Source of the DNA: a bacterium
GTDB lineage: Bacteria; Patescibacteriota; Patescibacteriia; UBA1558; UBA10009
Length of the DNA stretch: 64,000 nucleotides
Direction: 5' to 3'
NCBI GenBank assembly: GCA_018672055.1
Contig: JABHGM010000001.1
Span: forward strand, 432,679-496,678
Shown here: positions 1 through 64,000 of the stretch, piece by piece
Position numbering within the stretch: position 1 is the first letter of the stretch
Layout of the letters: each line of letters begins with the position of its first letter
The notes under the pieces: model-generated
What the model was told of the DNA's origin: nothing
Databases searched by the model: none
The model's input: only the letters and a program-made list of their open reading frames with translations
Translations under genes and position numbers: made by a program

Positions 1-786
1 TGGCTTGGTGAACTTATGTCAGAAAAGAAAATTGGTAATGGTATTTCTTTATTAATTTTTGCTGGTATTATTGCTTCATTACCAAGTGCAGTTCAAAGAC
101 TAATTGCTACTTTTGATGCAACACAAGCTTTTAATCTATTAATCTTCTTAGGTATTGCTATAGTTACTATTGTAGTTGTAGTTATTATTACTGAAGGTCA
201 AAGAAATATTCCAGTTAATTATGCTAGACGTGTTAGGGGTAATAGAATGTATGGTGGTGTAAATACTCATTTACCACTTAGAGTAAATATGGCTGGTGTT
301 ATTCCAATTATTTTTGCAATTTCAATTATATTAATACCTCCAATGATTGCTCAATTTTTTGTTAGCGCAACAACTCCTTGGGTAGCAGGTGGCGCTAGAT
401 TTGTAGTTAATTTATTTCAAAATCAAGTTTTTTACGGCTTATTCTATTTTATAATGGTTTTTGCCTTTACTTATTTCTATACTTTTGTAGTATTCCATCC
501 TCATCAAATTGCTGAGAATTTACAAAAACAAGGCGGTTTTATACCAGGTATTAGACCAGGTAGACATACTGCTGATTATTTACAAAAAACAGCTAACAAG
601 ATATTACTTGCTGGCGCATTATTCTTAGGTTTAATTGCTGTATTACCGATTATTATTCAACCAATTACTGGCATATCCAGTTTAGCTATTGGTGGTACTA
701 GTTTATTAATTGTAGTTGCTGTAGTTATTGAACTTGTTAAACAGATAGACTCTCAACTTACTATGAGAGATTATGATGGATTATAA
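1..786 (+). CDS. secY: Preprotein translocase SecY, C-terminal part; the 5' end lies upstream of the window
   Basis: The frame is open from nt 1 (WLGELM...), and the GNGISLLIFAGI motif and multiple TM segments are typical of SecY. The M at 16 is internal. Confidence 0.9.
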   Translation, partial: WLGELMSEKKIGNGISLLIFAGIIASLPSAVQRLIATFDATQAFNLLIFLGIAIVTIVVVVIITEGQRNIPVNYARRVRGNRMYGGVNTHLPLRVNMAGVIPIIFAISIILIPPMIAQFFVSATTPWVAGGARFVVNLFQNQVFYGLFYFIMVFAFTYFYTFVVFHPHQIAENLQKQGGFIPGIRPGRHTADYLQKTANKILLAGALFLGLIAVLPIIIQPITGISSLAIGGTSLLIVVAVVIELVKQIDSQLTMRDYDGL

Positions 787-840
787 TAAATAGATAATTT
801 ATATATATAAAAAAGCCTCACTCATGTGGGGCTTTTAAGT

Positions 841-1206
841 TTATCCAGTGAATTCACTCAATAATATATAATATTTCTTATCAATTATTATTGGAGGAAT
901 ATTTTTAACAGGAAATAAATGTTTATTTTGATAATCTAATATAACATCTACTAGCATTTTTCCTGGTCCTTCTTGATAGATAAATAATTTATTATTTTCT
1001 TTCCATTCTACTCTAAGAATATTATTATGAATATTACTGATATTATCATAGTCAGCTTTATTATTTAGAGCAGGGTGGTGTTGAGACAGAATCTTGATTG
1101 CCCAACTTGGTCTTTTATCATCAATAGATAGTTCTGGAGCAACCGACTTATTAAAGAAACATCCTGAAAATATTAATATAATGAACAAAAGTCTTAACTG
1201 CTTCAT
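841..1206 (-). CDS. Small lipoprotein, lineage-specific hypothetical
   Basis: N-terminal signal peptide with lipobox IFSGC. A strong SD (AGGAGG) lies 6 nt upstream on the minus strand. Confidence 0.5.
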   Translation of the reverse strand: MKQLRLLFIILIFSGCFFNKSVAPELSIDDKRPSWAIKILSQHHPALNNKADYDNISNIHNNILRVEWKENNKLFIYQEGPGKMLVDVILDYQNKHLFPVKNIPPIIIDKKYYILLSEFTG

Positions 1207-1261
1207 GTTGTCCTCCTATTATTTATTTAATTTTACTTTAGCACTACAGCTTTATTTGTCA

Positions 1262-1331
1262 AATAAAAAAACCATCTTTTGATGGAGGTTGGGTAAGGTG
1301 AAATATCATGTTATTCATAATATTTCACCTT
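1262..1331 (-). terminator. Terminator region after the 1344..1670 gene on the minus strand
   Basis: A perfect 12-bp hairpin aaggtgaaatat/atatttcacctt spans 1295-1331. A small hairpin ccatc-aaaa-gatgg is followed by T8 on the minus strand at 1263-1285. Confidence 0.4.
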
Positions 1332-1343
1332 ACAGTTGTTTTC

Positions 1344-1670
1344 TTACCAGTTTATGGTAAAGGTATATTTTCCGTCATTCCTTCTATGTATAGAAGTTAG
1401 CGGGCCATATCCTTCAGATTCAATCTTGAGAAGATTGAAGTATAGTCTCATATTATACGTATCTATACCTAGGAAGCGAACTTCCTCAAATCCGGTATAA
1501 TCATCACCAACATTAATTAGGACAGTGTCGCTCCATTCTATTCCATTTGAAATGGCTTTGTATAACATCTCTGGCCCTTCGCTTTTGTGCCAAATCCTCT
1601 CTGTTGTTATATGAGTGTCAGCTTGACTGAAACCTAGACTGAGAAACATTATTATTGCTATAACTTTCAT
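1344..1670 (-). CDS. Small secreted protein, hypothetical
   Basis: Signal peptide MKVIAIIMFLSLGFSQA with no other TM segment. A weak SD (AAGGAA) is present. Confidence 0.45.
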   Translation of the reverse strand: MKVIAIIMFLSLGFSQADTHITTERIWHKSEGPEMLYKAISNGIEWSDTVLINVGDDYTGFEEVRFLGIDTYNMRLYFNLLKIESEGYGPLTSIHRRNDGKYTFTINW

Positions 1671-1721
1671 TTCATTTCCTTTTTTTTATTTTTATTTACT
1701 TTAATTTTTTTAAAAAGAATA

Positions 1722-1761
1722 GGTGGGGGAAATTAATTGAATTAATTCACCCCACCCTTTT
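1722..1761. terminator. GC-rich hairpin with flanking T-runs on both strands; possible terminator of a minus-strand transcript from the ORF-free region
   Basis: ggtgggg (1722-1728) pairs with ccccacc (1750-1756) around a near-palindromic AT loop. It is followed by cttttaaaa on plus and attcttttt on minus. Confidence 0.35.
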
Positions 1762-1980
1762 AAAATCACCAGCTCAGCATTTGCTTTAAGGATTTAATGT
1801 CCTTCTTTTGATATATACTCTCAAGAGATGAAAGTACAGTTCTGGTGTTTTATTAAATCAACGCTTGTGTACTATATTTTTTCAGCTGAATTTCCATATG
1901 GGAAATATATATAGCATACGAGTCTCTTACGTTGATAAATGGTGTCCTTTGACCGATAGATTAACAAGTAAACTATCGAT

Positions 1981-2033
1981 TAGATTGAACATTGTAAGGT
2001 ATAAGCTTGTTACACGTTACAATGTTTAATCTA
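1981..2033. repeat. Inverted repeat with 17-nt arms and one mismatch
   Basis: tagattgaacattgtaa (1981-1997) pairs with ttacaatgtttaatcta (2017-2033) across a 19-nt spacer. Confidence 0.6.
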
Positions 2034-2485
2034 AAGTATTTATGTTTATCAACTTTTAGTTATGGAGCGGAAGCAAATTATGTGATCTGCCCCGCTCCAA
2101 AGTGTTGTGACATTTTACTACCACAATTCTGCCTGAGGAATTAATCTTGAACTAAATGGGCATTTAAATGAATATTTCCCAAGTTCATGATTTTAGTAAA
2201 AAGTAATCGCTATTAAGGGAGAAACTCCCAAAATATTGATCTTACTCTCTCCTTCACTTGTTTGTGGAGAGCGAACTCTCCCCAAGCAGGATTGTGATAA
2301 TAATTAGCGTTTTATCGTAAAAAGGCTAACTTTAGATAAATACGTCCCTTAGAGAGTGAATTTAGCTAAAATTAGCCTTATTAGGTATATTCTCTCTCCG
2401 TTATATATTTGGTTTTCAATGTTTAATATAGTAGTATATCATATATACTAAAACTTGTCAAGACCTCTTATTTTTATCTAATTAG

Positions 2486-2494
2486 TGCTATAAT
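2486..2494 (+). promoter_or_regulatory. Extended -10 promoter element TGcTATAAT upstream of adk
   Basis: tgctataat lies 27 nt upstream of the adk ATG. The same element recurs at 8909 and 30180. Confidence 0.35.
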
Positions 2495-2520
2495 AATTAA
2501 AGTTTAAACTTAAAAAAATT

Positions 2521-3144
2521 ATGAACTATATTATTTTAGGAGCTCCTGCCTCTGGCAAGGGAACTCAAGCAGAACTATTATCAAAAAAATTAAATATTCC
2601 ACATATTGCATCAGGGATTATATTACGTGAAAATATTAATAATAAAACAGAACTTGGTTTAAAAGTAGAAGCAATATTAAATAGAGGTGATTTAGTGTCT
2701 GACGATATTGTGATTGATTTAATTAAAAATAGGTTAGAGCAAGGTGATTGTAAGGATGGATATATATTAGATGGTTTTCCTAGAACAATAGCTCAAGCTG
2801 AAGCTTTAGATGGAATAACAAAAATTGATAAAGTAATTGATATAGTAGTTAATGATGATGTAGCTGTTTCACGTATTACTAATAGAAGAATGTGTAAATC
2901 TTGTGGTAATCCATATCATTTAGAATTTAATCCTTCTAAATTAGAAGGTGTTTGTGATAAATGTAATGGTGAACTTTATTTAAGAGAAGATGATAAAGAA
3001 GAAGTAGTTAAAGATAGATTAAAAGTTTATCATGATCAAACTGAGCCATTGAAGGAGTATTATAAAGAAAAAATAATTACTATTGATGGTATACCTAGTA
3101 TAAAGCAAGTAACTGAAAGTATTTTTAAAAATTTACAAATTTAA
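2521..3144 (+). CDS. adk: Adenylate kinase with a zinc-binding lid
   Basis: P-loop GAPASGKGTQ, and a Cys4 lid CKSCG...CDKCNG. Confidence 0.93.
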   Translation: MNYIILGAPASGKGTQAELLSKKLNIPHIASGIILRENINNKTELGLKVEAILNRGDLVSDDIVIDLIKNRLEQGDCKDGYILDGFPRTIAQAEALDGITKIDKVIDIVVNDDVAVSRITNRRMCKSCGNPYHLEFNPSKLEGVCDKCNGELYLREDDKEEVVKDRLKVYHDQTEPLKEYYKEKIITIDGIPSIKQVTESIFKNLQI

Positions 3145-3145
3145 T

Positions 3146-3904
3146 ATGTCAGGTGACGTTACAATAAAAACTGAAGAAGAAATAATTAAACTCAAAGAAG
3201 GTGGTAATATATTAGCTACTATTTTGAGTGAGCTTGGTAAAGCTGTTAAGGTTGGTATTACAACTAAAGAATTAGATCAACTTGCTAGAGATTTAATGAA
3301 AGAATACAAAGTAGAGCCTTCTTTTTTAAATTATAGTGATCCACCTTATCCAGCAGTATTATGTACTTCAGTTAACCAGCAGCTTGTTCATTGTATTCCA
3401 TCAGATTATGCTTTAAAGGAAGGTGATATTATTTCTCTAGATTGTGGTATTTGGCATAAAGGTTTATGTACGGATATGGCTAGAACATTTAGTGTTGGTA
3501 AAATAAGTGAAGAAACTAAGAAGTTATTGAAAGTAACGCGTAAAGCTTTAGAGATTGCCATTGAAACTGCTAAACCTGGAAATACTATTGGTGATTTAGG
3601 CTATAATGTACAGACATATGTTGAACAACAAGGTTTTTCCGTAGTTCGTAAATTAGTTGGTCATGGTGTTGGTTATGAAGTTCATGAGCCACCAGCAGTA
3701 CCTAACTTTGGTAAAAAAGGTGAAGGCATAGCATTTAAAGAAGGCATGGTACTTGCTTTTGAACCTATGGTAAATATTGGTCATCATGATATTGTTACTG
3801 GTTTAAATGATTGGGATATTTCTTCAAAAGATGATAGTTTAACAGCTCATTTTGAAGATACTATAGTTATAACTTCAAAAGGAGCAGAAATAATTACTAA
3901 ATAA
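3146..3904 (+). CDS. map: Methionine aminopeptidase type I
   Basis: Pita-bread fold motifs, with the metal ligands D..D..H..E..E conserved. Confidence 0.9.
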   Translation: MSGDVTIKTEEEIIKLKEGGNILATILSELGKAVKVGITTKELDQLARDLMKEYKVEPSFLNYSDPPYPAVLCTSVNQQLVHCIPSDYALKEGDIISLDCGIWHKGLCTDMARTFSVGKISEETKKLLKVTRKALEIAIETAKPGNTIGDLGYNVQTYVEQQGFSVVRKLVGHGVGYEVHEPPAVPNFGKKGEGIAFKEGMVLAFEPMVNIGHHDIVTGLNDWDISSKDDSLTAHFEDTIVITSKGAEIITK

Positions 3905-3907
3905 AAT

Positions 3908-3936
3908 AAGCCACTAACGTTTAGTGAAAGTGGCTT
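3908..3936. terminator. Weak bidirectional hairpin after map
   Basis: aagccact/agtggctt is an 8-bp stem with a short T-run (cttt). Confidence 0.3.
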
Positions 3937-4060
3937 TCAGCATTGGTGCAAATATTAACCAAAGTAAGATGTTTACTATTTGATAGAATATAGTGAAAAT
4001 AGCAAAACATGGAATTAATATGATTAATATCATACAGTGATACCATTTAGCTGGATGCAT
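3914..4060 (-). CDS. Unannotated 48-aa hydrophobic small protein, below the ORF-track cut-off
   Basis: The ATG is rc of 4058-4060 with a perfect AGGAGG 6 nt upstream. The product MHPAKWYHCMILIILIPCFAIFTIFYQIVNILLWLIFAPMLKATFTKR has one or two TM helices. Confidence 0.3.
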   Translation of the reverse strand: MHPAKWYHCMILIILIPCFAIFTIFYQIVNILLWLIFAPMLKATFTKR

Positions 4061-4115
4061 AGCTTCCTCCTATTATTTTAAATAAATATTAATACATATA
4101 ACATAATAAATCAAG

Positions 4116-4487
4116 ATGTCTAAAATATTAGGTATAGATTACGGAGAAAGTAAAGTTGGTTTGGCTATTTCTGATAGTGATACTAAATTAGCTGTGCCTT
4201 TGGAAATTATTAAAAATGAAGAATTAGAAGATAAAATAAAGTATTTTATAGATAAAGAATTAGTTGAAAAGATAGTAATTGGTTTACCAATTAGTTTAGA
4301 TGGTACAGATACTGAGCAAACTAAAGTAGTTAGAGAATATATTAGTTATTTAAAAGAAAACTTTAAAGTTGAAATTATACCTCAAGATGAAAGATTAAGT
4401 ACAAAAGAAGCTAGTAGAACTGGTCATGATGATGATGTAGCTGCAATGTATATATTACAAACTTATCTTGATTCTAAATATGGATAG
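4116..4487 (+). CDS. ruvX: Holliday-junction resolvase-like RuvX/YqgF
   Basis: N-terminus ILGIDYGESKVGLAISD; RNase H-like YqgF family. Confidence 0.85.
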   Translation: MSKILGIDYGESKVGLAISDSDTKLAVPLEIIKNEELEDKIKYFIDKELVEKIVIGLPISLDGTDTEQTKVVREYISYLKENFKVEIIPQDERLSTKEASRTGHDDDVAAMYILQTYLDSKYG

Positions 4488-5541
4488 TACTATCTTAATA
4501 CATTATATCTTACCTTTTATTGGAGCTCTTGGTATTTCAATTATTTTAACTATTTTAATTAGAGCTATAGCTATTAAGTTAAATATAATTGATAAACCAG
4601 ATAACGGACGTAAGATTCATAAATTACCTATACCTTTACTTGGAGGGTTTGCTATTTATTTAACAACCCTTATTTTTTTAGTTATCTATCAAGATATAAT
4701 ATTAGATGGCAGAATAAAAGCCTCATATTTAATAGCCATTGCCTTAGGTGGCTTGTTTTTAATGATTGGTGGGTATTTAGATGATAAGTACGCTCTAAAG
4801 CCTATTTATCAAATAATATGGCCTCTCTTGGCAGTTATATCTGTATTACTAAGTGGTATGGAGATAAGTTATATTACTAATCCATTAGGTGGTGTAATTA
4901 ACATATCATCGCCTATTATATCACTCATTATTATTTTCTTTTGGTTGCTTGGCATGATCTATACAACTAAGTTTTTAGATGGTTTGGATGGCTTAGTTTC
5001 TGGAGTTACGGTTATTGGTTCTATTATATTATTTTGTGTTAGCTTATTTTGGGACGTAGATCAGTCAGGAACTTCTGTTTTGTGTTTAATATTAGCTGGT
5101 AGTACTTTAGGTTTTTTATTATTTAATTTTTATCCAGCTCGTATTTTTTTAGGTGAAGGTGGTAGTACTTTCTTAGGTTTTATGCTTGGAGTACTTGCTA
5201 TAATAAGTGGTGCTAAAATTGCTACGGCTTTATTAATTATGGGTATTCCTATACTTGATGTTGTTTGGGTAATTATTAGGAGATTATTTAATGAAAGACA
5301 TTCTGCTTTTTTAGGAGATAAAAAACATTTACATTTTAGATTATTAGATATTGGTTTAAATCAAAGACAAGTAGTATTACTACTTTACTTACTTACTTTA
5401 ATATTCGGTTCGATTGCTTTATTTCAAGACACTATTGGTAAAATAGTAGCATTTATAGTTCTAATAATTGTTATGTTAGCTTTAGCTAGTTTTGTGGTTA
5501 TAAGATATAAAAAAATATATGAAAAAGTATCTAATAATTAG
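4480..5541 (+). CDS. Polyprenyl-phosphate sugar-phosphate transferase, glycosyltransferase family 4 (MraY/WecA-like)
   Basis: About 10 TM segments with motifs DDKYAL, FLDGLDGL and GEGGSTFLG. The ORF track starts at a TTG; the first ATG is at 4480 and overlaps the ruvX stop. Confidence 0.7.
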   Translation: MDSTILIHYILPFIGALGISIILTILIRAIAIKLNIIDKPDNGRKIHKLPIPLLGGFAIYLTTLIFLVIYQDIILDGRIKASYLIAIALGGLFLMIGGYLDDKYALKPIYQIIWPLLAVISVLLSGMEISYITNPLGGVINISSPIISLIIIFFWLLGMIYTTKFLDGLDGLVSGVTVIGSIILFCVSLFWDVDQSGTSVLCLILAGSTLGFLLFNFYPARIFLGEGGSTFLGFMLGVLAIISGAKIATALLIMGIPILDVVWVIIRRLFNERHSAFLGDKKHLHFRLLDIGLNQRQVVLLLYLLTLIFGSIALFQDTIGKIVAFIVLIIVMLALASFVVIRYKKIYEKVSNN

Positions 5542-5944
5542 TCTTTTACTTACTTCACTTATGGTAAGTGGTTGTACTAGTCTTTTTTTAAAGAAAATAA
5601 CTATTAATGATAGTGTATTAAAAATTAAAGTTGTTACTTCTAAGATTGATATGTTAAAGGGTTTATCTGGTAAAAAGGATTTACCTCAAGATCAGGGCAT
5701 GCTTTTTATTTATGATGATTATGAAATACGAAACTTTCATATGAATAATATGAATTTTCCTCTTGATATTATATGGCTTAAAGATAATGAAATAGTAGGT
5801 ATTGAACATGAAGTACCTTTATTAATAAATAATGAAGTAACTAGAGTTAATTCTAAGAGTAAAATTAACATGGTTTTAGAGGTAAATAGTAAATGGGCCC
5901 AGAATAATGATATAAATATAGGGGATATAATAGGTCTTGACTAA
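5519..5944 (+). CDS. DUF192-family exported lipoprotein
   Basis: Lipobox LMVSGC and a DUF192-like core (LFIYDD...PLDIIWL). Confidence 0.6.
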   Translation: MKKYLIISLLLTSLMVSGCTSLFLKKITINDSVLKIKVVTSKIDMLKGLSGKKDLPQDQGMLFIYDDYEIRNFHMNNMNFPLDIIWLKDNEIVGIEHEVPLLINNEVTRVNSKSKINMVLEVNSKWAQNNDINIGDIIGLD

Positions 5945-5954
5945 TTAATATATT

Positions 5955-5963
5955 CTGATATAA
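5955..5963 (+). promoter_or_regulatory. Extended -10 TGaTATAAT upstream of rplU
   Basis: tgatataat lies 34 nt before the ATG at 5997. Confidence 0.3.
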
Positions 5964-5996
5964 TACGGCTAATGTTTAAAAATGATAATAAATTAT

Positions 5997-6305
5997 ATGA
6001 AATTTGCAGTAATAAGAACTGGTGGTAAACAATATATAGTATCACCTAAAGATAAAGTAAAAATCGAAAAACTTAATGCAGAAGAAGGTCAAACAGTGGA
6101 ATTTGATGATGTTTTGTTAGTAAGTGATAAGGATAAAATAGATTTAGGAACACCTAAACTCAAAACTAAAGTTACAGCTAAAGTTTTAAAACAAGGTAAA
6201 AGAGATAAAGTAACAGTTGCTAAATATAAGCCAAAGGTAAGATATCATAAAGTTTATGGTCATAAGCAACCTTATACAGAAGTAGAAATTCAAAAAATAT
6301 CATAA
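5997..6305 (+). CDS. rplU: 50S ribosomal protein L21
   Basis: MKFAVIRTGGKQY... is the canonical L21 N-terminus; the start was moved to the second ATG. No rpmA follows. Confidence 0.9.
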   Translation: MKFAVIRTGGKQYIVSPKDKVKIEKLNAEEGQTVEFDDVLLVSDKDKIDLGTPKLKTKVTAKVLKQGKRDKVTVAKYKPKVRYHKVYGHKQPYTEVEIQKIS

Positions 6306-6311
6306 ATAAAA

Positions 6312-6349
6312 AAAGCCTTTAATTATATAATTTGTTTAAAGGCTTTTTA
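6312..6349. terminator. Bidirectional rho-independent terminator between rplU and recR
   Basis: aaagccttta/taaaggcttt is a 10-bp stem followed by a T-run. Confidence 0.6.
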
Positions 6350-6940
6350 TAATTCTTTTCTATTCTTTAGCGCACTTGATAATGTAATTTCATCTGCGTA
6401 TTCAATATCAGAACCAGACGGTAAACCTCTTGCTAGTCTGGTTATTTTAATATTTAAAGGTTGTAATAATTTTTGTAAATAAATAGCAGTTGATTCGCCT
6501 TCCATATCTGGATTTAAACCTAATATTATTTCTTTTACATTATTATCTTTAATCCTTTTTTCTAATATATCAATAGTTAGGTGTTCTGAACCAATACCTT
6601 CTAAATGATTGATTACACCACCTAAAACATGATATAAGCCTGTGTATTCTTTTAGACGTTCAAAAGTATTTAAATCATGACTCTCAGCAACTACACAGAT
6701 AATAGTTTGATCTCTTCCTGTGTCAGTACAAATAGGACAGGGATTACTTTCTGTAATCGATTGACACTTTGTACAAACTATTAGATCTTTTTTAGCTTCT
6801 TTTAAGCTAGTAGCGAATTCTTCTAAATCCTCTTGGGGCCTTTTAAGTAACCAAAAAGTAAGTCTCTGGGCTGTTTTAGGACCAATGCCTGGTAATTTAT
6901 CTAATTGGTCAATTAATCTTTGGATTGAAGAAGGTAGCAT
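6347..6940 (-). CDS. recR: Recombination protein RecR
   Basis: C4 zinc finger CTKC...CPIC plus a Toprim domain. Confidence 0.9.
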   Translation of the reverse strand: MLPSSIQRLIDQLDKLPGIGPKTAQRLTFWLLKRPQEDLEEFATSLKEAKKDLIVCTKCQSITESNPCPICTDTGRDQTIICVVAESHDLNTFERLKEYTGLYHVLGGVINHLEGIGSEHLTIDILEKRIKDNNVKEIILGLNPDMEGESTAIYLQKLLQPLNIKITRLARGLPSGSDIEYADEITLSSALKNRKEL

Positions 6941-6943
6941 AGT

Positions 6944-7240
6944 TTACATGCCCGGTAAATTGAAGCCTCCTTGAGCTCTCATTTTTTCTGCCATAACACG
7001 TTGAACTTTTTTAATAGCATCAGAGTGAAGGTTTTTAAGTAGTTCTTCTAATTTTTCTTTTTTTTCAGTATTTAAATATTCAGGATTTATATCTAACTTA
7101 GTCATTTTTTGATTACCATCCATAATTATAGTGGTACCATGTTTTTCAACAGTAATTGATTCTTCAGCTAATTGACCTTGTAAATCTTTTGCCTGGGATT
7201 TTAAATCTTTAATTTGATTTAATTTATTGAATAGACTCAT
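6944..7240 (-). CDS. ybaB: Nucleoid-associated protein YbaB/EbfC
   Basis: About 100 aa with a coiled core and a C-terminal QGGFNLPGM tail. The recR-ybaB pairing is conserved. Confidence 0.85.
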   Translation of the reverse strand: MSLFNKLNQIKDLKSQAKDLQGQLAEESITVEKHGTTIIMDGNQKMTKLDINPEYLNTEKKEKLEELLKNLHSDAIKKVQRVMAEKMRAQGGFNLPGM

Positions 7241-7256
7241 ATTTTTATATTAATTA

Positions 7257-8681
7257 TTAAAATGTATTTTCTGGTTGTCCTTCATCCTCTAAATTCTTAA
7301 AAGATGCTTGGTTTTCTTCAAAGTATAGTTTTACTAAGCCAGTAGGACCGTTTCTATGTTTAGCAATATGTACTTCAGCTATATTTCTTTCTTCTTCTGG
7401 AATATCTTCTATCTTATAACTTCTGTCTGATGTTTTACGATAAATAAACATAACTACATCAGCATCCTGCTCAATAGCTCCTGAATCTCTTAGATGAGCC
7501 AGTTTTGGAATAGCTGGTTTTGTATTTTCAACTGCTCTAGATAACTGAGAAAGAGCTAGAACTGGAATTTGTAATTCACGAGCTACAGCTTTAAGTGATC
7601 TAGTAATTTCCGCTACTTCTAAGACTCTATTATCAGAATTACCAGTTCTGCCTTCCATAAGCTGGATATAGTCAACTATTAAAAGATCTAAACCATGTTC
7701 TAACTTTAAACGTCTTGCTTTAGTTCTAATTTCCATAACATTGGAAGTTGCTGAGTCATCAATATATATAGGAGCTTCAGATAAAATACCCATAGCTTGA
7801 CCTATTCTAGGGAAGTCACCATCTTCATCACGATCAGATAAATTACCTGTTCTCATCTTCCATAAATCAACACCAGCTTCAGCACAAAGCAATCTATCAA
7901 CTAATTGTTCTTTACTCATTTCTAAACTAAATAGACCAACAGCTGCTTTATTATTTACTGCTGCTTGTCTAGCAATATCTAAAGCTAGTGATGTTTTACC
8001 AACAGAAGGCCTAGCTGCTAGAATAATAAGATCAGTTTTCTGAAGTCCTGCTAGTTTATTATCTAGTCCAGTAAAGCCAGTTCTCAAACCTCTTAATTTA
8101 CCCTTATCCTTATGTAACTCATCTATTCTGTCAAAAGCTCCAGTTAAAACATTTTTAATTGAAACAAAGTTTTGTTTAAGATATTTTTGAGATATTTTAA
8201 ATAGTTTTTGTTCAGCTTTATCTAATACGCTATCAACATCTTCTGTTTCTTTGTATGATAATTCATTAATTTCACTTGAAGCCTTAAGTAGCCTTCTTAA
8301 GGTAGCTTTTTTTTGAACAATTTTAGCATATGATATTACGTGCGCTGCTGTAGGTACACTGTTAGTTAAAGTAGCTAAATATGCTTGACCACCAACTGCT
8401 TCTAATTGCTTTTTTTCTTCTAATCTATTTGCTAAAGATAATAGATCAATAGGCTCACGTTTTTCATAAAGCTCATACATTGATTCTAGAATCATTAAAT
8501 GAGAATCTTTATAGAAATCTTCAGGACGTAATATATCAGCTACTTTAGTAATAGCTTCTTTATCAATTAAAAGACAGCCTAAAACTGACTGTTCTGCCTC
8601 ATTATTTTGAGGCGGTATTTTATTTAACCCTTGTGACATAAGTGGATCTATCTTATCAGAAATATTATTACTCGTAAACAC
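7257..8681 (-). CDS. dnaB: Replicative DNA helicase DnaB
   Basis: N-terminal PPQNNEAEQSVLGCLL, Walker A ARPSVGKT and the H4 motifs; no intein. The true start may be M15. Confidence 0.9.
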   Translation of the reverse strand: MFTSNNISDKIDPLMSQGLNKIPPQNNEAEQSVLGCLLIDKEAITKVADILRPEDFYKDSHLMILESMYELYEKREPIDLLSLANRLEEKKQLEAVGGQAYLATLTNSVPTAAHVISYAKIVQKKATLRRLLKASSEINELSYKETEDVDSVLDKAEQKLFKISQKYLKQNFVSIKNVLTGAFDRIDELHKDKGKLRGLRTGFTGLDNKLAGLQKTDLIILAARPSVGKTSLALDIARQAAVNNKAAVGLFSLEMSKEQLVDRLLCAEAGVDLWKMRTGNLSDRDEDGDFPRIGQAMGILSEAPIYIDDSATSNVMEIRTKARRLKLEHGLDLLIVDYIQLMEGRTGNSDNRVLEVAEITRSLKAVARELQIPVLALSQLSRAVENTKPAIPKLAHLRDSGAIEQDADVVMFIYRKTSDRSYKIEDIPEEERNIAEVHIAKHRNGPTGLVKLYFEENQASFKNLEDEGQPENTF

Positions 8682-8745
8682 GTATTTTTAAACAGATTTT
8701 CCACTTTATTTATCAACAAAAAAAACAGCTAAAAACTGTTTAAAA

Positions 8746-8822
8746 TGGTCCGCGCGGAGGGATTCGAACCCCCGACCATCTGCTTAAAAGGCAGTTGCTC
8801 TACCAGGCTGAGCTACGCGCGG
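8746..8822 (-). tRNA. tRNA-Lys (anticodon UUU)
   Basis: Cloverleaf on the minus strand: 7-bp acceptor ccgcgcg/cgcgcgg, anticodon loop cuUUUaa, T-loop ttcgaat, CCA encoded. Confidence 0.85.
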
Positions 8823-8908
8823 AAAAATAATATAACGCTGGCTATCATAACATATATATAACTGTTTGGCAAGAGTTAGTAAAAAAAATCGTAAAATACG
8901 TGTTTTTT

Positions 8909-8917
8909 TGCTATAAT
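8909..8917 (+). promoter_or_regulatory. Extended -10 TGcTATAAT upstream of the P-type ATPase
   Basis: tgctataat lies 13 nt upstream of the ATG at 8930, implying a very short or leaderless 5' UTR. Confidence 0.3.
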
Positions 8918-8929
8918 ATGTTTATTATT

Positions 8930-11596
8930 ATGAAAGAAATCCTTTGGCATAATTTAACAAGTGAAGAAGCCTTAAATAAGTTAAAAGGTAATGTTTTAGG
9001 TTTAACCAGTGAAGATGCTAAAAGATTAAAAGTAAGGTATGGATTAAATTCATTACCTAGTAAACATAAGCTTACTAAAATTGAAATAGTTATAAACCAG
9101 TTTAAGAGCGTTTTAGCTTACGTTTTAATTATTGCTGGTTTTTTAAGTTTCATGCTTGGTGAGATAATTGATGCTTCTGTCATATTTACTGCAGTTTTAA
9201 TTAATGTAATTGTTGGTTTTATTCAAGAGAATAAGGCTCAGAATGCTTTAGAAAAACTTAGAAAATTAGTTAATCCAGAAGTTAAAGTTTTGCGTGATAA
9301 TACAGCTCAGATTATATTAGCTAAAGATTTAGTTCCTGGCGATGTTATACTATTAGAAGCAGGTGATAAGGTATCAGCTGATGCTAGGTTACTTGAAGTA
9401 CAAGATATTACAACAATGGAGGCAGCCTTAACTGGTGAACCTGAAACAATTACTAAAAGTATTGATGTATTAGATAAAGGTAAGGTATTAGCCGAGAGAA
9501 GTAATATGGTATTTCAAGGTACTACTATTACTGAAGGACGAGGGCAAGCTTTAGTTGTAGCTACTGGAATAAATACAGAGCTTGGCAAGATAGCTAAGTT
9601 AGTTAAAGATACTAAAGAAGAAGATACTCCGTTACAAAAAAAGTTAAATGTATTTAGTCGTCATTTAAGTCTTACTATACTTGGTTTAAGTATAGTTCTT
9701 TTTGGTTTTGGTATTTTAAGAGGTAATAGTATATTAATCATGTTTAATACCGCAGTGGCTGTAGCAGTCGCTGCTATTCCTGAAGGCTTAGTTGTAGCTG
9801 TTACTGTTATTTTAGCCATTGGTATGCAAAAGATATTAAGGAAAAGAGCTTTAGTTAGAAAATTAGTAGCTGCTGAGACATTAGGTTCAACTACTGTAAT
9901 TTGTACTGATAAGACAGGTACTTTAACTGTTGGTGAAATGAGAGTTGCTAGAATAGTAACTAACTCATATGATTGTAATTTATCTACAGATTTACCTAAG
10001 TTAACAAAAGCTGGTAAAAGTGAAATATATAATTTAGTTAAGATTGGCGTGCTATGTAATGATGCTGTAGTCCAGGAAGAAGGTCAGGAACTAAGAGATT
10101 ATAAGGTTCTAGGTTCAGGCACTGAAAAAGCTTTACTTTTAGCAGGTGTTCAACTTGGTTTAAAGAAGAATGAGCTTGAAAAGAAATACTTAAGAATTGA
10201 TGAAATATTATTTGATTCTTCTAAAAAGTATATGGCTACATTAAATAATGAAGAAGCAGGTAAGAAGAATATATACTTTAAAGGAGCTCCAGAATTACTT
10301 TTAGCAGCAGCTAGCCATGTTCAAGTAAATGACAGGAATGAAAAGTTAACTCAGGGTATGAGGAGAGAGTTAGAAAAAAAATATGAAAATTTAAGTAAAT
10401 CAGGATTAAGAGTATTAGGTTTTGGATACAGAGAAGTTAGAAAAGATACTACTACAATTAAATTATATGAAAAAGCTTTAGAAAAGATAGTTTTAGTTGG
10501 TTTTGTAGGCATTAATGATCCATTAAGACCTGATGTTAAAGCAGCTTTAGAAGCTACAAAAAAAGCTGGGCTTAAAACGGTTATTATAACAGGTGATAAT
10601 AAATTAACTGCCAAAGCTATTGCTCAAGAATTAGATATAAATGTTGATGATGAAAGTATTTTAGAAGGTAGTCAGCTGGCTAAGATGGATGATCAACAAT
10701 TACTTGAAAAAGTAAGGAGTATTAAAATATATGCCAGAGTAACACCTGAAGATAAGTTAAGAATTGTTAATGCTTGGCAAGCTAGTGGTGAAGTTGTAGC
10801 AATGACAGGTGATGGTATAAATGATGCTCCTGCCTTAAAAAAAGCAGATATTGGTATAGCCCTTGGTTCTGGTACTGATGTTGCTAAAGGTGCTGCTAGT
10901 TTAATATTATTAGATAATAATTTTCAAGTAATTAATAATGCTATAGAACAAGGTAGAGTTATCTATGATAATATTAAAAAAGTAATCTTATATTTACTTT
11001 CTGATAGTTTTTCTGAAATTGTTATAATCTTTGGTAGTTTGTTTATGGGTTTGCCTATACCTCTGGTACCAGCTCAAATCTTATGGATTAACTTAGTAAC
11101 TGATGGTTTTCCAGATATGGCTTTAACAATAGAACCTGGAGAGAAAGAAGTAATGAAAGAAATGCCTCAAGAAAGAAATAAACCAATATTGGATGCGGAA
11201 AGAAAGTTACTTATATTGGTAATAAGTATAGTTACTGGAGTTACTTCACTGGCCTTATTCTATTATTATGTAAAGGTTGTAGGTGATATTGAATTAGGAC
11301 GTACTGTTGTTTTCGCAACTTTAGGTATTGATTCTTTACTATATGTGTTTAGTTGTAGAACGCTTAGACATTCAATATTTCATTCACATTTTTTTAAGAA
11401 TCCATATCTTTTAATAGCGGTAGGCTTTGGTGCTATATTACAAGTAGCCGCTATCTATGTACCATTTTTGCAAAAAGTTTTAAAGACTGTATCACTTGGC
11501 CTTTATGAGTGGGGTATTGTTTTATCTGTTTCCTTTACAGTTATTATAATAATTGAGATAATAAAGTGGATTTATATTGTAAGACATAAAAATTAA
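8930..11596 (+). CDS. P2-type cation-transporting P-type ATPase, probably Ca2+
   Basis: DKTGTLT, TGDN, GDGINDAPAL, and PEGL in M4. The ORF track begins at a GTG at 8900; the ATG at 8930 gives the typical MKEILWHNLTSEEALNKL N-terminus. Confidence 0.85.
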   Translation: MKEILWHNLTSEEALNKLKGNVLGLTSEDAKRLKVRYGLNSLPSKHKLTKIEIVINQFKSVLAYVLIIAGFLSFMLGEIIDASVIFTAVLINVIVGFIQENKAQNALEKLRKLVNPEVKVLRDNTAQIILAKDLVPGDVILLEAGDKVSADARLLEVQDITTMEAALTGEPETITKSIDVLDKGKVLAERSNMVFQGTTITEGRGQALVVATGINTELGKIAKLVKDTKEEDTPLQKKLNVFSRHLSLTILGLSIVLFGFGILRGNSILIMFNTAVAVAVAAIPEGLVVAVTVILAIGMQKILRKRALVRKLVAAETLGSTTVICTDKTGTLTVGEMRVARIVTNSYDCNLSTDLPKLTKAGKSEIYNLVKIGVLCNDAVVQEEGQELRDYKVLGSGTEKALLLAGVQLGLKKNELEKKYLRIDEILFDSSKKYMATLNNEEAGKKNIYFKGAPELLLAAASHVQVNDRNEKLTQGMRRELEKKYENLSKSGLRVLGFGYREVRKDTTTIKLYEKALEKIVLVGFVGINDPLRPDVKAALEATKKAGLKTVIITGDNKLTAKAIAQELDINVDDESILEGSQLAKMDDQQLLEKVRSIKIYARVTPEDKLRIVNAWQASGEVVAMTGDGINDAPALKKADIGIALGSGTDVAKGAASLILLDNNFQVINNAIEQGRVIYDNIKKVILYLLSDSFSEIVIIFGSLFMGLPIPLVPAQILWINLVTDGFPDMALTIEPGEKEVMKEMPQERNKPILDAERKLLILVISIVTGVTSLALFYYYVKVVGDIELGRTVVFATLGIDSLLYVFSCRTLRHSIFHSHFFKNPYLLIAVGFGAILQVAAIYVPFLQKVLKTVSLGLYEWGIVLSVSFTVIIIIEIIKWIYIVRHKN

Positions 11597-11616
11597 TTAT
11601 TAATTAATAAATATAT

Positions 11617-14001
11617 ATGAAATCTAAATCAAAAAAGTACATTCTCTGGTTTAATGAACTTGGTATAAAAGACATACCTTATGTTGGGGGAAAAAATGCA
11701 TCACTTGGTGAAATGTATTCAAAACTTGTTAAAAAAGGTGTTTTAGTACCAAATGGTTTTGCAGTAACTGCTTTTGCTTATCGTACCTTTATGAAAAAAA
11801 CAGGCACTGATAAAAAGATTAAAGAGCTATTAAAAGGTTTAGATACTCATAATATTCGTGATTTAATGACACGTGGTTCTAAAGTAAGACAAGCTATTTT
11901 AAAACAAGAGCTACCTAAAGACTTAGAAGAAGAAATAGTTATAGCATATAATAAGTTATCTAAGAGTTTTAAGAAAGTCAATGTAGATGTAGCTGTTAGA
12001 TCTTCAGCCACTGCTGAAGATTTGCCTGATGCTTCATTTGCTGGTCAACAAGAAACATATTTAAATATAACTGGACCTGATGATTTACTTAAGGCTGTTA
12101 AAGAGTGTATAGCTTCATTATTTACTAACAGAGCAATTAGTTATAGGGAAGATAAAGGATTTGATCATTTTGAAATTGCTTTATCTGTTTCAATTCAAAA
12201 AATGGTTAGATCAGATTTATCTTCATCTGGTGTTATGTTTTCTATTCATACTGAATCTGGTTTTCCTGATGTAGTACTTATTAATTCAAGTTATGGTTTA
12301 GGTGAATATATTGTAAAAGGCGTAGTAACGCCTGATGAAATATTAGTATTTAAACCAACCATGGCTATTATTAGTAAAGCTATTGGTCCTAAAAAATCAA
12401 AATTAATATATGGTAAGGGCGGTGAAGACACTAAAGATGCTAAAGTTAGTTTAAAAGATAGAAATAAGTTTTCTATTTCTGATAAAGAAATATTAAAATT
12501 AGCTAAATGGGCTATGATTGTGGCTGATCATTACAAAAAACCTATGGATATGGAATGGGCTAAAGATGGACGAGATAATAAGCTATATTTAGTCCAAGCT
12601 AGACCAGAGACCGTAGAATCACAAAAAGATAAAAATGTTATTGAAGAATATAAGCTAAAAGGTAAAGGCAAAGTATTAGTAGAAGGTGCTGCTGTTGGTA
12701 AAAAGATAGGTGCCGGTAAAGTTAATGTTATAAAAAGTATTTCTCAAATTGATAAATTTAAAGATGGTCAAGTTCTAGTTACAGAAATGACAGATCCTGA
12801 TTGGGAACCTATCATGAAAAAGGCAGCGGCTATTGTAACTGATGCAGGTGGTAGGACTTGTCATGCAGCTATTGTTTCACGTGAACTTGGTATTCCTTGT
12901 ATTGTAGGTACTAGTAATGCAACTGAGAAGCTAAAAAATAATATGTCTGTTACTATTGATGATACTAAAGGTGAAGTAGGTTTTGTTTATCAAGGTTTAA
13001 TTCCTTTTAAAATAGATATTACTAATATTAAGAATTTTAAAAAGCCTAAAACTCCAGTTATGATGAACGTGGGTAATCCAGAAACAGCTTTTAATGCCAG
13101 CTTTATACCTAATGAAGGAATAGGCTTGGCACGTGAAGAATTTATCATTGCTACATATATTAAAATACATCCTCTGGCTTTAATAAATTACAATAAATTA
13201 AAAGATAAGAAGGTTAAAAATCAAATTGATAGGTTAACTGTTGGTTATCCAAATAAAACTCAATTCTATATCGATAAGCTAGCAGAAGGTATAGCTCGTA
13301 TAGTAGCCTCTACTTATCCTAAAGATGCTATTGTAAGATTATCTGACTTTAAATCTAATGAATATGCTAATTTAATAGGTGGTAAAGAGTTTGAACCAAT
13401 TGAAGATAATCCTATGATTGGTTGGCGTGGAGCATCTAGATATTATAGTAAAGAATATATTGAAGCTTTTAAACTTGAATGTAAGGCTTTAGTAAAGGTA
13501 AGAGAAAAGTTTGGTTTAACTAATATGAAAATAATGGTACCGTTTTGTAGAACCGTTGAAGAAGGTAAGAAAGTTCTTAAAATACTAGCTGATAATGGAT
13601 TAAAGAGAGGCGTCAAAGGTTTAGAAATATATGTTATGTGCGAAATACCTTCTAATGTAATATTAGCTGATGAATTTTGTAAAATATTTGATGGCTTTTC
13701 AATAGGTACTAATGATTTAACGCAATTAGCTTTAGGTGTTGATCGTGACTCAGAACTTGTAGCTCATGTATATGATGAAAGAAATATGGCTGTTAAAACA
13801 TTAGTTGAGCAGGTTATTAAAATAGCTCACGCTCATAAGCCTAGAAGAAAAGTAGGTATTTGTGGTCAGGCTCCTTCTGATTTCCCTGAATTTGCTCAGT
13901 TTTTAGTAAGAGCTGGTATTGATACAATATCTTTGATTCCAGATACAGTTATTCCAACAAGTATCAAAATATTGCAAGAAGAAAAGAAAAAAAGAAAATA
14001 A
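11617..14001 (+). CDS. ppsA: Phosphoenolpyruvate synthase (pyruvate, water dikinase)
   Basis: About 790 aa with the phosphohistidine motif GGRTCHAAIVSRELGIPCIVG and a PEP-utilising C-terminal TIM domain. Confidence 0.85.
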   Translation: MKSKSKKYILWFNELGIKDIPYVGGKNASLGEMYSKLVKKGVLVPNGFAVTAFAYRTFMKKTGTDKKIKELLKGLDTHNIRDLMTRGSKVRQAILKQELPKDLEEEIVIAYNKLSKSFKKVNVDVAVRSSATAEDLPDASFAGQQETYLNITGPDDLLKAVKECIASLFTNRAISYREDKGFDHFEIALSVSIQKMVRSDLSSSGVMFSIHTESGFPDVVLINSSYGLGEYIVKGVVTPDEILVFKPTMAIISKAIGPKKSKLIYGKGGEDTKDAKVSLKDRNKFSISDKEILKLAKWAMIVADHYKKPMDMEWAKDGRDNKLYLVQARPETVESQKDKNVIEEYKLKGKGKVLVEGAAVGKKIGAGKVNVIKSISQIDKFKDGQVLVTEMTDPDWEPIMKKAAAIVTDAGGRTCHAAIVSRELGIPCIVGTSNATEKLKNNMSVTIDDTKGEVGFVYQGLIPFKIDITNIKNFKKPKTPVMMNVGNPETAFNASFIPNEGIGLAREEFIIATYIKIHPLALINYNKLKDKKVKNQIDRLTVGYPNKTQFYIDKLAEGIARIVASTYPKDAIVRLSDFKSNEYANLIGGKEFEPIEDNPMIGWRGASRYYSKEYIEAFKLECKALVKVREKFGLTNMKIMVPFCRTVEEGKKVLKILADNGLKRGVKGLEIYVMCEIPSNVILADEFCKIFDGFSIGTNDLTQLALGVDRDSELVAHVYDERNMAVKTLVEQVIKIAHAHKPRRKVGICGQAPSDFPEFAQFLVRAGIDTISLIPDTVIPTSIKILQEEKKKRK

Positions 14002-14020
14002 TAGTATAATTACAAAAAGC

Positions 14021-14049
14021 TTGACATTTTAGTCAGGCTTTTGTAGTAT
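14021..14049 (+). promoter_or_regulatory. Consensus sigma70-type promoter TTGACA-17-TAGTAT
   Basis: ttgaca (14021-14026), a 17-nt spacer and tagtat (14044-14049), ahead of the SD-bearing small ORF at 14095. Confidence 0.45.
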
Positions 14050-14094
14050 ATATAATTATGTTCTAGTTATTAAATCAAAATAGGAGAAGGTTAG

Positions 14095-14436
14095 ATGATA
14101 CCAGTAAATGGATTTGATATTATAATGATTGATGATCCTGATATATTGATTAAGGTGTTAGAGGATAGAATCATTAGCCAGGAATTTAAAGTGATTGTAC
14201 CAGATCTGCTGTTACAAAATATTAATGAAGAAATTAGCAGGGGAAAGACTAATGTTATAGAGATAAAGAAATTATCTGTAATTATTGATCCACTTATTAT
14301 TTTGGACAGAAAGATTAAAATGGGTATTTGTGAAGATAAACCTGGTTCAGTTCCTCCACATAGCACAACAAGAGCTAGTAGTATAATTAATGGCTCTAAA
14401 ACACAAATCTTTCAATGTAGAAATCGAAAGATGTAA
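14095..14436 (+). CDS. Hypothetical small protein, 113 aa
   Basis: AGGAGAAGG SD 8 nt upstream, the promoter above, and the terminator below. It has no recognisable domain. The antisense ORF 14091..14366 is taken as its shadow. Confidence 0.45.
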   Translation: MIPVNGFDIIMIDDPDILIKVLEDRIISQEFKVIVPDLLLQNINEEISRGKTNVIEIKKLSVIIDPLIILDRKIKMGICEDKPGSVPPHSTTRASSIINGSKTQIFQCRNRKM

Positions 14437-14464
14437 AATTTAGTTAAAATATTTATTAAATTTT

Positions 14465-14492
14465 AAAGGCTCTTAAACTAAGAGCCTTTTTT
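14465..14492. terminator. Bidirectional rho-independent terminator
   Basis: aggctctta/taagagcct is a 9-bp stem with an aac loop and T5. It lies between convergent genes. Confidence 0.65.
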
Positions 14493-15318
14493 AAATAAAT
14501 AAATAGAGGAAGTAAAATGCAATTATATAGAAGCAGAAGTAAATAATTTTAAAAAATATTGAAGCCAATTTTTCATTAGGCTTAATTAGTATTATTAAAT
14601 AAAGAGTTATACAAAGTAATAAGTAATAATTTATTAATTGTGTATTAAAATTAGCAAATATATATACAAGTATAGTTATTATTAAGCTAACTAAAGCAGC
14701 TATTCGTTTACCATATAATACACTAAAAGTTTTATCACCTGCTTTTTTATCAGGTGTATAATCCATAATTGTGCTAAAGATAAAAAAAGCAGCTAAGCAA
14801 AGAGCAGCTACATATATTTTGTAATCAAAATCAAATATTGAAGATCCGAAACTATATCCTAGAAAAGCGGGAGGTATTATATATATAAATATATTTGCTA
14901 AAGAATCAAGTGGTGGTCTTTCTTTGAATCTGATTGGTGGTGCTGAATAAAAATAGATAAAGAATAATAAGACAATCATGGATATAATATTCTCTATATT
15001 TAAAGTAATTATTGAACTTATAATTAAAATAGCTATTAAAATATATGATACTGTTTTTATTCTTTTATGATTTTCTTGTTTTAAGACAATACCATTAACT
15101 AATCTTTTTCTTGGATTAATTTGATCTGATTCAAAATCGTAAATATCATTAATTCCATATATTATGAGGCTAAGAGGGAATGATAATAATATTAGTTGTA
15201 TTATAGAAATATAATTTAAATCAGCTCCTGAATAAAATAAGCAAACCGTGAAAATTAGTGGTTGAATCAACCAGTAAATAGGTCTGCTTGTTTTTATAAG
15301 TAGGATTAAGTTATACAT
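14491..15318 (-). CDS. UbiA-family aromatic or polyprenyl prenyltransferase
   Basis: 8-9 TM segments and the Asp-rich motif NDIYDFESD. Confidence 0.7.
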   Translation of the reverse strand: MYNLILLIKTSRPIYWLIQPLIFTVCLFYSGADLNYISIIQLILLSFPLSLIIYGINDIYDFESDQINPRKRLVNGIVLKQENHKRIKTVSYILIAILIISSIITLNIENIISMIVLLFFIYFYSAPPIRFKERPPLDSLANIFIYIIPPAFLGYSFGSSIFDFDYKIYVAALCLAAFFIFSTIMDYTPDKKAGDKTFSVLYGKRIAALVSLIITILVYIFANFNTQLINYYLLLCITLYLIILIKPNEKLASIFFKIIYFCFYIIAFYFLYLFI

Positions 15319-15759
15319 TTAGATAATATAATAAATACCAAAAAGAACAACTGTAAAGGCAAGTTCAATATATGAGAAATAACCAAAAGGTCCTTTGATA
15401 TTTATTTTTTTACTTGGATATAATATATATAAATCTTCATCATCTAGACAATCTAGTACTAAATGAAAGAAGTAACTTATTGCTACCACCGTACCAATTA
15501 CTGGATTTATTAAATATGAAATAATGCTAATACCTAAAAAAACAAATACATTATGAAGATAGGTTCTAGCCGAACCTTGAGGATTATTTGATGATAAGAC
15601 AACATGTTTGAATGTTTTCCATTTAGTAAATATACCTTGCTTATATAACGGCACAAAGTGATCTATGTCTATAATTAATGAGGCAATTATAGCTGTAGTA
15701 TAATCACCAGTTATTTTCCCAATTATTAAACCTGAGGCTAAATGAGCTGTACTGAACAT
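15319..15759 (-). CDS. Hypothetical integral membrane protein, translationally coupled to the UbiA gene
   Basis: Four hydrophobic segments and a conserved DIDH motif; possibly a membrane metal-hydrolase-like protein. Its stop abuts the UbiA start. Confidence 0.45.
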   Translation of the reverse strand: MFSTAHLASGLIIGKITGDYTTAIIASLIIDIDHFVPLYKQGIFTKWKTFKHVVLSSNNPQGSARTYLHNVFVFLGISIISYLINPVIGTVVAISYFFHLVLDCLDDEDLYILYPSKKINIKGPFGYFSYIELAFTVVLFGIYYII

Positions 15760-15858
15760 ATATTACATATTATTAATTATTATGCCATAATATTAACAGA
15801 TTATCATATATTTGACCATAAGGAGTATTTTAGCTATTATTATTACGCTACTACTTGC

Positions 15859-15950
15859 GGAGGGGTCGCATAGTGGCCTAGTGCGCCTGCTTGGAAAGCA
15901 GGTAGACCCGTTAAAAGGTCTCGAGGGTTCGAATCCCTCCCTCTCCGCCA
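15859..15950 (+). tRNA. tRNA-Ser (anticodon GGA), type II with a long variable arm
   Basis: Acceptor ggagggg/cctctcc, anticodon stem cctgc/gcagg with loop ttGGAaa, variable stem gacc/ggtc, T-arm gaggg-ttcgaat-ccctc, CCA encoded. Confidence 0.85.
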
Positions 15951-15965
15951 TATATTTTAATACTT

Positions 15966-17732
15966 ATGAGTTCAATTGAAGAAATAAAGCAAAAATTAGA
16001 TATTGTTGATTTAATTCAAGAATATATTAAGACTCAGCCAGCTGGTATGAATTTTAGAGCGCTTTGTCCATTTCATAATGAAAAGACGCCTTCTTTTGTT
16101 ATTTCTCCAGATAAGCAGATTTGGCATTGTTTTGGCTGCTCAGCAGGTGGTGATGTATTCGAATTTGTTAAACGTATTGAAGGTGTTGAATTTCCTGAGG
16201 CTCTAAGAATTTTAGCTAAAAGAGCTAATGTAAAATTAGAGTATAAGAATCCAGAATTACATAATCAAAAAACTCGATTACTTGATTTACTTAAAGAATT
16301 AACAAATTATTATCATCAAACATTATTAAATGATGATGATGCTAAATTTGTTAGAGAATATTTAAAAAAGAGAGATTTATCAGATGAAACAATTAATACA
16401 TATCAATTAGGTTATGCTAAAGATAGTTGGCAAGATGCTATTAATCATCTTTTAAGCAAAAAGTATTCTCTTCGTGAAATAGAACAAGCTGGAGTAAGTA
16501 AAACGGGGGATAAGAATAAAGCATATGATAGATTAAGAAATAGATTAATATTTCCAATTCGTGATATTCATGGTAACGTCGCAGGTTTTACTGGAAGAAT
16601 AATGGCTACTGAATTTGATGGAGGTAAATATATTAATTCACCAACTTCACCGATATATAATAAGAGTGATATATTATATAATCTAGATTTAGCTAAACAA
16701 GAAATACGTAAAAAAGATTATGCAATTTTAGTAGAAGGTAATGTTGATGCTATTTCTTCATATCAAGCTGGTACTACTAATGTTATAGCTGTTTCTGGAA
16801 CTTCGCTTACTGACAATCAAATTAAATTACTTAAACGTTTTACTCAGAATGTTATGATTGCCTTTGATGCTGATGTAGCAGGAACACAAGCTAATCTTCG
16901 TGGTATTGATTTAATGTGGCAAGCTGGTTTAAATGTTAAAGTAGTTCATTTACCAGAAGATTTAGATCCTGATGATTTAATAAGGAGTGATCTTAGTAAA
17001 TGGAAAGAGTTACTTAGAACAGCTGAGAACTTTATGGATTACATTTTTAAAGTAACTTTAGATGAATTAGATATATCAAGAATAGATCATAAGAAAAAAG
17101 CAGCAGCTAAATTACTTAAAGTAATTTCAAAGCTTGGTGATCCAGTAGAACAGTCACACTATTTAAAGAAATTATCTGGTATATTAAATGTTTCAGAAGA
17201 TGCTTTAACCAAAAAGATTGAGCAACTAAAATCAAAGATAAAGCCTAAAAAAGAAGAAGTATCTGCTGAAGAACCAAAAGTACCCATTTCTCAAGAGCAG
17301 TCTGTAGCTGAAAGTTTACTAGCTTTACTTATTAAATACCCTGAAAATATTAAAGAAATAGAAAGTAAGTTAAAAGCAGAAGAAATACCTTATTTACCAG
17401 TTCAGAAGCTTTACAAAGACCTCATAATCTATTATAATAACAAGCATAATTTTGAATTTAAAGAATTTAGGACCAGTTTAGAAGAAAAAGAAAAAGATTA
17501 TTTAAATCAACTATCATTATTAGCTGATGAAGAAGTCTTGGAAGAAACAAGTCATGAGATAGATCGTGAAATAGTTCAGCTTACTAAACGTCTTAAAGAA
17601 TCATATATAAAAAATAGATTAAGACAACTAGAAATTGAGATAAAAAAAGCTCAGGATAAGAATGATAAGGATGAAGTAAATAAGTTATCTCAAGATTTTA
17701 ATAATTTTACAGATCAGTTAAAAGATTTTTAA
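15966..17732 (+). CDS. dnaG: DNA primase DnaG
   Basis: Zinc-binding CPFHNEKTPSF...CFGC, a Toprim domain (EGNVDAIS, DADVAG), and the dnaG-rpoD order. Confidence 0.9.
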   Translation: MSSIEEIKQKLDIVDLIQEYIKTQPAGMNFRALCPFHNEKTPSFVISPDKQIWHCFGCSAGGDVFEFVKRIEGVEFPEALRILAKRANVKLEYKNPELHNQKTRLLDLLKELTNYYHQTLLNDDDAKFVREYLKKRDLSDETINTYQLGYAKDSWQDAINHLLSKKYSLREIEQAGVSKTGDKNKAYDRLRNRLIFPIRDIHGNVAGFTGRIMATEFDGGKYINSPTSPIYNKSDILYNLDLAKQEIRKKDYAILVEGNVDAISSYQAGTTNVIAVSGTSLTDNQIKLLKRFTQNVMIAFDADVAGTQANLRGIDLMWQAGLNVKVVHLPEDLDPDDLIRSDLSKWKELLRTAENFMDYIFKVTLDELDISRIDHKKKAAAKLLKVISKLGDPVEQSHYLKKLSGILNVSEDALTKKIEQLKSKIKPKKEEVSAEEPKVPISQEQSVAESLLALLIKYPENIKEIESKLKAEEIPYLPVQKLYKDLIIYYNNKHNFEFKEFRTSLEEKEKDYLNQLSLLADEEVLEETSHEIDREIVQLTKRLKESYIKNRLRQLEIEIKKAQDKNDKDEVNKLSQDFNNFTDQLKDF

Positions 17733-17735
17733 AAT

Positions 17736-19085
17736 ATGTCAGTAAAAAAGAAAATTACAAAAAAAGCTAAGCCTAAGAAAAAACCTGTAAAGAAAGCTAA
17801 ACCTAAAAAGAAAGTAACTAAGAAAAAACCAGCTAAGAAAAAGGCACCTGCTAAAAAAGCTAAGCCTAAGAAAAAACCAGCTAAGAAAAAGGCACCTGCT
17901 AAAAAAGCTAAGCCTAAGAAAAAACCAGCTAAGAAAAAGGCACCTGCTAAAAAAGCTGTTCGTAAACCTAGAGCTAAAAAGGAAAAGCCTTACGTAATTA
18001 CAATCCCTACAGAAGAAGAGATAGATAATTTAGTTCAAAAAGGTAGATTAAGAAGCTTTATTACAGAAGAAGAGGTTCTTTTTACTTTTGCTGATGTTGA
18101 AGAATATATTGAGATATTTGAAGATTTTTTAGAAGAAGTAGATCATAATGGAGTCGAAGTGGTAACTCAGGATACAGGATATTTAGGAGATTTTAGTTTA
18201 GAGGAAGATGCAGAAAAAGATAGAATTGCTGATGAACTTAAGAAAATAGATATTGCTGAGATTTCATCTGATTCAATTCAAATGTATTTGAAAGAGATTG
18301 GTAAAGTACCACTACTTAAGAGTGATCAAGAAGTATCTCTTGCCAAGCGTAATGAAAAAGGTGAAGTAGAAGCTCGTAGATTATTAATTGTATCTAATTT
18401 AAGATTAGTAGTTTCCATTGCTAAGAAATTTACTGGACGTTCATTATCTTTACTTGATCTAATTCAAGAAGGTAATATTGGATTATTTAGAGCTGTTGAG
18501 AAATTTGATTATAGGAAGGGCTATAAGTTTTCTACTTATGCTACTTGGTGGATTAGACAAGCTATAACTAGAGCTTTAGCTGATCAATCTAGAACTATTA
18601 GGGTACCAGTTCATATGGTAGAAACTATTAATAGATTTAAACAAGTTGAAAGAAGATTAATTCAAGATTTAGGCAGAGAACCATTACCTGAAGAAATAGC
18701 TGCAGAAATGAATGAAGAGCTTGACAAAGTTAGAAATATCATTAAAATATCACAAGAAACAGTATCTTTGGAAACTTCAGTAGGTGAAGATAGTGAAGAC
18801 TCTACTTTAGGTGATTTTATTGAAGATGATAAGACAATTACTCCAGATAGAGTAGCTGCACTTAGACTTCTTAAAGATCATGTAAAAGATATTATTTCAG
18901 AGCTAACGCCAAGAGAACAAAAGATACTTGAAATGAGATTTGGCTTGTCAGATGGTGTTGCCCATACTTTAGAAGAAGTAGGACAAGAATTTGGAGTAAC
19001 GCGTGAACGTATTAGACAAATAGAAGCTAAATCTTTAGAAAAAATGGCAGATCATAGCGATATGAAGAAATTAAAAGATTATTAA
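17736..19085 (+). CDS. rpoD: Primary sigma factor (RpoD-like) with a lysine/alanine/proline-rich repeat N-terminus
   Basis: Regions 1.2-4 are conserved ([53 protein letters not shown]). The N-terminal ~85 aa are [16 protein letters not shown] repeats. Confidence 0.9.
17811..17954 (+). repeat. Coding tandem repeat: two perfect 48-bp units (17859-17906, 17907-17954) plus a partial upstream copy
   Basis: gctaagcctaagaaaaaaccagctaagaaaaaggcacctgctaaaaaa is repeated exactly. Confidence 0.85.
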
Positions 19086-19160
19086 TCCGGGGTAGCTCAG
19101 TGGTAGAGCAATTGACTGTTAATCAATGGGTCGCAGGTTCGAATCCTGTCCCCGGAGCCA
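19086..19160 (+). tRNA. tRNA-Asn (anticodon GUU)
   Basis: Acceptor tccgggg/ccccgga, anticodon stem attga/tcaat with loop ctGTTaa, T-loop ttcgaat, CCA encoded. It starts immediately after the rpoD stop. Confidence 0.85.
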
Positions 19161-19209
19161 ACTTAAAATCAGCTATTAAATTAGGTGGTTTTTTGATATA
19201 CTGATTTAT

Positions 19210-20208
19210 ATGAATATTTTATCTCTTAAAAAAATATTATCGTCTGAACCAAAGTTTAGATTTAAGCAGGTTATGCAAGCTATCTACGTAGATTTTGTTT
19301 ATGATTGGGATGAAGTTACAACTCTATCTAAAGAGTTACGTAGTAAATTAAATATAGAGGCTCCACTAGTCATAAATAGTGGCTTATCCGAAAGTAAGGA
19401 TAAAAATACAAATAAAGTTTTAATTACCCTTGAGGATGGATTGCAAATTGAAACTGTGTTAATGAAGCATATTAATGGTAGAAGAACTGTATGTGTCTCG
19501 TCTCAGGTCGGTTGTCCTTTAGCTTGTACATTTTGTGATACCGGGAAAATGGGATTTAAGAGAAATTTAACTAGTTATGAGATTATTGAACAAGTAATAT
19601 TTTGGGGCAGAATATTAAAGAAAAATAATGAAAGAGTTTCTAACGTTGTATTTATGGGAATGGGAGAACCGTTTTTAAATTATGATAATGTTATGAAGGC
19701 TATAAGGGTGTTAAACGATAAGGATGGTTTCGATATTGGTGCTCGTAAAATATCTATTTCAACAGCTGGACTAGTTACAGAAATAAGAAAATTGGCTAAA
19801 GAAGATATACAAGTTAATTTAGCAATTTCACTTCATGCACCAAATGATGTATTAAGAAGTAAATTAATGCCAGTAAATAAACAAGTATCTTTAAAAAAAT
19901 TATTTGAAGCTATAGATTATTATATTGATTTAACGAATAGGAAAGTTATGTTTGAATATCTCATGATAGATAAAATTAATGATAGTGAAATAGATGCAAA
20001 ACAATTAGCAGAATTAATGAGTAGGCCATTATATATGGTAAATTTAATTCCATATAATCCAACCAATAAATATCAACCATCATCCCAAAAAGCTATTGAT
20101 GTGTTTAAAAATATATTAAGGAAAAGAGGAGTTAATGTAAATCAGAGATTTGGTTTTGGTCAAGATATTAAAGCAGCCTGTGGCCAACTTGCGGGCAAGA
20201 AAAAATAA
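19210..20208 (+). CDS. rlmN: 23S rRNA/tRNA A2503 methyltransferase RlmN (radical SAM)
   Basis: CVSSQVGCPLACTFCDTG radical-SAM cluster motif and a C-terminal catalytic Cys. Confidence 0.85.
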   Translation: MNILSLKKILSSEPKFRFKQVMQAIYVDFVYDWDEVTTLSKELRSKLNIEAPLVINSGLSESKDKNTNKVLITLEDGLQIETVLMKHINGRRTVCVSSQVGCPLACTFCDTGKMGFKRNLTSYEIIEQVIFWGRILKKNNERVSNVVFMGMGEPFLNYDNVMKAIRVLNDKDGFDIGARKISISTAGLVTEIRKLAKEDIQVNLAISLHAPNDVLRSKLMPVNKQVSLKKLFEAIDYYIDLTNRKVMFEYLMIDKINDSEIDAKQLAELMSRPLYMVNLIPYNPTNKYQPSSQKAIDVFKNILRKRGVNVNQRFGFGQDIKAACGQLAGKKK

Positions 20209-20268
20209 TATTATTTGATACCATTTGATTAGATTTGAACTTATAATAAGATTAATTATTTATTAAAT

Positions 20269-20700
20269 ATGGCTAAGCCAAAACACAGTAAGAATAAAGA
20301 TGGTAAATTAATGCATTATACAGCAGGAGCACTGATTAAGAGAGGTGATAAGTATCTTTTAATTGATCGAGTGAAGCCACCATTAGGCTTTGCTGGCGTA
20401 GCTGGACATATTGATGAAGGAGAAGATGAAACACAAGCTTTGAAACGTGAGGTTGAAGAAGAAAGTGGATTAAAGGTAGATGATTATAAAATTCTTTTTG
20501 AAGAAGAATTAAATTGGAATTGGTGTAGCAAGGGAGCTGATAGCCATTATTGGTATTTATTTGAATGTGATGTATCTGGTGAAATTAAGCAGAATTATAA
20601 TGAAACTAAGTCTATTGGTTGGTACACTGTAGATGAAATTAAAAAATTAAAATTAGAACCAGTTTGGGAATACTGGTTTAAGAAATTAAAGATAATTTAA
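20269..20700 (+). CDS. Nudix hydrolase
   Basis: Nudix box GHIDEGEDETQALKREVEEESGL. Confidence 0.8.
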   Translation: MAKPKHSKNKDGKLMHYTAGALIKRGDKYLLIDRVKPPLGFAGVAGHIDEGEDETQALKREVEEESGLKVDDYKILFEEELNWNWCSKGADSHYWYLFECDVSGEIKQNYNETKSIGWYTVDEIKKLKLEPVWEYWFKKLKII

Positions 20701-20704
20701 TATG

Positions 20705-20733
20705 AAACCATCTATCAAAATAGGTGGTTTTTT
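20705..20733 (+). terminator. Rho-independent terminator after the Nudix gene
   Basis: aaaccatct/aggtggttt is a 9-bp stem with one mismatch, followed by T6. Confidence 0.5.
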
Positions 20734-20769
20734 GATAGAATATATTTATTAATAATTAACATATTATTT

Positions 20770-21660
20770 ATGTCAGTAAAAACGCAATTTTTAAAATTAA
20801 AAGAGAATTGGCTTTTAATTCTAGTTATTTTAATTATTCTAGTTGGTTTAACCTATAATGGTAATGGTCCATCTACTTTTTTAAGTAAAGCTACTAATAT
20901 GGCTGTCAATCAATTGGCAGAAACTGCATCATTTGGTGCTGATATGGCTCTATCATCATATAGACCAAGCTATGACGAAGATTTTGCTCCTGGGATAGAA
21001 GATAGGCAAATAACTAAAACAGCTAATTTATCAAGTGAAGTTGAAAGAGGGGATTTTAATACTGCAGAGAGTCAGTTAAAAAATATTATTAATTCTAGTG
21101 ATTCTTTTTTACTTGATGAAAATGTTAGTAAAAATGGAATCGGTGTTAAAGAATATTTGACTGGTAGGTATAGAATGAAAGTAGATGTTACTAAATATGA
21201 TTCAGTAATTTCTCAATTAAAAGAGATTGGTGATGTACAAAGTTTTAGCGAAAACTCAGATGATATTACTGGTCAATATAATAATCTAGGAATAGAGTTA
21301 GATATTGAAAGAGAACGTTTAAATAGGTATTGGCAATTATTTAATCAGTCTACTAAAATTGAAGACAAGATTACTCTAAATGATAGGATATTTAATCAGG
21401 AACGAACTATTAAATATTATGAAGATAGATTAAATAAGTTAGATAATAAAATTGAGTATTCTACAGTTAATTTAACCATTTCAGAAGAAAGGTCTAATTT
21501 CTTTGAAGCTAGTTTTGTTAAGTTATCGGTTTTAGCTAAATCATTTGTGGGTAGTATAAATAGCTTATTAATAATAATAATAACTATTATTCCATACTTA
21601 ATAGTTTTTGGATTAATATATTATATTATCAAGTGGTTTAGAGCTAAGAAGATATATTAG
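20770..21660 (+). CDS. DUF4349-like membrane-anchored protein
   Basis: N-terminal TM, a central coiled region and C-terminal TM segments, in the DUF4349 arrangement. Confidence 0.5.
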   Translation: MSVKTQFLKLKENWLLILVILIILVGLTYNGNGPSTFLSKATNMAVNQLAETASFGADMALSSYRPSYDEDFAPGIEDRQITKTANLSSEVERGDFNTAESQLKNIINSSDSFLLDENVSKNGIGVKEYLTGRYRMKVDVTKYDSVISQLKEIGDVQSFSENSDDITGQYNNLGIELDIERERLNRYWQLFNQSTKIEDKITLNDRIFNQERTIKYYEDRLNKLDNKIEYSTVNLTISEERSNFFEASFVKLSVLAKSFVGSINSLLIIIITIIPYLIVFGLIYYIIKWFRAKKIY

Positions 21661-21678
21661 TTAAATAAAATATATAGT

Positions 21679-21717
21679 AAGAAGCTATCTGGATTAGGTA
21701 GCTTCTTTTATTAGTTT
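21679..21717 (+). terminator. Rho-independent terminator after the DUF4349 gene
   Basis: aagaagcta/tagcttctt is a perfect 9-bp stem followed by a T-rich tail. Confidence 0.6.
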
Positions 21718-21731
21718 AAAACATAAAAAAA

Positions 21732-21740
21732 TGGTATAAT
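21732..21740 (+). promoter_or_regulatory. Extended -10 TGgTATAAT, candidate che operon promoter
   Basis: tggtataat lies 38 nt upstream of the cheY ATG. The same TGgTATAAT recurs at 31445. Confidence 0.4.
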
Positions 21741-21777
21741 ATTGTTAGATTAATCACTAAATCTAATTTTTAAAATT

Positions 21778-22134
21778 ATGTCCACAAAGAAAAAAATACT
21801 TATCGGAGAAGATGAAAGGCCAATGGCAAAAGCTTTAGAGCTTAAATTAAATAGCGTTGGTTTTGAAGCTAAGGCTGTTTTTAATGGAAATGAAGTAATT
21901 GAGGAATTAACTACTAATAAGTATGATTTGTTGTTACTTGATTTAATTATGCCTAAGCTAGGAGGTTTAGAAGTTATTAGAGAAGCTGGTAAAGAACAAA
22001 ATATTATTGTTGTTTCTGCTGTAGGACAGGATAAAGTAGTTAAAGAGGCTAAAGATTTAGGCGCTAAAGGCTATATAGTAAAACCCTTTGACAATAAACA
22101 AGTGATTGAGGAAATAAATAAAGTTTTAGGTTAA
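21778..22134 (+). CDS. cheY: Chemotaxis response regulator CheY
   Basis: Single receiver domain (DD...D57-like LLLDLIMP...K) as the first gene of the che operon. Confidence 0.8.
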   Translation: MSTKKKILIGEDERPMAKALELKLNSVGFEAKAVFNGNEVIEELTTNKYDLLLLDLIMPKLGGLEVIREAGKEQNIIVVSAVGQDKVVKEAKDLGAKGYIVKPFDNKQVIEEINKVLG

Positions 22135-22155
22135 TATTTAAGTGAATATTAATTC

Positions 22156-23199
22156 ATGGTTAAGAAGAAAAAAATAAAAGTTCTTATTGTTGATGATTCT
22201 TTTTTTATGAAAAAGCTCTTACGAGAGCTTCTTTCGTCAGATTCTAGTATTGAAGTAGTAGGTGAAGCTAAAACTGGTTCAGAAGCAATAGGTGAAACAT
22301 TAAGGTTAAAACCTGATGTTATTACTATGGACTATAATATGCCTGGTATGACAGGCGCTGAAGCTATTAGAACGATTATTAATAATGATAAGCTAGAAAG
22401 ACCAGCCATTATAATGCTTTCTGCTTACGCTAAAGAAGGCGCTGATGAAACTATTGAATGTTTAAGAGCTGGTGCTGTAGATTTTATTGCTAAACCTTCT
22501 GGAGAGTTATCACTTGATATTGAAAAAATAAGAGAGGATATATTAAAAAAAATACATACCGCTAAACTTGCTAGAATTCGTAGATTTCCAGGCACTAAAA
22601 AGAGAAGTGGTAAAGTGTCATTTAAAAATATAAAAGGAAGTAAGATTATAGTAATTGGTGCTTCAACTGGAGGTCCGCCTGTAGTTGAAGATATATTACT
22701 TGCCTTACCAAAGAATATTCCGGCTACAATATTTGTAGCTCAACATATGCCAGATTTTTTTATAAGTCGTTTTGCAGAAAGACTTGATAAATTAATGGAT
22801 TTAAAAGTTAAAGTGTTATCAGATAATTCACTTATTGCTCCTAAACAAGTAATTATAGTAAATGATAATTTTAAAATAATTGGTGATAAGATTAAAAGAA
22901 TAAAAATTTGTAAAGTAGATGAAGAATGTGGTGCTAGACCATCTATTGATAGTACAATGATTTCATTATCAAAAGCTTATGGTAAAAAAGTAATAGGTAT
23001 TATGCTATCAGGTATGGGTGAAGATGGATTTGAAGGTTTTAAAGAGATTAGAAGAAATAAAGGATTTACTATAGCTCAGGATTTAAAAACTGCAGTAATA
23101 ACTTCTATGCCTGAAACAGTAATAGAAGCAGGTTTAACGGATTCTGTACTATCACCTAATAAAATAGCTAAAAAGATTATTGAATTATGTAGTGAATAA
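22156..23199 (+). CDS. cheB: Chemotaxis protein-glutamate methylesterase CheB (REC plus methylesterase)
   Basis: N-terminal receiver and C-terminal CheB_methylest (IVIGASTGGPP, catalytic triad region). Confidence 0.85.
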   Translation: MVKKKKIKVLIVDDSFFMKKLLRELLSSDSSIEVVGEAKTGSEAIGETLRLKPDVITMDYNMPGMTGAEAIRTIINNDKLERPAIIMLSAYAKEGADETIECLRAGAVDFIAKPSGELSLDIEKIREDILKKIHTAKLARIRRFPGTKKRSGKVSFKNIKGSKIIVIGASTGGPPVVEDILLALPKNIPATIFVAQHMPDFFISRFAERLDKLMDLKVKVLSDNSLIAPKQVIIVNDNFKIIGDKIKRIKICKVDEECGARPSIDSTMISLSKAYGKKVIGIMLSGMGEDGFEGFKEIRRNKGFTIAQDLKTAVITSMPETVIEAGLTDSVLSPNKIAKKIIELCSE

Positions 23200-23201
23200 A
23201 T

Positions 23202-24974
23202 ATGATTGATCTATCAAAATTTAAAGATATATACGTTAGTGAAACTGAAGACCATTTACAAAAATTAAATGATAATCTTTTAGCATTAGAGAAAGACTTG
23301 TCAAATAAATCATTACTTAATGAATTAATGAGATCAGCTCATACTTTAAAGAGCTCATCAGCTACAATGGGATTTAATGATATGGCATTTCTAACTCATG
23401 TATTAGAAGATGTATTTGATTATGCTAGGAATGATCTATTTAATATTACTTCAGAAACAGTTACTAAATTATTTGAAGCTATAGATAGTTTAGATAATTC
23501 ATTAAAAAGTGTTAAAGAGAAAAATAAGGAATCAGATTTAAAAAAAGTAATTGAGAATATTAAAAAGATTACTGGCGTTAAAACAGAAGGTATTGGAAAA
23601 TCTGTTAGACATGAAGATGGTAAACCACTTGTTGAAAAAAAAGAAGTAAAAAGTGGTGATAATAAGTTAGATGAATTAAAAGAAGCAGATAAAATAACAT
23701 CTATTAAAGTACCGGTTGAGAGATTAGATAAATTAATGGATTTAACTGAAGAGTTATTAATAGATAGAATGAGAATTGAAACCATATCAGGGTATGATTT
23801 AGATAGTAGTTTAACAGATGAAAAGTTAACTTTAGAAAGCCTATTATTTAAGTTAACACCTGCTGTTGAGCATTTAAGTGGCTTAATCTCTAATTTACAA
23901 TATTTAGTCATGCAAGCACGTTTAGTGCCTCTTGGGCAAATATTTGCTCGTTTTCCACGCATGATTAGAGATTTAGCTACTGAAAAGAAGAAAAAAATTA
24001 ATTTAGAAATAAGTGGTGAAGATTTAGAAGTTGATAGAACCATAGTTGATAAATTAGGTGAACCTATTGTACATTTACTTAGAAATGCTTTAGATCATGG
24101 TATTGATACTGAAGGTACTATTAAATTAAAAGCAATACGTGAAAAAGATTTTGTATCAGTTATTGTTGAAGATAATGGCTTAGGAATTGATTTTAAAGAA
24201 GTCGTAGAAGCAGCTGTAAGAAAGAATATAATTGGTAATGATGAAGGAAATAATTATTTAAGTAAGATAGAAAAGAATAAGATATTTGATTACGGTGCTG
24301 ACAAGAAATATGTTGCTGATAGAAAACAAATTGAAGATATATTATTTAATCCAAGACTTAGTACTAATAAGCAAGTTACTAAAACTTCAGGAAGAGGAGT
24401 GGGCTTAAGTGTTGTTAAAAAGTTTAGTGAAGAAATAAATGGTAACATCATATTAGAATCACCATTATCTAAAAAAGGTGGTACTAGATTTACTTTAGAG
24501 TTACCACTTACACTAGCAATAATAAATGCATTACTTGTTAAAATAGATAATTCTATGTTTGCTATACCGTTTTCTAGTATTGCCAGAGCAGTTTCAGTAA
24601 AACCTGAAGATATTAAGAGTATGGCAGATCAAGATGTGGCTGTTGTTGATAATATGAGAGTGCCACTTGTAGATTTAGAAAGAGTATTTCATTTAGTAAA
24701 GCCATTACAAGGTAAAAAAACTATACAACAGCTTGAAAAAGAGAGTAAGCAAATTAATAAGACGGTTGTTTTAGTAAAACGTGGTAAAGAATTAGCTGGT
24801 ATAATAGTAGATAGGTTATTAAATGAGCAAGAAATTATTGTTAAACCATTACCTTCTGTTTTAAAAGGTGTAAAAGGATTTTCTGGCTCTACTATACTTG
24901 GTGATGGTGAAACTATACTTATTCTAGATGTTATTACTTTATTACAAGATTCAAGTAAATTAATTAGAGTTTAA
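23202..24974 (+). CDS. cheA: Chemotaxis histidine kinase CheA
   Basis: P1 HPt (RSAHTLKSS), dimerisation domain, HATPase (NALDHG, GRGVGL) and a C-terminal CheW-like P5 domain. Confidence 0.9.
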   Translation: MIDLSKFKDIYVSETEDHLQKLNDNLLALEKDLSNKSLLNELMRSAHTLKSSSATMGFNDMAFLTHVLEDVFDYARNDLFNITSETVTKLFEAIDSLDNSLKSVKEKNKESDLKKVIENIKKITGVKTEGIGKSVRHEDGKPLVEKKEVKSGDNKLDELKEADKITSIKVPVERLDKLMDLTEELLIDRMRIETISGYDLDSSLTDEKLTLESLLFKLTPAVEHLSGLISNLQYLVMQARLVPLGQIFARFPRMIRDLATEKKKKINLEISGEDLEVDRTIVDKLGEPIVHLLRNALDHGIDTEGTIKLKAIREKDFVSVIVEDNGLGIDFKEVVEAAVRKNIIGNDEGNNYLSKIEKNKIFDYGADKKYVADRKQIEDILFNPRLSTNKQVTKTSGRGVGLSVVKKFSEEINGNIILESPLSKKGGTRFTLELPLTLAIINALLVKIDNSMFAIPFSSIARAVSVKPEDIKSMADQDVAVVDNMRVPLVDLERVFHLVKPLQGKKTIQQLEKESKQINKTVVLVKRGKELAGIIVDRLLNEQEIIVKPLPSVLKGVKGFSGSTILGDGETILILDVITLLQDSSKLIRV

Positions 24975-24984
24975 AATATATTTT

Positions 24985-25599
24985 ATGGCTAAAAAAATAA
25001 CAAGTTTTGAAATTGATCAATTGAAGGAGATTACAAATATAGGGGCAGGTAATGCAAGTACTGCTTTATCACATATGCTTGGTAAAAAAGTACAAATGAC
25101 TGTACCAGAATCATATGTAGGTAAGATAGAAGAAGTTCAGAGAAATTTTGGAGAAGCTTCTGATAAAGTATTAGCTTTATTTCTTAAGATGCACGGAGAT
25201 TTAGAAGGAGCTATGGCTATGATATTTAAGCCAGAAGATGCCTTATCCTTTATGGAAATACTTACTAAGAAGAAAAAGAAAAGCCTTGATGAAATGGATG
25301 AATTAGATGAGTCATCCATTTTAGAAGTAGGTAATATATTACTTGGAGCTTCTATTACTGCTCTAGCTAAATTTTTAGATTTAAATATTACTCATACAAT
25401 TCCTGATATGACAGTTAATATGCTTGGTGCTATTATGGATACTGTTTTATTAGAAATAGGTAGTGATAGTGAAGAAATATTAGCATTTAAAGTTAACTTA
25501 CACTTTTCTGACGATAACATTGGTGGAGATATTTATTATATCTTTGATCCTGCAGCCAGTGGTATTATTTTAAAAGCTACTAAGGAGAAAGTTAAATAA
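24985..25599 (+). CDS. cheC: CheY-P phosphatase CheC
   Basis: Two CheC repeats (EITNIGAGNASTALSHMLG and EVGNILLGASITALAKFLD). Confidence 0.75.
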   Translation: MAKKITSFEIDQLKEITNIGAGNASTALSHMLGKKVQMTVPESYVGKIEEVQRNFGEASDKVLALFLKMHGDLEGAMAMIFKPEDALSFMEILTKKKKKSLDEMDELDESSILEVGNILLGASITALAKFLDLNITHTIPDMTVNMLGAIMDTVLLEIGSDSEEILAFKVNLHFSDDNIGGDIYYIFDPAASGIILKATKEKVK

Positions 25600-26076
25600 A
25601 TGAGTGAAGAAATACATATTAAAACTGCAGAGCTTGTAGTAAGTCATAATGATAATATATTAAAGTCAGGAAGTATTGGCTCTTGTATTGTTATTACATT
25701 ATATGATACTAAAAAAAGAATAGGTGGTATGGCTCATGCTATGCTTCCACATAGAAAAAATAAAATGAAAAACTATGAGGTAAAACCTACTGAAGCAAAG
25801 TATGTTGATGAAGCTGTTGATAATTTAATGAAGGGAATTAAGGATATGGGTGGTGATATTACTGCTTTGGAAGCAAAAATAATAGGTGGGGCTACTATGT
25901 TTAAGAAATTATCAGGTGATAAATTTGGTATAGGTTATAGAAATATAGAGAAGGCTAAAAAAGTCTTACAAAGCCATAAAATAAAGATAGAAAAAGAAGA
26001 TACTGGCGGTAGTAATGGTAAAATGGTAGAATTTAATTTAGCTAATGGAGTAATCCATATATCTACTAATATATAA
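25600..26076 (+). CDS. cheD: Chemoreceptor glutamine deamidase CheD
   Basis: CheD family (GSIGSCIVITLYD...GGMAHAMLP). Confidence 0.8.
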   Translation: MSEEIHIKTAELVVSHNDNILKSGSIGSCIVITLYDTKKRIGGMAHAMLPHRKNKMKNYEVKPTEAKYVDEAVDNLMKGIKDMGGDITALEAKIIGGATMFKKLSGDKFGIGYRNIEKAKKVLQSHKIKIEKEDTGGSNGKMVEFNLANGVIHISTNI

Positions 26077-26080
26077 AAAT

Positions 26081-26455
26081 ATGACTAAAAAAAAGATTTT
26101 AATCGTAGATGATGAAGCACCATTGTCAAAAGTATTAAAAGATAAATTCGAATCAACTGGTTTTGAAGTATTAACAGCTAAAAATGGAGAAGAGGGTTTA
26201 ATGAAAGCTGTTACTCAAAAACCAGACTTAATCTTGCTTGATATAGTTATGCCTAGATTAGATGGTATGACTATGCTTAAAAAGTTAAGAGAAGATGAGT
26301 GGGGCAAGGGTGTAGAGGTTATACTCTTAACAAATTTGAGTGATAATGATAAGGTAAGGCAAGCTTTAAAGAATAATGTATATGATTATTTAATTAAATC
26401 TAATTGGAAACTTGAAGATTTAGTAATAAAAGTAAAAGAAAAATTAGAAGTTTAA
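26081..26455 (+). CDS. Orphan single-domain response regulator, receiver 1 of 3, DEWG subtype
   Basis: REC domain with LLDIVMP and C-terminal KLREDEWG...YLIKSNWKLEDLV; paralogous to receiver 3. Confidence 0.8.
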   Translation: MTKKKILIVDDEAPLSKVLKDKFESTGFEVLTAKNGEEGLMKAVTQKPDLILLDIVMPRLDGMTMLKKLREDEWGKGVEVILLTNLSDNDKVRQALKNNVYDYLIKSNWKLEDLVIKVKEKLEV

Positions 26456-26459
26456 ACAT

Positions 26460-26846
26460 ATGAATGATAATAAAACAGTATTAATATTAATAGTTGAAGA
26501 TGAAAAGCCATTAAGAGAAGCTCTTAAAACTAAATTAAGAAGTGAAGGTTTTGATGTTATGGAAGCAGCTAATGGAGAAGAAGGCTTAGAGATTATAAAT
26601 AGCAAGAAACCAGATTTAGTATTACTTGATTTAATGATGCCTGGTATCCCAGGAGAACAAGTATTAAAAGAAATGAATGATTCAGGTTTAATTAAAGAAA
26701 TACCTGTTATTGTGTTATCTGTTAAGGGTAATGATACTACGATAAGGAATTGCATTGATCAATTAGGAGCTGTTGATTATATGAGTAAGTCAGATTATTC
26801 ATTAAAGGAAATAGTTGAAAAAATTAACAAATTATTAAAAATATAA
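26460..26846 (+). CDS. Orphan single-domain response regulator, receiver 2 of 3
   Basis: REC domain (LLDLMMPGIPG), diverged from receivers 1 and 3. Confidence 0.8.
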   Translation: MNDNKTVLILIVEDEKPLREALKTKLRSEGFDVMEAANGEEGLEIINSKKPDLVLLDLMMPGIPGEQVLKEMNDSGLIKEIPVIVLSVKGNDTTIRNCIDQLGAVDYMSKSDYSLKEIVEKINKLLKI

Positions 26847-26848
26847 TT

Positions 26849-27214
26849 ATGAAAAAAGTTTTAGTTGTGGAGGATGAAAGAACATTAAGAGATGCTTTAG
26901 TTAAAAAGTTATCTAAAGAAGAATTTACAGTACTTTCTGCAAAAGATGGTAAAGAAGGATTAGATACTGCTCTAGCTGAACATCCTGATTTAATCTTACT
27001 TGATATTTTAATGCCTAAAATGAATGGCATTGAAGTGTTACAAAAGTTAAGAGAAGATGAATGGGGAGCTAAAGCAAAAGTAATTGTTTTAACTGTTTTA
27101 AATGATCAAAAGAAAATTTTAGAAGCTTTAGAAAAAGGAGCTTATGAATACCTTGTAAAGAGTGATTGGAAATTAGAAGACATTGTTGAAAGAGTCAAAG
27201 AAAAATTACAGTAG
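26849..27214 (+). CDS. Orphan single-domain response regulator, receiver 3 of 3, DEWG subtype
   Basis: REC domain with KLREDEWG...YLVKSDWKLEDIV. Confidence 0.8.
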   Translation: MKKVLVVEDERTLRDALVKKLSKEEFTVLSAKDGKEGLDTALAEHPDLILLDILMPKMNGIEVLQKLREDEWGAKAKVIVLTVLNDQKKILEALEKGAYEYLVKSDWKLEDIVERVKEKLQ

Positions 27215-27304
27215 AAGCAATACATTTATTGTTATTTACTTTACCCATATAGTATGGGTTTAATTGCTATATTTGTAGTTTTAGTTCTCCTTATCAGTTA
27301 GCTT

Positions 27305-27856
27305 ATGACAATAGATAGAGAATATTTAGATAAAAGAATAAGAAAAGTACCTAACTTTCCAAAAGAAGGTATTCTTTTTTATGACATAACTACATTATTT
27401 GAAGATGCTGAAGCATTGATATTGATGATAGATGAATTATATGAAAGATATAAAGATAAGAATATAGATAAAGTAGTTGGTATTGATGCACGTGGTTTTT
27501 TAATAGCTTCAGCTCTGGCCTACAAATTAAATTGTGGTATTTCCGTAGTAAGGAAAAAAGGTAAGCTACCATTTAAAACAAGATCCGTAAGTTATGAAAA
27601 AGAGTATGGTTTAGATACTATTGAAATGCATGAAGATACTTTAAAAGAAAGTGAAAAAGTAGTTATTGTTGATGACTTATTGGCTACTGGTGGTACCATG
27701 CTTGCTACAGTTGAATTAGTAGAACAATTAAAAGCTAATATAGTTGGCATTGAACTTATTGTAAACCTTTCTTTTTTACCTGGTTTAGAAAAGTTAAAGA
27801 AGTTAAATTATGAGGTAAACTATTTAATTGATTATAATAACGAAGAAGTAAAATAA
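27305..27856 (+). CDS. apt: Adenine phosphoribosyltransferase
   Basis: PRPP-binding VVIVDDLLATGGTMLA. Confidence 0.85.
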   Translation: MTIDREYLDKRIRKVPNFPKEGILFYDITTLFEDAEALILMIDELYERYKDKNIDKVVGIDARGFLIASALAYKLNCGISVVRKKGKLPFKTRSVSYEKEYGLDTIEMHEDTLKESEKVVIVDDLLATGGTMLATVELVEQLKANIVGIELIVNLSFLPGLEKLKKLNYEVNYLIDYNNEEVK

Positions 27857-27857
27857 T

Positions 27858-28634
27858 ATGTCAGAAAAGATTAAAATAGGTATAATTGGCGGTTCAGGGC
27901 TTGAAGATCCTAAATTTTTAAAAGATTTTAAGGATATTGAATTAGAAACTCCATATGGTAAAACTTCTTCTAAGATTACAACGGGGAGCATCAAAAATAT
28001 CGATGTAGCCATTATTTCTAGGTTCGGTAGAGATCACTCCATAAATCCGTCCAAAGTGCCTTATAGAGCCAATATTTGGGCTTTAAATGAGTTAAAATGC
28101 ACACATATCATAGCTACATCAGCTACAGGTTCATTAAAAGAAGAAATTAAGCCTGGTGACTTAGTTATGGTAGATCAGTTTATTGATTTTACTAGACTTC
28201 GGGAGCTAACATTTTTTGATGATAAGGTAGTTCATACTCCTATGGCTGAACCATTTTGTAATAAATTGAGAGACTTACTTAATAGGTCAGCTCAAGATTT
28301 AGATTTAAGTTTTCATGAAAAAGGTACTATAATAACTATAGAGGGTCCAAGATTTTCTACTAAAGCAGAATCACATATGTTTAAGGCTTGGGGAGCTGAT
28401 ATAATAAATATGTCTACTATTCCAGAAGCAAGTCTAGCTCGTGAACTTGGTATCTGCTATCAATTAATTGCTCTTATAACAGATTATGATTGTTGGAAAG
28501 AAAATGAAGAGGAAGTAACTTGGGAGATGATTTTAAAACAATTAGAATTAAATGCTTCAAAAGCTAAAGAGTTAATATTAAGTACAATTCCTAAAATAGA
28601 TTTTAAGGAATGTAAATTATGTAAAAAGGAATAA
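27858..28634 (+). CDS. mtnP: 5'-methylthioadenosine / purine nucleoside phosphorylase
   Basis: PNP/MTAP family (IGIIGGSGL, phosphate and ribose-binding motifs); coupled to apt. Confidence 0.8.
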   Translation: MSEKIKIGIIGGSGLEDPKFLKDFKDIELETPYGKTSSKITTGSIKNIDVAIISRFGRDHSINPSKVPYRANIWALNELKCTHIIATSATGSLKEEIKPGDLVMVDQFIDFTRLRELTFFDDKVVHTPMAEPFCNKLRDLLNRSAQDLDLSFHEKGTIITIEGPRFSTKAESHMFKAWGADIINMSTIPEASLARELGICYQLIALITDYDCWKENEEEVTWEMILKQLELNASKAKELILSTIPKIDFKECKLCKKE

Positions 28635-28639
28635 TATAT

Positions 28640-29386
28640 ATGATACAAATTTGGTTATATTCAATAATAAGTGTAGTAATAGTAAGTTTAATATCTTTAA
28701 TAGGTATATTAACTTTATCTATTAAGATTGATAAATTAAAAAAGATTTTAATCTTTTTTGTAAGTTTTTCAGCTGGTAGTTTACTGGGTGGAGCTTTTTT
28801 TCATTTATTACCAGAAACAGTAGCTAAGATTGGTTTTGGTTCAAAGCTCGCTTTTCTTTTAATAGCAGGTATATTTATATTTTTTATATTAGAAAAATAT
28901 ATTCATTGGCGTCATTGTCATGAACCAACATGCGAAGATCATCCTCATCATCTTGGGAAGATGAATTTAGTAGGGGACGGATTACATAATTTTATAGACG
29001 GATTAATTATTGCAGCATCATATTTAATTTCTGTGCCTCTTGGTGTAGCTACTACTATTGCTATTGTAGTCCATGAAATTCCTCAAGAAATAGGTGACTT
29101 TGGAGTTTTAATACACAGTGGCTTGTCAAAGTCTAAGGCTATATTATATAATTTAATCTCAGCTTCTCTAGCTATACTTGGTGTTTTAATTGGTTTATTA
29201 CTAGGATCCTATATTGATTCAGTAGTGGTATATATTTTACCTATTGCTGCTGCTGGCTTTATTTATATAGCTACAGCTGATTTAATACCTGAACTTCATA
29301 AAGAAACTAAGATGTCTAGGTCATTTATTCAAATAGTAAGTTTTTTACTAGGAGCATTTATAATGTATTTATTAACATTAATTTAA
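28640..29386 (+). CDS. ZIP-family metal transporter (ZupT-like)
   Basis: 8 TM segments with the HEIPQEIGDFGVL signature. Confidence 0.8.
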   Translation: MIQIWLYSIISVVIVSLISLIGILTLSIKIDKLKKILIFFVSFSAGSLLGGAFFHLLPETVAKIGFGSKLAFLLIAGIFIFFILEKYIHWRHCHEPTCEDHPHHLGKMNLVGDGLHNFIDGLIIAASYLISVPLGVATTIAIVVHEIPQEIGDFGVLIHSGLSKSKAILYNLISASLAILGVLIGLLLGSYIDSVVVYILPIAAAGFIYIATADLIPELHKETKMSRSFIQIVSFLLGAFIMYLLTLI

Positions 29387-29393
29387 AAATATT

Positions 29394-30152
29394 ATGGTTA
29401 AAAAAGTTAAGAAGATAGCAGCTCGTTTTAAGCCTCGTGTTAAGACAGTTATTTCAGAAGACGAAACTACAGCTTCATCATGGAGAATATTTAAAATATT
29501 AGGAGAGTTTGTAGGTGGCTTTGAATTTTTAAGACGTTATGATGCTGCAGTAACATTTTTTGGATCAGCTCGTTGCGGTCCTCAACAGAAAATGTATAAA
29601 GAAGCAACTAAGCTAGCTAAGATAGTTTCTAAAATGGGCTTTGCTGTTATAACAGGTGGTGGACCGGGTATCATGGAAGCGGCTAATAAAGGAGCTACAG
29701 AAGCAAAAGGGGTAAGTGTTGGTTTAAATATTCAGTTACCTGACGAACAACGTATTAATAAGTATGTTAAAGAGTCTCATGCCTTCCATTATTTTTTTAC
29801 TCGTAAAGTTATGCTTTCCTATGCTTCAGAAATATATGTAGTCTTCCCTGGTGGTTTTGGTACTATTGATGAACTCTTTGAATTACTAACTTTAGTCCAA
29901 ACTAGAAAAATATGCCCAGTACCTTTAATCTTAGTAGGTAAAGAATATTGGCAACCTCTACTTGATTGGTTGGAAAATACTATGTATGAGGGATATAAGC
30001 ATATTGATAAAGCAGATCTTAAAATATTCAAGCTAGTAGACAGTGCAGAAGAGGCTACAAAGCATATTGAACAGCTAATTAAAGACAAAAAAATAACTAC
30101 AGCTAACGAACAACCCGTTGAATATACCAGTGAAGTTAAAATTCAGAAATAA
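29394..30152 (+). CDS. LOG-family (TIGR00730) nucleotide phosphoribohydrolase
   Basis: GGGPGIMEAANKGA and PGGFGTIDELFE motifs, with a ~40-aa N-terminal extension. Confidence 0.75.
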   Translation: MVKKVKKIAARFKPRVKTVISEDETTASSWRIFKILGEFVGGFEFLRRYDAAVTFFGSARCGPQQKMYKEATKLAKIVSKMGFAVITGGGPGIMEAANKGATEAKGVSVGLNIQLPDEQRINKYVKESHAFHYFFTRKVMLSYASEIYVVFPGGFGTIDELFELLTLVQTRKICPVPLILVGKEYWQPLLDWLENTMYEGYKHIDKADLKIFKLVDSAEEATKHIEQLIKDKKITTANEQPVEYTSEVKIQK

Positions 30153-30179
30153 GAGGTTTCTGGTGTTTTTTTAAGAATT

Positions 30180-30188
30180 TGCTATAAT
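30180..30188 (+). promoter_or_regulatory. Extended -10 TGcTATAAT upstream of hup
   Basis: ttgctataat lies 60 nt before the hup ATG. Confidence 0.35.
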
Positions 30189-30247
30189 ATAAAGGATTTT
30201 TGAGTTATCCACAATAAAATCAAATTAATAATTAATAATATAAAAGT

Positions 30248-30529
30248 ATGGGAAAATTAACTAAATCACAACTCATGGACAAATTAGCAGAAGTTAATGA
30301 TATGAGTAAAAAAGAAGTAGTAGCTTTTATGGAAAATTTCGTTAGCTTAGCTTACGAAGAAGTTAAGGGTAATGGCGAATTCATAATTCCAGGTATTGGT
30401 AAGATGGTAAAAGCACATAGAAAAGCCAGAATGGGAAGAAATCCAGCAACTGGTGAAAGTATCCAGATTCAAGCTAAAACTGTTGTTAAATTCAGATTAG
30501 CTAAAGCTGCTAAGGACGCCGTACTATAG
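30248..30529 (+). CDS. hup: DNA-binding protein HU
   Basis: 90 aa with the arm motif RKARMGRNPATGESIQI. Confidence 0.9.
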   Translation: MGKLTKSQLMDKLAEVNDMSKKEVVAFMENFVSLAYEEVKGNGEFIIPGIGKMVKAHRKARMGRNPATGESIQIQAKTVVKFRLAKAAKDAVL

Positions 30530-30549
30530 ATTATATTAATATTCAAGAT

Positions 30550-30584
30550 AAACCCAGTTTTTATTTATAAAAACTGGGTTTTTG
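30550..30584 (+). terminator. Rho-independent terminator after hup
   Basis: aacccagttttt/aaaaactgggtt is a perfect 12-bp stem followed by T5. Confidence 0.65.
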
Positions 30585-30620
30585 TGCTATACTCCTATAT
30601 ATTATTCACTAATATTAAAT

Positions 30621-31358
30621 ATGAATCAAGAAAATAAGAAATTACTATTACTAGGTTTGTTTGTTATGTCTCTTATACTTGCTAACGTATTAGGAGCTAA
30701 AATAACTGATTTTGATATACCTAGTTGGTTAGCTATGCCATTTAATGTTATCTTTGCGCCTATTGTTTGGTTATTTAACCAATTACTTAATTTAACAGGT
30801 AATAACCTTTTAAGTTATAAATTCTTCAATACAGTGCATGTTTCAGTAGGTATTTTAACAGTACCACTTATGTTTTTAATAACTGACATAGTTGCTGAAG
30901 TATGGGGTAAACAAGTAACTAAGCAGTTTATTAAAATAGGTATTATTTCTATGTTGGTTATGATTGTAATAACTACTATATCAGTATTATTACCACCTGC
31001 TGAAAGATTTGTTAGTATGAATGAATCATATAAATCTATATTTACTGTTTCAATTAGAATGGCCATAGCTTCTATTTTAGCTTTTACTTTATCTCAGATG
31101 CATGATGTATGGGCTTTTCATTTTTGGAAAGCTAAGACTCAATCAAAATATTTATGGCTTAGAAATAACCTATCTACAATTGTGAGTCAATTAATAGATT
31201 CTACAGTATTTATGTTTGTGGCTTTCTATAATCCAGCTACTTTTCCAGCTACATTTGTTATTAAATTAATATTACCTTATTATATCTTCAAAATATTATT
31301 TGCTTTACTGGATACACCACTAGCTTATCTAGGTGTTTGGTGGGCTAAAAAGAAATAA
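30621..31358 (+). CDS. yhhQ: Queuosine-precursor transporter YhhQ (DUF165/VUT family)
   Basis: 6-7 TM segments and the SQLIDSTVFMFVAFY motif. The start was moved to the ATG downstream of a TGcTATACT -10 at 30585-30593; the ORF-track start is a TTG. Confidence 0.65.
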   Translation: MNQENKKLLLLGLFVMSLILANVLGAKITDFDIPSWLAMPFNVIFAPIVWLFNQLLNLTGNNLLSYKFFNTVHVSVGILTVPLMFLITDIVAEVWGKQVTKQFIKIGIISMLVMIVITTISVLLPPAERFVSMNESYKSIFTVSIRMAIASILAFTLSQMHDVWAFHFWKAKTQSKYLWLRNNLSTIVSQLIDSTVFMFVAFYNPATFPATFVIKLILPYYIFKILFALLDTPLAYLGVWWAKKK

Positions 31359-31444
31359 TATATTAAAAAAAATCATTAATAATTAATTTATTAGTGATTT
31401 TTTTAATAACTGTTGATAAGTATCTGTAAAATTAGGTAAATTTA

Positions 31445-31453
31445 TGGTATAAT
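31445..31453 (+). promoter_or_regulatory. Extended -10 TGgTATAAT, candidate promoter of the surface-protein/ABC operon
   Basis: tggtataat lies 36 nt before the ATG at 31489. It follows a terminator-like hairpin at about 31366-31400. Confidence 0.35.
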
Positions 31454-31488
31454 AAGCTCAAGTTCCAAGAGATATTTTTTGGATATTT

Positions 31489-32049
31489 ATGAGTTATCAT
31501 AATAAAACAAAGACCTCAAAACAAAAAATATTAACTACCTCACCTAAACGTGGTATCTCTTACTATCTATACATTTTTTCTAAGAGATTATTAAAACCTA
31601 TTAATATATTAAAGATCAAAGATAAATTAAAATCTTTGATTTTATTGTTGTTTAATAAAGTATTTCCTCCTGTACCTAAGAGATTATTAAAGTTAGAGAA
31701 GGTAAATAAAGTAAAGAAAAGTACCTCAAAAGAAATAGTCTTACCTCTTTACTTTGGCTGGGAATTAGTAATTAGAAGAATAGAGAATTGGCAACAACAT
31801 ATAATAGGTCCTTTTAAGAAGTATTGGCAGTATATGAGTGTTGTTATGGTATTTATTGTAATAATTGGTACATTTTTCTTAGTTAGAGATTCTGAACCAA
31901 TTAAAGCGGGTACTTACAGTTTTACTCAAACTGGCTGGACAGCCTCATCTACTAACACAGGGGCTCATACAACAGATCAATCTGGTTGGACTGATTATTG
32001 GAGTGAGTATAATGTAGCTACTTCATCAGGAATAACTATATCTAGATAA
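31489..32049 (+). CDS. Hypothetical membrane protein, first gene of the operon
   Basis: Basic N-terminus, one TM segment (VVMVFIVIIGTFFLV) and a Thr/Ser/Trp-rich C-terminus. Its stop overlaps the next ATG (TAATG). Confidence 0.45.
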   Translation: MSYHNKTKTSKQKILTTSPKRGISYYLYIFSKRLLKPINILKIKDKLKSLILLLFNKVFPPVPKRLLKLEKVNKVKKSTSKEIVLPLYFGWELVIRRIENWQQHIIGPFKKYWQYMSVVMVFIVIIGTFFLVRDSEPIKAGTYSFTQTGWTASSTNTGAHTTDQSGWTDYWSEYNVATSSGITISR

Positions 32050-35000
32050 TGAAATATTTAAAAAACAATTCAAAATTATTACTTTCTATATTATTTATAG
32101 TCGGTTTTACTTTTTTTAATATTCAAAGCATAAAAGCAGCTACAATTACCTGGGATGGTAGTGAATCAGTTACTTGGGCAACAGATGATAATTGGGTGGG
32201 TGGTACAGCTCCTGTATCAGGAGATGATGTTGTTATTAATGGAAGTTACGCTAGTGCTCCAACCCTAGATTTAACAGGTGGTTCTGCTACTTTTAACTCA
32301 GTAACTGTTGGTTCTTCTGCTGATTCTATACTTACTATATCTAACTCAACAACTACTAAGAAATTAATAACTACTGCTAATTTTACAATTGGTGCTAATG
32401 GTACTACTACTCATACAGCTAATGGTGGTGTTCAAACTCATAGTTTAGTAATTGATGTTGGTGGTGATGCTCTTATTACTGGATATATGGATGTTAATGG
32501 TAAAGGGCATAGTAGTGGTCAAGGGCCTGGAACTGGAGGAACTCAGGGTCAGTATTCAACGGACGGTGGTGCAAGTTATGGTGGCTTGGGTACAGCCGGG
32601 TATAGTGCTGTTGTAGCAGGATCAGTTTATGGTAGCTTGTCATCACCAGCTGAATTAGGTTCAGGTGGTGGAGGAAGTGGTAGTGGTTCAGGTGGTGGTG
32701 CTATAAAACTTAGTGTCACAGGAACATTGACAGTTAATGGATGGATCTTGTCTAGAGGCGGTGATGCAAGTCTTGCTACGGGTGATGCTGGGGGTTCAGG
32801 TGGTAGTATTTGGCTTGTCGCAGGAACTATTACCGGCTCTGGAACTATAGCTGCTAATGGTGGTGATGGTGGTATGGAAGGATATAATAGCAGAGATGGT
32901 GGAAGTGGTGGTGGTGGTCGTATTGCAATTTATTACACTACTAATACTCATAGTGGTACGGTTTCTGTTTATGGATCTTCTATGAATGCTGCACATATAT
33001 CAACCTCAGGTACGGTTTATGATAAAGATACAGATGATTCATATGGAAGTTTAACAATAAATAATAATGGTAATAATTCCATTTTAAGTACTCCATTAAT
33101 TGATGGAACATATAACTTTAAAGGATTTACAGCGTCAGGTTTAGCTGAAGTATTATTATCTGCTAGTGATATTATAAATACTGAGACAATAACTTTGTCA
33201 GCTTCTTCTACATTACTTAATACAGATGCAGCAATTACTGTAACTTCATCGTTTACTATATCTAATGGAGCTCAATATGAGCAAAGTGAAACCGCTTCTT
33301 TAACTGCAACAGCGGCTAGTTTTACAGCAGCGGCTGGTGCAGGACCTACTTTTTGGGATATTCATAAGGATGGGTCTACACCAACGTTTACTAGTGCAAC
33401 TATTGCATCTGGAGCGACTCTTACTCATTCGGCGCAGGCCACAGCACATACATATTCTTTGAAACTTGCTGTTTCTGGTAATATGACAGTTACAGGTGAT
33501 ATAAATGTTAATGATAGAGGGTATAGATATGGTCAAGGTCCTGGAACTGGAGGAACTAAGGGTCAGTATTCAACGGACGGGGGCGCAAGTTATGGCGGAT
33601 TGGGTACACTCGGGTATGGTATTGCAGCAGGAGTAGTTTATGGCTATCAATATGCGCCAATTGATATTGGTTCAGGTGGCGGTGGTAGTACTGGTAGTGG
33701 TTCAGGTGGCGGCGCTATTAAACTTATAGCTGGTGGAATATTTACAGTTAATGGATCTATTCTCTCTAGCGGTGGTGATGCAGGTTCAAGCACTGGTGAT
33801 GCCGGAGGTTCAGGTGGTAGTATTTGGATTGAGGGTGAAACTATTACCGGCTCTGGAACTATAGCTGCTAATGGCGGTGATGGTGGTGTAGAGGGATATT
33901 CTAGTAGAGATGGCGGTGGTGGCGGTGGTGGTCGTATGATTATCTATCATACATTAACTGAAAGTTTAGATGGAACGATTACAGTAACTGGTGGTAATGG
34001 GAATAATAATGGTATGGCTTCTGATGGCACTCTTAATAGATATGCTACTTACGGAGAACTTGTTTCTTCACCATATAACACAGAAGATTCAGCTGTTATC
34101 CTTGAAGGTATAGTTTGGATAGAAGATGCAACACTTCCTGCAACAACTACAGTAACTTTATATTTAAGAACAGGTTCAAATCAGGCTAATTTGCTTGCTG
34201 CTTCTTGGTCAGAGATAGCCTCATCTACTTCTAGTGGTCTTTTAACAACAGGTGCTACTAAGGATACAGGTACTGTAACTGTAGCTTCTACTACTCTTCC
34301 GGCTGCCATGAAAGATGGATCTGATGATCAATGGATACAATACAAGGTAGCCATAACTTCAACTACAGCTTCAACTCCTACAATTACTAGTATTCAAGTC
34401 TCATATATTTCTAATTCAGCTCCATCTGTTCAAGGAGTAACTGCTTCTCAAGACTCAGATGGTAATATTGATATAGTCTATGCAGTTCTAGACTCAGATA
34501 CTGATGAAGGTTCAGTTCAATCAGGGTATATAACTCCATCTTTTGAATATTCTTTAGATAATGGTTCAACGTGGACTACAATAACAACAGGTTTAAATTC
34601 AACAGCTACCAATAATGTAGTGGTAACTCAAGGTAGTTACGCGACGTACACGGCGACGTGGTTGCCGAGACAGCAGATAGACGGAAACTATGCAGCGCAA
34701 GGTATGATTAGAGCTATTGCTTCTGATGGAGAAGCTGCTAATGCTATTGGTTCATCAACATCTATTGCCTTTGCTTTAGATGCTAAGTCTCCTGCTGCCG
34801 GATCTCCAGCAATTGTAATTGTTGCAACTACTACTCCTGCAAGTTTAACAATATCTGCAACAGATGATACTTCAATGACTATGAAGATATCTCTAGATAG
34901 TGATTTTTCTAGCGGATCATTTGTATCATATAACTCAACTTCAACCGTATCTTTAGTTGATGATCCAGATACTGTATATATTCAATTTAAAGATGCTAAT

Positions 35001-35345
35001 TCAAATAGTACAACAGCTAGTATTTTAACTCCTAATACTCCAGCTAATGTTATGATTCAAGACACAACTAATGTAACAGCTGACCCTGATGAAAGTAGGT
35101 TGTTTATCGCTTGGTCTGTTGTTGATGATCCAGCTATTGGTTTTTCTAGATATGAAGTATATAGATCAACAGATCAATCAACATATACTTTAGTTGGTTC
35201 TAGTACAACCCGTACTCTAAACTATTATGGAGATAATTCAGTAGCAGCTTCTACTACTTACTATTACAAAGTAGCTACTCTAGATACTAATGGTAATACC
35301 TCATATATGTCATCTGCTGTATATGGTTTGGCTAATGGTATTTAA
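32049..35345 (+). CDS. Giant secreted Gly/Thr/Ser-rich repeat protein, N-terminal part (1,098 codons) ending at an in-frame TAA
   Basis: Signal peptide, a duplicated ~150-aa glycine-rich module (GQGPGTGG..GQYSTDGGASYGGLGT...GGGAIKL...GGSGGSIW...IAANGGDGG) and a terminal Fn3-like domain. Confidence 0.6.
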   Translation: MKYLKNNSKLLLSILFIVGFTFFNIQSIKAATITWDGSESVTWATDDNWVGGTAPVSGDDVVINGSYASAPTLDLTGGSATFNSVTVGSSADSILTISNSTTTKKLITTANFTIGANGTTTHTANGGVQTHSLVIDVGGDALITGYMDVNGKGHSSGQGPGTGGTQGQYSTDGGASYGGLGTAGYSAVVAGSVYGSLSSPAELGSGGGGSGSGSGGGAIKLSVTGTLTVNGWILSRGGDASLATGDAGGSGGSIWLVAGTITGSGTIAANGGDGGMEGYNSRDGGSGGGGRIAIYYTTNTHSGTVSVYGSSMNAAHISTSGTVYDKDTDDSYGSLTINNNGNNSILSTPLIDGTYNFKGFTASGLAEVLLSASDIINTETITLSASSTLLNTDAAITVTSSFTISNGAQYEQSETASLTATAASFTAAAGAGPTFWDIHKDGSTPTFTSATIASGATLTHSAQATAHTYSLKLAVSGNMTVTGDINVNDRGYRYGQGPGTGGTKGQYSTDGGASYGGLGTLGYGIAAGVVYGYQYAPIDIGSGGGGSTGSGSGGGAIKLIAGGIFTVNGSILSSGGDAGSSTGDAGGSGGSIWIEGETITGSGTIAANGGDGGVEGYSSRDGGGGGGGRMIIYHTLTESLDGTITVTGGNGNNNGMASDGTLNRYATYGELVSSPYNTEDSAVILEGIVWIEDATLPATTTVTLYLRTGSNQANLLAASWSEIASSTSSGLLTTGATKDTGTVTVASTTLPAAMKDGSDDQWIQYKVAITSTTASTPTITSIQVSYISNSAPSVQGVTASQDSDGNIDIVYAVLDSDTDEGSVQSGYITPSFEYSLDNGSTWTTITTGLNSTATNNVVVTQGSYATYTATWLPRQQIDGNYAAQGMIRAIASDGEAANAIGSSTSIAFALDAKSPAAGSPAIVIVATTTPASLTISATDDTSMTMKISLDSDFSSGSFVSYNSTSTVSLVDDPDTVYIQFKDANSNSTTASILTPNTPANVMIQDTTNVTADPDESRLFIAWSVVDDPAIGFSRYEVYRSTDQSTYTLVGSSTTRTLNYYGDNSVAASTTYYYKVATLDTNGNTSYMSSAVYGLANGI
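32480..33960 (+). repeat. Intragenic duplication: ~460-bp glycine-rich module present twice (about 32480-32950 and 33500-33960)
   Basis: By eye the two copies are roughly 85% identical at DNA level, for example ggtcagtattcaacggacggtggtgcaagttatgg versus ggtcagtattcaacggacgggggcgcaagttatgg. Confidence 0.7.
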
Positions 35346-37856
35346 GATTCAGGTGAAGGTGGAGGCGGATCTGATGTAACAGCTCCAACTATTTCAAACA
35401 TTGCAACATCAACAGTATCAACAGCACAAGCTACTATTACATGGGATACTAATGAATTGTCTAACTCAACAATTGGTTATTCAACAGCTACTAGTACCTT
35501 TACTACAGAAACAGGTGTTGCTACATATTTAAATAACTCTTCTGGTGTTGGTCAACACAGCGTTACCCTGACTGGTTTGTCAGCTAATACAAGATACTAC
35601 TTTAAAGTAATATCAACAGACGTATCATCTAATACAGCTTCTTCTACAAATAGCATAGTAGGCTATACTTTTGTTACACAATCAGGTCCAATTATTTCTT
35701 CTGTTTCTGCTTCATCTATTTTAAATACACAAGCAACTGTTACCTGGAACAGCGATACATCGTCTGATTCTACGGTATATTATTCAACTAATTCAGATTT
35801 ATCCAGTCCATCATCTGTAACTAGCGCTTCATCTGTTACGGCTCATTCCATAGCTTTAACAGGTTTAACATCTGGAACTAGATATTATTTTTACGTAACA
35901 TCAGGTGTTGGTACTGATAATAGCTCAGGGAGCTATTACAGCTTTGTTACAACGTCAGATTCTACTGGACCTGTTATTTCATCAATATCTGAGAGTTTAA
36001 CTACAGACGATGATGTCATAGTAGCCTGGACTACTGACGAAGGAGCAACCTCACAAGTACGATATGGTATTACTTCTGGTGTTTATCCAACAACAACTAC
36101 TGTAACTACTGATTACAATACAGCACATAGTGTTAATATTTCTAGCCTATCTAATGATACTACTTACTACTATACTGTTATGTCTGTTGATGCTTCTGGC
36201 AATGGTTCTACTTCTACAGAAGAATCATTTGCCACACTTGAATTACTATATCAACAAACAGCAGTTACTACCCTAGAGGATGCTGCTCAGGCTCTTGGAC
36301 AATCTCAGGGTAATACAGTTTATGTTTATTCAGGTGGCGGCGGTGGTAGTACTATTATTGTTAACAAAGAAGATTCAACTGCACCTACTATTTCTAATGT
36401 TATTGTTGATATTGGATCTCAAGATATGGAGATTACATTTACTGTTGATGAAGATGCAATTTCATTTGTTCAGTTTGGCTTAGATAATAATTATTCTCGT
36501 ACTATTGGTAATCCAACTTTTAGTCAGTCACATGATTTAAAACTTGATTATTTAAGTCCTAAAACTGAATATCATTATCAAACTATCATAATTGATGATT
36601 TTGGTAATATTACTTCGACTACAGATAGTATCTTCACAACCCTAGCTTTAGGTGAAGATAATGTAGTAGATTTACCAGATGAAGATGAAGATCAGGATTC
36701 AGATACAAATATTGAAATAACAGATGAAGGAGATGATTCTTTTGTTGAAACAATTAAAAAAGCAGCAAATAATATTAAAGAATATTTTAATAATAAATTC
36801 TCAGAAGTATCAATCAGTGCTTTTGAAGAAGGTTTAATAGAACAATATGATTCTTTGAAAGAACTAGCAGAGTTTGTACCACCCCCAATAATTAGTGGTG
36901 AGCCAGTTATTGTAACCGGTTCTACTGATATTACTATTTCTTGGGAAACAGATAAGGATTCTAATTCTTTAATTGCTTTTGCACCAGAAGATTATTTCTT
37001 TAATCAAAATGAATACTTCCAAACAGTAGGTGATCCAGAAGAGTATGTTACAGATCATATAGTAACAGCAGCAGGCTTAGAACCAGATACTATATATCAT
37101 TATCAAGTAAGAAGTAAACAAGAAATAGGTACTCAGGCTCAATCAAAAGATTTTATTTTTAGAACTAGACCACAATCTGCAGAGATTGAGAATTATACTA
37201 CAGAATTAATATCTTCTTCTGAAGCTAGATTTAGATGGGTAACCTCAGTAGAAACTGATTCAGAAGTATCATATACCCCATATATTGATGGAGTACTAGC
37301 CATAGATCAAGAAAGAACTGCAAGTGATGATAGTTTTACTACTATTCATGAAATTAGTATTGAAGCATTTGAATCAGGTATTGATTATCAAATAGAGTTA
37401 TCAGGTGAAGATTTAGGCGGTAATAGGATAAGTAGAGTAATATCTAGATTCTCAACTTCAGATGATGATCTAGCTCCTGAGATTCAACAAGTTAAAACTG
37501 ATGCAGCGTTGTCACTTGGTAAAGAGACTAAAGTACAAGCTATTATTTCATGGACTACTAATGAACTTTCAACCTCACGTGTATACTATCAACAAGGAGT
37601 AGTTAAATCAGGTGACGAGCTAACAGAAGCGACACCTATTGAAAAGAATCTAACCAGACAACATGTTATGGTAATTACTGACTTTAAACTAGGTGCTATC
37701 TACAGATTCCAAGTTGAGAGTACTGATTCTGGTGGTAATACAATTAGATCTAGAACATATACTTTATTAACACCAAGAAAGTCTAAATCAGTCTTCCAGG
37801 TTATTATGAGAAACATAGAAGGTACCTTTGGTTGGCTAGGTTTATTTGAAGAATAA
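35346..37856 (+). CDS. Same-frame continuation of the giant protein (836 codons): seven Fn3-like domains and an acidic linker
   Basis: An Fn3 domain starts immediately after the TAA (DSGEGGGGSDVTAPTISNIATSTVSTAQATITWDT...). There is no in-frame ATG or GTG until a TTG at 35457, and no signal peptide. Confidence 0.55.
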   Translation, partial: DSGEGGGGSDVTAPTISNIATSTVSTAQATITWDTNELSNSTIGYSTATSTFTTETGVATYLNNSSGVGQHSVTLTGLSANTRYYFKVISTDVSSNTASSTNSIVGYTFVTQSGPIISSVSASSILNTQATVTWNSDTSSDSTVYYSTNSDLSSPSSVTSASSVTAHSIALTGLTSGTRYYFYVTSGVGTDNSSGSYYSFVTTSDSTGPVISSISESLTTDDDVIVAWTTDEGATSQVRYGITSGVYPTTTTVTTDYNTAHSVNISSLSNDTTYYYTVMSVDASGNGSTSTEESFATLELLYQQTAVTTLEDAAQALGQSQGNTVYVYSGGGGGSTIIVNKEDSTAPTISNVIVDIGSQDMEITFTVDEDAISFVQFGLDNNYSRTIGNPTFSQSHDLKLDYLSPKTEYHYQTIIIDDFGNITSTTDSIFTTLALGEDNVVDLPDEDEDQDSDTNIEITDEGDDSFVETIKKAANNIKEYFNNKFSEVSISAFEEGLIEQYDSLKELAEFVPPPIISGEPVIVTGSTDITISWETDKDSNSLIAFAPEDYFFNQNEYFQTVGDPEEYVTDHIVTAAGLEPDTIYHYQVRSKQEIGTQAQSKDFIFRTRPQSAEIENYTTELISSSEARFRWVTSVETDSEVSYTPYIDGVLAIDQERTASDDSFTTIHEISIEAFESGIDYQIELSGEDLGGNRISRVISRFSTSDDDLAPEIQQVKTDAALSLGKETKVQAIISWTTNELSTSRVYYQQGVVKSGDELTEATPIEKNLTRQHVMVITDFKLGAIYRFQVESTDSGGNTIRSRTYTLLTPRKSKSVFQVIMRNIEGTFGWLGLFEE

Positions 37857-37857
37857 T

Positions 37858-39186
37858 ATGAAACCAATAATAGAAACAAAAAAATTAAATGTAACTTATT
37901 TTAAGGGTCAAGAGAATGAAATTAGGGCTCTTAAAAATATTGATATACAAATATATCCAGGTGAATTTGTAATATTTTATGGTCCTTCAGGTTGCGGTAA
38001 ATCTACAATTCTTTATTCTATTGCTGGTTTAGAAAGGCATATGGAAGGTGAGATTACAATTAATGGTGTTAATTATATGGATTTTAGTGAAAAAGATTTT
38101 GAAAAATTACATCAAGAAGAAATGGGTATGATATTTCAAGCCTATTATTTAATACCTTCAATGTCTGTGATTGATAATGTACTTTTACCTCAAGTTGCTA
38201 TGGATATGGAAAAGAAAAAAAGACAAAAACGTGGTTCAGAAGTTTTAAAGTATTTTAATATCGAAGCACAAGCAAATAAAATGCCTCAAGAACTATCAGG
38301 TGGTCAGCAACAAAGGGTAGCCATTAGTAGAGCTATTATTAATGACCCGAATATAATTTTAGCTGACGAACCTGTTGGTAATTTAGATTCTAAATCAGCT
38401 TCTGATGTAATGGAATTATTTAAACAATTAAATATTCATCAGAAAAAAACAATCATCATGGTAACTCATGACCCATCTCGTTTAGATATAGCAGATAGGG
38501 TTTTTTATATTAAAGATGGTTATTTAACAGATACTAAGGTTAATAAAGCTAAATATTATAGACCTACAATTACTGATGAAATATCTAAAGATTTTAAACA
38601 ATTATCTAAAACTCATAAGGCTATAACTTCTATTGAAAATGATTTAGATTTAGAAGACTATAAGTCAAAGAATTTAGCTTTAGAAGTATTAACAGGTTTG
38701 TCATATGGCGAATTTGAAGTAATTCAAAATCATGTTGATAAGTTGCTTAATATGGAAGGTGCTGTTAATTACAATGAAATGTATAATTTTTTTGATAAGA
38801 ATAGCAGAGAGGGCGGTCTTGATATGGATGTTAGAAAAGCTAAGAAATTAATGTTTCAACTTAAAGACATGGTTGAAGTTATAAAACAACTTAAAAATGG
38901 CAAACTTGATATTAACGAAGAAGTAAGTTTAATTAGAAAGTATATTTTTGGTGTGTTTAATATTAATATTGAAGATGAAAAAGTTTTAAAAATAGTTAAT
39001 AAAGTAATATTTGAAAGATTACAAAATAAGATTGATATGATAGCAGTTCAAGTAATTTTTGATTTACCCTTTTCAGAAGGTGGTGTTGGTTTAGATATTC
39101 GTGTAGCTCACAAAGTTTCTAAAAGACTTGAATTATTAATTTTAGGAAAATATAAGATAGTTAAACCATCATTTAATAAGATTTAA
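37858..39186 (+). CDS. ABC transporter ATP-binding protein (MacB/LolD/FtsE-like) with a ~215-aa C-terminal extension of unknown type
   Basis: Walker A GPSGCGKST, signature LSGGQQQRVAISRA, Walker B ILADEP. The ATG lies 1 nt after the previous stop; the ORF-track TTG start at 37846 was rejected. Confidence 0.8.
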   Translation: MKPIIETKKLNVTYFKGQENEIRALKNIDIQIYPGEFVIFYGPSGCGKSTILYSIAGLERHMEGEITINGVNYMDFSEKDFEKLHQEEMGMIFQAYYLIPSMSVIDNVLLPQVAMDMEKKKRQKRGSEVLKYFNIEAQANKMPQELSGGQQQRVAISRAIINDPNIILADEPVGNLDSKSASDVMELFKQLNIHQKKTIIMVTHDPSRLDIADRVFYIKDGYLTDTKVNKAKYYRPTITDEISKDFKQLSKTHKAITSIENDLDLEDYKSKNLALEVLTGLSYGEFEVIQNHVDKLLNMEGAVNYNEMYNFFDKNSREGGLDMDVRKAKKLMFQLKDMVEVIKQLKNGKLDINEEVSLIRKYIFGVFNINIEDEKVLKIVNKVIFERLQNKIDMIAVQVIFDLPFSEGGVGLDIRVAHKVSKRLELLILGKYKIVKPSFNKI

Positions 39187-39187
39187 A

Positions 39188-40390
39188 ATGAAAATAGCTG
39201 ATATTATATATTTATCTGTAAGATCGTTTAAAACAAAGCGTTTAAGAACTGCTTTGACTATTTTAGGTGTTGGTGTTGGTATTAGCGCTGTCTTATTCTT
39301 AGTATCGCTTGGATATGGTTTGCAGAATCTCATTTTAACTCAAATTACTTCAGAAGATTCTTTATTAAGTTTAGATGTTAGTGCAGGTAGTTCTGGTTTA
39401 ATTAGTTTAGATCAAACAAGTTTAGATAAATTTGCTTCAGTTGAAAATGTTAATGAGGTAAGTGCAATGTCTAATCTATCTGGACAGCTTACTTTAGATG
39501 AAATAACAGGTGATGCTGTTGTTTATGTTATTGATGAGTCATTTCTACGCTTAAGTGGCGTTAAACCTCAATACGGAGAAAGTTTTTCTGATTCTAATGA
39601 ACCTGAAATAATAATATCATCAATTGGTGCTCAGTTATTTGATTTTGAAGATCCGGGTGATATTATTGGTAAAGAAATAGAAATAACCTTATTTATTTCA
39701 ACAATTACTGAAGAAGAAGTTGAAGAAGTTGAAGTTATCACTTTAGAACAAAAATTTAAAGTAACTGGTGTAATTAGTGATGAAAATTCAAATTATTTTT
39801 TCTTACCTAAAACATTAATAGGGGATGTAGTTATTGAAGAATTTGATCAAATTAAAGTTAAAGTTTCAGATGGTGACTATTTAGAAGAAGTTAGAAATGA
39901 AATAATTGAAGCTGGTTTTTTGGTTACTTCATTAACTGATACTATTGATCAAGCTAAAAAAATATTTAAAATAATTCAAATTATTTTAGGTTTATTTGGT
40001 TTAGTAGCTTTAGCTGTATCTGCTATTGGAATGTTTAATACTATGACTATTACTTTACTGGAGAGAACTAATGAAATTGGTATTATGAGAGCTATTGGTG
40101 TAACTAAGAAAGATATTATTATGTTATTTTTATTTGAATCGATGGTGATTGGGTTTTTAGGTGGGCTTTCTGGTATTATTTTAGGTATATTGTCAGGTGA
40201 AATATTTAATTTAGTACTAAATGTATTTGCTAAGAATTTAGGTTCTCAAGCTTTAGATCTATTTTACTATCCATTCTGGTTCATATTATTCATTATTATC
40301 TTCTCAACTATTATTGGTTTCTTAACAGGTATTTATCCTTCAAAAAGAGCTGGTAATTTAAATCCTTTAGATGCTCTCCGATATAAATAG
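39188..40390 (+). CDS. ABC transporter permease, MacB/FtsX family
   Basis: N-terminal TM, a ~230-aa extracytoplasmic domain and three C-terminal TM segments (FtsX fold). There is a 1-nt gap after the ATPase stop. Confidence 0.8.
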   Translation: MKIADIIYLSVRSFKTKRLRTALTILGVGVGISAVLFLVSLGYGLQNLILTQITSEDSLLSLDVSAGSSGLISLDQTSLDKFASVENVNEVSAMSNLSGQLTLDEITGDAVVYVIDESFLRLSGVKPQYGESFSDSNEPEIIISSIGAQLFDFEDPGDIIGKEIEITLFISTITEEEVEEVEVITLEQKFKVTGVISDENSNYFFLPKTLIGDVVIEEFDQIKVKVSDGDYLEEVRNEIIEAGFLVTSLTDTIDQAKKIFKIIQIILGLFGLVALAVSAIGMFNTMTITLLERTNEIGIMRAIGVTKKDIIMLFLFESMVIGFLGGLSGIILGILSGEIFNLVLNVFAKNLGSQALDLFYYPFWFILFIIIFSTIIGFLTGIYPSKRAGNLNPLDALRYK

Positions 40391-40397
40391 AGTATTT

Positions 40398-40425
40398 AAA
40401 AACTCATCTTTTTTAAGATAAGTTT
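40398..40425. terminator. Bidirectional terminator between convergent operons
   Basis: aactcatctt/aagataagtt stem with one mismatch, flanked by T-runs on both strands. Confidence 0.5.
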
Positions 40426-40435
40426 TTTATTTTAT

Positions 40436-41320
40436 TTATTTTGTAATAATCAGTAATTTCTTTGGTATAAGTTCAATATTTATTTCATCTACCTCTATTC
40501 TTTCTCCATCAATTTGTATTGCTTTATCTTTAAATGATTCATTAGATAAAGTTATTTTTTTACCTTTTAACTTAGTTAAGTAGGGGAATCTACTTTTACC
40601 AAAGAAGAAAGAGAAAGCAACATTAAAGAATCCAAAGATGCTTTTGTTTTGACTTATTAATACTTCTAGTTCAGCGTCAAATAAATCAATGGGTGTTTTA
40701 GGTTGTAGGTTAAATAAGCTAAGGGCATTAGCTACAATTAAAGTATTACCTTCTATCTGATGATTATTATTATCTAATTTAAAATTAAAATTAGTTCTTT
40801 TTACTTTCCATTGTTTTACGAAGGTCATAATATATGCCCAAAAACCTAAGTTTATCTTTAAACCTCTTGATGTTTCATTAATAATATTTGACCAATAGCC
40901 AATAGATAAGCAGATTAAAAAAAAGTGCTCATTATTTAATAAACACACGTCCATTTTCTTAGGAGTTCCAAGACATGCAGTTTTAATAGCTAGTTTAGGT
41001 AAATTATTAATACTTAAACTAGAAGCTAACACATTTGCACTGCCTACTGGTATTATGGCTAGGGGAATACTTAAGTTATTTTTTAATATATGATCAGCTA
41101 CTTCTTTAACTGTGCCATCACCACCAATTACAATAATTCTTGAATAAATAGTTAATTCAATTTTTTTTAATTGATTTTCTAAATTAGGTTCAGTTATTAT
41201 TAAATCATGCGAGGTATTTGGTAAGTACTTTTTAAAATACTTTAAAAAGCTTTTTTTGTACCATCTTTGATTAAAACTTGAACCTGAAGTTTGATTATGA
41301 ATAACTAAAATCTTAGTCAT
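40436..41320 (-). CDS. Diacylglycerol/lipid kinase, YegS/BmrU family
   Basis: DAGK_cat motifs (IVIGGDGTVKEVA, GSANVLA). Confidence 0.75.
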   Translation of the reverse strand: MTKILVIHNQTSGSSFNQRWYKKSFLKYFKKYLPNTSHDLIITEPNLENQLKKIELTIYSRIIVIGGDGTVKEVADHILKNNLSIPLAIIPVGSANVLASSLSINNLPKLAIKTACLGTPKKMDVCLLNNEHFFLICLSIGYWSNIINETSRGLKINLGFWAYIMTFVKQWKVKRTNFNFKLDNNNHQIEGNTLIVANALSLFNLQPKTPIDLFDAELEVLISQNKSIFGFFNVAFSFFFGKSRFPYLTKLKGKKITLSNESFKDKAIQIDGERIEVDEINIELIPKKLLIITK

Positions 41321-42791
41321 TAGATTGATAGTTTGGAGATTCTTTAATTATAGCTATATCATGAGGATGATTCTCTTTAAGAGAAGCATTAGTAATTTGT
41401 AAGAATTTAGATTTTTCTTGAAGTTCTTTAATTGTTTTAGCACCTTGATAACCCATACCGGACTTTAAACCACCTATTAATTGATGAACATGATTTGATA
41501 ATTTACCTTTAAGTAATGTTTGTCCAACAATACCTTCTGGAACTAGCTTATCAGCTTCATCTGTCTTATCTGCACCATATCTATCTCTTGAGCCTTGAGT
41601 CATAGCTTCTAATGAACCCATGCCTCTGTATACTTTATACATTCTGCCGTTATAATAAGTGATTTCACCTGGTGATTCATCCGTAGCTGCAAATAATTGA
41701 CCTATCATTATACTATCTGCTCCTGCTGCTAATGCTTTTACAATATCACCTGAATATCTTATACCACCGTCAGCAATAATAGGTATTCTTGATTTACCTC
41801 TGCCTTTAATAGCATTTAAGATAGCCGTTACTTGAGGTACACCAACTCCAGCAATAATTCTAGTTGTACAGATAGAACCTGGGCCAATACCTACTTTAAT
41901 AGCATCGGCTCCATATTTAATAAGTTCACGTGTTGCCTCAACTGTAGCTACATTACCAACAATAATATCAATATTTTTAAAATCTTTATTACTTTTTATA
42001 GTAGTTAAAGTATCTATTACTTTTTGACTATGTCCGTGAGCAGTATCAATAACTAGTACATCAACTCCTGTTTCTGCCATAAGGTGAGCTCTTTTTAAGG
42101 CTTCTTTACCAACACCAATAGCTCCACCTACTCTTAATCTATCTTGTTTATCTTTTGAAGCATTTGGATAATGTAAACTTTTTTCTAAATCAGATCTGGT
42201 AACTAAACTCTTAATTTTACCTTGTTTGTTTACTAGTATAATAACTGGTACTTTCTTATCTTTTATTATCTTCCTAGCTTTTTCTAAAGTAGTATTTTCA
42301 GGTACAGTAACTAAGTCTTTTACCTTTTTCATCATTTTCTTAATTGGTAACTTTTCATCTTCAGGCCAGAAGTAATCATATTTAGTAATTAAACCTAATA
42401 ATTTACCTGATTTACCTACAATAGGTATATTTTTATAACCTTTTTCTTGTCTTATCTTTACTACGTCTTTTATCTTTTGGTCAGGTCCTAGAGTAACTGG
42501 ATTTTCAATAAAGCTATTTCTATATCTTTTTACTTTAGCTACTTCTTGTGCTTGGTCTTTAGGAGATAAATTTCTATGAATAATACCAATACCACCTTCT
42601 AAAGAAAGAGCTATGGCTAGTTTACTTTCAGTAACTGTATCCATAGGTGAACTAACAAGCGGAATATTTAAAGTAATATTTCTTGTTAATTTAGTAGAAG
42701 TTTTTACTTCTCTAGGTGAGATATTTGTTTTTTGCGGTTCAAGTAATACATCATCAAATGTAAGTCCTTGAGTTAATTCTTGTCTATTCAT
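41313..42791 (-). CDS. guaB: IMP dehydrogenase with tandem CBS domains
   Basis: TIM barrel with the catalytic loop [11 protein letters not shown] and a CBS pair. Confidence 0.9.
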
Positions 42792-42846
42792 ATAGTTTAG
42801 ATTATAATAGGGATATTATATATAATAATTAAGAAAATTTCAAGTT

Positions 42847-44667
42847 ATGAAACAAAAGTATCAAGAAATAGCTATACTAGATTTTGGCTCACAATATACT
42901 CATTTAATTGCTAGACGTTTTAGAAATATGGGGATTCTGGCTAAACTATACCCAGCTGATACTGATTTAAGTAAAATTAGTAATATAGTGGGTATTGTTT
43001 TATCTGGTTCGCCAGCTTCCATAAGTGATAATAAGTATCAAGTGAATGAGAATCTTTTTGATTTAAGTATTCCCATACTTGGACTTTGTTATGGCCATCA
43101 GTTTATAGCTGATCATTTTGGAGGTGTAGTTGAAGCACATAAAGAACAAAGTGAATTTGGTAGAGCTAAGTTAGAATTAGTAGATAGTCCTTTATTTAAA
43201 AATATAGAGAATAATGAAGAAGTTTGGATGAGTCATGGTGATAGTGTAATTAAAGTACCAGCTGGTTTTAAAGTAATTGGTAAGACTAAGAGTTGTGATA
43301 TAGCTGCTATGTCATCTGAAGAAAAAAATATTTATTCTCTTCAATTTCATCCAGAAGTAACACATACTAAAAAAGGTATGGAGATTTTAGAAAATTTTGC
43401 TTTTGAAATATGTCAGGCTAAGAAAGATTGGAATATTGAAGATTGGCAAGTAGAAATGGTTAAAGAAATACAAGATACAGTTAAAGATAAAAAAGTATTT
43501 CTTTTAGTTAGTGGTGGTGTTGATTCTACGGTTTCATTTGCTCTTTTAGAAAAAGCTTTAGGTAAGGATAGAGTATTTGGTTTGCATATTGATAATGGTT
43601 TAATGAGAAAGAATGAGGTAAATGAAGTTCAAAGTTCTTTACGAGATGCTGGATTTCAAAATTTAGAAATATATGATGCTTCTAATGAATTTTTAAATGC
43701 TTTAGAAGGTATTTATGAACCTGAAGCTAAAAGAAAAATTATTGGTAACCTATTTTTAGATATTCAAGATAAAGTAGCTACCAAACTAAAATTAAATCCA
43801 GATGAATGGATTTTAGGGCAGGGTACTATATATCCGGATACCATAGAAACAGGAGGTACTAAGAATGCTGAAACTATTAAAACGCATCATAACAGAGTAC
43901 CTAGAGTTCAAGAATTAATAGAGGAGGGTAAAATAATTGAACCCATTAAAGACTTATATAAAGATGAAGTAAGAAGTTTAGGAGAATATTTAGGCTTGCC
44001 TAGTAAACTTGTTTGGCGTCATCCTTTTCCAGGTCCAGGATTAGCTATCAGAGCTCTTTGTTTAGATAAAGTTAATGAAGATGACTTAAGTAATTTAACT
44101 AATAATATTAAAAAAAGTTTTCCTAACTTAAATTTAAATGTTTTACCTTTAAAAAGCGTTGGAGTACAAGGGGATTCTAGAACTTACGCACATCCTGCAG
44201 TAATTAGTAAAGATATGTTAGAATTTAACTTTAAACAATTTATTGATTGTATTAAAGAAGCTCCTAAGTTAACTAATAAGTTTAAAGAAATAAATAGAGT
44301 TATTTTAAGAGTTGATAGTAATGAGTATTTATTAAATGATGCTAAATTAATTAAATCAGATATTAATAAAAAAAGATTAGATTTACTTAGAGAAGTTGAT
44401 TGCATAGTTCAGACATTTATCTTAGAACATGGCCTAGAGCACGATATTTGGCAGTTTCCAGTTGTTTTAGTCCCTTATGGGGTAAATGATATGGAAAGCA
44501 TTATATTAAGGCCTGTTACTTCCTTAGAGGCTATGACTGCTAAATCATACCCACTACCTATTAATATATTGGAAGAATTAACTAAGAAGATATCTAAAAT
44601 ATCTAATATTTCCTTTATATTTTATGATTTAACTAATAAGCCGCCTGGTACTATAGAATGGGAGTAA
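42847..44667 (+). CDS. guaA: GMP synthase (glutamine-hydrolysing), long form
   Basis: GATase (GLCYGHQ), PP-loop SGGVDSTV and a C-terminal dimerisation domain. At 606 aa it is longer than the typical ~520 aa. Confidence 0.85.
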   Translation: MKQKYQEIAILDFGSQYTHLIARRFRNMGILAKLYPADTDLSKISNIVGIVLSGSPASISDNKYQVNENLFDLSIPILGLCYGHQFIADHFGGVVEAHKEQSEFGRAKLELVDSPLFKNIENNEEVWMSHGDSVIKVPAGFKVIGKTKSCDIAAMSSEEKNIYSLQFHPEVTHTKKGMEILENFAFEICQAKKDWNIEDWQVEMVKEIQDTVKDKKVFLLVSGGVDSTVSFALLEKALGKDRVFGLHIDNGLMRKNEVNEVQSSLRDAGFQNLEIYDASNEFLNALEGIYEPEAKRKIIGNLFLDIQDKVATKLKLNPDEWILGQGTIYPDTIETGGTKNAETIKTHHNRVPRVQELIEEGKIIEPIKDLYKDEVRSLGEYLGLPSKLVWRHPFPGPGLAIRALCLDKVNEDDLSNLTNNIKKSFPNLNLNVLPLKSVGVQGDSRTYAHPAVISKDMLEFNFKQFIDCIKEAPKLTNKFKEINRVILRVDSNEYLLNDAKLIKSDINKKRLDLLREVDCIVQTFILEHGLEHDIWQFPVVLVPYGVNDMESIILRPVTSLEAMTAKSYPLPINILEELTKKISKISNISFIFYDLTNKPPGTIEWE

Positions 44668-44726
44668 TCTTTACAGAATAGGTATATTTTGATAATGTGT
44701 TATATTCATTAAGTTCTTTAACAAAA

Positions 44727-44777
44727 GTAATCATAGCCAAAAGTTACTTAATTTAGGTGGTTTTTGGCTATGATTAC
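44727..44777. repeat. Perfect 16-bp inverted repeat with a 19-nt spacer
   Basis: gtaatcatagccaaaa (44727-44742) pairs with ttttggctatgattac (44762-44777). Confidence 0.8.
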
Positions 44778-44871
44778 ATGGTGTAATTAGTTAGCAATCC
44801 AAAGTAGGTAGGCTCTATGTTTGATTTTAAGTAATTAAATAGGGAGTAAGCCAAAAATAAAGGAGCCAAAA

Positions 44872-46065
44872 ATGGCACCAAGAAAAAATGAATGGGTCAA
44901 GGCCTTAGGAACAATGTTTGAAATTTTTAAAGCTTTGATTAATGAAGTTATATCTCAAGGTGGTAATGAAAATTATTTTCGAGTAATATTGAAATACCCG
45001 GAAGCTAAAAGTTTAATTGCTAAAAAAGTAATTGAAGTTTGGCAGAAATTTGAACTTCTTAAGTTTATCGGTAAAGTAAAAATTAAGTCTACCGAGGGAT
45101 TTACTGCAAAGTATTGTTTTGTAGCGGATATTACTGATAGTGCTATTGTCAAGATATCTAATATAAAGACATTTATTAGACAGTTTTCGTCCAAGGTTGA
45201 ACCAGCGGTTAAGGAAGTTGAATTAAGTTATTATGAATTAACTGATAATGCTACAGATGAACAAATTATTAAGAATTTAGGTGGCAAAGCTAAGGCTAAG
45301 ATAACTCTTTATCAGCTCTGGGAGCTCTTATTACTCCAGCCTAATGGAGAGGAAGGAGCTTTGTTAGTCGATCGTTACAATTTACTTTTTATCGAAGATG
45401 CTAATAATGTAATTTACCTTATTCGATTATACTGGGATAGTTATGGCTGGGATTTGGACGCTATTTCAATGAATTCAAATAGTTATAACAAGTATCCCAT
45501 TATTTCTGGCAGTCCTTATGAAAATTCTAATTACCTTAATACGTATCGCATTTTTTCTGCAAATCCTTGTCACTTAGATGATGGAAATAGACTAGGTCAA
45601 TTACCACGGTATTTAGGAGCATCTCAGAAAGGTAAAGATAAGATTATAATTAACGTTAATCGATCATTTGTTCATAAAAGTATTGATGGGAGATTAGCTT
45701 ATCCTGAGTTTAATGAATCTGGTCCCAGTGAATATGATCTTCATAGTTTAACTGCGTGTCGCTTGGGCGAATTGGATGATGAGAATATGCCTCCATTGAA
45801 ATTTTTAAGATTGTTACACTTGAATGGATACCTAGAAAGATCTCTAAATATTTCTGATGCCGAAGCTATAATTGAAAATGAAATTGATTTTTTTGAACAA
45901 GATGTAGTTTTATGGAGATCAGCTAGAGATAAACCTGGACAGTGTGATGTGCCAGTTTTGATTTCTCATGAAGGCAAGTTAAAAATAAAATGGTTTCCTA
46001 TTACTCGAGAAATATTCAATAATACACTATTTTTATTTCCTAAAGAAGCAATGACTTCTAATTAA
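44872..46065 (+). CDS. Orphan hypothetical protein, 397 aa, with no recognisable domain
   Basis: AAGGAG SD 7 nt upstream. Its codon usage is GC-richer than the neighbours (cgc, cgg, ccc, gcg codons). It is bounded by the IR above and the terminator below. Confidence 0.55.
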   Translation: MAPRKNEWVKALGTMFEIFKALINEVISQGGNENYFRVILKYPEAKSLIAKKVIEVWQKFELLKFIGKVKIKSTEGFTAKYCFVADITDSAIVKISNIKTFIRQFSSKVEPAVKEVELSYYELTDNATDEQIIKNLGGKAKAKITLYQLWELLLLQPNGEEGALLVDRYNLLFIEDANNVIYLIRLYWDSYGWDLDAISMNSNSYNKYPIISGSPYENSNYLNTYRIFSANPCHLDDGNRLGQLPRYLGASQKGKDKIIINVNRSFVHKSIDGRLAYPEFNESGPSEYDLHSLTACRLGELDDENMPPLKFLRLLHLNGYLERSLNISDAEAIIENEIDFFEQDVVLWRSARDKPGQCDVPVLISHEGKLKIKWFPITREIFNNTLFLFPKEAMTSN

Positions 46066-46089
46066 CATTTTGTTGTAAAAACTCAATGT

Positions 46090-46123
46090 AAGCCGCATTT
46101 CAGATATGATTTGCGGTTTTTTT
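46090..46123 (+). terminator. Rho-independent terminator
   Basis: aagccgca/tgcggttt is an 8-bp stem with one G-U pair, followed by T7. Confidence 0.6.
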
Positions 46124-46232
46124 ATCCACAAAATACGATATTTATCAGTTAATTGCTTTCTCATATATATTGTGGTAAAATATACCTGTTTTCAGGTGGG
46201 AAAAGATTATATAATTAATGAAATATAATAGC

Positions 46233-47090
46233 ATGGCCATAATTGTTGACGGTAAAAAAATTGCCTCTACTATACTTAATGATTTAAAAACAAGGGTGGA
46301 TGCCATCAAATCAAAAGGGGGTAATGCCTCTCTAGCTGTTGTCTTGGTAGGTGATGATAAACCTTCTCAAACATATGTTAGAAAAAAAGAAGAAGCTGCA
46401 AAAGCCATAGGTGTGCAGTTTTTTAAATTGAAATTATCCGGGAGTATTAGTAAGGATGAATTAATAAGTGAGATTAAAAAAATACAAAGCAAAGAAGATT
46501 TAACTGGTTTGATCGTTCAATTACCATTACCTAAGCATTTAAGAGATGATACTCGAGAAATAGTTAATCATATTGAATCTAATATTGATGTTGATTGTTT
46601 AAATTATTTATCCTTAGGTAAGGTGCTAATGGGAACTAATCTGCTATTACCTCCAACTCCTTCTGCTATTATGGAAATACTTAAATATCACGATGTCGAT
46701 TTAGTTGGTAAGAATGTAGTTTTAATAGGTAGAGGTAATTTAATAGGTAAACCTTTATCTGCTATGTTAATGCATTATCCAGTAACTGTAACTGTTTGTG
46801 GTAGTGAATGTCATGATTTAAATTACTTTACAACTAAAGCAGATATCATTGTAACAGGTGTTGGTAAGTATAATATATTAAGTGGAGACATGGTTAAAGA
46901 TGGCGTAGCTGTGGTTGATGCCGGAGTATGCTTTGAGAATCAAAAAATGTGTGGTGATGTAGATTTTGATTCAGTTAAAGAGAAAGCCTCAGTTATTACT
47001 CCAGTACCTGGTGGAGTTGGTCCAATTACTGTATCTAAGCTTTTAGAAAATACTGTCATTCAGGCAGAAAATATATTAAATAATAAATAA
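46233..47090 (+). CDS. folD: Bifunctional methylene-THF dehydrogenase/cyclohydrolase
   Basis: MAIIVDGKKIA..., YVRKK, GRGNLIGKP and PGGVGP motifs. The start was moved to M6. Confidence 0.85.
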   Translation: MAIIVDGKKIASTILNDLKTRVDAIKSKGGNASLAVVLVGDDKPSQTYVRKKEEAAKAIGVQFFKLKLSGSISKDELISEIKKIQSKEDLTGLIVQLPLPKHLRDDTREIVNHIESNIDVDCLNYLSLGKVLMGTNLLLPPTPSAIMEILKYHDVDLVGKNVVLIGRGNLIGKPLSAMLMHYPVTVTVCGSECHDLNYFTTKADIIVTGVGKYNILSGDMVKDGVAVVDAGVCFENQKMCGDVDFDSVKEKASVITPVPGGVGPITVSKLLENTVIQAENILNNK

Positions 47091-47097
47091 TATTTAA

Positions 47098-48387
<1,290 letters not shown>

Positions 48388-48437
48388 AATACGCCGATAG
48401 GTTTTACTAAAGGCGTTAAGAGGGTTTTGATATTAAT

Positions 48438-48671
48438 TTAGGCTAGAGTAATATCTGAAGTTAGGTTATGGAATTGTTTGGTAATTGGGCTATCTTTTCT
48501 AATTTTAGAACTGAATTTAACTTTCTTATTATAGTTATGCTTCAGTATTTCTAGACTATCTGGTTTATCATTTAATTGACTTTTATGAATATAAATTAAT
48601 TTCTTATTTTCAATTGATTCAAAGAAATAATAATCATCATCAGATAATCCAAGATAAGTATATTTTTTCAT
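48438..48671 (-). CDS. Hypothetical small protein, 77 aa
   Basis: Only an ORF with a weak SD, lying between purA and purL on the opposite strand. Confidence 0.3.
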   Translation of the reverse strand: MKKYTYLGLSDDDYYFFESIENKKLIYIHKSQLNDKPDSLEILKHNYNKKVKFSSKIRKDSPITKQFHNLTSDITLA

Positions 48672-48745
48672 TTTTATTCCCTTTTTAATTTATTTGTACA
48701 AAATAATAATAAATATTAACACATTAAATAATAATTGTCAATGTA

Positions 48746-51097
48746 ATGCCTGAAATAATATTAGAACTAGAAAATTTAAATGATGAAGAAGTTAAAGAAC
48801 TTTTAGCTAAGCATAATATTGGTTTAACTCCTTCTGAAGCACGTCAGATTGAGAATGATATGTTAGGTCGTCCTATGACTTTAACTGAGGCTACTGCTTG
48901 GAGTATTCAAGGATCTGAACATTGTTCATATAAGTCATCACGTGATCATTTAAAAAAATTGCCAACTGAAGCGCCTAATGTAATACAAGGTCCTCAAGAA
49001 GATGCTGGAATAATTGAACTAGTACGTCATAATGGTGAAAGATGGGGTATTGTTATGGGTCATGAAAGTCATAATCATCCATCTCAGCTTGTACCTTACG
49101 AAGGTGCAGCTACTGGTATTGGTGGTATAGTCCGTGATGTTTGTTGTATGGGTGCAAAAGTAATTGCTGTTGCAGATCCATTACGTTTTGGTGAAATTTC
49201 TTCAAATAAATCTAAATGGGTAGCTAGTGGTGTAGTAGATGGAATTGGTGGCTATGGTAATCCAATTGGTGTACCAAATATTGCTGGGGACCTGTATTGG
49301 TCTAAATCATTTAATGATAATTGTTTAGTAAATGTTGCTGCTTTTGGTTTAGTTAAAGAATCTGAAATAATTCACTCTTATGCTCCAAAAGAAGCAGGTG
49401 AATTAAATTATGATATTGTTTTAATTGGTAAACCTACTGATAATTCTGGGTTTGGTGGTGCTTCTTTTGCTTCGTTTGAATTAGATGAATCTGAAAAAGA
49501 AAAGAATAAAGGAGCTGTACAAGAACCTAATGCATTTTTAAAAAGACATATTTTTGAATCAACTTACGATTTATTTAGAATAATTAAAGAGAAACATTTA
49601 CTTGATAAGGTAGGTTTTAAAGATATGGGTGGAGGTGGAATATTATGTGGTTCTATTGAACTAGCAGATGCTGCAGGTTTTGGTGCTGAAGTTGATATTT
49701 CTAAAATACATGTTTCTATGGATAATTTACCTCCTCAAGTAATACTAGCTGCTGAAACTCAAGAACGTTTTATTTGGATATCACATCCAGATGTTACACC
49801 TCTTATTTTAGAGCATTATAATAAAACATGGGCTTTACCTGATGTTTCAAAAGGAGCCAAAGCTTCAGTTATTGGTAAAATAACTAGTGGTGGACAATAT
49901 GTAGTTAAAAATCAAGAAGGTGAGAAAGTTATTAATGCTAGAGCTTGTGATATTACTAAAGGTTTAAAATATGATAGAGAGTATAAGAAACCAGATCGTG
50001 AATTTAGTGAACCTGTATTACCTAAAATAGATGATTATAATGAACTATTACTAAAAGTCTTAGCTCATGAAAATATAGCTTCACGTCAAGTAATTTATGA
50101 AAAGTATGATAAGACAGTTCAAGGTATTACAGTTATAGAATCAGGTCAAGCTGATGCTGGGGTAATGCAACCTTTAATTGATGAAGATTTACCAGATGAT
50201 TTAAAAAAAGTAGGTATGGCTGTATCTGTTGATTCTAATCCTTTTTATTCTAGAATAGATCCATATTTAGGTGCAGCGCAAGCTGTTGCTGAATCAATGC
50301 GTAATGTAGCCTGTGTTGGTGCTATGCCTTGGGCTTTAACAGATTGTTTATGCTATGGTAATCCAGAAAAAGAAGATCAGATGTGGCAATTTACTGAAGG
50401 TGTTAAAGGTGTAGCTGATGCTTGTAACAATATTCATTTAAAAGGCTATGATTATAGCCCAACGCCTATTATTTCTGGTAATGTTAGTTTCTATAATGAA
50501 TCTAAAAATGGAGCTGTAGATCCTTCAGCTATTATTGCATGTTTAGGTAAAGTACCTAACGTAGATAATAGTATTACTATGGAATTTAAAGAAGTAGATT
50601 CAGATATTATATTAATAGGTGAACGTATGGATGAATTAGGTGGTAGTGTTTTGTATCAACTATATAATGAATTAGGAGCTAATGTACCTAAAGTAGATTT
50701 TAAAAATGTTGAAAATGAAATATATGCAGTAACAGATATGATAGATGATAAGTTACTTCTTTCTTGTCATGATATATCTGATGGTGGTATAGCTGTTACC
50801 CTAGCCGAAATGTCTTTTGGTGGTGATGGTAAGAATAGTATTGGCGCTGAGATTGATTTAGAAAAATTAGGTAAGTTAGATGATATTAAAAAGCTATTTT
50901 CTGAAACAGGTGGCTTTGTATTTGAAACAAAGAATACTGACAAAGTAAAAGATATTTGTAAAAAGTATAATCTTAAACCAATAGTTATTGGTAAAACTAT
51001 TAAAGATAAATTAGTAATTAGTAATTTAATTGATTTAGAGGTAAGTAATATGAGTAATAGTTGGTTAAATGGTTTAAGAGATAAGTTAAATAGTTAG
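48746..51097 (+). CDS. purL: FGAM synthase II (small PurL)
   Basis: 783 aa with PurM-like N- and C-domains (DVCCMGAKV, GGGGIL). Confidence 0.85.
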   Translation: MPEIILELENLNDEEVKELLAKHNIGLTPSEARQIENDMLGRPMTLTEATAWSIQGSEHCSYKSSRDHLKKLPTEAPNVIQGPQEDAGIIELVRHNGERWGIVMGHESHNHPSQLVPYEGAATGIGGIVRDVCCMGAKVIAVADPLRFGEISSNKSKWVASGVVDGIGGYGNPIGVPNIAGDLYWSKSFNDNCLVNVAAFGLVKESEIIHSYAPKEAGELNYDIVLIGKPTDNSGFGGASFASFELDESEKEKNKGAVQEPNAFLKRHIFESTYDLFRIIKEKHLLDKVGFKDMGGGGILCGSIELADAAGFGAEVDISKIHVSMDNLPPQVILAAETQERFIWISHPDVTPLILEHYNKTWALPDVSKGAKASVIGKITSGGQYVVKNQEGEKVINARACDITKGLKYDREYKKPDREFSEPVLPKIDDYNELLLKVLAHENIASRQVIYEKYDKTVQGITVIESGQADAGVMQPLIDEDLPDDLKKVGMAVSVDSNPFYSRIDPYLGAAQAVAESMRNVACVGAMPWALTDCLCYGNPEKEDQMWQFTEGVKGVADACNNIHLKGYDYSPTPIISGNVSFYNESKNGAVDPSAIIACLGKVPNVDNSITMEFKEVDSDIILIGERMDELGGSVLYQLYNELGANVPKVDFKNVENEIYAVTDMIDDKLLLSCHDISDGGIAVTLAEMSFGGDGKNSIGAEIDLEKLGKLDDIKKLFSETGGFVFETKNTDKVKDICKKYNLKPIVIGKTIKDKLVISNLIDLEVSNMSNSWLNGLRDKLNS

Positions 51098-51155
51098 TTC
51101 TTTGAATAAAAAAAAGGACAGAATGTATTCTGCCCTTTCCGAGGTTTAGTTGATT

Positions 51156-51713
51156 CTATTCAGGTGGCATAAACGATGAATATACTTCATCTTTTTCTCC
51201 TATAAGAATATTATCCGCATAAAAAGAAGTAAATTCAGTTAATGATTCGTTCGTTTTTATCTTAACGGTCATACCTGGCTTAAATATAAATGATAGAAGT
51301 GACATGGTTTCTTGTAAAGAATGCTTTTTAAAGTATTCAGAGATTTTTGGAACTTTATCATTATCAAGTATTTTAATGTATTTTACCTCTTCTTGATCTT
51401 CTACGATCAAGACTGTTCCATATTCTATATTTTCCACTAGGAAAATACATTCAGGAGTATTATCAAAAATTGTTTCACATTCGTGTTTGATGCTTTGTCC
51501 ATTATAGATAGTATTTCCCATTATTATCAGGCCATCATCGTCATTTTGATCAGTATAGCAAAGAATTTTTCCTACAATATCATCACTAAATATGATAATA
51601 TTGAAATCCGGGTCATTGTGGTAGAAACCCAAAAATTGGGTTTCTGCAAAGTTATCTTTGGAACATCCAACCATTAAAAACATGGCAATAATCAGAAGTA
51701 TCATCTTCCTCAT
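51156..51713 (-). CDS. Lipoprotein, hypothetical
   Basis: Signal peptide with lipobox LMVGCS and an AAGGAG SD. It lies on the opposite strand inside the pur cluster. Confidence 0.5.
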   Translation of the reverse strand: MRKMILLIIAMFLMVGCSKDNFAETQFLGFYHNDPDFNIIIFSDDIVGKILCYTDQNDDDGLIIMGNTIYNGQSIKHECETIFDNTPECIFLVENIEYGTVLIVEDQEEVKYIKILDNDKVPKISEYFKKHSLQETMSLLSFIFKPGMTVKIKTNESLTEFTSFYADNILIGEKDEVYSSFMPPE

Positions 51714-51808
51714 TTTATTCTCCTTTTGTTAGTTTATTACTTTTAATTAATTTTGTAAGAACGAAATTAATAATAGAATATACCATATAATATATATAAT
51801 GTCAATAT

Positions 51809-52969
51809 ATGCCAAGCTACGAAGATAGAGGTGTTTCACCTCATAAACCAGATGTAAAAAAAGCTATTTTAGCTATTGATCAGGGATTATATCCTAAAGC
51901 TTTTTGTAAAGCTATTCCTGATATTATTAGTAATCAAGAAGATTACTGTTTTTTACTACATGCTGATGGTGCTGGTACTAAGTCTTCTCTGGCTTATTTA
52001 CAGTATAAAGAAAATAATGATCCATCTGTATTTCGAGGTATTGCTCAAGATTCCTTAGTAATGAATTTAGATGATTTACTATGTGTTGGGGCTTTAGGTC
52101 CTTTCATATTATCAAATACTATAGGACGTAATTATAAATTAATAGATGGTGAAATAATTAAACAAATAATTGAAGGATATCAAGATCAAGCTAATTTAAT
52201 GAAAGAACATGGTATAGATGTAGTTAATTGTGGTGGTGAAACTGCTGATCTTGGTGATTTAGTTAGAACTGTAATAATTGATTCAACAATTGCTGTACGT
52301 ATGAAGCGTTCTCACTTTATTGATGCTTCACTTGTAAAACCTGATCAAGTAATCGTGGGCTTATCATCTAGTGGTCAAGCTACATATGAAACTAAATATA
52401 ATTCAGGGATTGGTACAAATGGTTTTACTTCAGCACGTCATGAAGTTTTAAATAATGAATATAGAGATAAATATCCAGAATCTTTTGCTCCTGAAATATA
52501 TGACTTAGCCTATACCGGTAAGTTTAAATTAAGTGATAAATTAAAAGATACTCCTTTAACTGTTGGTGAGGCCTTACTTAGCCCTACTCGTACTTATGCT
52601 CCTATTCTAAAATTAGTTTTAGATGAATATCGAGATAATATTTCCGCTATTTTCCATAATAGTGGTGGTGGGCAGACAAAATGTATTAATTTTGGTGAAA
52701 ATATTAGGTATGTAAAAGATAATCTATTTAATACTCCACCCATATTTAATTTAATACGTGAAAGTAATAATTTAAGTAATCATGAAATGTATCGAGTATA
52801 TAATATGGGAAGTCGTATGGAAATAGTTTGTGACAGCAAAGTAGCAGATAAAATAATAGATATTTCAAATAAATTTAAAGTAGATGCTCAAGTAATAGGT
52901 AGAACTGAAAAGAGTGATAAAACTGAAGTTTTAATTAAAACTAAAGATGAAGAAATAAAATATGAGTAA
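51809..52969 (+). CDS. purM: AIR synthetase (PurM), divergent long form
   Basis: By-eye alignment to E. coli PurM: SYEDRGV~SYKDAGV, DGAGTK~DGVGTK, GGETADL~GGETAEM, LSPTRTY~LAPTRIY, HNSGGG~HLTGGG, HEMYRVYNMG~HEMYRTFNCG. Confidence 0.75.
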   Translation: MPSYEDRGVSPHKPDVKKAILAIDQGLYPKAFCKAIPDIISNQEDYCFLLHADGAGTKSSLAYLQYKENNDPSVFRGIAQDSLVMNLDDLLCVGALGPFILSNTIGRNYKLIDGEIIKQIIEGYQDQANLMKEHGIDVVNCGGETADLGDLVRTVIIDSTIAVRMKRSHFIDASLVKPDQVIVGLSSSGQATYETKYNSGIGTNGFTSARHEVLNNEYRDKYPESFAPEIYDLAYTGKFKLSDKLKDTPLTVGEALLSPTRTYAPILKLVLDEYRDNISAIFHNSGGGQTKCINFGENIRYVKDNLFNTPPIFNLIRESNNLSNHEMYRVYNMGSRMEIVCDSKVADKIIDISNKFKVDAQVIGRTEKSDKTEVLIKTKDEEIKYE

Positions 52970-54188
52970 GATAGCCATAATTCAATTCCCAGGTACTAAT
53001 TGTGAAGCTGAATCATTTCGTGCTATAAAAGACGTTGGTATGGAACCTGAGCTATTCAGATGGAATAGAGATAAAGAAGATTTACGTAAATTTGATGGGT
53101 ATTTTATACCAGGGGGTTTTTCCTATGAAGATAGAGTAAGGTCTGGAGCTATTGCAGGACGTGATCCATTAATGAAAGTAATTAAGCAAGAATCAGCTAA
53201 AGGTAAACCAGTTATTGGTATATGTAATGGAGCGCAAATACTTGTTGAGTCAGGTATGATTCCAGGTTTAGAAGCAAGTCATTTAGGAGCAAGCTTGTCA
53301 TGGAATGAAAAGGGTTATCTAAATATTTGGGTACGTATTAAAAATGATTCAGATAAAGTAACTGCTTTTAATAATTTTGATAAAGATTTTAATTTTAGCT
53401 TACCTATTGCTCATGGTGAAGGAAGATGGGTAATAGCTGATGATTTATTAAAAAAATTAACAGATAATGGACAAACAGTTTTTAAATATTGTGATACTAG
53501 TGGTGATTTAAAAGATGAGTATCCTGTTAATCCAAATGGTTCTGTAAATAATTTAGCAGGGGTAAGTAACAAAGAAGGTAATGTTTTAGCTTTAATGCCT
53601 CATCCAGAGAGAACTAAAGAGGGACTTAAAATATTTGAATCAATGAAAAAGTATATTGAAGAGAACAAGGAATATGAGGTTAGTGAAATAAAAGGTTTTG
53701 AACATAAGAATGGTGAACTTAATAAGTATAGTAAAGAAGAAAATAGCCTTGAATTCTTAGTTGATCTAATAATAACAGACAATGAAGCAGAAACTCTTCA
53801 AATTGCTTTATCTCAGCTTGATTTTAACACTGATTCTCTTAAAAGATATACTCATTGGGAAGTAAGCACTAGTGATACAAGTCAAGAATTAAAAGATAAA
53901 TTAATTAAATCAGGAGAACTTTTAAATACTAATAAGGAAATACCATATATTAATGATAAATCAAAGTTAAAGAATAAGACACATAAAGTATTAATAAGGT
54001 ATAAAGATGATTTTACAGGACATGATATTCTTGGTACTTTAAATAATAGGTTAGGTATAACGCAAGTAAGTAAAGTATTAAAAGGTGTCTTATGGGAAAT
54101 TGAATGCACAGATCAAGAATTTAAAAAAATAATTAATAGTCATATACTATTTAATCCATTAGCACAGATTGCTTTAATATATGAATGA
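52962..54188 (+). CDS. purQ: FGAM synthase I glutaminase PurQ fused to a C-terminal PurS-like domain
   Basis: The N-terminal ~240 aa are PurQ (IIQFPGTNCE, GGFSYED, MPHPER). The C-terminal ~150 aa show a PurS-like KVLIRYKDDFTGHDILGTLNNRLGI...VLKGVLWEIE pattern. There is no separate purS in the cluster. Confidence 0.7.
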   Translation: MSKIAIIQFPGTNCEAESFRAIKDVGMEPELFRWNRDKEDLRKFDGYFIPGGFSYEDRVRSGAIAGRDPLMKVIKQESAKGKPVIGICNGAQILVESGMIPGLEASHLGASLSWNEKGYLNIWVRIKNDSDKVTAFNNFDKDFNFSLPIAHGEGRWVIADDLLKKLTDNGQTVFKYCDTSGDLKDEYPVNPNGSVNNLAGVSNKEGNVLALMPHPERTKEGLKIFESMKKYIEENKEYEVSEIKGFEHKNGELNKYSKEENSLEFLVDLIITDNEAETLQIALSQLDFNTDSLKRYTHWEVSTSDTSQELKDKLIKSGELLNTNKEIPYINDKSKLKNKTHKVLIRYKDDFTGHDILGTLNNRLGITQVSKVLKGVLWEIECTDQEFKKIINSHILFNPLAQIALIYE

Positions 54189-54726
54189 AGATAGAAAAAA
54201 AGAAATACTAAATATTGTTGATGAAAATGATAATATAATCGGTGAAGATACTAGATACAATATTCATAAGAAAGGATTGCTACATAGAGAAGTAAATGCT
54301 TGGTTTTATACTAGTAAAGGTGAGATAATTTTTCAAAAAAGAGGTTTAAATCAAGAAATTTATCCAGGACTTCTTGATTCAACGGCAGGGGGTCATGTAG
54401 ATCTGAATGAAGATTATGACAGCGCCATAATAAGAGAAATAAAAGAGGAGACTGGTATTAATCCTGAAAAAGATAAATTAGAATTAGTGCTAAAGAGAAT
54501 GATAAAGTATACTGAAAAATTATCAGGATTAATTAATAATAAGTGTTATCAAATTTATACATATAGGTTTGATGGCGATATTAATGAATTGATAGCCTCA
54601 GAAGGGCAAGGTTTTGTAGCTTGGCCAATTGATAGGTTGATAAATATATCTGAAAAAGATAAGAAGAACGTTATTCCAGAGATATATAATACTGATGAAA
54701 TAAAAATATTTAGTAATTTAAAATAA
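54181..54726 (+). CDS. Nudix hydrolase, YfcD-like
   Basis: LLHREVNAWFY...IFQKRG...YPGLLDSTAGGHV plus Nudix box REIKEETGI. It overlaps purQS by 8 nt. Confidence 0.7.
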   Translation: MNEDRKKEILNIVDENDNIIGEDTRYNIHKKGLLHREVNAWFYTSKGEIIFQKRGLNQEIYPGLLDSTAGGHVDLNEDYDSAIIREIKEETGINPEKDKLELVLKRMIKYTEKLSGLINNKCYQIYTYRFDGDINELIASEGQGFVAWPIDRLINISEKDKKNVIPEIYNTDEIKIFSNLK

Positions 54727-54757
54727 TATATGGAGAAAAAAATAATAAATAAATAAT

Positions 54758-55690
54758 ATGATTGAAAGATTTAATTCATCAGTAGAAAGTAATAAGAATA
54801 ATGCATTTGAAATGCCAATTTTTGAAATTAAAGATGTCTTACAAGATCCGGAGATAGAAAATGTCATACAATCTATGAGACGAGACGTATTTAAATCATT
54901 AGGTATTGATGATGCAAAATCAGATATGGTAATGGATCAATGTCTTAAATTTGCAAAAAATTATGATGATATTAATGAATATGAACAAGCAGCTCATAAT
55001 ATTTTAGAAAGTGAGGGAGTTGTTGATGCTATTCCAGAAAAACTTATTGAACGTGCTGAAATAATACATGAGCAAATAAAAAAGTATCTAAAAGATGGTT
55101 TAGTTCTTGATTTTGGATGTGGCGATGCAAGGCTTGCGCAACTTATTGCAAAAGATGGAAATGAGGTGCAACTTGCAGATGTATATGAAAATCCGAATGT
55201 AGCCAAAACAGGACTTCCGTTTGAATTATTAGAACAAGGTAAAGATATACCATTTGAAGATAATAAGTTTGATAATACATTACTCCTTACAGTTTTCCAT
55301 CATAGTGATGATCCTATTCAATTAATGAAAGAGACTAAACGTGTGACAAAGCCAGGTGGTAGGGTAATTGTTATTGAATCAGTTTATGATGTAGATGGCA
55401 AAGAGCTTTCAGAAGATGAACGTAAAAAATCAGAAGAATATCTTGCCTTGTCTCCTGAACAACAACGTAGAGTTAATATATTTTTTGATCATTTCTACAA
55501 TCGTGTTATACATAATTCAGACGATCCATCAAAAAAAGTAAATGTGCCTTTTAACTTTAATACACCTGAAGAATGGAAGAAATTATTTGATGAGCAAGAT
55601 TTAAAACAAGAAGAAGTTGTTCATTTAGGACCAGATCAACCAACAGTTCCTGAATATCATACATTGCATGTACTTAATGTAGAAAAATAA
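54758..55690 (+). CDS. Class I SAM-dependent methyltransferase of unknown substrate
   Basis: Motif I LDFGCGDARL, post-I ADVY, motif II FDNTLLLTVFHH, motif III KPGGRVIVIE. Confidence 0.65.
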   Translation: MIERFNSSVESNKNNAFEMPIFEIKDVLQDPEIENVIQSMRRDVFKSLGIDDAKSDMVMDQCLKFAKNYDDINEYEQAAHNILESEGVVDAIPEKLIERAEIIHEQIKKYLKDGLVLDFGCGDARLAQLIAKDGNEVQLADVYENPNVAKTGLPFELLEQGKDIPFEDNKFDNTLLLTVFHHSDDPIQLMKETKRVTKPGGRVIVIESVYDVDGKELSEDERKKSEEYLALSPEQQRRVNIFFDHFYNRVIHNSDDPSKKVNVPFNFNTPEEWKKLFDEQDLKQEEVVHLGPDQPTVPEYHTLHVLNVEK

Positions 55691-55711
55691 TTAATAAAAA
55701 TAAAATAATAT

Positions 55712-56677
55712 ATGGAGAAAAAAATAATACAAAGTAATATTAAAAATGTTTTAACAGAAACTAATTTGGTAAATCTTGGTACTAAACAAATTGGTAAAGT
55801 AAGAGATGTTTATGTAAGTGATGATAAGATTTTTTTAATAGCTACAGATAGGCAAAGTGCTTTTGATAGGGTACTGGCTTCAATACCTTTTAAAGGGCAA
55901 GTTCTTACTCAAACTAGTAAATGGTGGTTTGAACAAACTAAGAGCTTTTGTCCTAATTCTGTAATAGATACACCAGATCCTAATGTATCAGTTCAAAAGA
56001 ATTTAGAAGTTATGCCTTTTGAAGTAGTTATTCGTGGATATATTACTGGTACTACAGATACTGCTGCTTGGACTAATTACCAAAAAGGCGTTAGAGATTT
56101 TTGTGGTAATAAATTACCTGAAAATATGGTAAAGAATCAAAAATTTGATGCACCCATTATTACACCAACTACTAAGTTTGAAAAACATGATCGTAATATA
56201 TCAAAAAATAATATACTTTCTGAGAAGATGTGTTCTGTAGAAGAATGGGAATATATTTCAGAGAAAGCTTTTCAGTTATTTGCTTTTGGTCAAAAAACTG
56301 CTTTAGCTCATGGTTTAATACTAGTTGATACTAAATATGAGTTTGGTAAGGATAAGCAAGGTAATATATTCTTAATTGATGAAATACATACCCCTGACTC
56401 TTCTAGGTATTGGTTGAAAGAAACATATCAAGAAAGAATATCAGAAGGTAATGAGCCAGATAATATTGATAAGGAATTTTTAAGATTATGGTTTAAAGAT
56501 AACTGTGATCCATATCATGATGAAGAATTACCTGAAGCACCTCGTGAATTAATTGTAGAATTATCAATGAGATATATTAAATTATTTGAAATGATAACTG
56601 GTGAAACATTTAGTGTTGATGATAAGTTAATATTATCTAGAATAGAGAAAAATTTAAAAACTAAAGGTTACATGTAA
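55712..56677 (+). CDS. purC: SAICAR synthetase, long form
   Basis: LILVDTKYEFG and IDEIHTPDSSRYW motifs. At 321 aa it resembles the long PurC type. Confidence 0.85.
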   Translation: MEKKIIQSNIKNVLTETNLVNLGTKQIGKVRDVYVSDDKIFLIATDRQSAFDRVLASIPFKGQVLTQTSKWWFEQTKSFCPNSVIDTPDPNVSVQKNLEVMPFEVVIRGYITGTTDTAAWTNYQKGVRDFCGNKLPENMVKNQKFDAPIITPTTKFEKHDRNISKNNILSEKMCSVEEWEYISEKAFQLFAFGQKTALAHGLILVDTKYEFGKDKQGNIFLIDEIHTPDSSRYWLKETYQERISEGNEPDNIDKEFLRLWFKDNCDPYHDEELPEAPRELIVELSMRYIKLFEMITGETFSVDDKLILSRIEKNLKTKGYM

Positions 56678-56678
56678 T

Positions 56679-57125
56679 ATGAAAGTAATAATTATAATGG
56701 GTAGTTCTTCTGATAAAGAATGGGCTACTAAAATAGAAGATAATTTAAAAACTTGGGACTTAGAGTTTGAAGAACACATTTTGTCAGCTCATAAAGTACC
56801 TGAAATGGTATTTGATTTAGTAACTAAATTAAATCAGGAAAAAGATATAGTATATATTACTATTGCCGGACGTTCTAATGGTTTATCTGGTGTTACTGCT
56901 GCAAATAGCATTCATCCAGTAATTGCATGTCCACCTTTTTCTAGTAAAGAAGATATGATGGTAAATATTCATTCAACTTTGCAAATGCCTTCAGCTACAC
57001 CAGTACTTACTGTATTAGATCCTAAAAATGTAGCAGACGCTTGTGCTAGAATATTAGGGCTTAGTAATGATGATATGCAAAGTAAGGTTGTTGATAAAAT
57101 AAAAGATATTAAAAAATCATTTTAA
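56679..57125 (+). CDS. purE: PurE, with a class II (AIR carboxylase) signature
   Basis: IMGSSSD and SAHKVP (AHK rather than the class I AHR). No purK is present in the cluster. Confidence 0.8.
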   Translation: MKVIIIMGSSSDKEWATKIEDNLKTWDLEFEEHILSAHKVPEMVFDLVTKLNQEKDIVYITIAGRSNGLSGVTAANSIHPVIACPPFSSKEDMMVNIHSTLQMPSATPVLTVLDPKNVADACARILGLSNDDMQSKVVDKIKDIKKSF

Positions 57126-57129
57126 ATAT

Positions 57130-58479
57130 ATGGATACATTAAATGCAATATCTCCACTTGATGGTAGATATCAAGATAAAATAAAAGAGCTATCTAAGTA
57201 TTTTTCTGAAAGTGCTTTAATTAGATATCGTTTAAAAATAGAAATAGAATATTTTATTGCTTTATCACTTGAACCTAAAATAAAAGAAGTAAGAGAATTT
57301 AGTGATGAAGAAATTGTAAGTCTTAGAACACTTTATCTTAAATTTAATGAAAAAGATGCTTTGCAAGTTAAAAAGATAGAAAAAAAGACTAATCATGATG
57401 TTAAAGCAGTTGAGTATTTTTTAAAGAATAATTTACCAGATACTCTTAAAGAATTTTCTGAGTTTATACATTTTGCTTTAACTTCAGAGGATATAAATAA
57501 TTTAGCTTACTCTTTAATGCTAAAAGATGGCTATAATGAATATTTAAAGAGTTTAAAGAAGTTGCTTAAGAATTTAAAAGGTTTGAGCCTAGATTATAAA
57601 AGAATTCCATTGTTATCTCTAACTCATGGCCAAGCAGCCACACCTACTACTATAGGTAAGGAATTTGCTGTTTTCTATATGCGTCTTAAAGATCAGATAC
57701 AGCCATTTACTTTAAAAGGTAAGTTATCTGGCGCTGTAGGCAATTTTAATGCTCAGAAACAAGCATATTCTAATGTTGATTGGTTTAGTTTTAGTCAAAA
57801 TTTTGTTGAGTCTCTAGGTTTAGAATATAATGCCATAACTACACAAATAGAACCACATGATTCATTATCTTATGTGTATCATCAAATAAGTAGAATAAAT
57901 AATATTGTACGTGATCTAGATCAAGATTTATGGCTATATATAAGTAGAGATATATTTAAATTGAAAAAGAAGTCAGGTGAAGTCGGTTCTTCTACTATGC
58001 CTCATAAGGTAAATCCAATTGATTTTGAAAATAGTGAAGGTAATTTAGGTTTAGCTAATGCTTTACTTATTTATATGGCAAATAAATTACCTATTTCTCG
58101 TATGCAAAGAGATTTAACTGATTCTACTACACTTAGAAATCAAGGTATAGCTCTTGGTTATTCTTTGCTCGCTTTAAAGTCTACACTTAAAGGTTTAGGT
58201 AAATTAGAAGTAAATAGGACAAGATGTAGAGAAGAATTAGATGAAAACTGGCAAGTTTTAGCAGAACCTATTCAGGTAGTTTTGAGAAAAGTAAGTTTTC
58301 CTAAACCATATGAAACATTAAAAGAATTAACTCAGGGTAAAAAGATAGATCAGGAAAAGATAACTAAGTTTATTAAAAAGTTAAAAATATCTAAAGTAGA
58401 AAAAGATAAGTTATTAAAATTAACACCAAGTAAATATATAGGGGAGAGTATTAAATTAATAGATAAATATATTAAGTAA
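57130..58479 (+). CDS. purB: Adenylosuccinate lyase
   Basis: Fumarase/ASL family with the signature SSTMPHKVNP. Confidence 0.9.
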   Translation: MDTLNAISPLDGRYQDKIKELSKYFSESALIRYRLKIEIEYFIALSLEPKIKEVREFSDEEIVSLRTLYLKFNEKDALQVKKIEKKTNHDVKAVEYFLKNNLPDTLKEFSEFIHFALTSEDINNLAYSLMLKDGYNEYLKSLKKLLKNLKGLSLDYKRIPLLSLTHGQAATPTTIGKEFAVFYMRLKDQIQPFTLKGKLSGAVGNFNAQKQAYSNVDWFSFSQNFVESLGLEYNAITTQIEPHDSLSYVYHQISRINNIVRDLDQDLWLYISRDIFKLKKKSGEVGSSTMPHKVNPIDFENSEGNLGLANALLIYMANKLPISRMQRDLTDSTTLRNQGIALGYSLLALKSTLKGLGKLEVNRTRCREELDENWQVLAEPIQVVLRKVSFPKPYETLKELTQGKKIDQEKITKFIKKLKISKVEKDKLLKLTPSKYIGESIKLIDKYIK

Positions 58480-58480
58480 T

Positions 58481-59968
58481 ATGTGTGGTATCGTTGGTAT
58501 AATAGGAAATCAAGATGTAGGCATAGAAGTCTATGAGAGTTTGATTTGTCTGCAACATAGAGGGCAAGATAGTGCTGGTATTTCTACATATAATAAACAG
58601 TTTCATCTTAAAAAAGGTTTAGGTTTGGTGAGAGACGTTTTTGATCAAGAAGATATGGATAGACTTAAAGGTAATATTGGTATTGGTCAATTACGTTATC
58701 CAACAGTAGGTGGTAATGGCATTGAAGATTCACAACCCTTTATATTACATCAACCTTATGGTATTTCTATGGTGCATAATGGTAATGTATATAATTTTCA
58801 TGATTTAAAAAAAGAATTATTTGAAAAGAATCAAAGACATATTAATTCTAATTGTGATTTAGAAGTAATTTTACATGTTTTTGCTCATGAAATGAGCAAG
58901 TATTGTCATAAAGATTTTTTTGATTCAATTTGTAAAGCAGTTGAAGCAGTTCATAAAAGAGTAAAAGGTGGTTATTCAGTAATAGCTGTTATAGCTGGAA
59001 AAGGTATCGTTGCTTTTCGTGATCCTCATGGTATTAGACCTCTTATTTGGGGTAAGCGTGATTTAAGTTTTAAAGAAGAACATATTTTTGCTTCTGAAGG
59101 AACTATGCTTAAGATAATGAACTTTGAATTCCATAGAGATGTAGAACCAGGTGAAGTTGTTTTTGTAGATTTAAATGGTGAAGTTAAGTCTAAGCGAGTA
59201 ACTGAGAAAGAATTTAGACCTTGTATTTTTGAATATGTATATTTTGCTCGTCCTGATTCTGTTTTAAATAAAGTTAGTGTTTATAGAGCACGTCTTAGAA
59301 TGGGTCAAAACTTAGCTAAGAAAATAAAGAAACTTCATCCAGATTTAGATGTAGACATAGTAGTACCAGCTCCTGAATCAGCAGCTACAGCTGCCTTATC
59401 TTGTGCTCATGAATTACGTGTTAGATACACTCAAGCACTCGTTAAAAATCATTTCATTGGACGTACCTTTATTATGCCAGGTCAGAAAGTAAGAAGAAGA
59501 GCTAATCAATTTAAATTATCTCCTTTAATTCATGAAATAAAAGGTAAAAATATTTTAATTGTTGATGATAGTATTGTTCGTGGTAATGTGTCTAGACATA
59601 TAGTTAAGTTATTGAAAGATTCTGGAGCTAAGAAGGTATATTTTGCTTCAGCTTCACCACCACTTAGATATCCTGATTTATTTGGTATTGATTTACCAAC
59701 TTCTGATGAATATATTGCTTTTAATAAGACAGAAGAAGAAATACGTCAATCTATTGGTGCTGATATTTTAATATATCAAGATATTGAAGATTTAGTTGAA
59801 GCTGTAACTAGAAGAGGTGATTTAGATTTTACTAGACCTCATACAGCATATTTTAATGGTGATTATCCAGTTGAAGGAATAACTCCTGAGGTTTTAGCAG
59901 ATATTGAAAAGCAAAGAAAAGAAGAAAGAGCTAGTCATGGAAATATTAAGTCAAATAAATTATTATGA
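58481..59968 (+). CDS. purF: Amidophosphoribosyltransferase
   Basis: MCGIVGI with the N-terminal Cys nucleophile; PRTase motif ILIVDDSIVRGN. Confidence 0.9.
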   Translation: MCGIVGIIGNQDVGIEVYESLICLQHRGQDSAGISTYNKQFHLKKGLGLVRDVFDQEDMDRLKGNIGIGQLRYPTVGGNGIEDSQPFILHQPYGISMVHNGNVYNFHDLKKELFEKNQRHINSNCDLEVILHVFAHEMSKYCHKDFFDSICKAVEAVHKRVKGGYSVIAVIAGKGIVAFRDPHGIRPLIWGKRDLSFKEEHIFASEGTMLKIMNFEFHRDVEPGEVVFVDLNGEVKSKRVTEKEFRPCIFEYVYFARPDSVLNKVSVYRARLRMGQNLAKKIKKLHPDLDVDIVVPAPESAATAALSCAHELRVRYTQALVKNHFIGRTFIMPGQKVRRRANQFKLSPLIHEIKGKNILIVDDSIVRGNVSRHIVKLLKDSGAKKVYFASASPPLRYPDLFGIDLPTSDEYIAFNKTEEEIRQSIGADILIYQDIEDLVEAVTRRGDLDFTRPHTAYFNGDYPVEGITPEVLADIEKQRKEERASHGNIKSNKLL

Positions 59969-61275
59969 AAATACTTTTAGTCGGTAATGGAGCTAGAGAA
60001 CATATTATAGCTCAAAAATTAAAAGATTCACCTCAAAGTATTGAGCTTTTTTGTTTTGCCTCAAGTAATAATCCAGGGATAATTAATTTAGCACAGGGTT
60101 ACAAGGTGGGTGATTTTAGTAATGAGAATATAATAAGTTATGCTAAAGAAAATAATGTTGATTTTGTATTCGTGGGCCCTGAATCTCCTTTAGAAAAAGG
60201 TTTAGTAGATGATTTAGAGAAAGTTAATATTAAATCTGTAGGACCATATATGGAGCTGGCTCAACTTGAAACTTCTAAATCTTTTGCACGTCAATTATTC
60301 AAAGAATATAATATACCTGTTAATCCAGAATTTAAGATTTTTGAATCAATGGATGGTGTTGAAGAATGGTTACTTTACTTAGAAGAGAATTTTGTTATTA
60401 AACCTGATGGTTTAACAGGCGGTAAGGGAGTACAAGTATCAGGTGATCATTTTCAAACTATGAACGAAGGCATGGCTTTAATTAGTAAATTAATTGAAAA
60501 CGGAACTAGAGTAATAATTGAAGAAAAATTAATTGGTCAGGAATTTAGTTTAATGAGTTTCTCTGATGGTGAACATTTAGTACATATGCCATGTGCTCAA
60601 GATAATAAAAGAGCTTTAGCAGGGGATACTGGGCCTAATACTGGTGGTATGGGCTCATATTCATTTTCTGATGGCTCTATGCCTTTTATATCAGATAAAG
60701 AGTTAAAAGATGGACAAGAGATTAATTTAAAAGTAATGAAAGCTTTAAAAGAAAAGACTGGTAAACCATACAGAGGCATATTATATGGTAATTTTATAGC
60801 AACTAAAAAAGGTTTAAAAATAATTGAATATAATGCAAGACTTGGTGATCCTGAAGCTATGAATGTATTAAGTGTTTTTAAATCAGATTTTGTTGAAGTA
60901 TGTCTTGGTATTATAGAAGGTAATTTAAATGAAAAAAAAGTTGAATTTGAGAATAAAGCTACTGTATGTAAATATGCTGTACCACAAGGTTATCCAGAAG
61001 ATCCTATCAAAGATGAAACTATAAATGTAGATTCTATTGATACTAGCAAAGTTGATATATATTATGCAGCAGTTGATAAAAGAGAAGACGGAATTTATTT
61101 AACTGGTTCACGTGCTGTAGCTATAGTTGCTAAGCATGAAGATATATATGAAGCTGAAAGATTGGCAGAAGAAGAAATAAATAATATAATTGGTCCAGTT
61201 ATACATAGAGAAGATATAGGTAAGAAGAAGCTTATTGAAAAGCGTATAGAGATGATGAATAAATTAAAAGAATAG
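59965..61275 (+). CDS. purD: Phosphoribosylamine-glycine ligase
   Basis: ATP-grasp with GAR synthetase N, A and C domains. Confidence 0.9.
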   Translation: MKILLVGNGAREHIIAQKLKDSPQSIELFCFASSNNPGIINLAQGYKVGDFSNENIISYAKENNVDFVFVGPESPLEKGLVDDLEKVNIKSVGPYMELAQLETSKSFARQLFKEYNIPVNPEFKIFESMDGVEEWLLYLEENFVIKPDGLTGGKGVQVSGDHFQTMNEGMALISKLIENGTRVIIEEKLIGQEFSLMSFSDGEHLVHMPCAQDNKRALAGDTGPNTGGMGSYSFSDGSMPFISDKELKDGQEINLKVMKALKEKTGKPYRGILYGNFIATKKGLKIIEYNARLGDPEAMNVLSVFKSDFVEVCLGIIEGNLNEKKVEFENKATVCKYAVPQGYPEDPIKDETINVDSIDTSKVDIYYAAVDKREDGIYLTGSRAVAIVAKHEDIYEAERLAEEEINNIIGPVIHREDIGKKKLIEKRIEMMNKLKE

Positions 61276-61278
61276 ATT

Positions 61279-61854
61279 ATGAATTTAGCTGTATTTGTTT
61301 CAACAAATGGTACTGATTTACAAGTAATAATAGATGCATTAAAGAACAATTCTTTAAAAGATGTTGATCTTAAATTTGTTTTATCTAATAAAGAAGATTG
61401 TTTTGGATTACAAAGAGCTAAAGAAGCTGGTTTTAAAACTATATATATAAATGGTAAAGATAAGACACGTGAAGAATATGATCTTGAATGTTTAAATGTA
61501 TGCCAGGAGCATAATATTGATCTTATTGTTTTAATAGGTTATATGAGAATAATGAGTAAAGTAATAGTTGATCCATATAAAGAAAGAATAATGAATATAC
61601 ATCCTTCATTATTACCTAAATATCCTGGTATGGATTTGGATGTTCACGCTGAAGTATTATCAAATAATGAAAAAAAATCAGGTTGTACATTACATTGGGT
61701 TACCCTTAATTTAGATGATGGTCCTATTATACTTCAAGAAGAAGTATTAATTGAACCTAATGAAACTATTGAAACGTTGAAAGAGAAGGTTCAATTAAAA
61801 GAGCAAGAAGTTATTTTAAAAGGTATTGAATTATTTAGAGATGGTAAATTGTAA
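61279..61854 (+). CDS. purN: GAR transformylase
   Basis: Formyltransferase motif NIHPSLLPKYPG. Confidence 0.85.
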   Translation: MNLAVFVSTNGTDLQVIIDALKNNSLKDVDLKFVLSNKEDCFGLQRAKEAGFKTIYINGKDKTREEYDLECLNVCQEHNIDLIVLIGYMRIMSKVIVDPYKERIMNIHPSLLPKYPGMDLDVHAEVLSNNEKKSGCTLHWVTLNLDDGPIILQEEVLIEPNETIETLKEKVQLKEQEVILKGIELFRDGKL

Positions 61855-61860
61855 ATAAAA

Positions 61861-61892
61861 AAAGGACCTCGTTTGAGATCCTTATAATTTTT
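61861..61892. terminator. Terminator-like hairpin after purN
   Basis: aaggacctc/gagatcctt stem with one mismatch, followed by a T6 run. Confidence 0.45.
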
Positions 61893-62104
61893 TATTCCAA
61901 TCAATAAGTTCTAATTTATTGTAAGGAACAGGTTTCTTATGATTTGGATATCCGGGATGATCAATTATAACTGCACCATTATCTAGTTTAACTACAGTTA
62001 TACCAAGTTTACTACAAAGCGAATTACCACTTCCGAGAAATCCTCTTTTTATTATTTCCATAACTTTCCTCCATTTTTTTTAATCTTAAATTAATATATA
62101 AAAT

Positions 62105-63628
62105 ATGTCAAATATGAAGAGAGCTTTAATTAGCGTATATGATAAGACAGGAATAGTAGAGTTTAGTAAAGAGCTCGTACTTTCAGGTTGGGAAATTATC
62201 TCTACTGGTGGTACATATAAGTTACTTAAAGAGAATAATATATCTAATTTAAAAGAAGTTAGTGAAGTAACTAATTTTCCTGAAATAATGAATGGTCGTG
62301 TTAAAACCCTAGATCCACATATTTATGGAGGATTACTTGCTGTTCGAAATAATAATGATCATTTAAAACAAGCTAAAGAGAATAATATTAATATGATAGA
62401 TATGGTAGTAGTTAATTTGTATCCCTTTGAAGAAACACTTAAAAAGAAGAATGTAACTCATGAAGAAATAATTGAAAATATTGATATTGGAGGACCTACT
62501 ATGATTAGAGCTGCTGCCAAGAATTATGAGTCAGTTTATGTTGTAACTGATTTGAAAGATTATAATGAGGTAATACGTCAGTTAGGCGTAGATAATAGTG
62601 ATTTTAGAAAGAAATTAGCTGAAAAAGCATTTAAATTAACCTCAGAATATGACTTCAACATTAATAATTACTTTAGTAGTAATAAGCGCATTAACTGGCA
62701 GTTTGAAAAGCTAGATGATTTAAGGTATGGTGAAAATCCATATCAAAAAGCTACATTTTTTAAAGAAGTTGGTTTGTATCCAGAATTTCCATCTATTGTT
62801 AATACTGAAGTTTTGCATGGTAAACAGCTATCATATAATAATATAATGGATGCTGATGCTGCATTGGCTTTAATTCAAGAGTTTGATATGCCAGCAGCAG
62901 CTGTTTTAAAGCATGCTAACCCTTGTGGTGTGGCTCAAGACAAGGATATTACTAAAGCTTTTAAAAAAGCATATTTAGCTGATTCTAAATCTGCTTTTGG
63001 TGGAGTTATTATATTAAACAAAGAATGTAGTTCTAAAATAGCAGAAGAGATAAATAAAGTATTTGCTGAAATTGTTATGGCTCCTAGTTTTGAAAAAGAA
63101 GCTTTGAATATTTTAAAAAGTAAAAAGAATTTAAGAATTTTAAAGATAAAGAGTTTAGATAATTTAAAAGATAGTAAGCTTAAAGATTATCGTAAGGTTG
63201 TTGGCGGTTTACTTGTACAAGATTATAATAATTACAAGATAGATCAGAAAGATTTAAAAATAGTTACAGATGTTAAACCTGATAATTTAGATGATCTCAT
63301 ATTTGGCTATAGGGTTGTAAAACATATTAAATCTAATGCAATTTGTTTAGTAAAAGATGGAGTTACTTTAGGAATTGGTGCTGGACAGATGTCTAGAGTT
63401 GATGCTGTTGAAATAGCTATGTCTAAAGCTGGTTCTAAAGCAAAGGGTTCTGCTCTTGCTTCTGATGCTTTTTTCCCTTTCAGAGACAGTATAGACAAAC
63501 TAGCTGAATTTGGTGTAAAATCTATTATACAGCCTGGGGGTTCGATAAAAGATGATGAAATTATTGAGGCTGCTAATGAACATAAAATAAGTATGGTATT
63601 TACCCAAAATAGGGTATTTAAACACTAA
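62105..63628 (+). CDS. purH: Bifunctional AICAR transformylase / IMP cyclohydrolase
   Basis: MGS-like N-domain (SVYDKTGIVEF) and an AICARFT C-domain. Confidence 0.9.
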   Translation: MSNMKRALISVYDKTGIVEFSKELVLSGWEIISTGGTYKLLKENNISNLKEVSEVTNFPEIMNGRVKTLDPHIYGGLLAVRNNNDHLKQAKENNINMIDMVVVNLYPFEETLKKKNVTHEEIIENIDIGGPTMIRAAAKNYESVYVVTDLKDYNEVIRQLGVDNSDFRKKLAEKAFKLTSEYDFNINNYFSSNKRINWQFEKLDDLRYGENPYQKATFFKEVGLYPEFPSIVNTEVLHGKQLSYNNIMDADAALALIQEFDMPAAAVLKHANPCGVAQDKDITKAFKKAYLADSKSAFGGVIILNKECSSKIAEEINKVFAEIVMAPSFEKEALNILKSKKNLRILKIKSLDNLKDSKLKDYRKVVGGLLVQDYNNYKIDQKDLKIVTDVKPDNLDDLIFGYRVVKHIKSNAICLVKDGVTLGIGAGQMSRVDAVEIAMSKAGSKAKGSALASDAFFPFRDSIDKLAEFGVKSIIQPGGSIKDDEIIEAANEHKISMVFTQNRVFKH

Positions 63629-63629
63629 T

Positions 63630-64000
63630 ATGAAGAAATATTCATTAATATTACTAATCTTAGTAGTTCCGCTCATAATAAGCGGATGTTTTGGATTTGG
63701 GGATAACTCTAATAATGAGGAAGAAAAACCTGAATATATTATCTATCGTAATGGAACATTAGGTGAAGCTGATTTTATGGTTAAGTATAATAGTGAATGG
63801 AAATTAGAAGAAATAGTATCTACAAGACTTGCTAGTTCAACTGATGAAATAGTATTTAAAGTAGGTTTAAATCATAAAATAAGTTTAAATATATATAATG
63901 ATATAGATGCTGATACATTTTTAGAAAGCTATACATTCGAAGAAATAACTCAAACAGAAGTGAGTAGATTTATTGGTAAAAGAATTATAGGTTATATAGA
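63630..64000 (+). CDS. Lipoprotein, hypothetical; the 3' end lies beyond the window
   Basis: ATG 1 nt after the purH stop. Signal peptide with lipobox IISGC. The frame is open to the window end. Confidence 0.45.
   Translation, partial: MKKYSLILLILVVPLIISGCFGFGDNSNNEEEKPEYIIYRNGTLGEADFMVKYNSEWKLEEIVSTRLASSTDEIVFKVGLNHKISLNIYNDIDADTFLESYTFEEITQTEVSRFIGKRIIGYI

Follow-up and report, generated by a model that had tools for sequence, protein, structure and literature searches.

The DNA analyzed here, referred to as the window, is a stretch of 64,000 nt from a CPR/Patescibacteria genome (assembly GCA_018672055.1; contig JABHGM010000001.1, positions 432,679-496,678 of the forward strand). A divergent intergenic region of 850 nt (positions 1671-2520), flanked by ORF108 on one side and adk on the other, is the largest gene-free gap of the 64-kb window; the runner-up measures 250 nt, and the median inter-ORF gap is 21 nt. 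An earlier note, which described the DNA from its letters alone, had placed this region between secY and adk; it does adjoin adk, however, it has no direct contact with secY, from which it is separated by two minus-strand ORFs (841-1206 and 1344-1670). The same note had called the region ORF-free and hairpin-dense. The first claim holds and the size of the gap is exceptional: the longest start-to-stop ORF has 54 aa (genetic code 11), the longest stop-to-stop frame has 65 aa, and none of the ten longest frames matches Pfam. All of the hairpins that it listed are present; however, the list overlooked the largest helix of the region, a 20-bp pairing between 2119-2139 and 2279-2299.

Comparative analysis covered three species, namely the window species, its closest complete relative L041, and L040, which is represented by a partial sequence. 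The segment ~2045-2461, termed the core below, is the sole part of the region that is conserved in these two sister species, and the left 375 nt are absent from L041; the ~840 bp delimited in the earlier note therefore do not form a single conserved element. The position of the conserved block is syntenic in all three species. The core has 83.7% identity to L041 in aligned columns, compared with 71.8% for the map-ruvX spacer and 65-72% for third codon positions, and window positions 2119-2305 are 86% identical to L040, compared with 67% for adk third codon positions. Judged by these identities, the core is under purifying selection above the neutral level. The conserved product is not a protein, since insertions and deletions of lengths that are not multiples of three are scattered throughout the core alignment, the small ORFs of the core are not conserved, and no frame matches Pfam. 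Three other explanations of the gap were rejected: a hidden gene in an alternative genetic code (a six-frame translation of 1671-2520 with TGA as sense opens no frame, and there is no Pfam match), a conserved small peptide (minus-strand sORFs at window positions 2193-2285 and L040 positions 96-188 share RVRSP, after which the frame shifts), and a replication origin (DnaA-box-like repeats are lacking, as is a skew inversion centered on the region).

The folding energy of the whole region is far below that of shuffled sequences (MFE z = -8.28 on the plus strand and -9.48 on the minus strand), with z of about -7.9 for the left half and of -4.3 (plus) and -7.6 (minus) for the right half, compared with +0.9 to -1.4 for four coding controls. 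Several observations distinguish the two strands. For the conserved block, z ranges from -7.6 to -9.2 on the minus strand and from -4.3 to -5.6 on the plus strand; in both the window and L041, the minus-strand fold exceeds the plus-strand fold in stability by 12-15 kcal/mol, and the alignment-based (alifold) energy is -72.4 for the minus and -64.5 for the plus strand, whereas in the L040 fragment the plus strand is slightly more stable (-84.8 vs. -76.0 kcal/mol). The minus-strand pairs include 17 G.U and 3 A/C cells, and the G.U pairs of P2, P6, and P7 become A/C mismatches if read on the plus strand; those of P7 exist solely on the minus strand. The block is preceded on the minus strand by a sigma-70-type promoter that scores 11/12, carries an extended -10 TG, and is among the three best matches in 64 kb (Table 1). 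L040 and L041 share its hexamers and TG (TTGACA-17-TGnTATACT) without change, while the 17-nt spacer varies at 3-4 positions, as would be found for the conserved promoter of an independent ncRNA gene. Because of this invariant promoter, a terminator of L041 that exists only on the minus strand, the stability difference, the G.U pairs, and a UUCG loop, the RNA is most likely encoded on the minus strand and divergent from adk. Thus, the block does lie upstream of adk, as noted earlier, but would not be a leader of that gene.

Table 1. Coordinates of promoters, RNA elements, and the adjacent gene in the window
Feature	Position	Strand	Description
adk promoter	2486-2494	+	extended -10 (TGcTATAAT); adjoins the RNA promoter in divergent orientation
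RNA promoter	2433-2461	-	-35 TTGACA at 2461-2456, 17-nt spacer ending in TGA, -10 TATACT at 2438-2433
5' leader (predicted)	2384-2426	-	holds conserved AUUAAACAUU and the first GGAGAGAG tract
P1, 22-bp hairpin	2318-2383	-	apical loop CUCUCU (plus strand AGAGAG, 2351-2356)
P2, 5' strand	2279-2299	-	UAUCACAAUCCUGCUUGGGGA, pairs with 2119-2139
Bistable element	2245-2281	-	CUCUCC (complement of 2266-2271) with two alternative partners
P4, irregular hairpin	2203-2246	-	tip GGGAG-UUU-CUCCC at 2217-2229
P5, covarying stem	2143-2192	-	GGG/CCC clamp, conserved loop AAAUAUUCA
P2, 3' strand	2119-2139	-	UCCUCAGGCAGAAUUGUGGUA, partner of 2279-2299
P7, 3' hairpin	2064-2098	-	GGAGCGGGGCA / UGCUUCCGCUCC
Ancestral terminator remnant	2045-2063	-	end of homology with L041
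Species-specific structured extension	1758-2044	-	hairpins 1980-2034 and 1954-1978; domains 1857-1936 and 1761-1852
Terminator/attenuator (predicted)	1712-1757	-	16-bp G+C-capped hairpin 1721-1757, followed by UAUUCUUUUU
ORF108, orphan secreted protein	1344-1670	-	no Pfam match; the sole homolog found is itself

From the position of the promoter, the transcription start is predicted near 2426. The resulting 5' leader is unpaired in all three MFE folds and contains invariant columns; its GGAGAGAG tract, which reads CTCTCTCC on the plus strand (2392-2399), can pair with the apical loop of P1, and the pairing is compatible with the sequences of all three species; these two elements probably form a pseudoknot. 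P1 itself corresponds to the pairing that had been noticed at about 2322-2380; as consensus helix 1 it reaches 97% pairing, and its substitutions replace U.G by U-A and U-A by A-U. The same overall architecture is predicted independently in each species. This applies in particular to P2, whose 20 bp are 100% paired across the species; it includes two U.G pairs that never change and a single C/A mismatch. A 23-nt block at its 3' strand, TACCACAATTCTGCCTGAGGAAT, is invariant across the window, L040, and L041. The lower stem and internal loops of P4 (helices 5 and 6) are invariant, its 11 lower pairs never varying, while the tip is variable with changes partly compatible with pairing. P5 (helix 7) shows the opposite pattern, as 6 of its 11 pairs are changed on both sides with pairing kept. 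P7 is present in the MFE structures of the window and L041 and has a compensatory G-C to A-U change in L041.

In the three-species alignment, 96.4% of the pair cells are paired, and seven pairs are changed on both sides, compared with 0-2 in slid controls; only 4 of 500 shuffles reach seven. Thus, the structure has the covariation support of an independent ncRNA, among three sequences. Six of the seven double-sided changes fall in P5; the covariation support rests mainly on P5 and P7, and most helices are invariant and hence uninformative. Because both strands of P1 to P4 are invariant in sequence, whereas P5 is constrained only to stay paired, we infer that the RNA is recognized by a partner, most likely a protein, and acts in trans.

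The proposed switch-like arrangement of GGAGAG and CTCTCC tracts, which the earlier note had read as mutually exclusive pairings, is supported by the comparison. On the plus strand, GGAGAG (2266-2271) has CTCTCC on either side, at 2247-2252 and 2276-2281. In the RNA, the CUCUCC tract can pair in state A with the upstream GGAGAG via the UUCG loop (2266-2281) and in state B, which corresponds to P3, with the downstream GGAGAGAG (complement of 2245-2252). All of the tracts are invariant in the three species, and the energies of the forced states differ by 2.8 kcal/mol in the window, 1.0 in L041, and 3.3 in L040, i.e., the two states are near-isoenergetic.

The 3' end of the RNA differs between species. 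In L041, the hairpin ACCUUAAuUUAAGGU is followed by U7, forming an intrinsic terminator signal on the minus strand only. The window aligns with it at 2045-2063, where half of the stem and the U tract are missing (alignment columns 400-443), and the next terminator-like structure is found at 1721-1757. The intervening extension is absent from L041 and has z of about -6 to -7.9 on both strands; its inverted repeat at 1980-2034 has 25-nt arms with 88% complementarity and 18 contiguous pairs on the plus strand, and the arms of the hairpin 1722-1756 measure 17 nt. This hairpin is best read as a terminator or attenuator of the minus-strand transcript; a simple terminator scan did not flag it, since the stem is interrupted. 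The minus strand of the extension contains no promoter-like site of at least 9/12, and a candidate second promoter in the left half, a copy of the start-site region at 2017-2040, was rejected, as its -35-like TTGATA lies just 6 nt from a -10-like box. The left half is probably a 3' extension that formed as the ancestral terminator decayed, so that the transcript would now continue for ~330 nt (2044-1758) to the hairpin at 1757-1721.

This hairpin ends ~40 nt upstream of the ORF108 start, and the interval between them contains no promoter-like site; ORF108 probably owes its expression to transcriptional read-through from the RNA. These features invite the reading of the entire 750-nt minus-strand transcript as a 5' UTR, i.e., as a cis-acting leader or attenuator of ORF108-ORF121, in which the toggle and the 1721-1757 hairpin would decide expression; the near-equal energies of the two conformations and the ability of the hairpin U tract to pair with the Shine-Dalgarno region of ORF108 are consistent with it. 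However, the left half (1671-2044), ORF108, and ORF121 are confined to the window species: L041 lacks all of them, its RNA has its own terminator, and there is no same-strand downstream gene, in contrast to ORF108 in the window. ORF108 is moreover an orphan, ORF121 has its own promoter (TTGACA-16-TGcTAAAGT), and Rfam riboswitch, T-box, and ribosomal-protein leader families give nothing above noise. Therefore, any role of the RNA as leader would be no more than a secondary one, confined to this species, and we regard it as unlikely to be the primary one. The organization of L041 rather suggests an RNA that is independent of its neighboring genes, since it stops ~100 nt short of the convergent secY terminator and no gene follows it, and an IS placed exactly between the promoters of the RNA and of adk has damaged neither.

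The distribution of the RNA is narrow. Among nine SecY/Adk relatives whose locus was inspected, those with 79-84% SecY identity retain the secY-adk synteny but lack the RNA, and thus the RNA is young or dispensable, which weakens any housekeeping role. Relatives by Adk are scarce (77 and 73% identity, then 57%). Searches with nhmmer and covariance model R1 found no homolog beyond the three species, no further copy came up when the window plus 16 related loci (164 kb) were scanned with the covariance model, and two metagenome pattern scans gave zero matches and one match, the latter being the L041 contig. Neither the 64-kb window nor any of 66 loci (about 490 kb in sum) has a second copy of the block.

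In relatives, the secY-adk spacer is highly variable and contains an IS200-type TnpA together with an IS3-type element, an rve IS, ORF137, or a Cys-rich sORF. Taken with the species-specific left half, this variability could point to a non-functional or DNA-level origin of the region, as a decayed mobile element, a pseudogene, or protein-binding palindromes in a recombination hot spot. P2 superficially resembles 20-bp terminal inverted repeats flanking 140 bp, and P1 contains the palindrome GCTAAAATTAGC (2365-2376), an operator-like site conserved as GCTAAnnTTAGC at the locus even in relatives without the RNA; part of the P1 conservation may therefore be at the DNA level. The TTAGCTAAnnTTAGC palindrome could be a site for an HTH regulator. 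Against such an origin, the block is single-copy in the window and all loci compared, syntenic in three species, selected above the neutral level, and subject to compensatory changes; of the four mismatches that separate the two P2 "repeats", three can form G.U pairs, and on one strand only, which together with copy number and synteny also led us to reject a MITE or mobile remnant. There is no coding remnant, blastn against phages and plasmids found no match, two pattern scans of viral contigs gave none, and the window contains no paralogs of the region. Transposon guide RNAs such as the omega RNA of IS200/IS605 or HEARO are not indicated either: in none of the window, L040, and L041 is the RNA next to a tnpB, iscB, or recombinase gene, Rfam gives no match, and the IS200-type TnpA of L046 has no sequence in common with the RNA. 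A TIGR-type guide array, a lead from the literature, was likewise rejected, as the region has no tandem or direct repeats. For the core, we consider a non-functional or DNA-level reading improbable; it may apply to the left half alone.

Still less probable is a structured plus-strand 5' leader of adk, for instance a riboswitch or a leader bound by a protein. In its favor, adk directly follows the block in the window and L040, the plus strand of the block also beats shuffled sequences, and the L040 fragment is more stable in that orientation. However, downstream of the block adk has a promoter of its own with an extended -10, which L040 and L003 conserve as TAGTGnTATAaT, while no conserved plus-strand promoter exists to the left, where the sequence differs completely between the window and L041. 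In L041 the block has stayed intact and shows compensatory changes although the IS lies between it and adk, and both the G.U pairs of P2, P6, and P7 and the L041 terminator belong to the minus strand.

Searches for known families were negative. Rfam 15, applied at gathering score to the 64 kb and at E<=10 to the region, the core alone, and L041, identified no known family; the permissive matches were noise (miRNA, snoRNA) and terminator look-alikes. The RNase P RNA models RF00010 and RF00011 do not match the window or L041 at gathering score or at E<=10, and a GGAAAGUCC-type P4 strand is absent from the sequence. ARAGORN found no tmRNA in window positions 1-4000, and the 5' and 3' ends of the RNA do not pair with each other; SRP and 6S RNA models have no match within the RNA. 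These results agree with the initial visual impression that the region lacks a tRNA-like 3' end and is not tmRNA, RNase P RNA, or SRP RNA. The sole "6S-Flavo" match (21 bits vs. a gathering score of 85) falls on the secY terminator of L041. RNAs of CPR bacteria are often atypical, and a size of ~400 nt with an rRNA-grade promoter would fit a stable RNA; however, a very divergent RNase P RNA, tmRNA, SRP, or 6S RNA missed by the Rfam models is hardly credible, given the lack of a family match in two species even at E<=10 with permissive filters, the absence of the defining features above, and the lack of the RNA in syntenic relatives at ~80% SecY identity, housekeeping RNAs being universal.

Thus, we propose, with somewhat better than even confidence, that ~2045-2426 on the minus strand is a real, new, and narrowly distributed gene for a stand-alone structured ncRNA of ~380-425 nt. 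The RNA would be transcribed from the near-consensus sigma-70 promoter at 2461-2433, away from adk and towards secY. It would fold into the 5' hairpin P1, whose loop probably forms the pseudoknot with the 5' GGAGAGAG tract, and into P2 (20 bp, up to about 30 bp) closing a three-stem junction of P3, P4, and P5, followed by one or two 3' hairpins, with one CUCUCC tract able to pair with either of two GGAGAG tracts in two conformations of nearly equal energy. Such an RNA would presumably be abundant and stable and act in trans through its predicted partner, while in the window species read-through of the 1757-1721 hairpin would supply the promoter-less ORF108.

A more extended reading, which is possible but doubtful, makes this RNA the first representative of a new class of ncRNAs in CPR bacteria that are large, abundant, and conformationally bistable. 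It would be of recent origin, having formed in the secY-adk spacer around an operator-like palindrome that is older, and in the window species it would have been captured as the leader of a secreted-protein gene. Three Shine-Dalgarno-like GGAGAG tracts and three CU-rich partners would then yield the pseudoknot and the toggle; the toggle would expose or hide an AAGGAG site, and the RNA would possibly be a decoy for the ribosome or an RNA-binding protein.

Complex-folded bacterial ncRNAs of at least 400 nt outside known families are rare, and several earlier ones led to new biology. CPR genomes are smaller than 1 Mb with almost no spacer DNA, as reflected in the short gaps of the window; the maintenance of 400-750 nt of non-coding DNA under one of its strongest promoters implies a real cost and benefit. 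The value of the case is limited by its narrow distribution in three species; these and their relatives nevertheless form a natural series (relatives that lack the RNA, one that has it together with a terminator of its own, and the window species, in which it is fused to an extension and a downstream gene) that could show the birth and then the co-option of a structured RNA gene.

The RNA resembles several known systems in part. With RNase P RNA and tmRNA it shares a similar length, a stable-RNA-type promoter, and pseudoknot potential, but it has none of their defining motifs and no end pairing, is negative in Rfam and ARAGORN, and is missing from some close relatives. Like riboswitch and attenuator leaders, it has mutually exclusive pairings of near-equal energy and, in the window, a terminator hairpin before a promoter-less gene; unlike them, it shows no recognized aptamer and has no downstream gene in L041, and its toggle is central in the RNA, with some 200 nt between it and any terminator. 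Similarity to 6S, CsrB, and RsmZ RNAs extends to the strong, probably constitutive promoter and the likely abundance predicted from it, to purine motifs that recur (GGAGAG(AG) in three tracts, along with other GGA motifs), and to sequence-invariant helices suggesting protein recognition; however, the single long helix and central bubble of 6S RNA are lacking, as is a match to the Rfam 6S models, and the GGA motifs are mostly inside stems, whereas those of CsrB are in hairpin loops. OLE, raiA, ROOL, GOLLD, and HEARO are Rfam families of complex-folded RNAs that came from comparative genomics. The RNA described here has neither a sequence or structure match to these families nor a link to their partner genes, and its evidence base of only three species is far thinner; in common with them, it is hundreds of nucleotides long and multi-helical, has a long-range closing helix around a multi-stem junction, its own promoter and, in L041, a terminator signal, and a narrow range, and is found as an unusually long, structured, and conserved intergenic region.

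The reading that we favor, with rather better than even confidence, is an independent minus-strand ncRNA gene whose product would act in trans, would probably be bound by a protein that reads its invariant helices, would contain an internal two-state element and, in the window species, would be 3'-extended and tied to ORF108 through read-through. The gap at 1671-2520 separates the divergent ORF108 (1344-1670, minus strand) and adk (2521-3144, plus strand) in the gene order rplE...rpsE-rplO-secY, ORF121(-), ORF108(-), gap, adk-map-ruvX-mraY; no L30 gene was found between rpsE and rplO in the window. With 850 nt it is the largest stretch without genes in the 64-kb window, followed by one of 250 nt (median 21 nt). 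Its description in the earlier note as ORF-free and hairpin-dense is borne out: the longest start-to-stop ORF on either strand has 54 aa, reading TGA as sense opens no longer one, the ten longest stop-to-stop frames (at most 65 aa) have no Pfam match, and all of the hairpins listed in that note were found in place. The MFE z-scores against dinucleotide shuffles are -8.3 (plus) and -9.5 (minus) for the whole region, about -7.9 for either strand of 1671-2035, and -4.3 (plus) and -7.6 (minus) for 2036-2428, compared with +0.9 to -1.4 for the coding controls ORF108, ORF121, adk, and map. The host sequence has a G+C content of about 29% and standard stop codons, its SecY relatives carry the labels Patescibacteria, Komeilibacteria or Falkowbacteria, and a CPR bacterium is thereby indicated. 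The contigs reach 963 kb, and identical copies of the sequence are present in other assemblies.

Two sister species carry the block. One is represented by a 1-kb contig (L040; Adk 77% amino acid identity) that starts at the equivalent of window position 2119 and aligns through to adk. In the other (L041-L044; SecY 93% amino acid identity), the block is homologous to window 2055-2462 and lies only about 130 nt downstream of secY, and ORF121, ORF108 and any counterpart of window 1671-2054 are all absent. A dedicated leader or attenuator of ORF108 is thus unlikely, since the L041 block has no downstream gene. The samples that yielded L041 also contain the contigs with Adk at 73% identity (L003, L054-L063). 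These begin inside an insertion sequence (IS), and L041 terminates on its right side in the other end of this IS, sharing 119 nt with L058 at 100% identity; because the IS joins them, the order in this species is secY, block, IS, adk. Selection on the block is evident from its identity levels: 86% to L040 for window 2119-2305, compared with 67% at adk third codon positions, and 83.7% to L041 for the aligned columns of the core, compared with 71.8% for the map-ruvX spacer (our neutral-rate control, 72% identical to the sister species) and 65-72% for third codon positions. Two relatives with SecY at 79-80% identity (L064 and L066) keep the synteny with different spacer content, namely a plus-strand 137-aa ORF (ORF137, 11434-11847) and a minus-strand 65-aa Cys-rich sORF (8280-8480), respectively, and neither matches the RNA by nhmmer or by covariance model. 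Given these homology limits and the absence in distant relatives, the conserved element spans about 2045-2461 and has a narrow phylogenetic range; on the loci compared, only the window species has the left 375 nt, ORF121 and ORF108. Among close relatives the spacer downstream of secY is a gene-turnover hot spot (L046, L064, L066, L047): L046 carries an IS200-type Y1 transposase (TnpA) and an IS3-type element at 1589-3629, and secY of L047 is followed by secE-nusG-rplK-rplA at 6142-8397.

Features of the secY-adk region (window positions unless a locus is named)
Feature	Position	Strand	Description
RNA promoter	2461-2433	minus	TTGACA-17 nt-TATACT, TG at -15/-14; consensus score 11/12
P1	2318-2383	minus	22-bp hairpin
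P2	2279-2299 with 2119-2139	minus	20 bp, one C/A mismatch, two U.G pairs
P3	within P2	minus	CUCUCC/GGAGAG
P4	2203-2246	minus	within P2
P5	2143-2192	minus	within P2
P6	2107-2124	minus	alternative small hairpin, can use GUGGUA
P7	2064-2098	minus	3' of P2 domain
Hairpin	1721-1757	minus	16 bp, G+C-capped, then UAUUCUUUUU
ORF121 promoter	1262-1235	minus	TTGACA-16-TGcTAAAGT
Palindrome GCTAAnnTTAGC/TTAGCTAAnnTTAGC	2365-2376; L051 1948-1959; L064 11914-11925; L066 8591-8602; L047 6123-6134		
Sister-species IS parts	L041 6051-6169; L058 208-1215; L003 1-60		

The predicted helices P1-P7 come from RNAalifold and three independent single-sequence folds, which agree. Standard pairs make up 96.4% of the pair cells in the three-species alignment. 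Double-sided changes that keep pairing affect seven pairs (six of them in P5), compared with 0-2 for slid partners; only 4 of 500 shuffles attain seven. P7 has a G-C to A-U change and retains G.U and U.G pairs, as read from the sequences. P2 is identical in all three species and is 7 bp longer in L041, where a lineage-specific insertion, GUACUUU, pairs with AAAGUAC 3' of P2. P1, P2, P3, and lower P4 show zero variation across the three species and speak neither for nor against the structure model; both-strand invariance amid 16-30% background divergence argues for a constraint beyond pairing. Indels of lengths other than multiples of three are spread throughout the alignment and candidate small ORFs change frame from species to species, thus the element is non-coding. 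These data point to a real, selected RNA structure, on evidence that is good for three sequences and thin by the standards of the field. A non-functional or DNA-level sequence at a recombination hot spot would be an improbable account of a core that shows selection and covariation, and may still apply to the left half.

The promoter of the proposed ncRNA gene is among the three best matches in 64 kb. L040 and L041 share both hexamers and the TG with the window and differ at 3-4 of the 17 spacer bases, which is the pattern predicted for a working promoter; transcription would start near 2426. The -35 hexamer marks the exact limit of the conserved block. Just beyond it, in the L041 species, lies the IS, and both the RNA promoter and the predicted adk promoter, an extended -10 element (TGnTATAaT), are undamaged. 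At the 3' end, the L041 minus strand has ACCUUAAuUUAAGGU followed by U7, giving a predicted RNA of about 425 nt; the window counterpart of this segment aligns, but half the stem and the U tract are gone. For the window and L041, folding of the minus strand gains 12-15 kcal/mol over the plus strand (consensus fold, -72.4 kcal/mol for minus vs. -64.5 for plus). The minus-strand consensus pairs include 17 G.U and 3 A/C cells, the two invariant U.G pairs of P2 and the P7 wobbles would turn into A/C mismatches if the plus strand were the RNA, and the central hairpin loop is UUCG on the minus strand; the sole contrary datum is the truncated L040 fragment, whose plus strand folds slightly better. We therefore place the RNA on the minus strand with considerable, if incomplete, confidence. 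A plus-strand adk leader is very unlikely, given this strand asymmetry, an adk promoter that is conserved and lies on the adk side of the block, and the IS that separates block and adk in the L041 species.

Within the minus-strand RNA, the mutually exclusive GGAGAG/CTCTCC pairing described in the earlier note is real and conserved in three species. In state 1, CUCUCC (complement of 2266-2271) pairs with an upstream GGAGAG across a UUCG loop; in state 2, the same CUCUCC pairs with a downstream GGAGAGAG as P3, which releases the upstream GGAGAG tract to complete P2 with UCCUC. In each of the three species, forcing one state instead of the other carries a computed cost of only 1.0-3.3 kcal/mol. 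The 5' leader, which is unpaired, contains a third GGAGAGAG tract (complement of 2392-2399) with complementarity to CUCUCU in the apical loop of P1 (complement of 2351-2356). L040 has two substitutions here, A to G and C to U, and both keep this pairing as G.U; the leader tract and the loop may form a pseudoknot.

The left half (1671-2044) is strongly structured on both strands and has no minus-strand promoter-consensus site scoring at least 9/12. Its G+C-capped hairpin with UAUUCUUUUU lies about 40 nt upstream of the ORF108 start, and no promoter of its own was found for ORF108. In the simplest reading, the ancestral terminator would have been lost and RNA polymerase would run on through the acquired segment; most transcripts would end at 1721-1757, and the read-through fraction would express ORF108. 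A 27-nt segment next to the predicted TSS of the RNA gene (2414-2440) recurs at 2017-2040 with about 80% identity, as one arm of a 25-bp hairpin (1980-2034), so that the other arm (1981-1997) is complementary, at 14 of 17 positions, to the RNA's own 5' leader; the repeat could be an insertion footprint or could serve 5'-3' long-range pairing in an extended transcript. ORF121 (lipobox FSGC; gene and spacer up to ORF108, 841-1343) and ORF108 (signal peptide) are orphans and are predicted to be exported. Their 5' UTRs resemble each other (1214-1240 vs. 1677-1703, 81% identity), and the spacer separating the two genes contains an 18-bp hairpin (1293-1333), a terminator (1272-1285) with a T run, and the ORF121 promoter. 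When 1.8 billion cluster representatives were searched with phmmer, the only matches were ORF108 itself and a 25-residue repeat within a 2733-aa protein.

Several further observations concern the surroundings. Each related Patescibacteria locus has exactly one copy of the palindrome GCTAAnnTTAGC (often TTAGCTAAnnTTAGC), always just downstream of secY, with 0.18 occurrences of GCTAAnnTTAGC expected by chance per 64 kb. The distance from it downstream to the -35 of the next plus-strand promoter is 12-14 nt in L051, L064, and L066, and in the RNA clade the palindrome falls within P1; it looks like a candidate operator for a regulator. The sister-species IS encodes an rve-type transposase, has terminal repeats of about TACA(T/C)ACATATGGCGGTTT and sits exactly between the RNA and adk promoters, which is why all contigs of the L041 species break here; its left flank in L058 is unlike L041, indicating another IS copy or a chimeric assembly. 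L049 encodes a SecY (1020-2499) with only 87% identity to that of the window, yet the next 193 nt match window 787-979 at 100%; the contig represents a recombinant strain or else a chimeric assembly of low coverage. For the same genome pair, protein identity is 73% for Adk (2521-3144 vs. L003/L054) and 93% for SecY (L001 2992-4266 vs. L041), and the next Adk relatives among 5.8 billion proteins are at 57%; thus Adk is unusually fast-evolving, or was replaced, in this clade. The map-ruvX spacer (3905-4115, 211 nt) opens with a conserved terminator-like hairpin, AGCCACTAACGTTTAGTGAAAGTGGCT, and a 48-aa minus-strand ORF is called there in one assembly (L002 4284-4430).

Searches of Rfam 15, another suggested check, gave nothing at gathering thresholds and only noise at E ≤ 10 with permissive filters for the short core and L041, and ARAGORN found no tmRNA, in agreement with the initial failure to recognize tmRNA, RNase P RNA or SRP RNA by eye. 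The element is single-copy in the window and related loci searched, and has no similarity to phage and plasmid records or viral contigs. RNase P RNA, tmRNA, SRP RNA, and 6S RNA, known riboswitches or T-boxes, and HEARO/omega RNA and MITEs were rejected on the features testable here; a highly divergent housekeeping RNA is barely credible. The proposed ncRNA is thus a candidate for a new RNA family of a general kind already known: it is alike in kind to the orphan complex-folded ncRNAs OLE, raiA, ROOL, and GOLLD while a member of none, and its strong promoter and recurring purine tracts recall protein-sequestering RNAs, of which it is not one.

Follow-up and report, generated by a model that had tools for sequence, protein, structure and literature searches.

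A partly repeat-built polybasic tail ahead of region 1.1 in the primary sigma factor of a marine Patescibacterium, and polybasic tails in its close relatives

Results

The primary sigma factor RpoD of a tiny, uncultured marine member of the Patescibacteria/CPR, whose genome is AT-rich (about 30% GC), begins with a strongly polybasic tail located ahead of region 1.1; nearly all close CPR homologues share a tail of this kind, of which neither the sequence, nor the repeat unit, nor the length is conserved. In the 64-kb stretch of DNA that we analyzed—hereafter, the window—the rpoD gene (17736..19085, forward strand; 449 aa) was recognized from the list of open reading frames, Pfam, alignments with PDB chains, and NCBIfam. 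Directly upstream lies dnaG, the primase gene (15966..17732, forward strand; 588 aa), identified through the same list and the Pfam domains Zn_ribbon_DnaG, DNAG_N, Toprim, and DnaB_bind; which order is that of the macromolecular synthesis operon and was the same in all the related contigs that reached upstream. The TAA stop codon of dnaG and the ATG of rpoD share a reading frame and are separated by a gap of 3 nt, while a tRNA-Asn(GTT) (19086..19160, forward strand; detected by ARAGORN and Rfam) starts at the base right after the rpoD stop codon. A scan around dnaG–rpoD gave no terminator-like sites; the promoter-like sites numbered 25, compared with 18.2 ± 4.8 in shuffled sequences, which result we took as uninformative. 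The same RpoD protein occurs in at least 32 public contigs, and in the indexed collection the 449-aa allele turns up in 67 blocks.

The assignment of this gene to a primary sigma factor, already made in the first-pass annotation of the sequence, was borne out by the Pfam regions and by the best-scoring family model. Regions 1.2 (aa 179–210; 18270..18365; PF00140, 8.5e-14), 2 (aa 217–287; 18384..18596; PF04542, 7.3e-24), 3 (aa 296–372; 18621..18851; PF04539, 1.3e-21), and 4 (aa 387–437; 18894..19046; PF04545, 7.5e-16), all on the forward strand, matched strongly and were collinear with those of SigA/RpoD chains in the PDB (alignment E-values down to 9e-109); region 1.1 matched at threshold. The top NCBIfam model was PRK09210 RpoD, at 452.5 bits versus a cutoff of 572, so that the equivalog score was missed, and TIGR02393 RpoD_Cterm likewise remained below its cutoff (352 versus 354). 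We attribute these near misses to the divergence of the phylum, all the top-scoring models being RpoD.

The tail itself (aa 1–91; 17736..18008, forward strand), delimited by composition, AlphaFold, and frame analysis, contains 45 Lys, has a net charge of +46, and is 32% Ala plus Pro; within residues 1–85 Lys makes up 49%, the remainder being rich in Ala and Pro. AlphaFold modeled this segment without secondary structure and with a pLDDT of about 50, so that the tail is predicted to be disordered. Composition and repeat analysis thus confirmed the earlier description of a highly basic, low-complexity N-terminus resembling histone H1 or AlgP and built of perfect 48-bp repeats. By inspection, its motif consists of runs of 2–3 Lys with Pro-rich spacers of 1–3 residues; also by inspection, the strict lysine-repeat motif K1-2(A/T/N)3-5 was absent from the tail, nor did the tail contain an AT-hook (a G-R-P core with basic residues on either side). 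Its match to the HC2 profile (PF07382) was not significant (E-value 0.82; 10.2 bits versus a cutoff of 40), and a structure search with the N-terminal 178 residues returned only a compositional match to the histone H2B tail, plus noise. Among the approximately 60 open reading frames of the window only RpoD has such a segment, with the DnaB, DnaG, and RecR encoded there having no comparable polybasic stretch.

In the usual view, the acidic region 1.1 mimics DNA and bars DNA from free sigma and from the polymerase channel. The first-pass annotation had considered the tail to be directly fused to regions 1.2–4, but that claim is contradicted by the results on the intervening residues. On the basis of Pfam, profile matches, AlphaFold, and Foldseek we place the folded core of region 1.1 at aa 92–145 (18009..18170, forward strand), followed, according to charge and AlphaFold, by an acidic linker to region 1.2 at aa 146–178 (18171..18269, forward strand); the two together have a net charge of –21. 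The predicted core comprises helices at residues 93–106, 111–117, and 125–137 plus two short strands, the pLDDT being about 95 (94–96) across residues 90–145. The Pfam match to Sigma70_r1_1 (PF03979; aa 93–167) was marginal, at 22.7 bits versus a cutoff of 22.5, while a profile of residues 86–178 matched the structures 2K6X (3.6e-5) and 5MWW (1.5e-3)—both of them solved region 1.1 domains—as well as the N-terminus of the C. difficile SigA (2e-5). Foldseek with the isolated region 1.1 model ranked the B. subtilis SigA model first and 5MWW second, which ranking, at the weak E-values of 0.04 and 0.23, we consider supportive only. In addition, residues 92/95–449 are collinear with the full-length SigA of B. 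subtilis, with that of C. difficile, and with a third chain, 8x6f, from residues 16–19 of those proteins onward, and align to positions 12–368 of the 370 in PRK09210. Judged from these alignments and models, residues 92–449 make up an entire SigA of the Firmicutes type, with a folded and acidic region 1.1; the tail is therefore an extra N-terminal module ahead of region 1.1. The recognizable acidic region 1.1 fold at aa 92–145 led us to reject the alternative that the tail replaces that region.

Within the tail, Tandem Repeats Finder delimited a 48-nt (16-codon) tandem array of 4.2 copies, the older ones degenerate (17760..17957, forward strand; period 48, score 291, 87% matches). Its 3′ portion, a core of 140 nt (17818..17957, forward strand; 2.92 units, 100% identical), repeats without a single deviation: the condition s[i]=s[i+48] is true over 92 consecutive bases, a 92/92 self-match that is far beyond chance, the A-rich DNA notwithstanding. 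In the protein a 16-aa unit occurs exactly twice (aa 42–57 and 58–73), preceded by a partial copy (aa 29–41) and, farther upstream, by degenerate ones; the 2.92-unit core agrees with the two identical units and the partial third reported at first. Because the repeat block recurs in many independent assemblies (NCBI, ENA, and JGI), we rejected the notion that the block itself was a one-off assembly artefact.

Among those assemblies we found alleles with one, two, and three perfect units, corresponding to proteins of 417, 433, and 449 aa, all in frame; perfect cores of 92 nt and of roughly 44–56 nt are found in assemblies other than the present one. Examples are the assemblies ERZ27250245 (three units), ERZ27250246 (two units), and ERZ27250230 (one unit). 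The repeats accordingly look recent, as had been proposed: throughout the flanks compared, up to 3 kb on each side, the contigs with the one-, two-, and three-unit alleles do not differ. These alleles fit a length polymorphism, in which, the 48-nt unit being in frame, on/off switching would be impossible. A collapse of the perfect repeat during short-read de Bruijn assembly, instead of a true polymorphism, is nevertheless a serious competitor, to which we would assign somewhat less than an even chance. That same identity of 100% outside the repeat leaves no other marker of separate strains; most of the contigs fetched were MEGAHIT k141 products; the 140-nt core is close to a common short-read length, here assumed to be about 150 nt; and some contigs end inside the repeat (e.g., L099). 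The two-unit allele was, however, recovered from ENA k141 contigs, HAWL17 scaffolds, and JGI contigs, plus an NCBI MAG (L098), and the three-unit allele likewise came from several sources. Two exact-pattern scans of JGI metagenomes, with the unique sequence immediately 3′ of the repeat, gave no match, these contigs evidently being absent from that collection. Moreover, the differences in allele size are exact multiples of 48 nt, and—by reasoning rather than by computation—a 140-nt stretch with a period of 48 contains no repeated k-mer at k ≥ 93 and should therefore be resolvable.

The alignment with related RpoD proteins that the first-pass annotation had suggested as a check indicated that the tail is lineage-wide, though variable in repeat unit and length: of 118 analyzable close homologues from Patescibacteria/CPR, 116 bear a non-alignable polybasic tail, with a median of 76 aa and a median charge of +28. 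The open reading frame of the tail is also kept in the 14 tail-bearing GTDB loci of Patescibacteria type whose N-terminus is readable. The SigA proteins of Firmicutes, AT-rich ones included, and other SigA proteins start directly at region 1.1. Acidic residues are almost absent from the homologous tails (D+E, 2.5%), and 14 of the 118 contain adjacent duplicates of their own (≥85% identity, with periods of 12–24 aa), which near-perfect duplicated units indicate that the expansion recurred independently. The tail, then, turns over in repeated rounds of tandem duplication and contraction, the units involved being specific to each lineage.

Tails persist in genomes with from 31% to 58% GC, and as the GC content rises Arg takes over from Lys (rho 0.80, n = 12). 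Since tail length and charge decrease with rising GC (rho –0.74), mutational bias contributes to tail size; but that persistence, the shift from Lys to Arg, and the enrichment of the tails in Ala and Pro, whose codons are GC-rich, indicate that the tail is not a pure effect of AT bias. Canonical AT-hook cores (KKRGRPRLKP, KKRGRPAKKR) were found in 4 of the 116 homologous tails (P0011, P0034, P0095, and P0099), with 0.5 expected from shuffles, and a precomputed Pfam match to the H1-like HC2 (PF07382) exists in two homologues (P0068 and P0118); both of which observations we count as hints of DNA binding. Some genomes labeled as Patescibacteria have no tail or only about 14 basic residues (L071, L012, and L061), and the L061 sigma also lacks a recognizable region 1.1. 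Conversely, when 10 tail-bearing representatives at 50% identity were looked up, with almost no taxon names returned, one cluster had Bacilli or Clostridia MAG labels, so that the tail probably occurs outside the CPR as well.

Discussion

In a major radiation of uncultured bacteria, the attachment to region 1.1 of a tail of +30 to +70, kept by nearly all the close relatives sampled, suggests either an extra step of non-specific DNA capture at initiation in minimal cells or a different electrostatic regulation of region 1.1. From composition and by analogy we propose, with about as much confidence as doubt, that the tail is a disordered, histone-H1-tail-like, non-specific DNA tether for sigma or for the holoenzyme. 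Such a tail would act in the manner of the histone-H1 C-terminal tail or of the actinobacterial “lysine repeats”, that is, as an electrostatic tether indifferent to sequence, for which the AT-rich minor groove would probably be the preferred site; it might keep sigma, or the holoenzyme, at the nucleoid and aid promoter capture or the stability of the open complex, with the DNA channel still being gated by region 1.1. Selection would operate on the charge and the length of the tail and not on its sequence, and changes in repeat number would provide an in-frame route to an altered length. Polycations also bind RNA and polyphosphate, which affinity speaks against a pure DNA tether; and a +46 tail beside a –21 domain could act mainly intramolecularly.

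A broader proposal, which we put forward as rather doubtful, is that in a large part of the Patescibacteria/CPR the housekeeping sigma factor acquired a polycationic nucleoid-binding tail ahead of its DNA-mimicking region 1.1, which tail might serve cells with very few transcription factors as a general DNA-capture module or as an electrostatic partner of that region. Tail length, and with it global promoter occupancy, would be tunable within populations through the in-frame gain or loss of repeats. In either form the tail would offer a clear case, found in nature, of selection for charge and length over sequence, with an ongoing turnover of repeats, and can be tested with recombinant protein.

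The tail might instead constitute an intramolecular electrostatic switch, folding back onto the acidic stretch formed by region 1.1 and its linker, or vying for region 1.1 with the DNA-binding surfaces of regions 2 and 4. It would thereby tune how strongly free sigma inhibits itself and how region 1.1 is expelled from the channel of RNA polymerase, with bulk DNA tethering not being its main role. We regard this mechanism as unlikely, even though the two opposite charges directly adjoin one another and initiation kinetics are known to depend on the N-terminal regions of sigma factors (PMC11888270). Over the 118 homologues the more positive tails are indeed paired with the more acidic regions 1.1, but that correlation is weak (Spearman –0.23, p 0.013) and uncorrected for phylogeny; AlphaFold gave no confident contact between tail and region 1.1; the median tail charge of +28 greatly exceeds the median of –11 in region 1.1, so that much charge is left over for other polyanions; and some tails contain AT-hook cores, which suggest DNA as the partner.

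Still another explanation, and quite an unlikely one in our estimation, would deny the tail any specific function: slippage-prone, A-rich codon repeats would simply have grown harmlessly at a disordered N-terminus. The unconserved sequence, the independent recurrence of the duplications, the longer and more highly charged tails of AT-rich genomes, and the few Patescibacteria without a tail would all be in keeping with a tolerated expansion of that sort. A neutral appendage, however, would hardly be kept in 116 of 118 homologues with a consistently high positive charge and so few acidic residues, nor would that charge be expected to survive the replacement of Lys by Arg in GC-rich genomes; furthermore, a merely permissive process does not account for a tail that occurs in RpoD alone among the open reading frames of the window and that is missing from the SigA of AT-rich Firmicutes.

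That the tail is an untranslated leader or a frame artefact, with translation starting downstream—for example, at the ATT of codon 88, the start given in three NCBI MAGs to an annotated protein of 362 aa—is highly improbable, and we rejected that reading in view of the stop-free frame, the placement of the ATG, and the retention of the extension in homologues. The PGAP-style annotation of those three MAGs begins at “MTIPTEEE” despite a full in-frame tail upstream, and no Shine-Dalgarno motif precedes the rpoD ATG; but such motifs are rare genome-wide (7 of 50 open reading frames), and therefore that absence is uninformative, and ATT is a very rare start codon. The ATG at 17736 is the first start codon past the dnaG stop, at only the short distance given above, whereas the next canonical in-frame start, the GTG of codon 142, would delete nearly all the region 1.1 core. 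The tail is a 90-codon stop-free frame within DNA of 30% GC, the other two forward frames having 4 and 18 stops; whole 48-nt units separate every allele; and more than 100 homologues retain an open, polybasic, ATG-initiated extension. The conflict between the public annotations of rpoD (449 versus 362 aa) illustrates how start calling guided by domain models can trim such tails.

Comparison with Known Systems

Among the systems with which the CPR tail can be compared, the C-terminal lysine repeats of the Streptomyces TopA confer DNA binding and processivity; such repeats are also listed for HupS, FtsK, Ku, HrdB, and the B. pertussis RpoD, and their motif has been proposed as typical of GC-rich genomes (PMC5714199). 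Like those repeats, the CPR tail is a Lys/Ala-rich, low-complexity, repeat-built appendage on a DNA-acting protein, primary sigma factors being included in both instances; unlike them, it occurs in a genome of about 30% GC, separates its K2-3 runs by 1–3 Ala/Pro, is located at the extreme N-terminus before region 1.1 (the TopA repeats being C-terminal), and is spread over a different phylum.

With the C-terminal tail of histone H1, the Chlamydia Hc1 and Hc2, and the KPAA/PAKK tails of the Pseudomonas AlgP, the CPR tail has in common its Lys/Ala/Pro composition, its predicted disorder, a short periodicity, and an expected electrostatic binding to DNA; the resemblance is compositional and not homologous, and the CPR tail is borne by a sigma factor and not by a nucleoid protein. 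A closer architectural parallel is the Streptomyces DdbA, in which a lysine-repeat, H1-like N-terminal domain that binds and condenses DNA is fused to a DksA-like protein (PMC3643593), and thus likewise to a protein that binds RNA polymerase; there, however, the partner is not a sigma-70, the lineage is another one, and the repeats are S/T-A/T-A-K-K pentapeptides.

A lineage-specific, disordered N-terminal extension of the primary sigma factor is found also in the M. tuberculosis sigma A, whose 205 aa are predicted to be entirely disordered and are not homologous to the E. coli region 1.1, and whose deletion shifts the in vitro transcription output by orders of magnitude (PMC11888270); the CPR sigma differs in that it keeps a recognizable folded region 1.1 and in that its extension is purely polycationic. 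With the E. coli sigma-70 and the B. subtilis SigA, it shares the collinear regions 1.1, 1.2, 2, 3, and 4 and the dnaG–rpoD order. No non-conserved insertion separates its regions 1.2 and 2, and over the segments compared its identity to the Firmicutes SigA is 51–58% with region 1.1 included and 63–66% over regions 1.2–4 alone; what distinguishes it from the canonical group-1 sigma factors is about 90 additional polybasic residues before region 1.1. A literature search, carried out mostly without subscription journals, returned no description of a basic tail on the RpoD of CPR/Patescibacteria. With lysine repeats having been reported in the Streptomyces HrdB and the Bordetella RpoD, the kind of appendage is already known; the form of it seen on the CPR sigma would be new.

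Results

The rpoD gene (17736–19085, + strand), encoding a primary sigma factor of 449 aa, lies in an AT-rich window, over most of which the GC content is about 0.27–0.32. It follows dnaG (15966–17732) in the same reading frame, with only the dnaG TAA stop plus three bases (TAA AAT) between the two. The base directly 3' of the rpoD stop is the first base of tRNA-Asn; and tRNAs thus flank the dnaG-rpoD pair (15859–19160), the tRNA-Ser ending 15 nt 5' of dnaG; the ends of the dnaG-rpoD mRNA may be set by tRNA processing. Codons 1 to about 90 of rpoD are nearly all AAA/AAG (Lys), GCT/GCA (Ala), or CCT/CCA (Pro). Within that stretch Tandem Repeats Finder delimited a period-48 array of 4.2 copies (17760–17957), of which the last 140 nt, or 2.92 units, form a perfectly periodic core (17818–17957); the basic tail with perfect 48-nt repeats reported in the first-pass annotation was accordingly right in its coordinates and details. 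The net charge of the tail is +46, versus -21 for the region 1.1 segment plus linker, and no other ORF of the 64-kb window contains a polybasic segment of this type.

The tail had also been described as fused directly to region 1.2, which placement is wrong, since region 1.1 intervenes. Pfam placed Sigma70_r1_1 at residues 93–167, with a score barely over the cutoff, followed by regions 1.2, 2, 3, and 4. End-to-end alignment paired query residues 95–449 with residues 16–369 of the Bacillus subtilis SigA, and residues 98–449 with residues 19–388 of the Clostridioides difficile SigA, while residues 92–449 matched positions 12–368 of the 370-position RpoD model PRK09210. A profile built from residues 86–178 of the query and 28 homologues matched hardly anything but region 1.1 sequences, among them the two solved isolated domains, 2K6X of Thermotoga maritima (E 3.6e-5) and 5MWW of B. 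subtilis (E 1.5e-3). In the AlphaFold2 prediction from a 73-sequence alignment, residues 1–85 had a pLDDT of about 50 and no secondary structure, and residues 90–145 formed a compact helical domain (pLDDT 94–96), which fold recurred in a model of the isolated domain; Foldseek searches with the latter ranked the B. subtilis SigA and 5MWW at the top, with weak E-values. From the alignments, profile, fold, and charge we therefore conclude that the protein is a complete Firmicutes-type SigA with a polycationic tail in front of it.

That translation begins downstream of the tail we regard as very improbable. The ATG at 17736 is the earliest start codon past the dnaG stop, and over the 90 tail codons the tail frame has no stops versus 4 and 18 in the other forward frames. 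The next canonical in-frame start, a GTG at codon 142, would cut away almost the entire region 1.1 core (aa 92–145). The missing Shine–Dalgarno motif before the rpoD ATG is uninformative because only 7 of 50 window ORFs are preceded by one; initiation without such motifs seems to dominate in this genome. Public records disagree on the length of this gene product, with 449 aa in four NCBI accessions versus 362 aa in three MAG records (P0122 being among the annotations concerned), which shorter product starts at the ATT of codon 88 ('MTIPTEEE'). Because one of the 362-aa contigs (L098, 1–480; GCA_018652385.1) has a complete in-frame ATG plus tail upstream, we read that start as a choice of the pipeline's start calling and not as evidence on the true start. 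The strongest argument for translation, as judged from sequence comparison, is the retention of an open, ATG-initiated polybasic extension in more than 100 homologues.

The first-pass annotation had proposed a comparison with the RpoD of relatives, and that comparison indicates that the tail is lineage-wide. The organism belongs to the Patescibacteria (CPR): the best-named homologues are from Komeilibacteria, Falkowbacteria, Parcubacteria, and 'Patescibacteria group'. Copies of rpoD identical to the query were present on contigs as long as 963 kb, among whose names SI60aug11_200m and HAWL17 may denote Saanich Inlet samples. Among the query and its 120 best homologues (62–92% identity), 118 could be anchored on region 1.1, and in 116 of these the N-terminal tail was 25 aa or longer, with a charge of +10 or more (median, 76 aa and +28; maxima, 153 aa and +72). 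The other two sequences match exactly what follows the tail in full-length neighbours and look like truncated start calls. When the raw DNA of GTDB species representatives was inspected, most Patescibacteria-type loci whose N-terminus could be read encoded such a tail (L001–L007, L009–L011, L014, L016, L017, and L021, several under other or generic record labels); in Firmicutes and other phyla the protein begins directly at region 1.1. The exceptions labelled Patescibacteria were L071, without a tail, L012, with merely some 14 basic residues, and L061, which lacks both a tail and any recognisable region 1.1. A wider comparison covered the 150 best 50%-identity representatives across all of sequence space; of the 130 whose region 1.2 could be placed, 22 carry a polybasic segment of 25 aa or more at the N-terminus and another 15 carry one internally. 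The trait therefore probably occurs outside this clade as well, one tail-bearing cluster being labelled as a Bacilli or Clostridia MAG. Five of the 50%-identity representatives, primary sigma factors of non-CPR or unnamed origin (P0191, P0155, P0160, P0233, and P0146), carry about 120–170 polybasic N-terminal residues, and such tails may have arisen several times over.

The tails could not be aligned to each other, their composition alone being conserved (pooled: K 36%, A 13%, V 8.5%, P 8%, D+E 2.5%). Fourteen of the 118 contain adjacent duplicates of their own (at least 85% identity; units of 12–24 aa) that are lineage-specific, and tandem duplication has therefore been repeated and independent. 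Tails persist in genomes of 31% to 58% GC; as GC increases, Arg makes up a larger part of the basic residues (rho 0.80, n=12) and the net charge of the tail declines (rho -0.74), which trends we read as positive charge under selection, with AT bias swelling tail size. Within the 90%-identity cluster of the species, full-length alleles of 449, 433, and 417 aa correspond to 3, 2, and 1 perfect units, and are 100% identical in all compared sequence outside the repeat, as far as 3 kb to either side; the 2-unit allele is present in an NCBI MAG as well as in ENA k141 contigs, HAWL17 scaffolds, and JGI contigs. Such a pattern would be expected if strand slippage or recombination had changed the length of the tail. 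The three alleles fit the length variation earlier suggested; as seen in contigs rather than reads, their differences may well reflect assembly collapse, for which speak the lack of any other mark of separate strains in the compared sequence, the predominance of k141 short-read contigs among those fetched, and contig breaks within the repeat in some cases.

Elsewhere in the window, a chemotaxis-type cluster (21778–27214, +) in this Patescibacteria genome of about 1 Mb runs from a receiver domain through CheB, CheA (Hpt/HATPase/CheW), CheC/CheX, and CheD to three single-domain receiver proteins. A 1098-aa ORF without a Pfam match (32049–35345, +) lies inside the sole GC-elevated stretch (0.40 versus about 0.30), and 3' of it, up to 40390, are encoded a protein of 799 aa bearing three purple-acid-phosphatase-N/Fn3 repeats as well as a MacB-type ABC transporter pair. 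Purine-synthesis genes are dense at 41313–63628 (guaB, guaA, purA, folD, purL-like, a purM-like AIRS protein, purQ-like, purC, purB, purF-like, and purH). Most accounts of CPR bacteria have them lacking de novo nucleotide synthesis, and this gene set may therefore be unusual.

Discussion

The anatomy, predicted disorder, conservation pattern, and repeat dynamics of the tail are observations; its function is an inference. We favour, at roughly even confidence, the reading that it would act as a non-specific electrostatic DNA tether, because its composition fits histone-H1-type and actinobacterial lysine-repeat tails, for which DNA binding was demonstrated experimentally in TopA (lysine repeats; PMC5714199) and DdbA (H1-like; PMC3643593); because textbook AT-hook cores (among them KKRGRPRLKP and KKRGRPAKKR) occur above shuffle expectation inside the N-terminal polybasic tails of four homologues (P0011, P0034, P0095, and P0099); because the tail charge far exceeds the amount needed to neutralise region 1.1; and because a disordered N-terminal extension on a primary sigma factor can be the main determinant of initiation output, as in the Mycobacterium tuberculosis sigma A (PMC11888270). 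An intramolecular switch between the tail and region 1.1, which a weak charge anticorrelation between the two supports, appears unlikely, and a tolerated neutral expansion somewhat more so.

The query tail falls outside the HC2/H1-like Pfam family and contains neither AT-hooks nor the strict TopA motif. We found no description of a basic RpoD tail in CPR in the literature searched, which lacked most subscription journals. The tail is real, lineage-wide, and testable, but is of low complexity and has precedents. Lysine repeats were noted in the primary sigma factors HrdB of Streptomyces and RpoD of Bordetella pertussis, and were suggested by the authors to be typical of GC-rich genomes (PMC5714199); in contrast, the present genome has 30% GC, the motif differs, the tail lies at the extreme N-terminus with region 1.1 retained behind it, and the trait extends to nearly all the close Patescibacteria relatives sampled. 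A close architectural analogue is DdbA, in which an H1-like N-terminal module is likewise carried by an RNA polymerase-binding factor.

Follow-up and report, generated by a model that had tools for sequence, protein, structure and literature searches.

A probable young nonsense mutation in an inter-domain linker of a giant surface-protein gene from a marine Patescibacterium

Results

Two open reading frames of one frame

The window, by which we mean the whole 64,000-nt stretch of DNA that was analysed, has a GC content of 30% and carries two neighbouring open reading frames, 32049..35345 (ATG start, 1098 aa; ORF1) and 35457..37856 (TTG start, 799 aa; ORF2), followed by the genes of an ABC transporter. 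The starts of the two ORFs are 3408 nt apart (3 x 1136), hence they share a common frame, and translation of 32049-37856 in that frame runs for 1,098 codons up to a first stop and then for another 836 codons to the terminal one. Both observations bear out a preliminary description of this DNA, according to which the two ORFs are in frame with each other and only one stop, the TAA at 35343-35345, comes between them. At the junction the sequence reads ...GGT ATT TAA GAT TCA GGT GAA GGT GGA GGC GGA..., and the features of the locus are as follows.

32049..35342, + strand: N-terminal 1,098 codons of the giant surface-protein gene, the part still translated (ORF list, homologue alignment)
32049..32138, + strand: predicted Sec signal peptide (MKYLKNNSKLLLSILFIVGFTFFNIQSIKA), then the mature N-terminus ATITWDG (by inspection)
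35334..35369, + strand: inter-domain linker N-G-I-stop-D-S-G-E-G-G-G-G (alignments with relatives)
35343..35345, + strand: premature TAA, probably from an ancestral CAA (Gln) via one C>T transition (window sequence and relatives' codons)
35346..37856, + strand: cut-off C-terminal 836 codons and native stop (one-frame translation, Pfam, collinearity with homologues)
35457..35459, + strand: TTG start of the 799-aa ORF, most likely spurious (first ATG, GTG or TTG past the stop)
37764..37835, + strand: family C-terminal motif LLTPRKSKSVFQVIMRNIEGTFGW (extreme C-terminus of 13 of 13 homologues inspected)
37858..39186, + strand: ABC-transporter ATPase, 442 aa (Pfam ABC_tran, 3e-32)
39188..40390, + strand: MacB_PCD/FtsX-type permease, 400 aa, partner of the ATPase (Pfam MacB_PCD, 9e-22; FtsX, 4e-21)

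Besides the signal peptide, the 1,098-aa part contains two Gly-rich beta-strand repeat modules, which represent an internal duplication, as well as Ig/Fn3-like domains; its product had no sequence match in Pfam, NCBIfam or PDB, and PDB sequence searches with each half gave no match. Past the stop, the 836 codons encode an array of Fn3 / Pur_ac_phosph_N-type domains (Pfam Pur_ac_phosph_N, 7e-42, in five stretches; fn3, 1e-16), an acidic linker and the family C-terminal motif, whose pattern LLTP..S..Q.I..N....FGW is intact in the window and which tblastn located at the gene end in related loci. The fn3 match covers residues 14-98 of the post-stop translation, in keeping with the earlier remark that an Fn3 domain starts directly 3' of the TAA. 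The neighbouring ATPase has a MacB/LolD/FtsE-like nucleotide-binding domain with a C-terminal extension, and its NCBIfam matches (LolD, DevA and MacB-type) all fall below the cut-offs.

A stop-free run of 836 codons in DNA of 30% GC is not due to chance: a rough calculation from base composition, with about 8% stop codons per random codon, puts its probability near 1e-30. TAA is the normal terminator in the window, as had been stated before, since it ends 40 of the 48 open frames of at least 150 aa (TAG ends 6 and TGA 2). Single-stop junctions between open frames of at least 90 codons occur seven times in the window, and six of these are ordinary neighbouring genes (an ATG just behind the stop was checked for four), which leaves the junction at 35343-35345 as the sole one without a start codon behind the stop. 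Reassignment of TAA under an alternative code was considered and rejected on these two counts, namely the general use of TAA as a terminator and the singularity of this junction.

The downstream frame and its TTG

The first 37 codons past the stop contain no ATG, GTG or TTG. The TTG at 35457 is codon 38 and the first of the three to occur, which agrees with the earlier statement that no in-frame ATG or GTG precedes it. It lies inside the Fn3 domain, after the conserved Trp of ITWDT, and the 37 codons before it are conserved protein, encoding Fn3 strands A and B with the invariant Trp, so that a start at this TTG would give a broken domain. The preliminary description was thus right that ORF2 would begin mid-domain, and equally that it has no signal peptide: by inspection, its N-terminus (LSNSTIGYSTATSTF...) is not hydrophobic. 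For comparison, 54 of the 59 listed ORFs in the window start with ATG. Shine-Dalgarno sequences precede only 7 of the 59, and their absence at the TTG is therefore uninformative. A promoter and terminator scan found no sigma-70-like site or terminator near the junction, with counts at or below shuffle expectation. We also considered an SD-like GGAGG at 35361-35365 together with an out-of-frame ATG-TAA at 35374-35379, and rejected it: the purine run consists of the conserved Gly codons of the linker, and Shine-Dalgarno sequences are hardly used here. These results show that ORF2 lacks an independent start, and the TTG at 35457 is most likely a gene-caller artefact, picked as the first TTG available.

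Homologues run through the stop as single chains

A homologue search with both ORFs joined into one query of 1,934 aa recovered proteins that span the junction as single chains. About ten of these, of 1,700-3,270 aa, were aligned, and 29 BLAST HSPs from 20 different single-chain homologues cross the junction. The named homologues come mostly from Patescibacteria (Moranbacteria, Pacebacteria, Dojkabacteria, Parcubacteria, Magasanikbacteria and Falkowbacteria, and also Saccharibacteria). Two of them, P0017 and P0018, align nearly end to end with the joined ORFs and match the 1,098-aa product from residue ~12-30 on, while in P0004, P0015, P0007 and P0010 the collinearity extends to the final residues of ORF2. 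The layout of signal peptide and N-terminus is likewise matched in P0017, P0018 and P0005, where a final A is followed by ATITWDG, AAISWDG or ATITWNG. The closest homologue, P0004, is encoded by one ORF (2,117 aa, 39% identity), behind which lie an ABC ATPase of 449 aa and a MacB_PCD/FtsX permease of 398 aa, in the same order as in the window.

In the closest protein homologues, Q or L is aligned with the stop. The window reads ...ANGI-*-DSGEGGGGSDVTAPTISNI at this position, P0002 ...ANGV-Q-DAGEGGGGS-LTAPQLFNV, P0005 ...ADGV-Q-DAGEGGGGAGTIVPTISNV and P0010 ...ANGV-L-DGGEGGGGTDIIAPTITNV. A scan of GTDB species genomes added 17 loci, all 17 of which are open across the junction, and the ABC ATPase and permease pair adjoins the giant gene in 9 of them. 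The linker N/D-G/A-x-Q-D/N/S-x-G-E-G-G-G-G is found in 16 of the 17 loci, with Q at the stop position in 16 of 16, a count to be read with the search patterns in mind, which were derived from a 4-sequence alignment and favour Q or L at this position. Three loci (L011, L022 and L023) misfit the linker pattern, were presumably found via the other pattern, and also have Q at the stop position. The linker of L010, NGIQDSGEGGGG, has flanks identical to those of the window. At the DNA level the window reads AATGGTATTTAAGATTCAGGT, compared with AATGGAATTCAAGATGCTGGC in L018 and AACGGCATTCAAGATTCTGGC in L010. Of the 16 relatives, 12 encode this Gln as CAA and 4 as CAG, which places the TAA of the window one C>T transition away from an ancestral CAA. 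Neither the 17 loci nor the roughly ten aligned proteins show a stop at the same site.

Taken together, these alignments show that the ancestor was a single gene with Gln at the stop position. This supports the original proposal of one gene of about 1,935 codons: the homologues align through the stop and show a one-gene layout with the same downstream genes, and the comparison with orthologues that had been suggested returned single genes with a sense codon at the stop position. A two-gene arrangement in relatives, which would have spoken for two genuine genes, was looked for in the 17 loci and the P0004 locus, and none was found. As for an intact allele of the window's own gene, the joined query of 1,934 aa met nothing above 39% identity besides ORF1, and exact look-ups among about 15 billion proteins did not recover the fused chain with any of Q, K, E, L, S or Y in place of the stop.

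The stop recurs across assemblies

In the assembly collection, 94 blocks contain the exact 1,098-aa product, on contigs of up to 0.2-1 Mb. The exact 799-aa product is found in 88 blocks, and a further 34 list it under another protein id (P0130), the DNA behind which matches the window without a difference; contigs with these products reach 0.96 Mb. Many of the ~90 blocks per product may have been assembled repeatedly from a single site or a single time series. Each of the two products is found on more than 50 contigs. NCBI holds the pair from several MAGs (MBT4495878.1/MBT4495879.1, MBT4763938.1/...39.1 and MBT5401309.1/...10.1). The gene region of 5,808 nt is 100.000% identical in six loci (L001-L004, L006 and L007), which come from at least four samples (ENA ERZ27250245, ENA ERZ4201022, JGI 3300024260 and JGI 3300025456). 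In a seventh, L005 (NCBI GCA_018662785.1), the sole differences are in-frame deletions of 3 nt and 9 nt in poly-Gly tracts of ORF1, far from the stop. Compared along their entire 10-23 kb, these loci show 0 substitutions relative to the window, and only singleton amino-acid variants are on record, in both halves. The stop is therefore real, and the sequencing or assembly error that had been offered as one option is rejected by identical DNA and identical ORF products in many assemblies. The nonsense allele is apparently fixed in the sampled population, as far as consensus assemblies report it, with which a minority CAA allele in the reads would be compatible. Two DNA-pattern scans at the stop in a collection of metagenome contigs, one open to any codon at this position and one confined to the downstream flank, gave no match, and the organism is evidently not represented there.

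No signals of recoding

Recoding signals are absent from the junction. The stop stands in the context UAA-G, which is among the efficient termination contexts in E. coli. No 3' stimulatory RNA structure was detected in the 141 nt around and after the stop, which fold at -18.6 kcal/mol compared with a shuffle mean of -24.5 (z = +1.69), 196 of 200 shuffles folding at least as well. The window holds no suppressor tRNA, its three tRNAs being Lys-ttt, Ser-gga and Asn-gtt. Frameshifting is ruled out by the common frame of the two ORFs. Phase variation, which the preliminary description had also raised, is not supported either: the site has no repeat tract, and the databases contain no intact allele. 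The products of two recoding events can be written down from the sequence. The junction of a readthrough product would read GLANGI-X-DSGEGGGGSDVTAPTISNIATSTVSTAQATITWDTNELSNSTIGYSTATS, and that of a product of ribosomal bypassing ...GLANGI-ISNIATS....

Constraint past the stop

Taking as family-conserved those positions at which at least four of five homologues agree, we found the conserved residue kept at 137 of 162 positions downstream of the stop (85%) versus 87 of 113 upstream (77%), and the 836 downstream codons contain no second stop and no frameshift. Of single substitutions in the downstream segment, 4.8% would create a stop, and a neutral second stop is expected after a divergence of about 0.6% (50% chance) to 2.5% (95%). 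Since a second stop is expected only after such divergence, and the population shows 0 SNPs, the intact downstream frame is no argument for expression. No downstream decay was seen, and 0 SNPs per 10-23 kb in the population give no power to detect relaxed selection. The undecayed state of the downstream part plausibly agrees with a mutation that arose recently in a population almost free of SNPs, and it would also fit continued expression.

Discussion

The reading that we consider very likely is that of a genuine young nonsense mutation, CAA (Gln) to TAA, in an inter-domain linker of a single ancestral gene for a giant secreted or surface protein. Among the options of the preliminary description this is the recent nonsense mutation, which draws support from the Gln codon in relatives, from the reality of the stop and from homologues that remain collinear past it. 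In the proposed history, a C>T transition would have turned the Gln codon into TAA, so that translation ends at codon 1099. The product would be a signal-peptide-bearing protein of 1,098 aa, made of whole domains and shortened by the C-terminal 836 residues, that is, by the Fn3/purple-acid-phosphatase-N-type array and the conserved C-terminal motif. Since the stop lies in a linker between domains, the shortened protein should fold well and be secreted. A polar effect of the stop on the ABC genes downstream is conceivable. The downstream 2.5 kb would represent a young relic, still undecayed, whose 836 codons are probably untranslated and from which gene callers would make a separate 'Fn3 domain protein' via the first TTG. 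The mutation is probably of recent age, and a loss of the anchoring part or of a distal binding part is its likely consequence. The TAA allele is the only one seen in the nearly SNP-free (clonal) population of this uncultivated marine Patescibacterium, and it therefore probably rose with the clone. Its spread could reflect drift, hitch-hiking or an advantage of the lost or shortened adhesin, perhaps in a sweep with a single clone.

Several other explanations have to be weighed against this one. Long and repeat-rich genes are error-prone in MAGs, and one family member, the homologue L014, is indeed split by a frameshift in a single MAG. A sequencing or assembly artefact, or a consensus that hides a majority of intact alleles, is nevertheless very improbable: the sequence, TAA included, is identical across pipelines and samples (ENA k141 and NODE contigs, JGI, NCBI MAGs), the two products recur on more than 50 contigs each, and the stop lies outside any repeat or homopolymer. 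Two genuine genes, with ORF2 as an independently initiated and functional Fn3 protein that starts at the TTG 35457 or at a non-canonical start, have only a slim chance of being the right description. NCBI and JGI do annotate two proteins, and with Shine-Dalgarno sequences as rare as they are here (7 of 59 ORFs) the absence of one is not decisive. It could also be that ORF2 is exported via its C-terminal motif by the adjacent ABC/MacB system, as the position of this family motif beside an ABC exporter would allow, speculatively, for a route independent of a signal peptide. Against this reading stand the absence of a two-gene layout from all relatives examined, the conserved protein encoded before the TTG, the preference for ATG in the window, and the absence of a promoter-like site and, by inspection, of a signal peptide.

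Readthrough, whether programmed or leaky, would let some ribosomes make a protein of 1,935 aa alongside the 1,098-aa form. It could draw on a downstream frame that is intact and as conserved as the upstream part, and on the location of the stop between two domains, within a flexible linker rich in Gly, owing to which both products would be well formed. We still regard functional readthrough as quite unlikely, and programmed readthrough, the remaining option of the preliminary description, found no support: the stop is missing from 17 of 17 loci and about ten proteins, most long ORFs (40 of 48) terminate in TAA, the context UAA-G is efficient in E. coli, no structure folds better than shuffles (z = +1.69), no suppressor tRNA is encoded in the window, and an open downstream frame is expected anyway of a young mutation. 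Bypassing in the manner of T4 gene 60, with take-off at the ATT 35340-35342 and landing 48 nt downstream at the ATT 35391-35393, has in its favour that matched ATT codons flank a gap which opens with the stop and whose 48 nt come near the 50-nt gap of gene 60. It is barely conceivable all the same, for ATT is very common at 30% GC and a chance match is expected, the skipped gap encodes the linker DSGEGGGGSDVTAPT, whose protein sequence all relatives conserve, a take-off stem-loop is missing, and none of the relatives has the stop. A further possibility, which we consider unlikely, is that the truncation is a selected or still functional state, either through low-level UAA readthrough or through a benefit of the shortened surface protein. 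Such a benefit could lie, for instance, in escape from phages or in an altered attachment to the host, without the LLTP...FGW motif. In view of all this, the event is an ordinary, probably young truncating mutation of a known kind, and neither a case of recoding nor a pair of genuine genes.

The closest parallel that we see is with the PMSC alleles of inlA in Listeria monocytogenes, which produce a truncated, released internalin A and are fixed in clonal lineages. In both cases a surface protein that is long and has a signal peptide loses its C-terminal part through one nonsense substitution, an entire clone shares the allele, and the sequence past the stop is still recognisable. The organism considered here differs in being an uncultivated Patescibacterium, for which no intact sister allele was found. 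There is also a formal likeness to programmed readthrough and bypassing, of which the A1 protein of Q-beta and T4 gene 60 are known examples, in that an in-frame stop is followed by a meaningful open frame in the same frame; unlike in those systems, the stop is not conserved, no stimulatory structure accompanies it, and both the codon and its context are efficient. In Patescibacteriota, large surface proteins with Fn3 domains have been put forward as factors of host adhesion with fast-evolving genes (PMC13059738; PMC11809585). The protein described here resembles them in being very long, in having a signal peptide and Fn3-type domains, and in belonging to a Patescibacterium with a small genome, whereas those proteins have FhaB-type, integrin or concanavalin domains and the gene in the window is truncated. 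The best named matches to the RpoD of the window are without exception from the Patescibacteria group (Komeilibacteria, Parcubacteria, 'Patescibacteria group bacterium') or carry the unassigned label 'bacterium', and its relatives at 77% identity include P0135-P0137.

These results have some practical bearing on annotation. The 1,098-aa and 799-aa entries are best read as the halves of one gene disrupted by a nonsense mutation, the 799-aa model stemming from a spurious TTG inside a domain. Furthermore, a widely sampled and nearly clonal marine Patescibacterium carries a truncated form of a protein that probably serves adhesion to a host or a surface. Such a truncation fits the fast turnover of adhesion-type genes in episymbionts and calls for no new mechanism.

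The family of giant proteins to which the gene belongs, with its conserved linker, C-terminal motif and ABC/MacB neighbour, may turn out to be more useful than the stop itself. The family, which was delimited in this analysis as giant Fn3 proteins with an ABC/MacB neighbour and is not a curated one, appears to be marked by the ATITWDG N-terminus, Gly-rich repeat modules, the QDxGEGGGG linker, the LLTP...FGW C-terminus and synteny with ABC/MacB genes. A description of an ATITWDG/QDxGEGGGG/LLTP...FGW family of giant proteins was not found in the literature. The C-terminal motif possibly acts in anchoring or sorting, and it may link the giant proteins to the adjacent MacB-type ABC system. When the two ORFs of the window are read as one, the signal peptide followed by ATITWDG, the QDxGEGGGG linker, the LLTP...FGW motif and the adjoining ATPase and permease are all present, and the P0004 locus, L008, L014, L016, L019 and L021 share this layout.

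Conserved features of the giant Fn3 protein family

The premature TAA of the giant surface-protein gene lies in a linker, N-G-x-Q-D-x-G-E-G-G-G-G (window 35334-35369 and homologues), which is unusually conserved, its Gln included, in distant lineages whose GC content ranges from 34 to 56%. This conservation exceeds the needs of a passive spacer, and the linker may therefore be a processing or cross-linking site. Shortly 3' of the premature stop, window 35361-35379 holds GGAGG and, 8 nt further on, an out-of-frame 'start-stop' (ATG-TAA). This arrangement most probably arose by chance from the Gly codons.

A second family member is also interrupted. At L014 7199-13494, a related locus from a MAG labelled Gammaproteobacteria (CAZLNR010000018.1), a frameshift splits the gene into two overlapping ORFs, with the break falling within an Fn3 domain (11410-11482). 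The split may reflect faulty assembly, or else the gene family may have been disrupted a second time, independently.

All giant Fn3 proteins of the family share a conserved C-terminal end, LLTP[RKQ]..S[VI].[QD][VIL]I..N....FGW, which in the window is found together with the ABC/MacB genes:

37764-40390, C-terminal motif and ABC/MacB region

An ABC ATPase and a MacB_PCD/FtsX permease adjoin giant Fn3 genes at about 10 loci across Patescibacteria, namely the window, the locus of the closest homologue (P0004), and the homologous loci L008, L014, L015, L016, L019, L021, L022 and L024. The neighbouring ATPase is approximately 442-449 aa long, including a C-terminal extension of about 200 aa. Together, the giant Fn3 proteins, the ATPase and the permease may form a system dedicated to sorting, anchoring or mechanotransmission, an arrangement of which we found no earlier description.

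Sequence uniformity across assemblies and repeat variation

Between window 22049-45856 and the matching loci of other assemblies (L001-L007), which stem from several samples and pipelines, there are 0 substitutions in 10-23 kb; therefore, either the population is extremely clonal or sampling was from one site only. Within ORF1, the N-terminal part of the giant gene, a Gly-rich module of about 450 nt is duplicated (window 32476-32923 vs 33490-33937, 81% nucleotide identity). The sole differences between GCA_018662785.1 (L005 8001-11285) and the window in 19 kb are two in-frame deletions in poly-Gly tracts, one of 3 nt at window 32905-32907 and one of 9 nt at 33911-33919. Another repeat lies in the sigma factor gene:

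17736-19085, RpoD

Its product has an N-terminal tandem repeat rich in Lys/Pro/Ala ([13 protein letters not shown]...). Because the cluster representative P0134 differs from it by the deletion of one 32-aa repeat copy and is otherwise identical, RpoD repeat number varies in a population otherwise free of SNPs.

Genomic context

Two gene sets stand out in the window:

21778-27214, chemotaxis-type cluster
41313-63628, de novo purine genes

The former, in a Patescibacteria genome of about 1 Mb, runs CheY-like, CheB, CheA, CheC, CheD and three further single-domain response regulators; MCP, CheW and CheR were not seen within the 64-kb window. Such a cluster is unusual for the phylum. The purine set is near-complete, comprising IMPDH, GMP synthase, FolD, PurA, PurL (large and split forms), PurQ-like, PurC, PurB, PurF, PurD and PurH; biosynthetic capacity of this kind is commonly reported missing in Patescibacteria.

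Finally, the organism seems to initiate translation largely without Shine-Dalgarno pairing, given that SD-like motifs precede just 7 of the 59 ORFs in the whole window, that ORF leaders are A/T-rich and that nearly all listed starts are ATG.

What the first reader, a model, noticed from the sequence alone, without database searches (positions are those of the whole stretch)
44668..46217. Orphan 397-aa gene inserted between guaA and folD, framed by a 16-bp perfect inverted repeat and a terminator
The guaA-folD-purA neighbourhood is otherwise a purine/one-carbon block. Into it is inserted a single gene with several contrasts to its neighbours:
- A strong AAGGAG SD, where its neighbours have none.
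- Visibly GC-richer codon usage (cgc, cgg, ccc, gcg).
- No recognisable domain.
- No signal peptide or TM segment.

Upstream lies a perfect 16-bp inverted repeat (44727-44777) and downstream a clean rho-independent terminator (46090-46123). This looks like a self-contained, horizontally acquired single-gene cassette of unknown function. Its insertion into a nucleotide-metabolism operon would fit a defence or nucleotide-targeting function, but that is speculation.
Basis: partly seen in the sequence, partly recalled or inferred. Interest (0 to 1): 0.6.

Follow-up and report, generated by a model that had tools for sequence, protein, structure and literature searches.

The report
Orphaned relic of a hypermutation-target gene
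The "orphan" gene between guaA and folD is a diverged, now unvarying relative of proteins that tiny Patescibacteria normally hypermutate with a diversity-generating retroelement; here it has no retroelement nearby, carries a unique extra tail, and shows no sign of being a defence or nucleotide-targeting cassette.

Summary
The described features are real: a 397-aa ORF (44872-46065, +), an AAGGAG ribosome-binding site, a perfect 16-bp inverted repeat upstream and a hairpin plus T-run terminator downstream.

The gene is not domain-less in the evolutionary sense. An exhaustive phmmer search ties residues ~1-202 (up to 232 by MAFFT) to a family of more than 1000 protein clusters. These are ~200-240-aa hypothetical proteins, named where named as Patescibacteria (CPR), with no Pfam model.

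I sampled nine family loci. Six lie next to a reverse transcriptase (five also next to bAvd). All six have a template repeat matching the gene's 3' end with mismatches almost only at template adenines. The family is therefore a set of DGR variable (target) proteins.

In the window gene this machinery is missing or broken:
- No RT, Avd or template repeat lies within the 64 kb.
- The variable-region equivalent carries a 15-aa insertion.
- A unique 165-aa extension follows it.
- The protein is a single allele on at least 75 contigs.

The closest syntenic relative has no such gene between guaA and folD.

Best reading: a lineage-specific, compositionally almost ameliorated, orphaned DGR-target homologue with a frozen binding surface. 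The defence or nucleotide-targeting idea has no support. Interest is modest.

The parts
44727..44777 (+). Perfect 16-bp inverted repeat, extending to a 24-bp RNA hairpin with a 3-nt loop. It lies 60 nt after the guaA stop and 95 nt before the orf397 start. No T-run follows it on the + strand.
   Evidence: -29.3 kcal/mol, z = -7.5. Four G-U pairs in the upper stem work only on the + strand RNA. It is a single copy in the window. Rfam gave only sub-threshold miRNA-like noise.
44860..44865 (+). Shine-Dalgarno AAGGAG, 6 nt upstream of the ATG.
   Evidence: for the sequence; only 4 of 45 long ORFs in the window have such a motif; all sampled family genes have an SD-like purine-rich motif upstream.
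44872..46065 (+). orf397 coding sequence (397 aa plus stop).
   Evidence: The start is confirmed by alignment of MAPRKNEW... with family N-termini MARKKSEF... from residue 1. The identical protein is found on at least 75 contigs.
44872..45567 (+). Domain homologous to the Patescibacteria DGR variable-protein family (aa 1-232).
   Evidence: 1057 hits; 119.9 bits against a family HMM built without this gene, aligned over aa 33-202. MAFFT carries the alignment on to YRIFSAN, matching the family's RVFSRN. AF2 with a 116-sequence alignment gave pLDDT 83 and pTM 0.72.
45406..45564 (+). Equivalent of the DGR variable region (aa 179-231), here a single fixed allele.
   Evidence: scaffold residues are retained (W188, G-W, A, S, F-S-x-N). 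The family's hypervariable AAY-templated columns (entropy 2.9 bits against 0.75) hold R, Y, D, D, D, I, S, Y, L and Y here. No template-repeat-like match exists anywhere in the window. The region is identical in all cluster members.
45478..45522 (+). Lineage-specific 15-aa insertion (NSYNKYPIISGSPYE) inside the variable-region equivalent.
   Evidence: AF2 confidence drops to about 50 across aa 201-220. The family HMM alignment stops at aa 202.
45568..46062 (+). Unique 165-aa C-terminal extension with no detectable relatives.
   Evidence: only fragments of the same protein match aa 200-397. There is no Pfam hit. It is not a degenerate second copy of the domain: hhalign probability 0.3%, no hmmsearch hit and Smith-Waterman z = -0.2.
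46090..46125 (+). Intrinsic terminator: hairpin followed by a run of 7 T.
   Evidence: -14.7 kcal/mol, z = -4.3.
44677..44690 (.). Left arm of a 14-nt imperfect inverted repeat (13/14) whose partner is at 46177-46190. The pair brackets the whole insert. It is marginal and probably chance; the right arm overlaps a putative folD extended -10 (TGGTAAAAT).
   Evidence: pair I7; 6 of 300 shuffles reach 13/14.

Best explanation
orf397 is a real, separately expressed gene. Its first ~200-232 residues are a very diverged member of a large Patescibacteria family of DGR variable (target) proteins.

In typical members, a neighbouring reverse transcriptase and Avd copy a template repeat and rewrite about 10 Asn-templated codons at the extreme C-terminus. 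This diversifies a binding surface.

The window gene has become an orphan:
- No RT, Avd or template repeat is present in the 64 kb.
- The former variable region is interrupted by a 15-aa insertion.
- It has lost the GC-rich 3' end of typical variable regions.
- It is no longer C-terminal, because a unique 165-aa extension follows it.
- It exists as one allele everywhere the organism has been sequenced.

The gene entered, or survived in, the variable slot between guaA and folD in this lineage only. Since then it has drifted almost completely to the host's 30% GC. It keeps its SD and some GC-rich codons as traces of its origin.

Inferred, not shown: it now works as a cytoplasmic, fixed-specificity binding protein, with the frozen ex-variable surface recognising a ligand and the new C-terminal domain adding an unknown activity.

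The upstream hairpin is most simply an RNA element at the guaA 3' end or the orf397 5' UTR. The downstream hairpin plus T-run terminates orf397 ahead of folD's own promoter.
For: Homology:
- 1057 hits with E<=1e-3, covering residues 1-~200.
- 119.9 bits against a family HMM built without this gene.
- Alignment runs from Met1.

The family is a DGR target family:
- 6 of 9 sampled loci have RVT_1 within about 1 kb downstream, and 5 of those also have bAvd.
- All 6 have a template/variable repeat pair of 113-126 nt at 84-90% identity.
- The mismatches at template adenines are 16/17, 15/15, 13/15, 12/12, 17/19 and 15/19.
- Across 116 members, columns templated by AAY codons have 2.94 bits of entropy, against 0.75 for the other variable-region columns.

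Orphan status:
- tblastn with RT and Avd finds nothing in the window.
- Nothing resembling a template repeat matches nt 45350-45650.
- The 90% cluster has three sequences that differ only at contig-end C-termini. The exact protein is on 75 contigs and in 147 collection blocks.

Lineage-specific position: L004 shares the synteny but lacks the gene.

Composition:
- GC3 z is about +2, with rare GC-rich codons and an SD in an almost SD-less genome.
- Family genes are 0.41-0.58 GC in loci of 0.35-0.44 GC, and all have an SD-like purine-rich motif upstream.

Literature: CPR clade-2 DGR targets typically lack any recognisable TM or conserved domain (PMC8144416).
Against: - Only 64 kb of a roughly 1-Mb genome could be searched. 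DGRs can act on remote targets (PMC8144416).
- My one metagenome scan for a template repeat was mis-designed and is uninformative.
- The alignment of the last ~15 residues of the variable-region equivalent rests on MAFFT, not on the HMM.
- No expression or selection data exist, and with zero sequence variation dN/dS cannot be computed.
- The binding function is inferred from what DGR targets do in general. No member of this family has been characterised.
- The predicted fold matched nothing significant in PDB or BFVD, so even the C-type-lectin expectation is untested.
Confidence: 0.72

Rival explanations
1. orf397 is still a working remote DGR target. A DGR (RT, Avd and template repeat) elsewhere in the ~1-Mb genome diversifies nt ~45406-45564 in trans.
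For: - 3 of 9 sampled family members (L015, L018, L140) also lack an RT within 5 kb. Remote targets are known (PMC8144416).
- The scaffold residues of the variable region are retained.
- Only 6% of the genome was visible.
Against: - There is one variable-region allele on at least 75 contigs from many samples, and no variants in a 15-billion-protein collection.
- The variable-region equivalent is AT-rich and lacks the GC-rich 3' end seen in every confirmed variable region.
- No hairpin follows it.
- It is interrupted by 15 aa and followed by 165 coding residues.
- The gene's GC has decayed to host level, whereas the three other RT-less members remain GC-rich.
Confidence: 0.07
2. One reading: a horizontally acquired defence or nucleotide-targeting cassette, placed in the purine operon because it acts on nucleotides.
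For: - The gene is absent in the syntenic relative.
- Its SD and codon bias look foreign.
- A second family member (L018) also sits in a nucleotide-metabolism cluster, between tmk and dut.
- Some family loci lie beside R-M or toxin genes (L014, L019).
Against: - There are no PADLOC, Pfam, NCBIfam or PHROGs hits.
- No catalytic motif or enzymatic domain is present.
- The homologous family is defined by DGR targeting, not by defence-island context. Most sampled neighbours are housekeeping genes such as aaRS, ribosomal proteins and TatD.
- The family is absent from phage, plasmid and IMG/VR viral collections.
Confidence: 0.05
3. A non-functional relic: a decayed DGR target whose stop codon was lost, so that it reads through into junk sequence.
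For: - It is extremely diverged from the family: 120 bits against 253-297 for members.
- The C-terminal 165 aa have no relatives at all.
- AF2 gives no confident structure for that part.
- One other member (P0104) has a junk-like read-through tail.
Against: - A 397-codon ORF in a 30% GC genome is very unlikely to stay open by chance. By my estimate about 8% of random codons are stops, so (0.92)^165 is roughly 1e-6 for the tail alone.
- A perfect SD and a clean terminator are retained.
- The composition of the tail (L, E, D, I, N, S) is that of an ordinary soluble protein.
- The N-domain still folds confidently in AF2.
Confidence: 0.12
4. The family, and so orf397, is an immunity-protein-like (SUKH/Imm) binder that neutralises toxins. 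DGR diversification in relatives would serve to track polymorphic toxins.
For: Faint, sub-threshold Pfam hits recur:
- Imm31 in 8 of 116 members, best E = 0.019.
- Syd/SUKH-2 in one member, E = 0.0058.
- Imm70 in P0006, E = 0.25.
The proteins are small, cytoplasmic and alpha+beta.
Against: - All these hits are far below the gathering thresholds, and members are homologous, so a shared chance hit is expected.
- Foldseek against PDB listed no SUKH or Imm structure among the top matches.
- No toxin genes are adjacent in the window.
Confidence: 0.04

Closest known systems
Variable (target) proteins of Patescibacteria/CPR 'clade 2' diversity-generating retroelements (Paul et al. 2017, cited from reference lists only; Roux et al. 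2021, PMC8144416)
   Same: - Sequence homology over aa 1-~202(232).
- The same N-terminal helical region and alpha/beta core.
- Retained variable-region scaffold residues.
- No signal peptide, TM segment or Pfam domain, as reported for CPR targets.
- An SD-bearing stand-alone gene set among housekeeping genes.
   Different: - No RT, Avd or template repeat within 64 kb.
- The variable-region equivalent is invariant, AT-rich, split by a 15-aa insertion and not C-terminal.
- An extra 165-aa domain is present.
- GC is at host level rather than 5-23 points above it.
Classical C-type-lectin-fold DGR variable proteins (Bordetella phage Mtd, Treponema TvpA, Thermus TaqVP)
   Same: - A C-terminal ~38-aa variable region in the family, with Asn (AAY) templated sites interleaved with invariant W/G/A/F scaffold residues.
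- The predicted order beta-alpha-alpha-beta-beta-beta-beta for aa 116-229 is compatible with a CLec-like core (from my own knowledge of the fold).
- One weak Foldseek hit to a human C-type lectin (3whd_A, E = 0.3).
   Different: - No significant sequence or structure match.
Remote or orphan DGR targets (variable regions far from their RT)
   Same: The gene sits alone, without the retroelement, as do 3 of 9 sampled family members (L015, L018, L140).
   Different: Those three keep the family's length, the C-terminal position of the variable region and high GC. L140 and L018 also keep a GC-rich hairpin just downstream. orf397 keeps none of these.

Membership tests
DGR variable (target) protein | Sequence homology to proteins that carry a demonstrated variable region | tested here: met
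   (119.9 bits, aa 33-202). Homologues in L011, L014, L016, L019, L141 and L142 have template/variable repeat pairs.
DGR variable (target) protein | A cognate template repeat matching the variable region, with mismatches at template adenines | tested here: not met
   No match to nt 45350-45650 above chance anywhere in the 64-kb window.
DGR variable (target) protein | A DGR reverse transcriptase (and usually Avd) in the locus | tested here: not met
   tblastn of two family-linked RTs and one Avd against the window gave only noise, E >= 0.27. The called genes within +-10 kb show no RVT_1 or bAvd.
DGR variable (target) protein | Variable region at the extreme C-terminus of the protein | tested here: not met
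   The variable-region equivalent ends at aa 231 of 397, and a 165-aa extension follows.
DGR variable (target) protein | Hypervariability at AAY-templated codons between strains or samples | tested here: not met
   One allele on at least 75 contigs. Cluster variants differ only at contig-end C-termini. The family as a whole shows 2.94 against 0.75 bits.
DGR variable (target) protein | GC-rich IMH at the 3' end of the variable region, with a hairpin/cruciform just downstream | tested here: not met
   The 3' end is CGCATTTTTTCTGCAAATCC, against GGTCTTCTCTCGCAACTC-type ends in the family. No inverted repeat lies at 45565-45650.
DGR variable (target) protein | C-type lectin (or Ig-like) fold displaying the variable region | tested here: inconclusive
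Known anti-phage defence systems (PADLOC-DB) | Match to any defence-protein profile | tested here: not met
   0 families at E <= 10.
Integrative mobile cassette (att- or TIR-bounded) | Flanking direct repeats or terminal inverted repeats beyond chance, plus a recombinase | tested here: not met
   - The best direct 12-mer is 10/12, reached by 274 of 300 shuffles.
- The flanking inverted repeat is 13/14, reached by 6 of 300 shuffles, which is marginal.
- The 16-bp inverted repeat is a single local hairpin, not repeated elsewhere.
- No integrase or transposase lies within +-10 kb.
Intrinsic (rho-independent) terminator | A stable GC-containing hairpin immediately followed by a T-run | tested here: met
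   46090-46119 plus T7, -14.7 kcal/mol, z = -4.3.

The most novel reading that the evidence does not exclude
The ~220-aa Patescibacteria family uncovered here has more than 1000 clusters, no Pfam model, and a confident AF2 model with no PDB match. It may therefore be a DGR-diversifiable scaffold outside the known C-type-lectin and Ig classes. On this reading, orf397 is a natural 'domestication' of that scaffold: one variant was frozen and fused to a brand-new 165-aa domain, giving a fixed-specificity recognition protein in a streamlined marine CPR genome.
Probability: 0.15. Interest if true: 0.6.

Novelty: new variant of a known kind. Interest (0 to 1): 0.33.

Why it matters
The result turns an apparent ORFan into an interpretable object: a fossil of targeted hypermutation.

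If the reading holds, it gives a concrete example of what happens to a DGR target once the retroelement is gone:
- The variable surface is frozen.
- An insertion appears in the variable region.
- A new C-terminal domain is gained.
- The composition ameliorates to the host's.

It also flags a very large, un-named Patescibacteria protein family, with a clear DGR signature and a good predicted structure, that is missing from Pfam, NCBIfam and PDB. For annotation, 'hypothetical protein' could become 'DGR variable-protein-like'.

It does not reveal a new defence system, and it says nothing special about purine metabolism.

Tried and rejected
1. Curated libraries on the whole protein (Pfam, NCBIfam, PHROGs, PADLOC, PDB sequences) gave nothing. 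The word-indexed protein search returned only the protein itself.
2. AF2 on the single sequence was useless, with pLDDT 30.
4. Template-repeat search in metagenomes: I encoded every variable-region base as 'itself or A', so poly-A runs matched. All 3373 matches were at least 90% A.
5. C-terminal extension as a degenerate second copy of the domain (tandem copies exist in P0006, P0008, P0053 and P0133): rejected. hhalign probability was 0.3%, there was no hmmsearch hit, and the Smith-Waterman score was no better than shuffles.
6. C-terminal extension as an ex-RT, ex-Avd or ex-spacer sequence: tblastn found no similarity.
7. Upstream inverted repeat as a known RNA: only sub-threshold miRNA or snoRNA noise. 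As a repeated att-like site: it is a single copy in the window.
8. Phage or plasmid origin: no tblastn hit in 50,697 phage records or 72,556 plasmid records, and no family member in IMG/VR.
9. Profile search of the family against PDB sequences gave only a chance hit at E = 0.76.
10. Paul et al. 2017 (PMC5436926) could not be read.

Full report
**Observation**

The window has a 397-aa ORF at 44872-46065 on the + strand. It lies between a 606-aa GMP synthase (42847-44667) and folD (46218-47090), inside a guaB/guaA/folD/purA/purL/purM/purC block.

- AAGGAG lies at 44860-44865, 6 nt before the ATG.
- The upstream inverted repeat is real. Its perfect 16-nt arms are at 44727-44742 and 44762-44777.
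- As RNA the repeat extends to a 24-bp hairpin of -29.3 kcal/mol (z = -7.5). Four of its pairs are G-U and form only on the + strand.
- Downstream, 46090-46119 folds at -14.7 kcal/mol (z = -4.3) and is followed by seven T.

The composition claim is only half right.
- Gene GC is 0.322 against a window gene mean of 0.300 (sd 0.025).
- GC3 is 0.224 against 0.152 (sd 0.035).
- CGC, CGG, CGA, GCG and CCC are 4-17-fold over-represented, on very small counts.
- The SD contrast is striking. Only 4 of 45 long ORFs in the window have an AAGGA-type motif within 20 nt of the start.

**What the protein is**

Pfam, NCBIfam, PHROGs, PADLOC and PDB sequences give nothing. The word-indexed search of 5.8 billion proteins returns only the protein itself, on 75 contigs.

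The exhaustive phmmer search of 1.84 billion cluster representatives gives a different picture.
- 1057 proteins match at E <= 1e-3.
- All match residues ~1-200. Nearly all are 160-280 aa long.
- Residues 200-397 match only fragments of the same protein.

MAFFT aligns the window protein with these from Met1 (MAPRKNEW against MARKKSEF) through to YRIFSAN against the family's terminal RVFSRN(S). The window protein has a 15-residue insertion at aa 203-217. An HMM built from 115 family members without the window sequence scores it 119.9 bits over aa 33-202. True members score 253-297 bits, so it is a distant outlier.

Where sources name the family members, they are Wolfebacteria, Nealsonbacteria or 'Patescibacteria group', apart from one MAG labelled Spirochaetia, and always 'hypothetical protein' with no Pfam domain.

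**What the family is**

I looked up nine members on their contigs.

- In six (L011, L014, L016, L019, L141, L142) an RVT_1 reverse transcriptase lies 0.4-1 kb downstream. In five of these (all but L019) a bAvd gene or an unannotated gap lies in between.
- In all six, the last 113-126 nt of the family gene are repeated between the gene and the RT at 84-90% identity.
- The differences fall almost only where the downstream copy has A: 16/17, 15/15, 13/15, 12/12, 17/19 and 15/19. This is the defining signature of a diversity-generating retroelement (template repeat to variable region).
- Across 116 aligned members, the columns templated by AAC/AAT codons have a mean entropy of 2.94 bits. The other variable-region columns have 0.75 bits; W, G-W, A, S, P, W, G and F-S-R-N are nearly invariant.
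- Three members (L015, L018, L140) have no RT or template repeat within 5 kb.

[quoted passage not shown] The family is absent from phage and plasmid records and from IMG/VR contigs.

**How orf397 differs**

- No RT or Avd is encoded anywhere in the 64 kb.
- Nothing in the window resembles a template for nt 45350-45650.
- The variable-region equivalent (aa 179-231, nt 45406-45564) keeps much of the scaffold (W, G-W, A, S, F-S-x-N). It has lost the third W and the G. It is split by the 15-aa insertion, and it is AT-rich at its 3' end, where real variable regions have a GC-rich IMH.
- No hairpin follows it.
- It is followed by 165 further codons with no relatives and no Pfam hit.
- That tail has no detectable similarity to the family domain.
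- The 90% identity cluster holds three sequences that differ only at contig-end C-termini. The exact protein is indexed in 147 blocks of the collection. A target being diversified would appear as many variable-region alleles; here there is one.
- All nine sampled family genes are far more GC-rich than their surroundings (0.41-0.58 against 0.35-0.44). orf397 is at host level apart from a residual GC3 excess.

**Is it an insertion?**

The only syntenic relative in the species-level genome collection is L004, with guaA 62% identical. It keeps dagK-guaB-guaA-folD-purA-purL. Between guaA and folD it has a terminator and an unrelated 82-aa minus-strand ORF with a strong SD. More distant relatives share no synteny and have no family member in the fetched loci.

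The gene is therefore lineage-specific at this position, and the slot is variable.

- No flanking direct repeats exceed chance.
- A 13/14 inverted repeat that brackets the insert (44677-44690 and 46177-46190) is reached by 2% of shuffles.
- No recombinase is nearby.

The 16-bp inverted repeat is a single local hairpin, not an att-like repeat. Other long intergenic hairpins exist in the window. It is most simply an RNA 3'-end or leader structure.

**Structure**

With the 116-sequence alignment, AF2 gives a confident model of aa 1-240: pLDDT 83 and pTM 0.72.
- It has a three-helix N-terminal bundle and an alpha/beta core.
- Confidence is low only across the insertion.
- The order beta-alpha-alpha-beta-beta-beta-beta for aa 116-229 is compatible with a C-type-lectin-like core. 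This is my own reading, not a test.

Foldseek finds nothing significant in PDB or BFVD. The best lectin hit has E = 0.3. The more sensitive libraries were unavailable. The C-terminal 165 aa remain unmodelled.

**Mechanism**

Shown:
- Homology to DGR targets.
- Absence of DGR parts in the window.
- Invariance of the allele.
- The changed architecture.
- The lineage-specific position.

Inferred:
- An ancestor was a normal DGR target, acquired with or without its retroelement.
- The retroelement link was lost.
- One variant of the binding surface was fixed.
- The ORF gained a new C-terminal domain.
- The gene ameliorated to 30% GC while keeping its SD.

It probably acts as a soluble, fixed-specificity binding protein. 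No TM segment or signal peptide is present.

Rivals are a still-active remote target, a dead relic, a defence or nucleotide-targeting cassette, and an immunity-like binder. Each is weighed separately in the rival-explanations section of this report. None is favoured by the data.

**Verdict**

The sequence features are real. The 'orphan with no relatives' and 'defence/nucleotide-targeting' readings are not supported. 'Self-contained, lineage-specific, foreign-looking gene' is supported.

It is a new variant of a known kind: an orphaned, extended DGR variable-protein homologue. Interest is modest. The more notable by-product is the large, un-annotated DGR-target family itself.

Noticed in passing
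window, all long ORFs (e.g. 42847, 46218, 47098): The genome is almost free of Shine-Dalgarno motifs. Only 4 of 45 ORFs of at least 150 aa have AAGGA within 20 nt upstream: 25600, 28640, 44872 and 51156(-).
   Followed up: partly
window 51156-51713 (-): A 185-aa ORF with no Pfam hit lies between purL and the purM-like gene. It has AAAGGAG upstream and the highest GC3 in the window (0.269). It looks like a second foreign-type insertion in the purine block. In another assembly (L002) it is called as only 121 aa.
   Followed up: partly
window 48438-48671 (-): A 77-aa minus-strand ORF lies between purA and purL. Its only hit is a sub-threshold DUF7452 match, E = 0.024.
   Followed up: partly
window 32049-35345 (+): A 1098-aa ORF has GC 0.391, far above the gene mean of 0.300, but ordinary GC3 (0.151). 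It has no significant Pfam domain. An 799-aa fn3/PhoD_N-like protein follows it, so it may be a surface protein.
   Followed up: no
L011, L014, L015, L016, L018, L019, L140, L141, L142 (family genes): Every sampled DGR-target gene of this family is much more GC-rich than its host locus (for example 0.58 against 0.35 in L011). All nine have an SD-like purine-rich motif upstream. Whether this reflects avoidance of adenine outside templated sites or mobility of the cassette is open.
   Followed up: partly
L018 5001-5714: An RT-less family member (P0207) lies between thymidylate kinase and dUTPase in a thyA/dcd/dCMP-deaminase/SHMT cluster. This is a second case of the family sitting inside a nucleotide-metabolism block. 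With n = 2 it may be coincidence.
   Followed up: no
L004 9898-10146 (-): In the closest syntenic relative, the guaA-folD slot holds an unrelated 82-aa ORF with a strong SD (AAAGGAGGG) and no Pfam hit. The slot therefore seems to accept small foreign genes.
   Followed up: partly
L019 2544-4046 and L014 1-5200: Two DGR loci sit beside defence-type genes.
- L019 has a second, 500-aa RVT_1 protein flanked by HARE-HTH, PDDEXK and a type I restriction subunit.
- L014 has DpnII R-M, HigB and Peptidase_M78 genes.
   Followed up: no
P0006, P0008, P0053, P0133 (family proteins): Multi-copy architectures exist. P0006 has five tandem copies in 926 aa. P0008 has two copies behind an apparent signal peptide (MRRLRICRLRVAIVLTLAFTAGANA). 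Some members are therefore probably secreted.
   Followed up: no
alignment A2 (family): Faint Pfam hits to immunity-protein families recur: Imm31 in 8 of 116 members (best E = 0.019) and Syd/SUKH-2 in one (E = 0.0058). All are sub-threshold, but this is a lead for fold assignment.
   Followed up: no
window 42847-44667; L001 13875-16225: guaA here is 606 aa, longer than the ~520 aa typical of bacteria (my own knowledge); the relatives share this length. purL is intact in the window (783 aa) but split into 661 + 119 aa in the JGI contig L001, by a frameshift or an assembly error.
   Followed up: no
window 46142-46181: A putative promoter for folD itself (TTATCA-18-TATATT, and TGGTAAAAT as an extended -10) lies just after the orf397 terminator. 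It overlaps the right arm of the marginal flanking inverted repeat.
   Followed up: no
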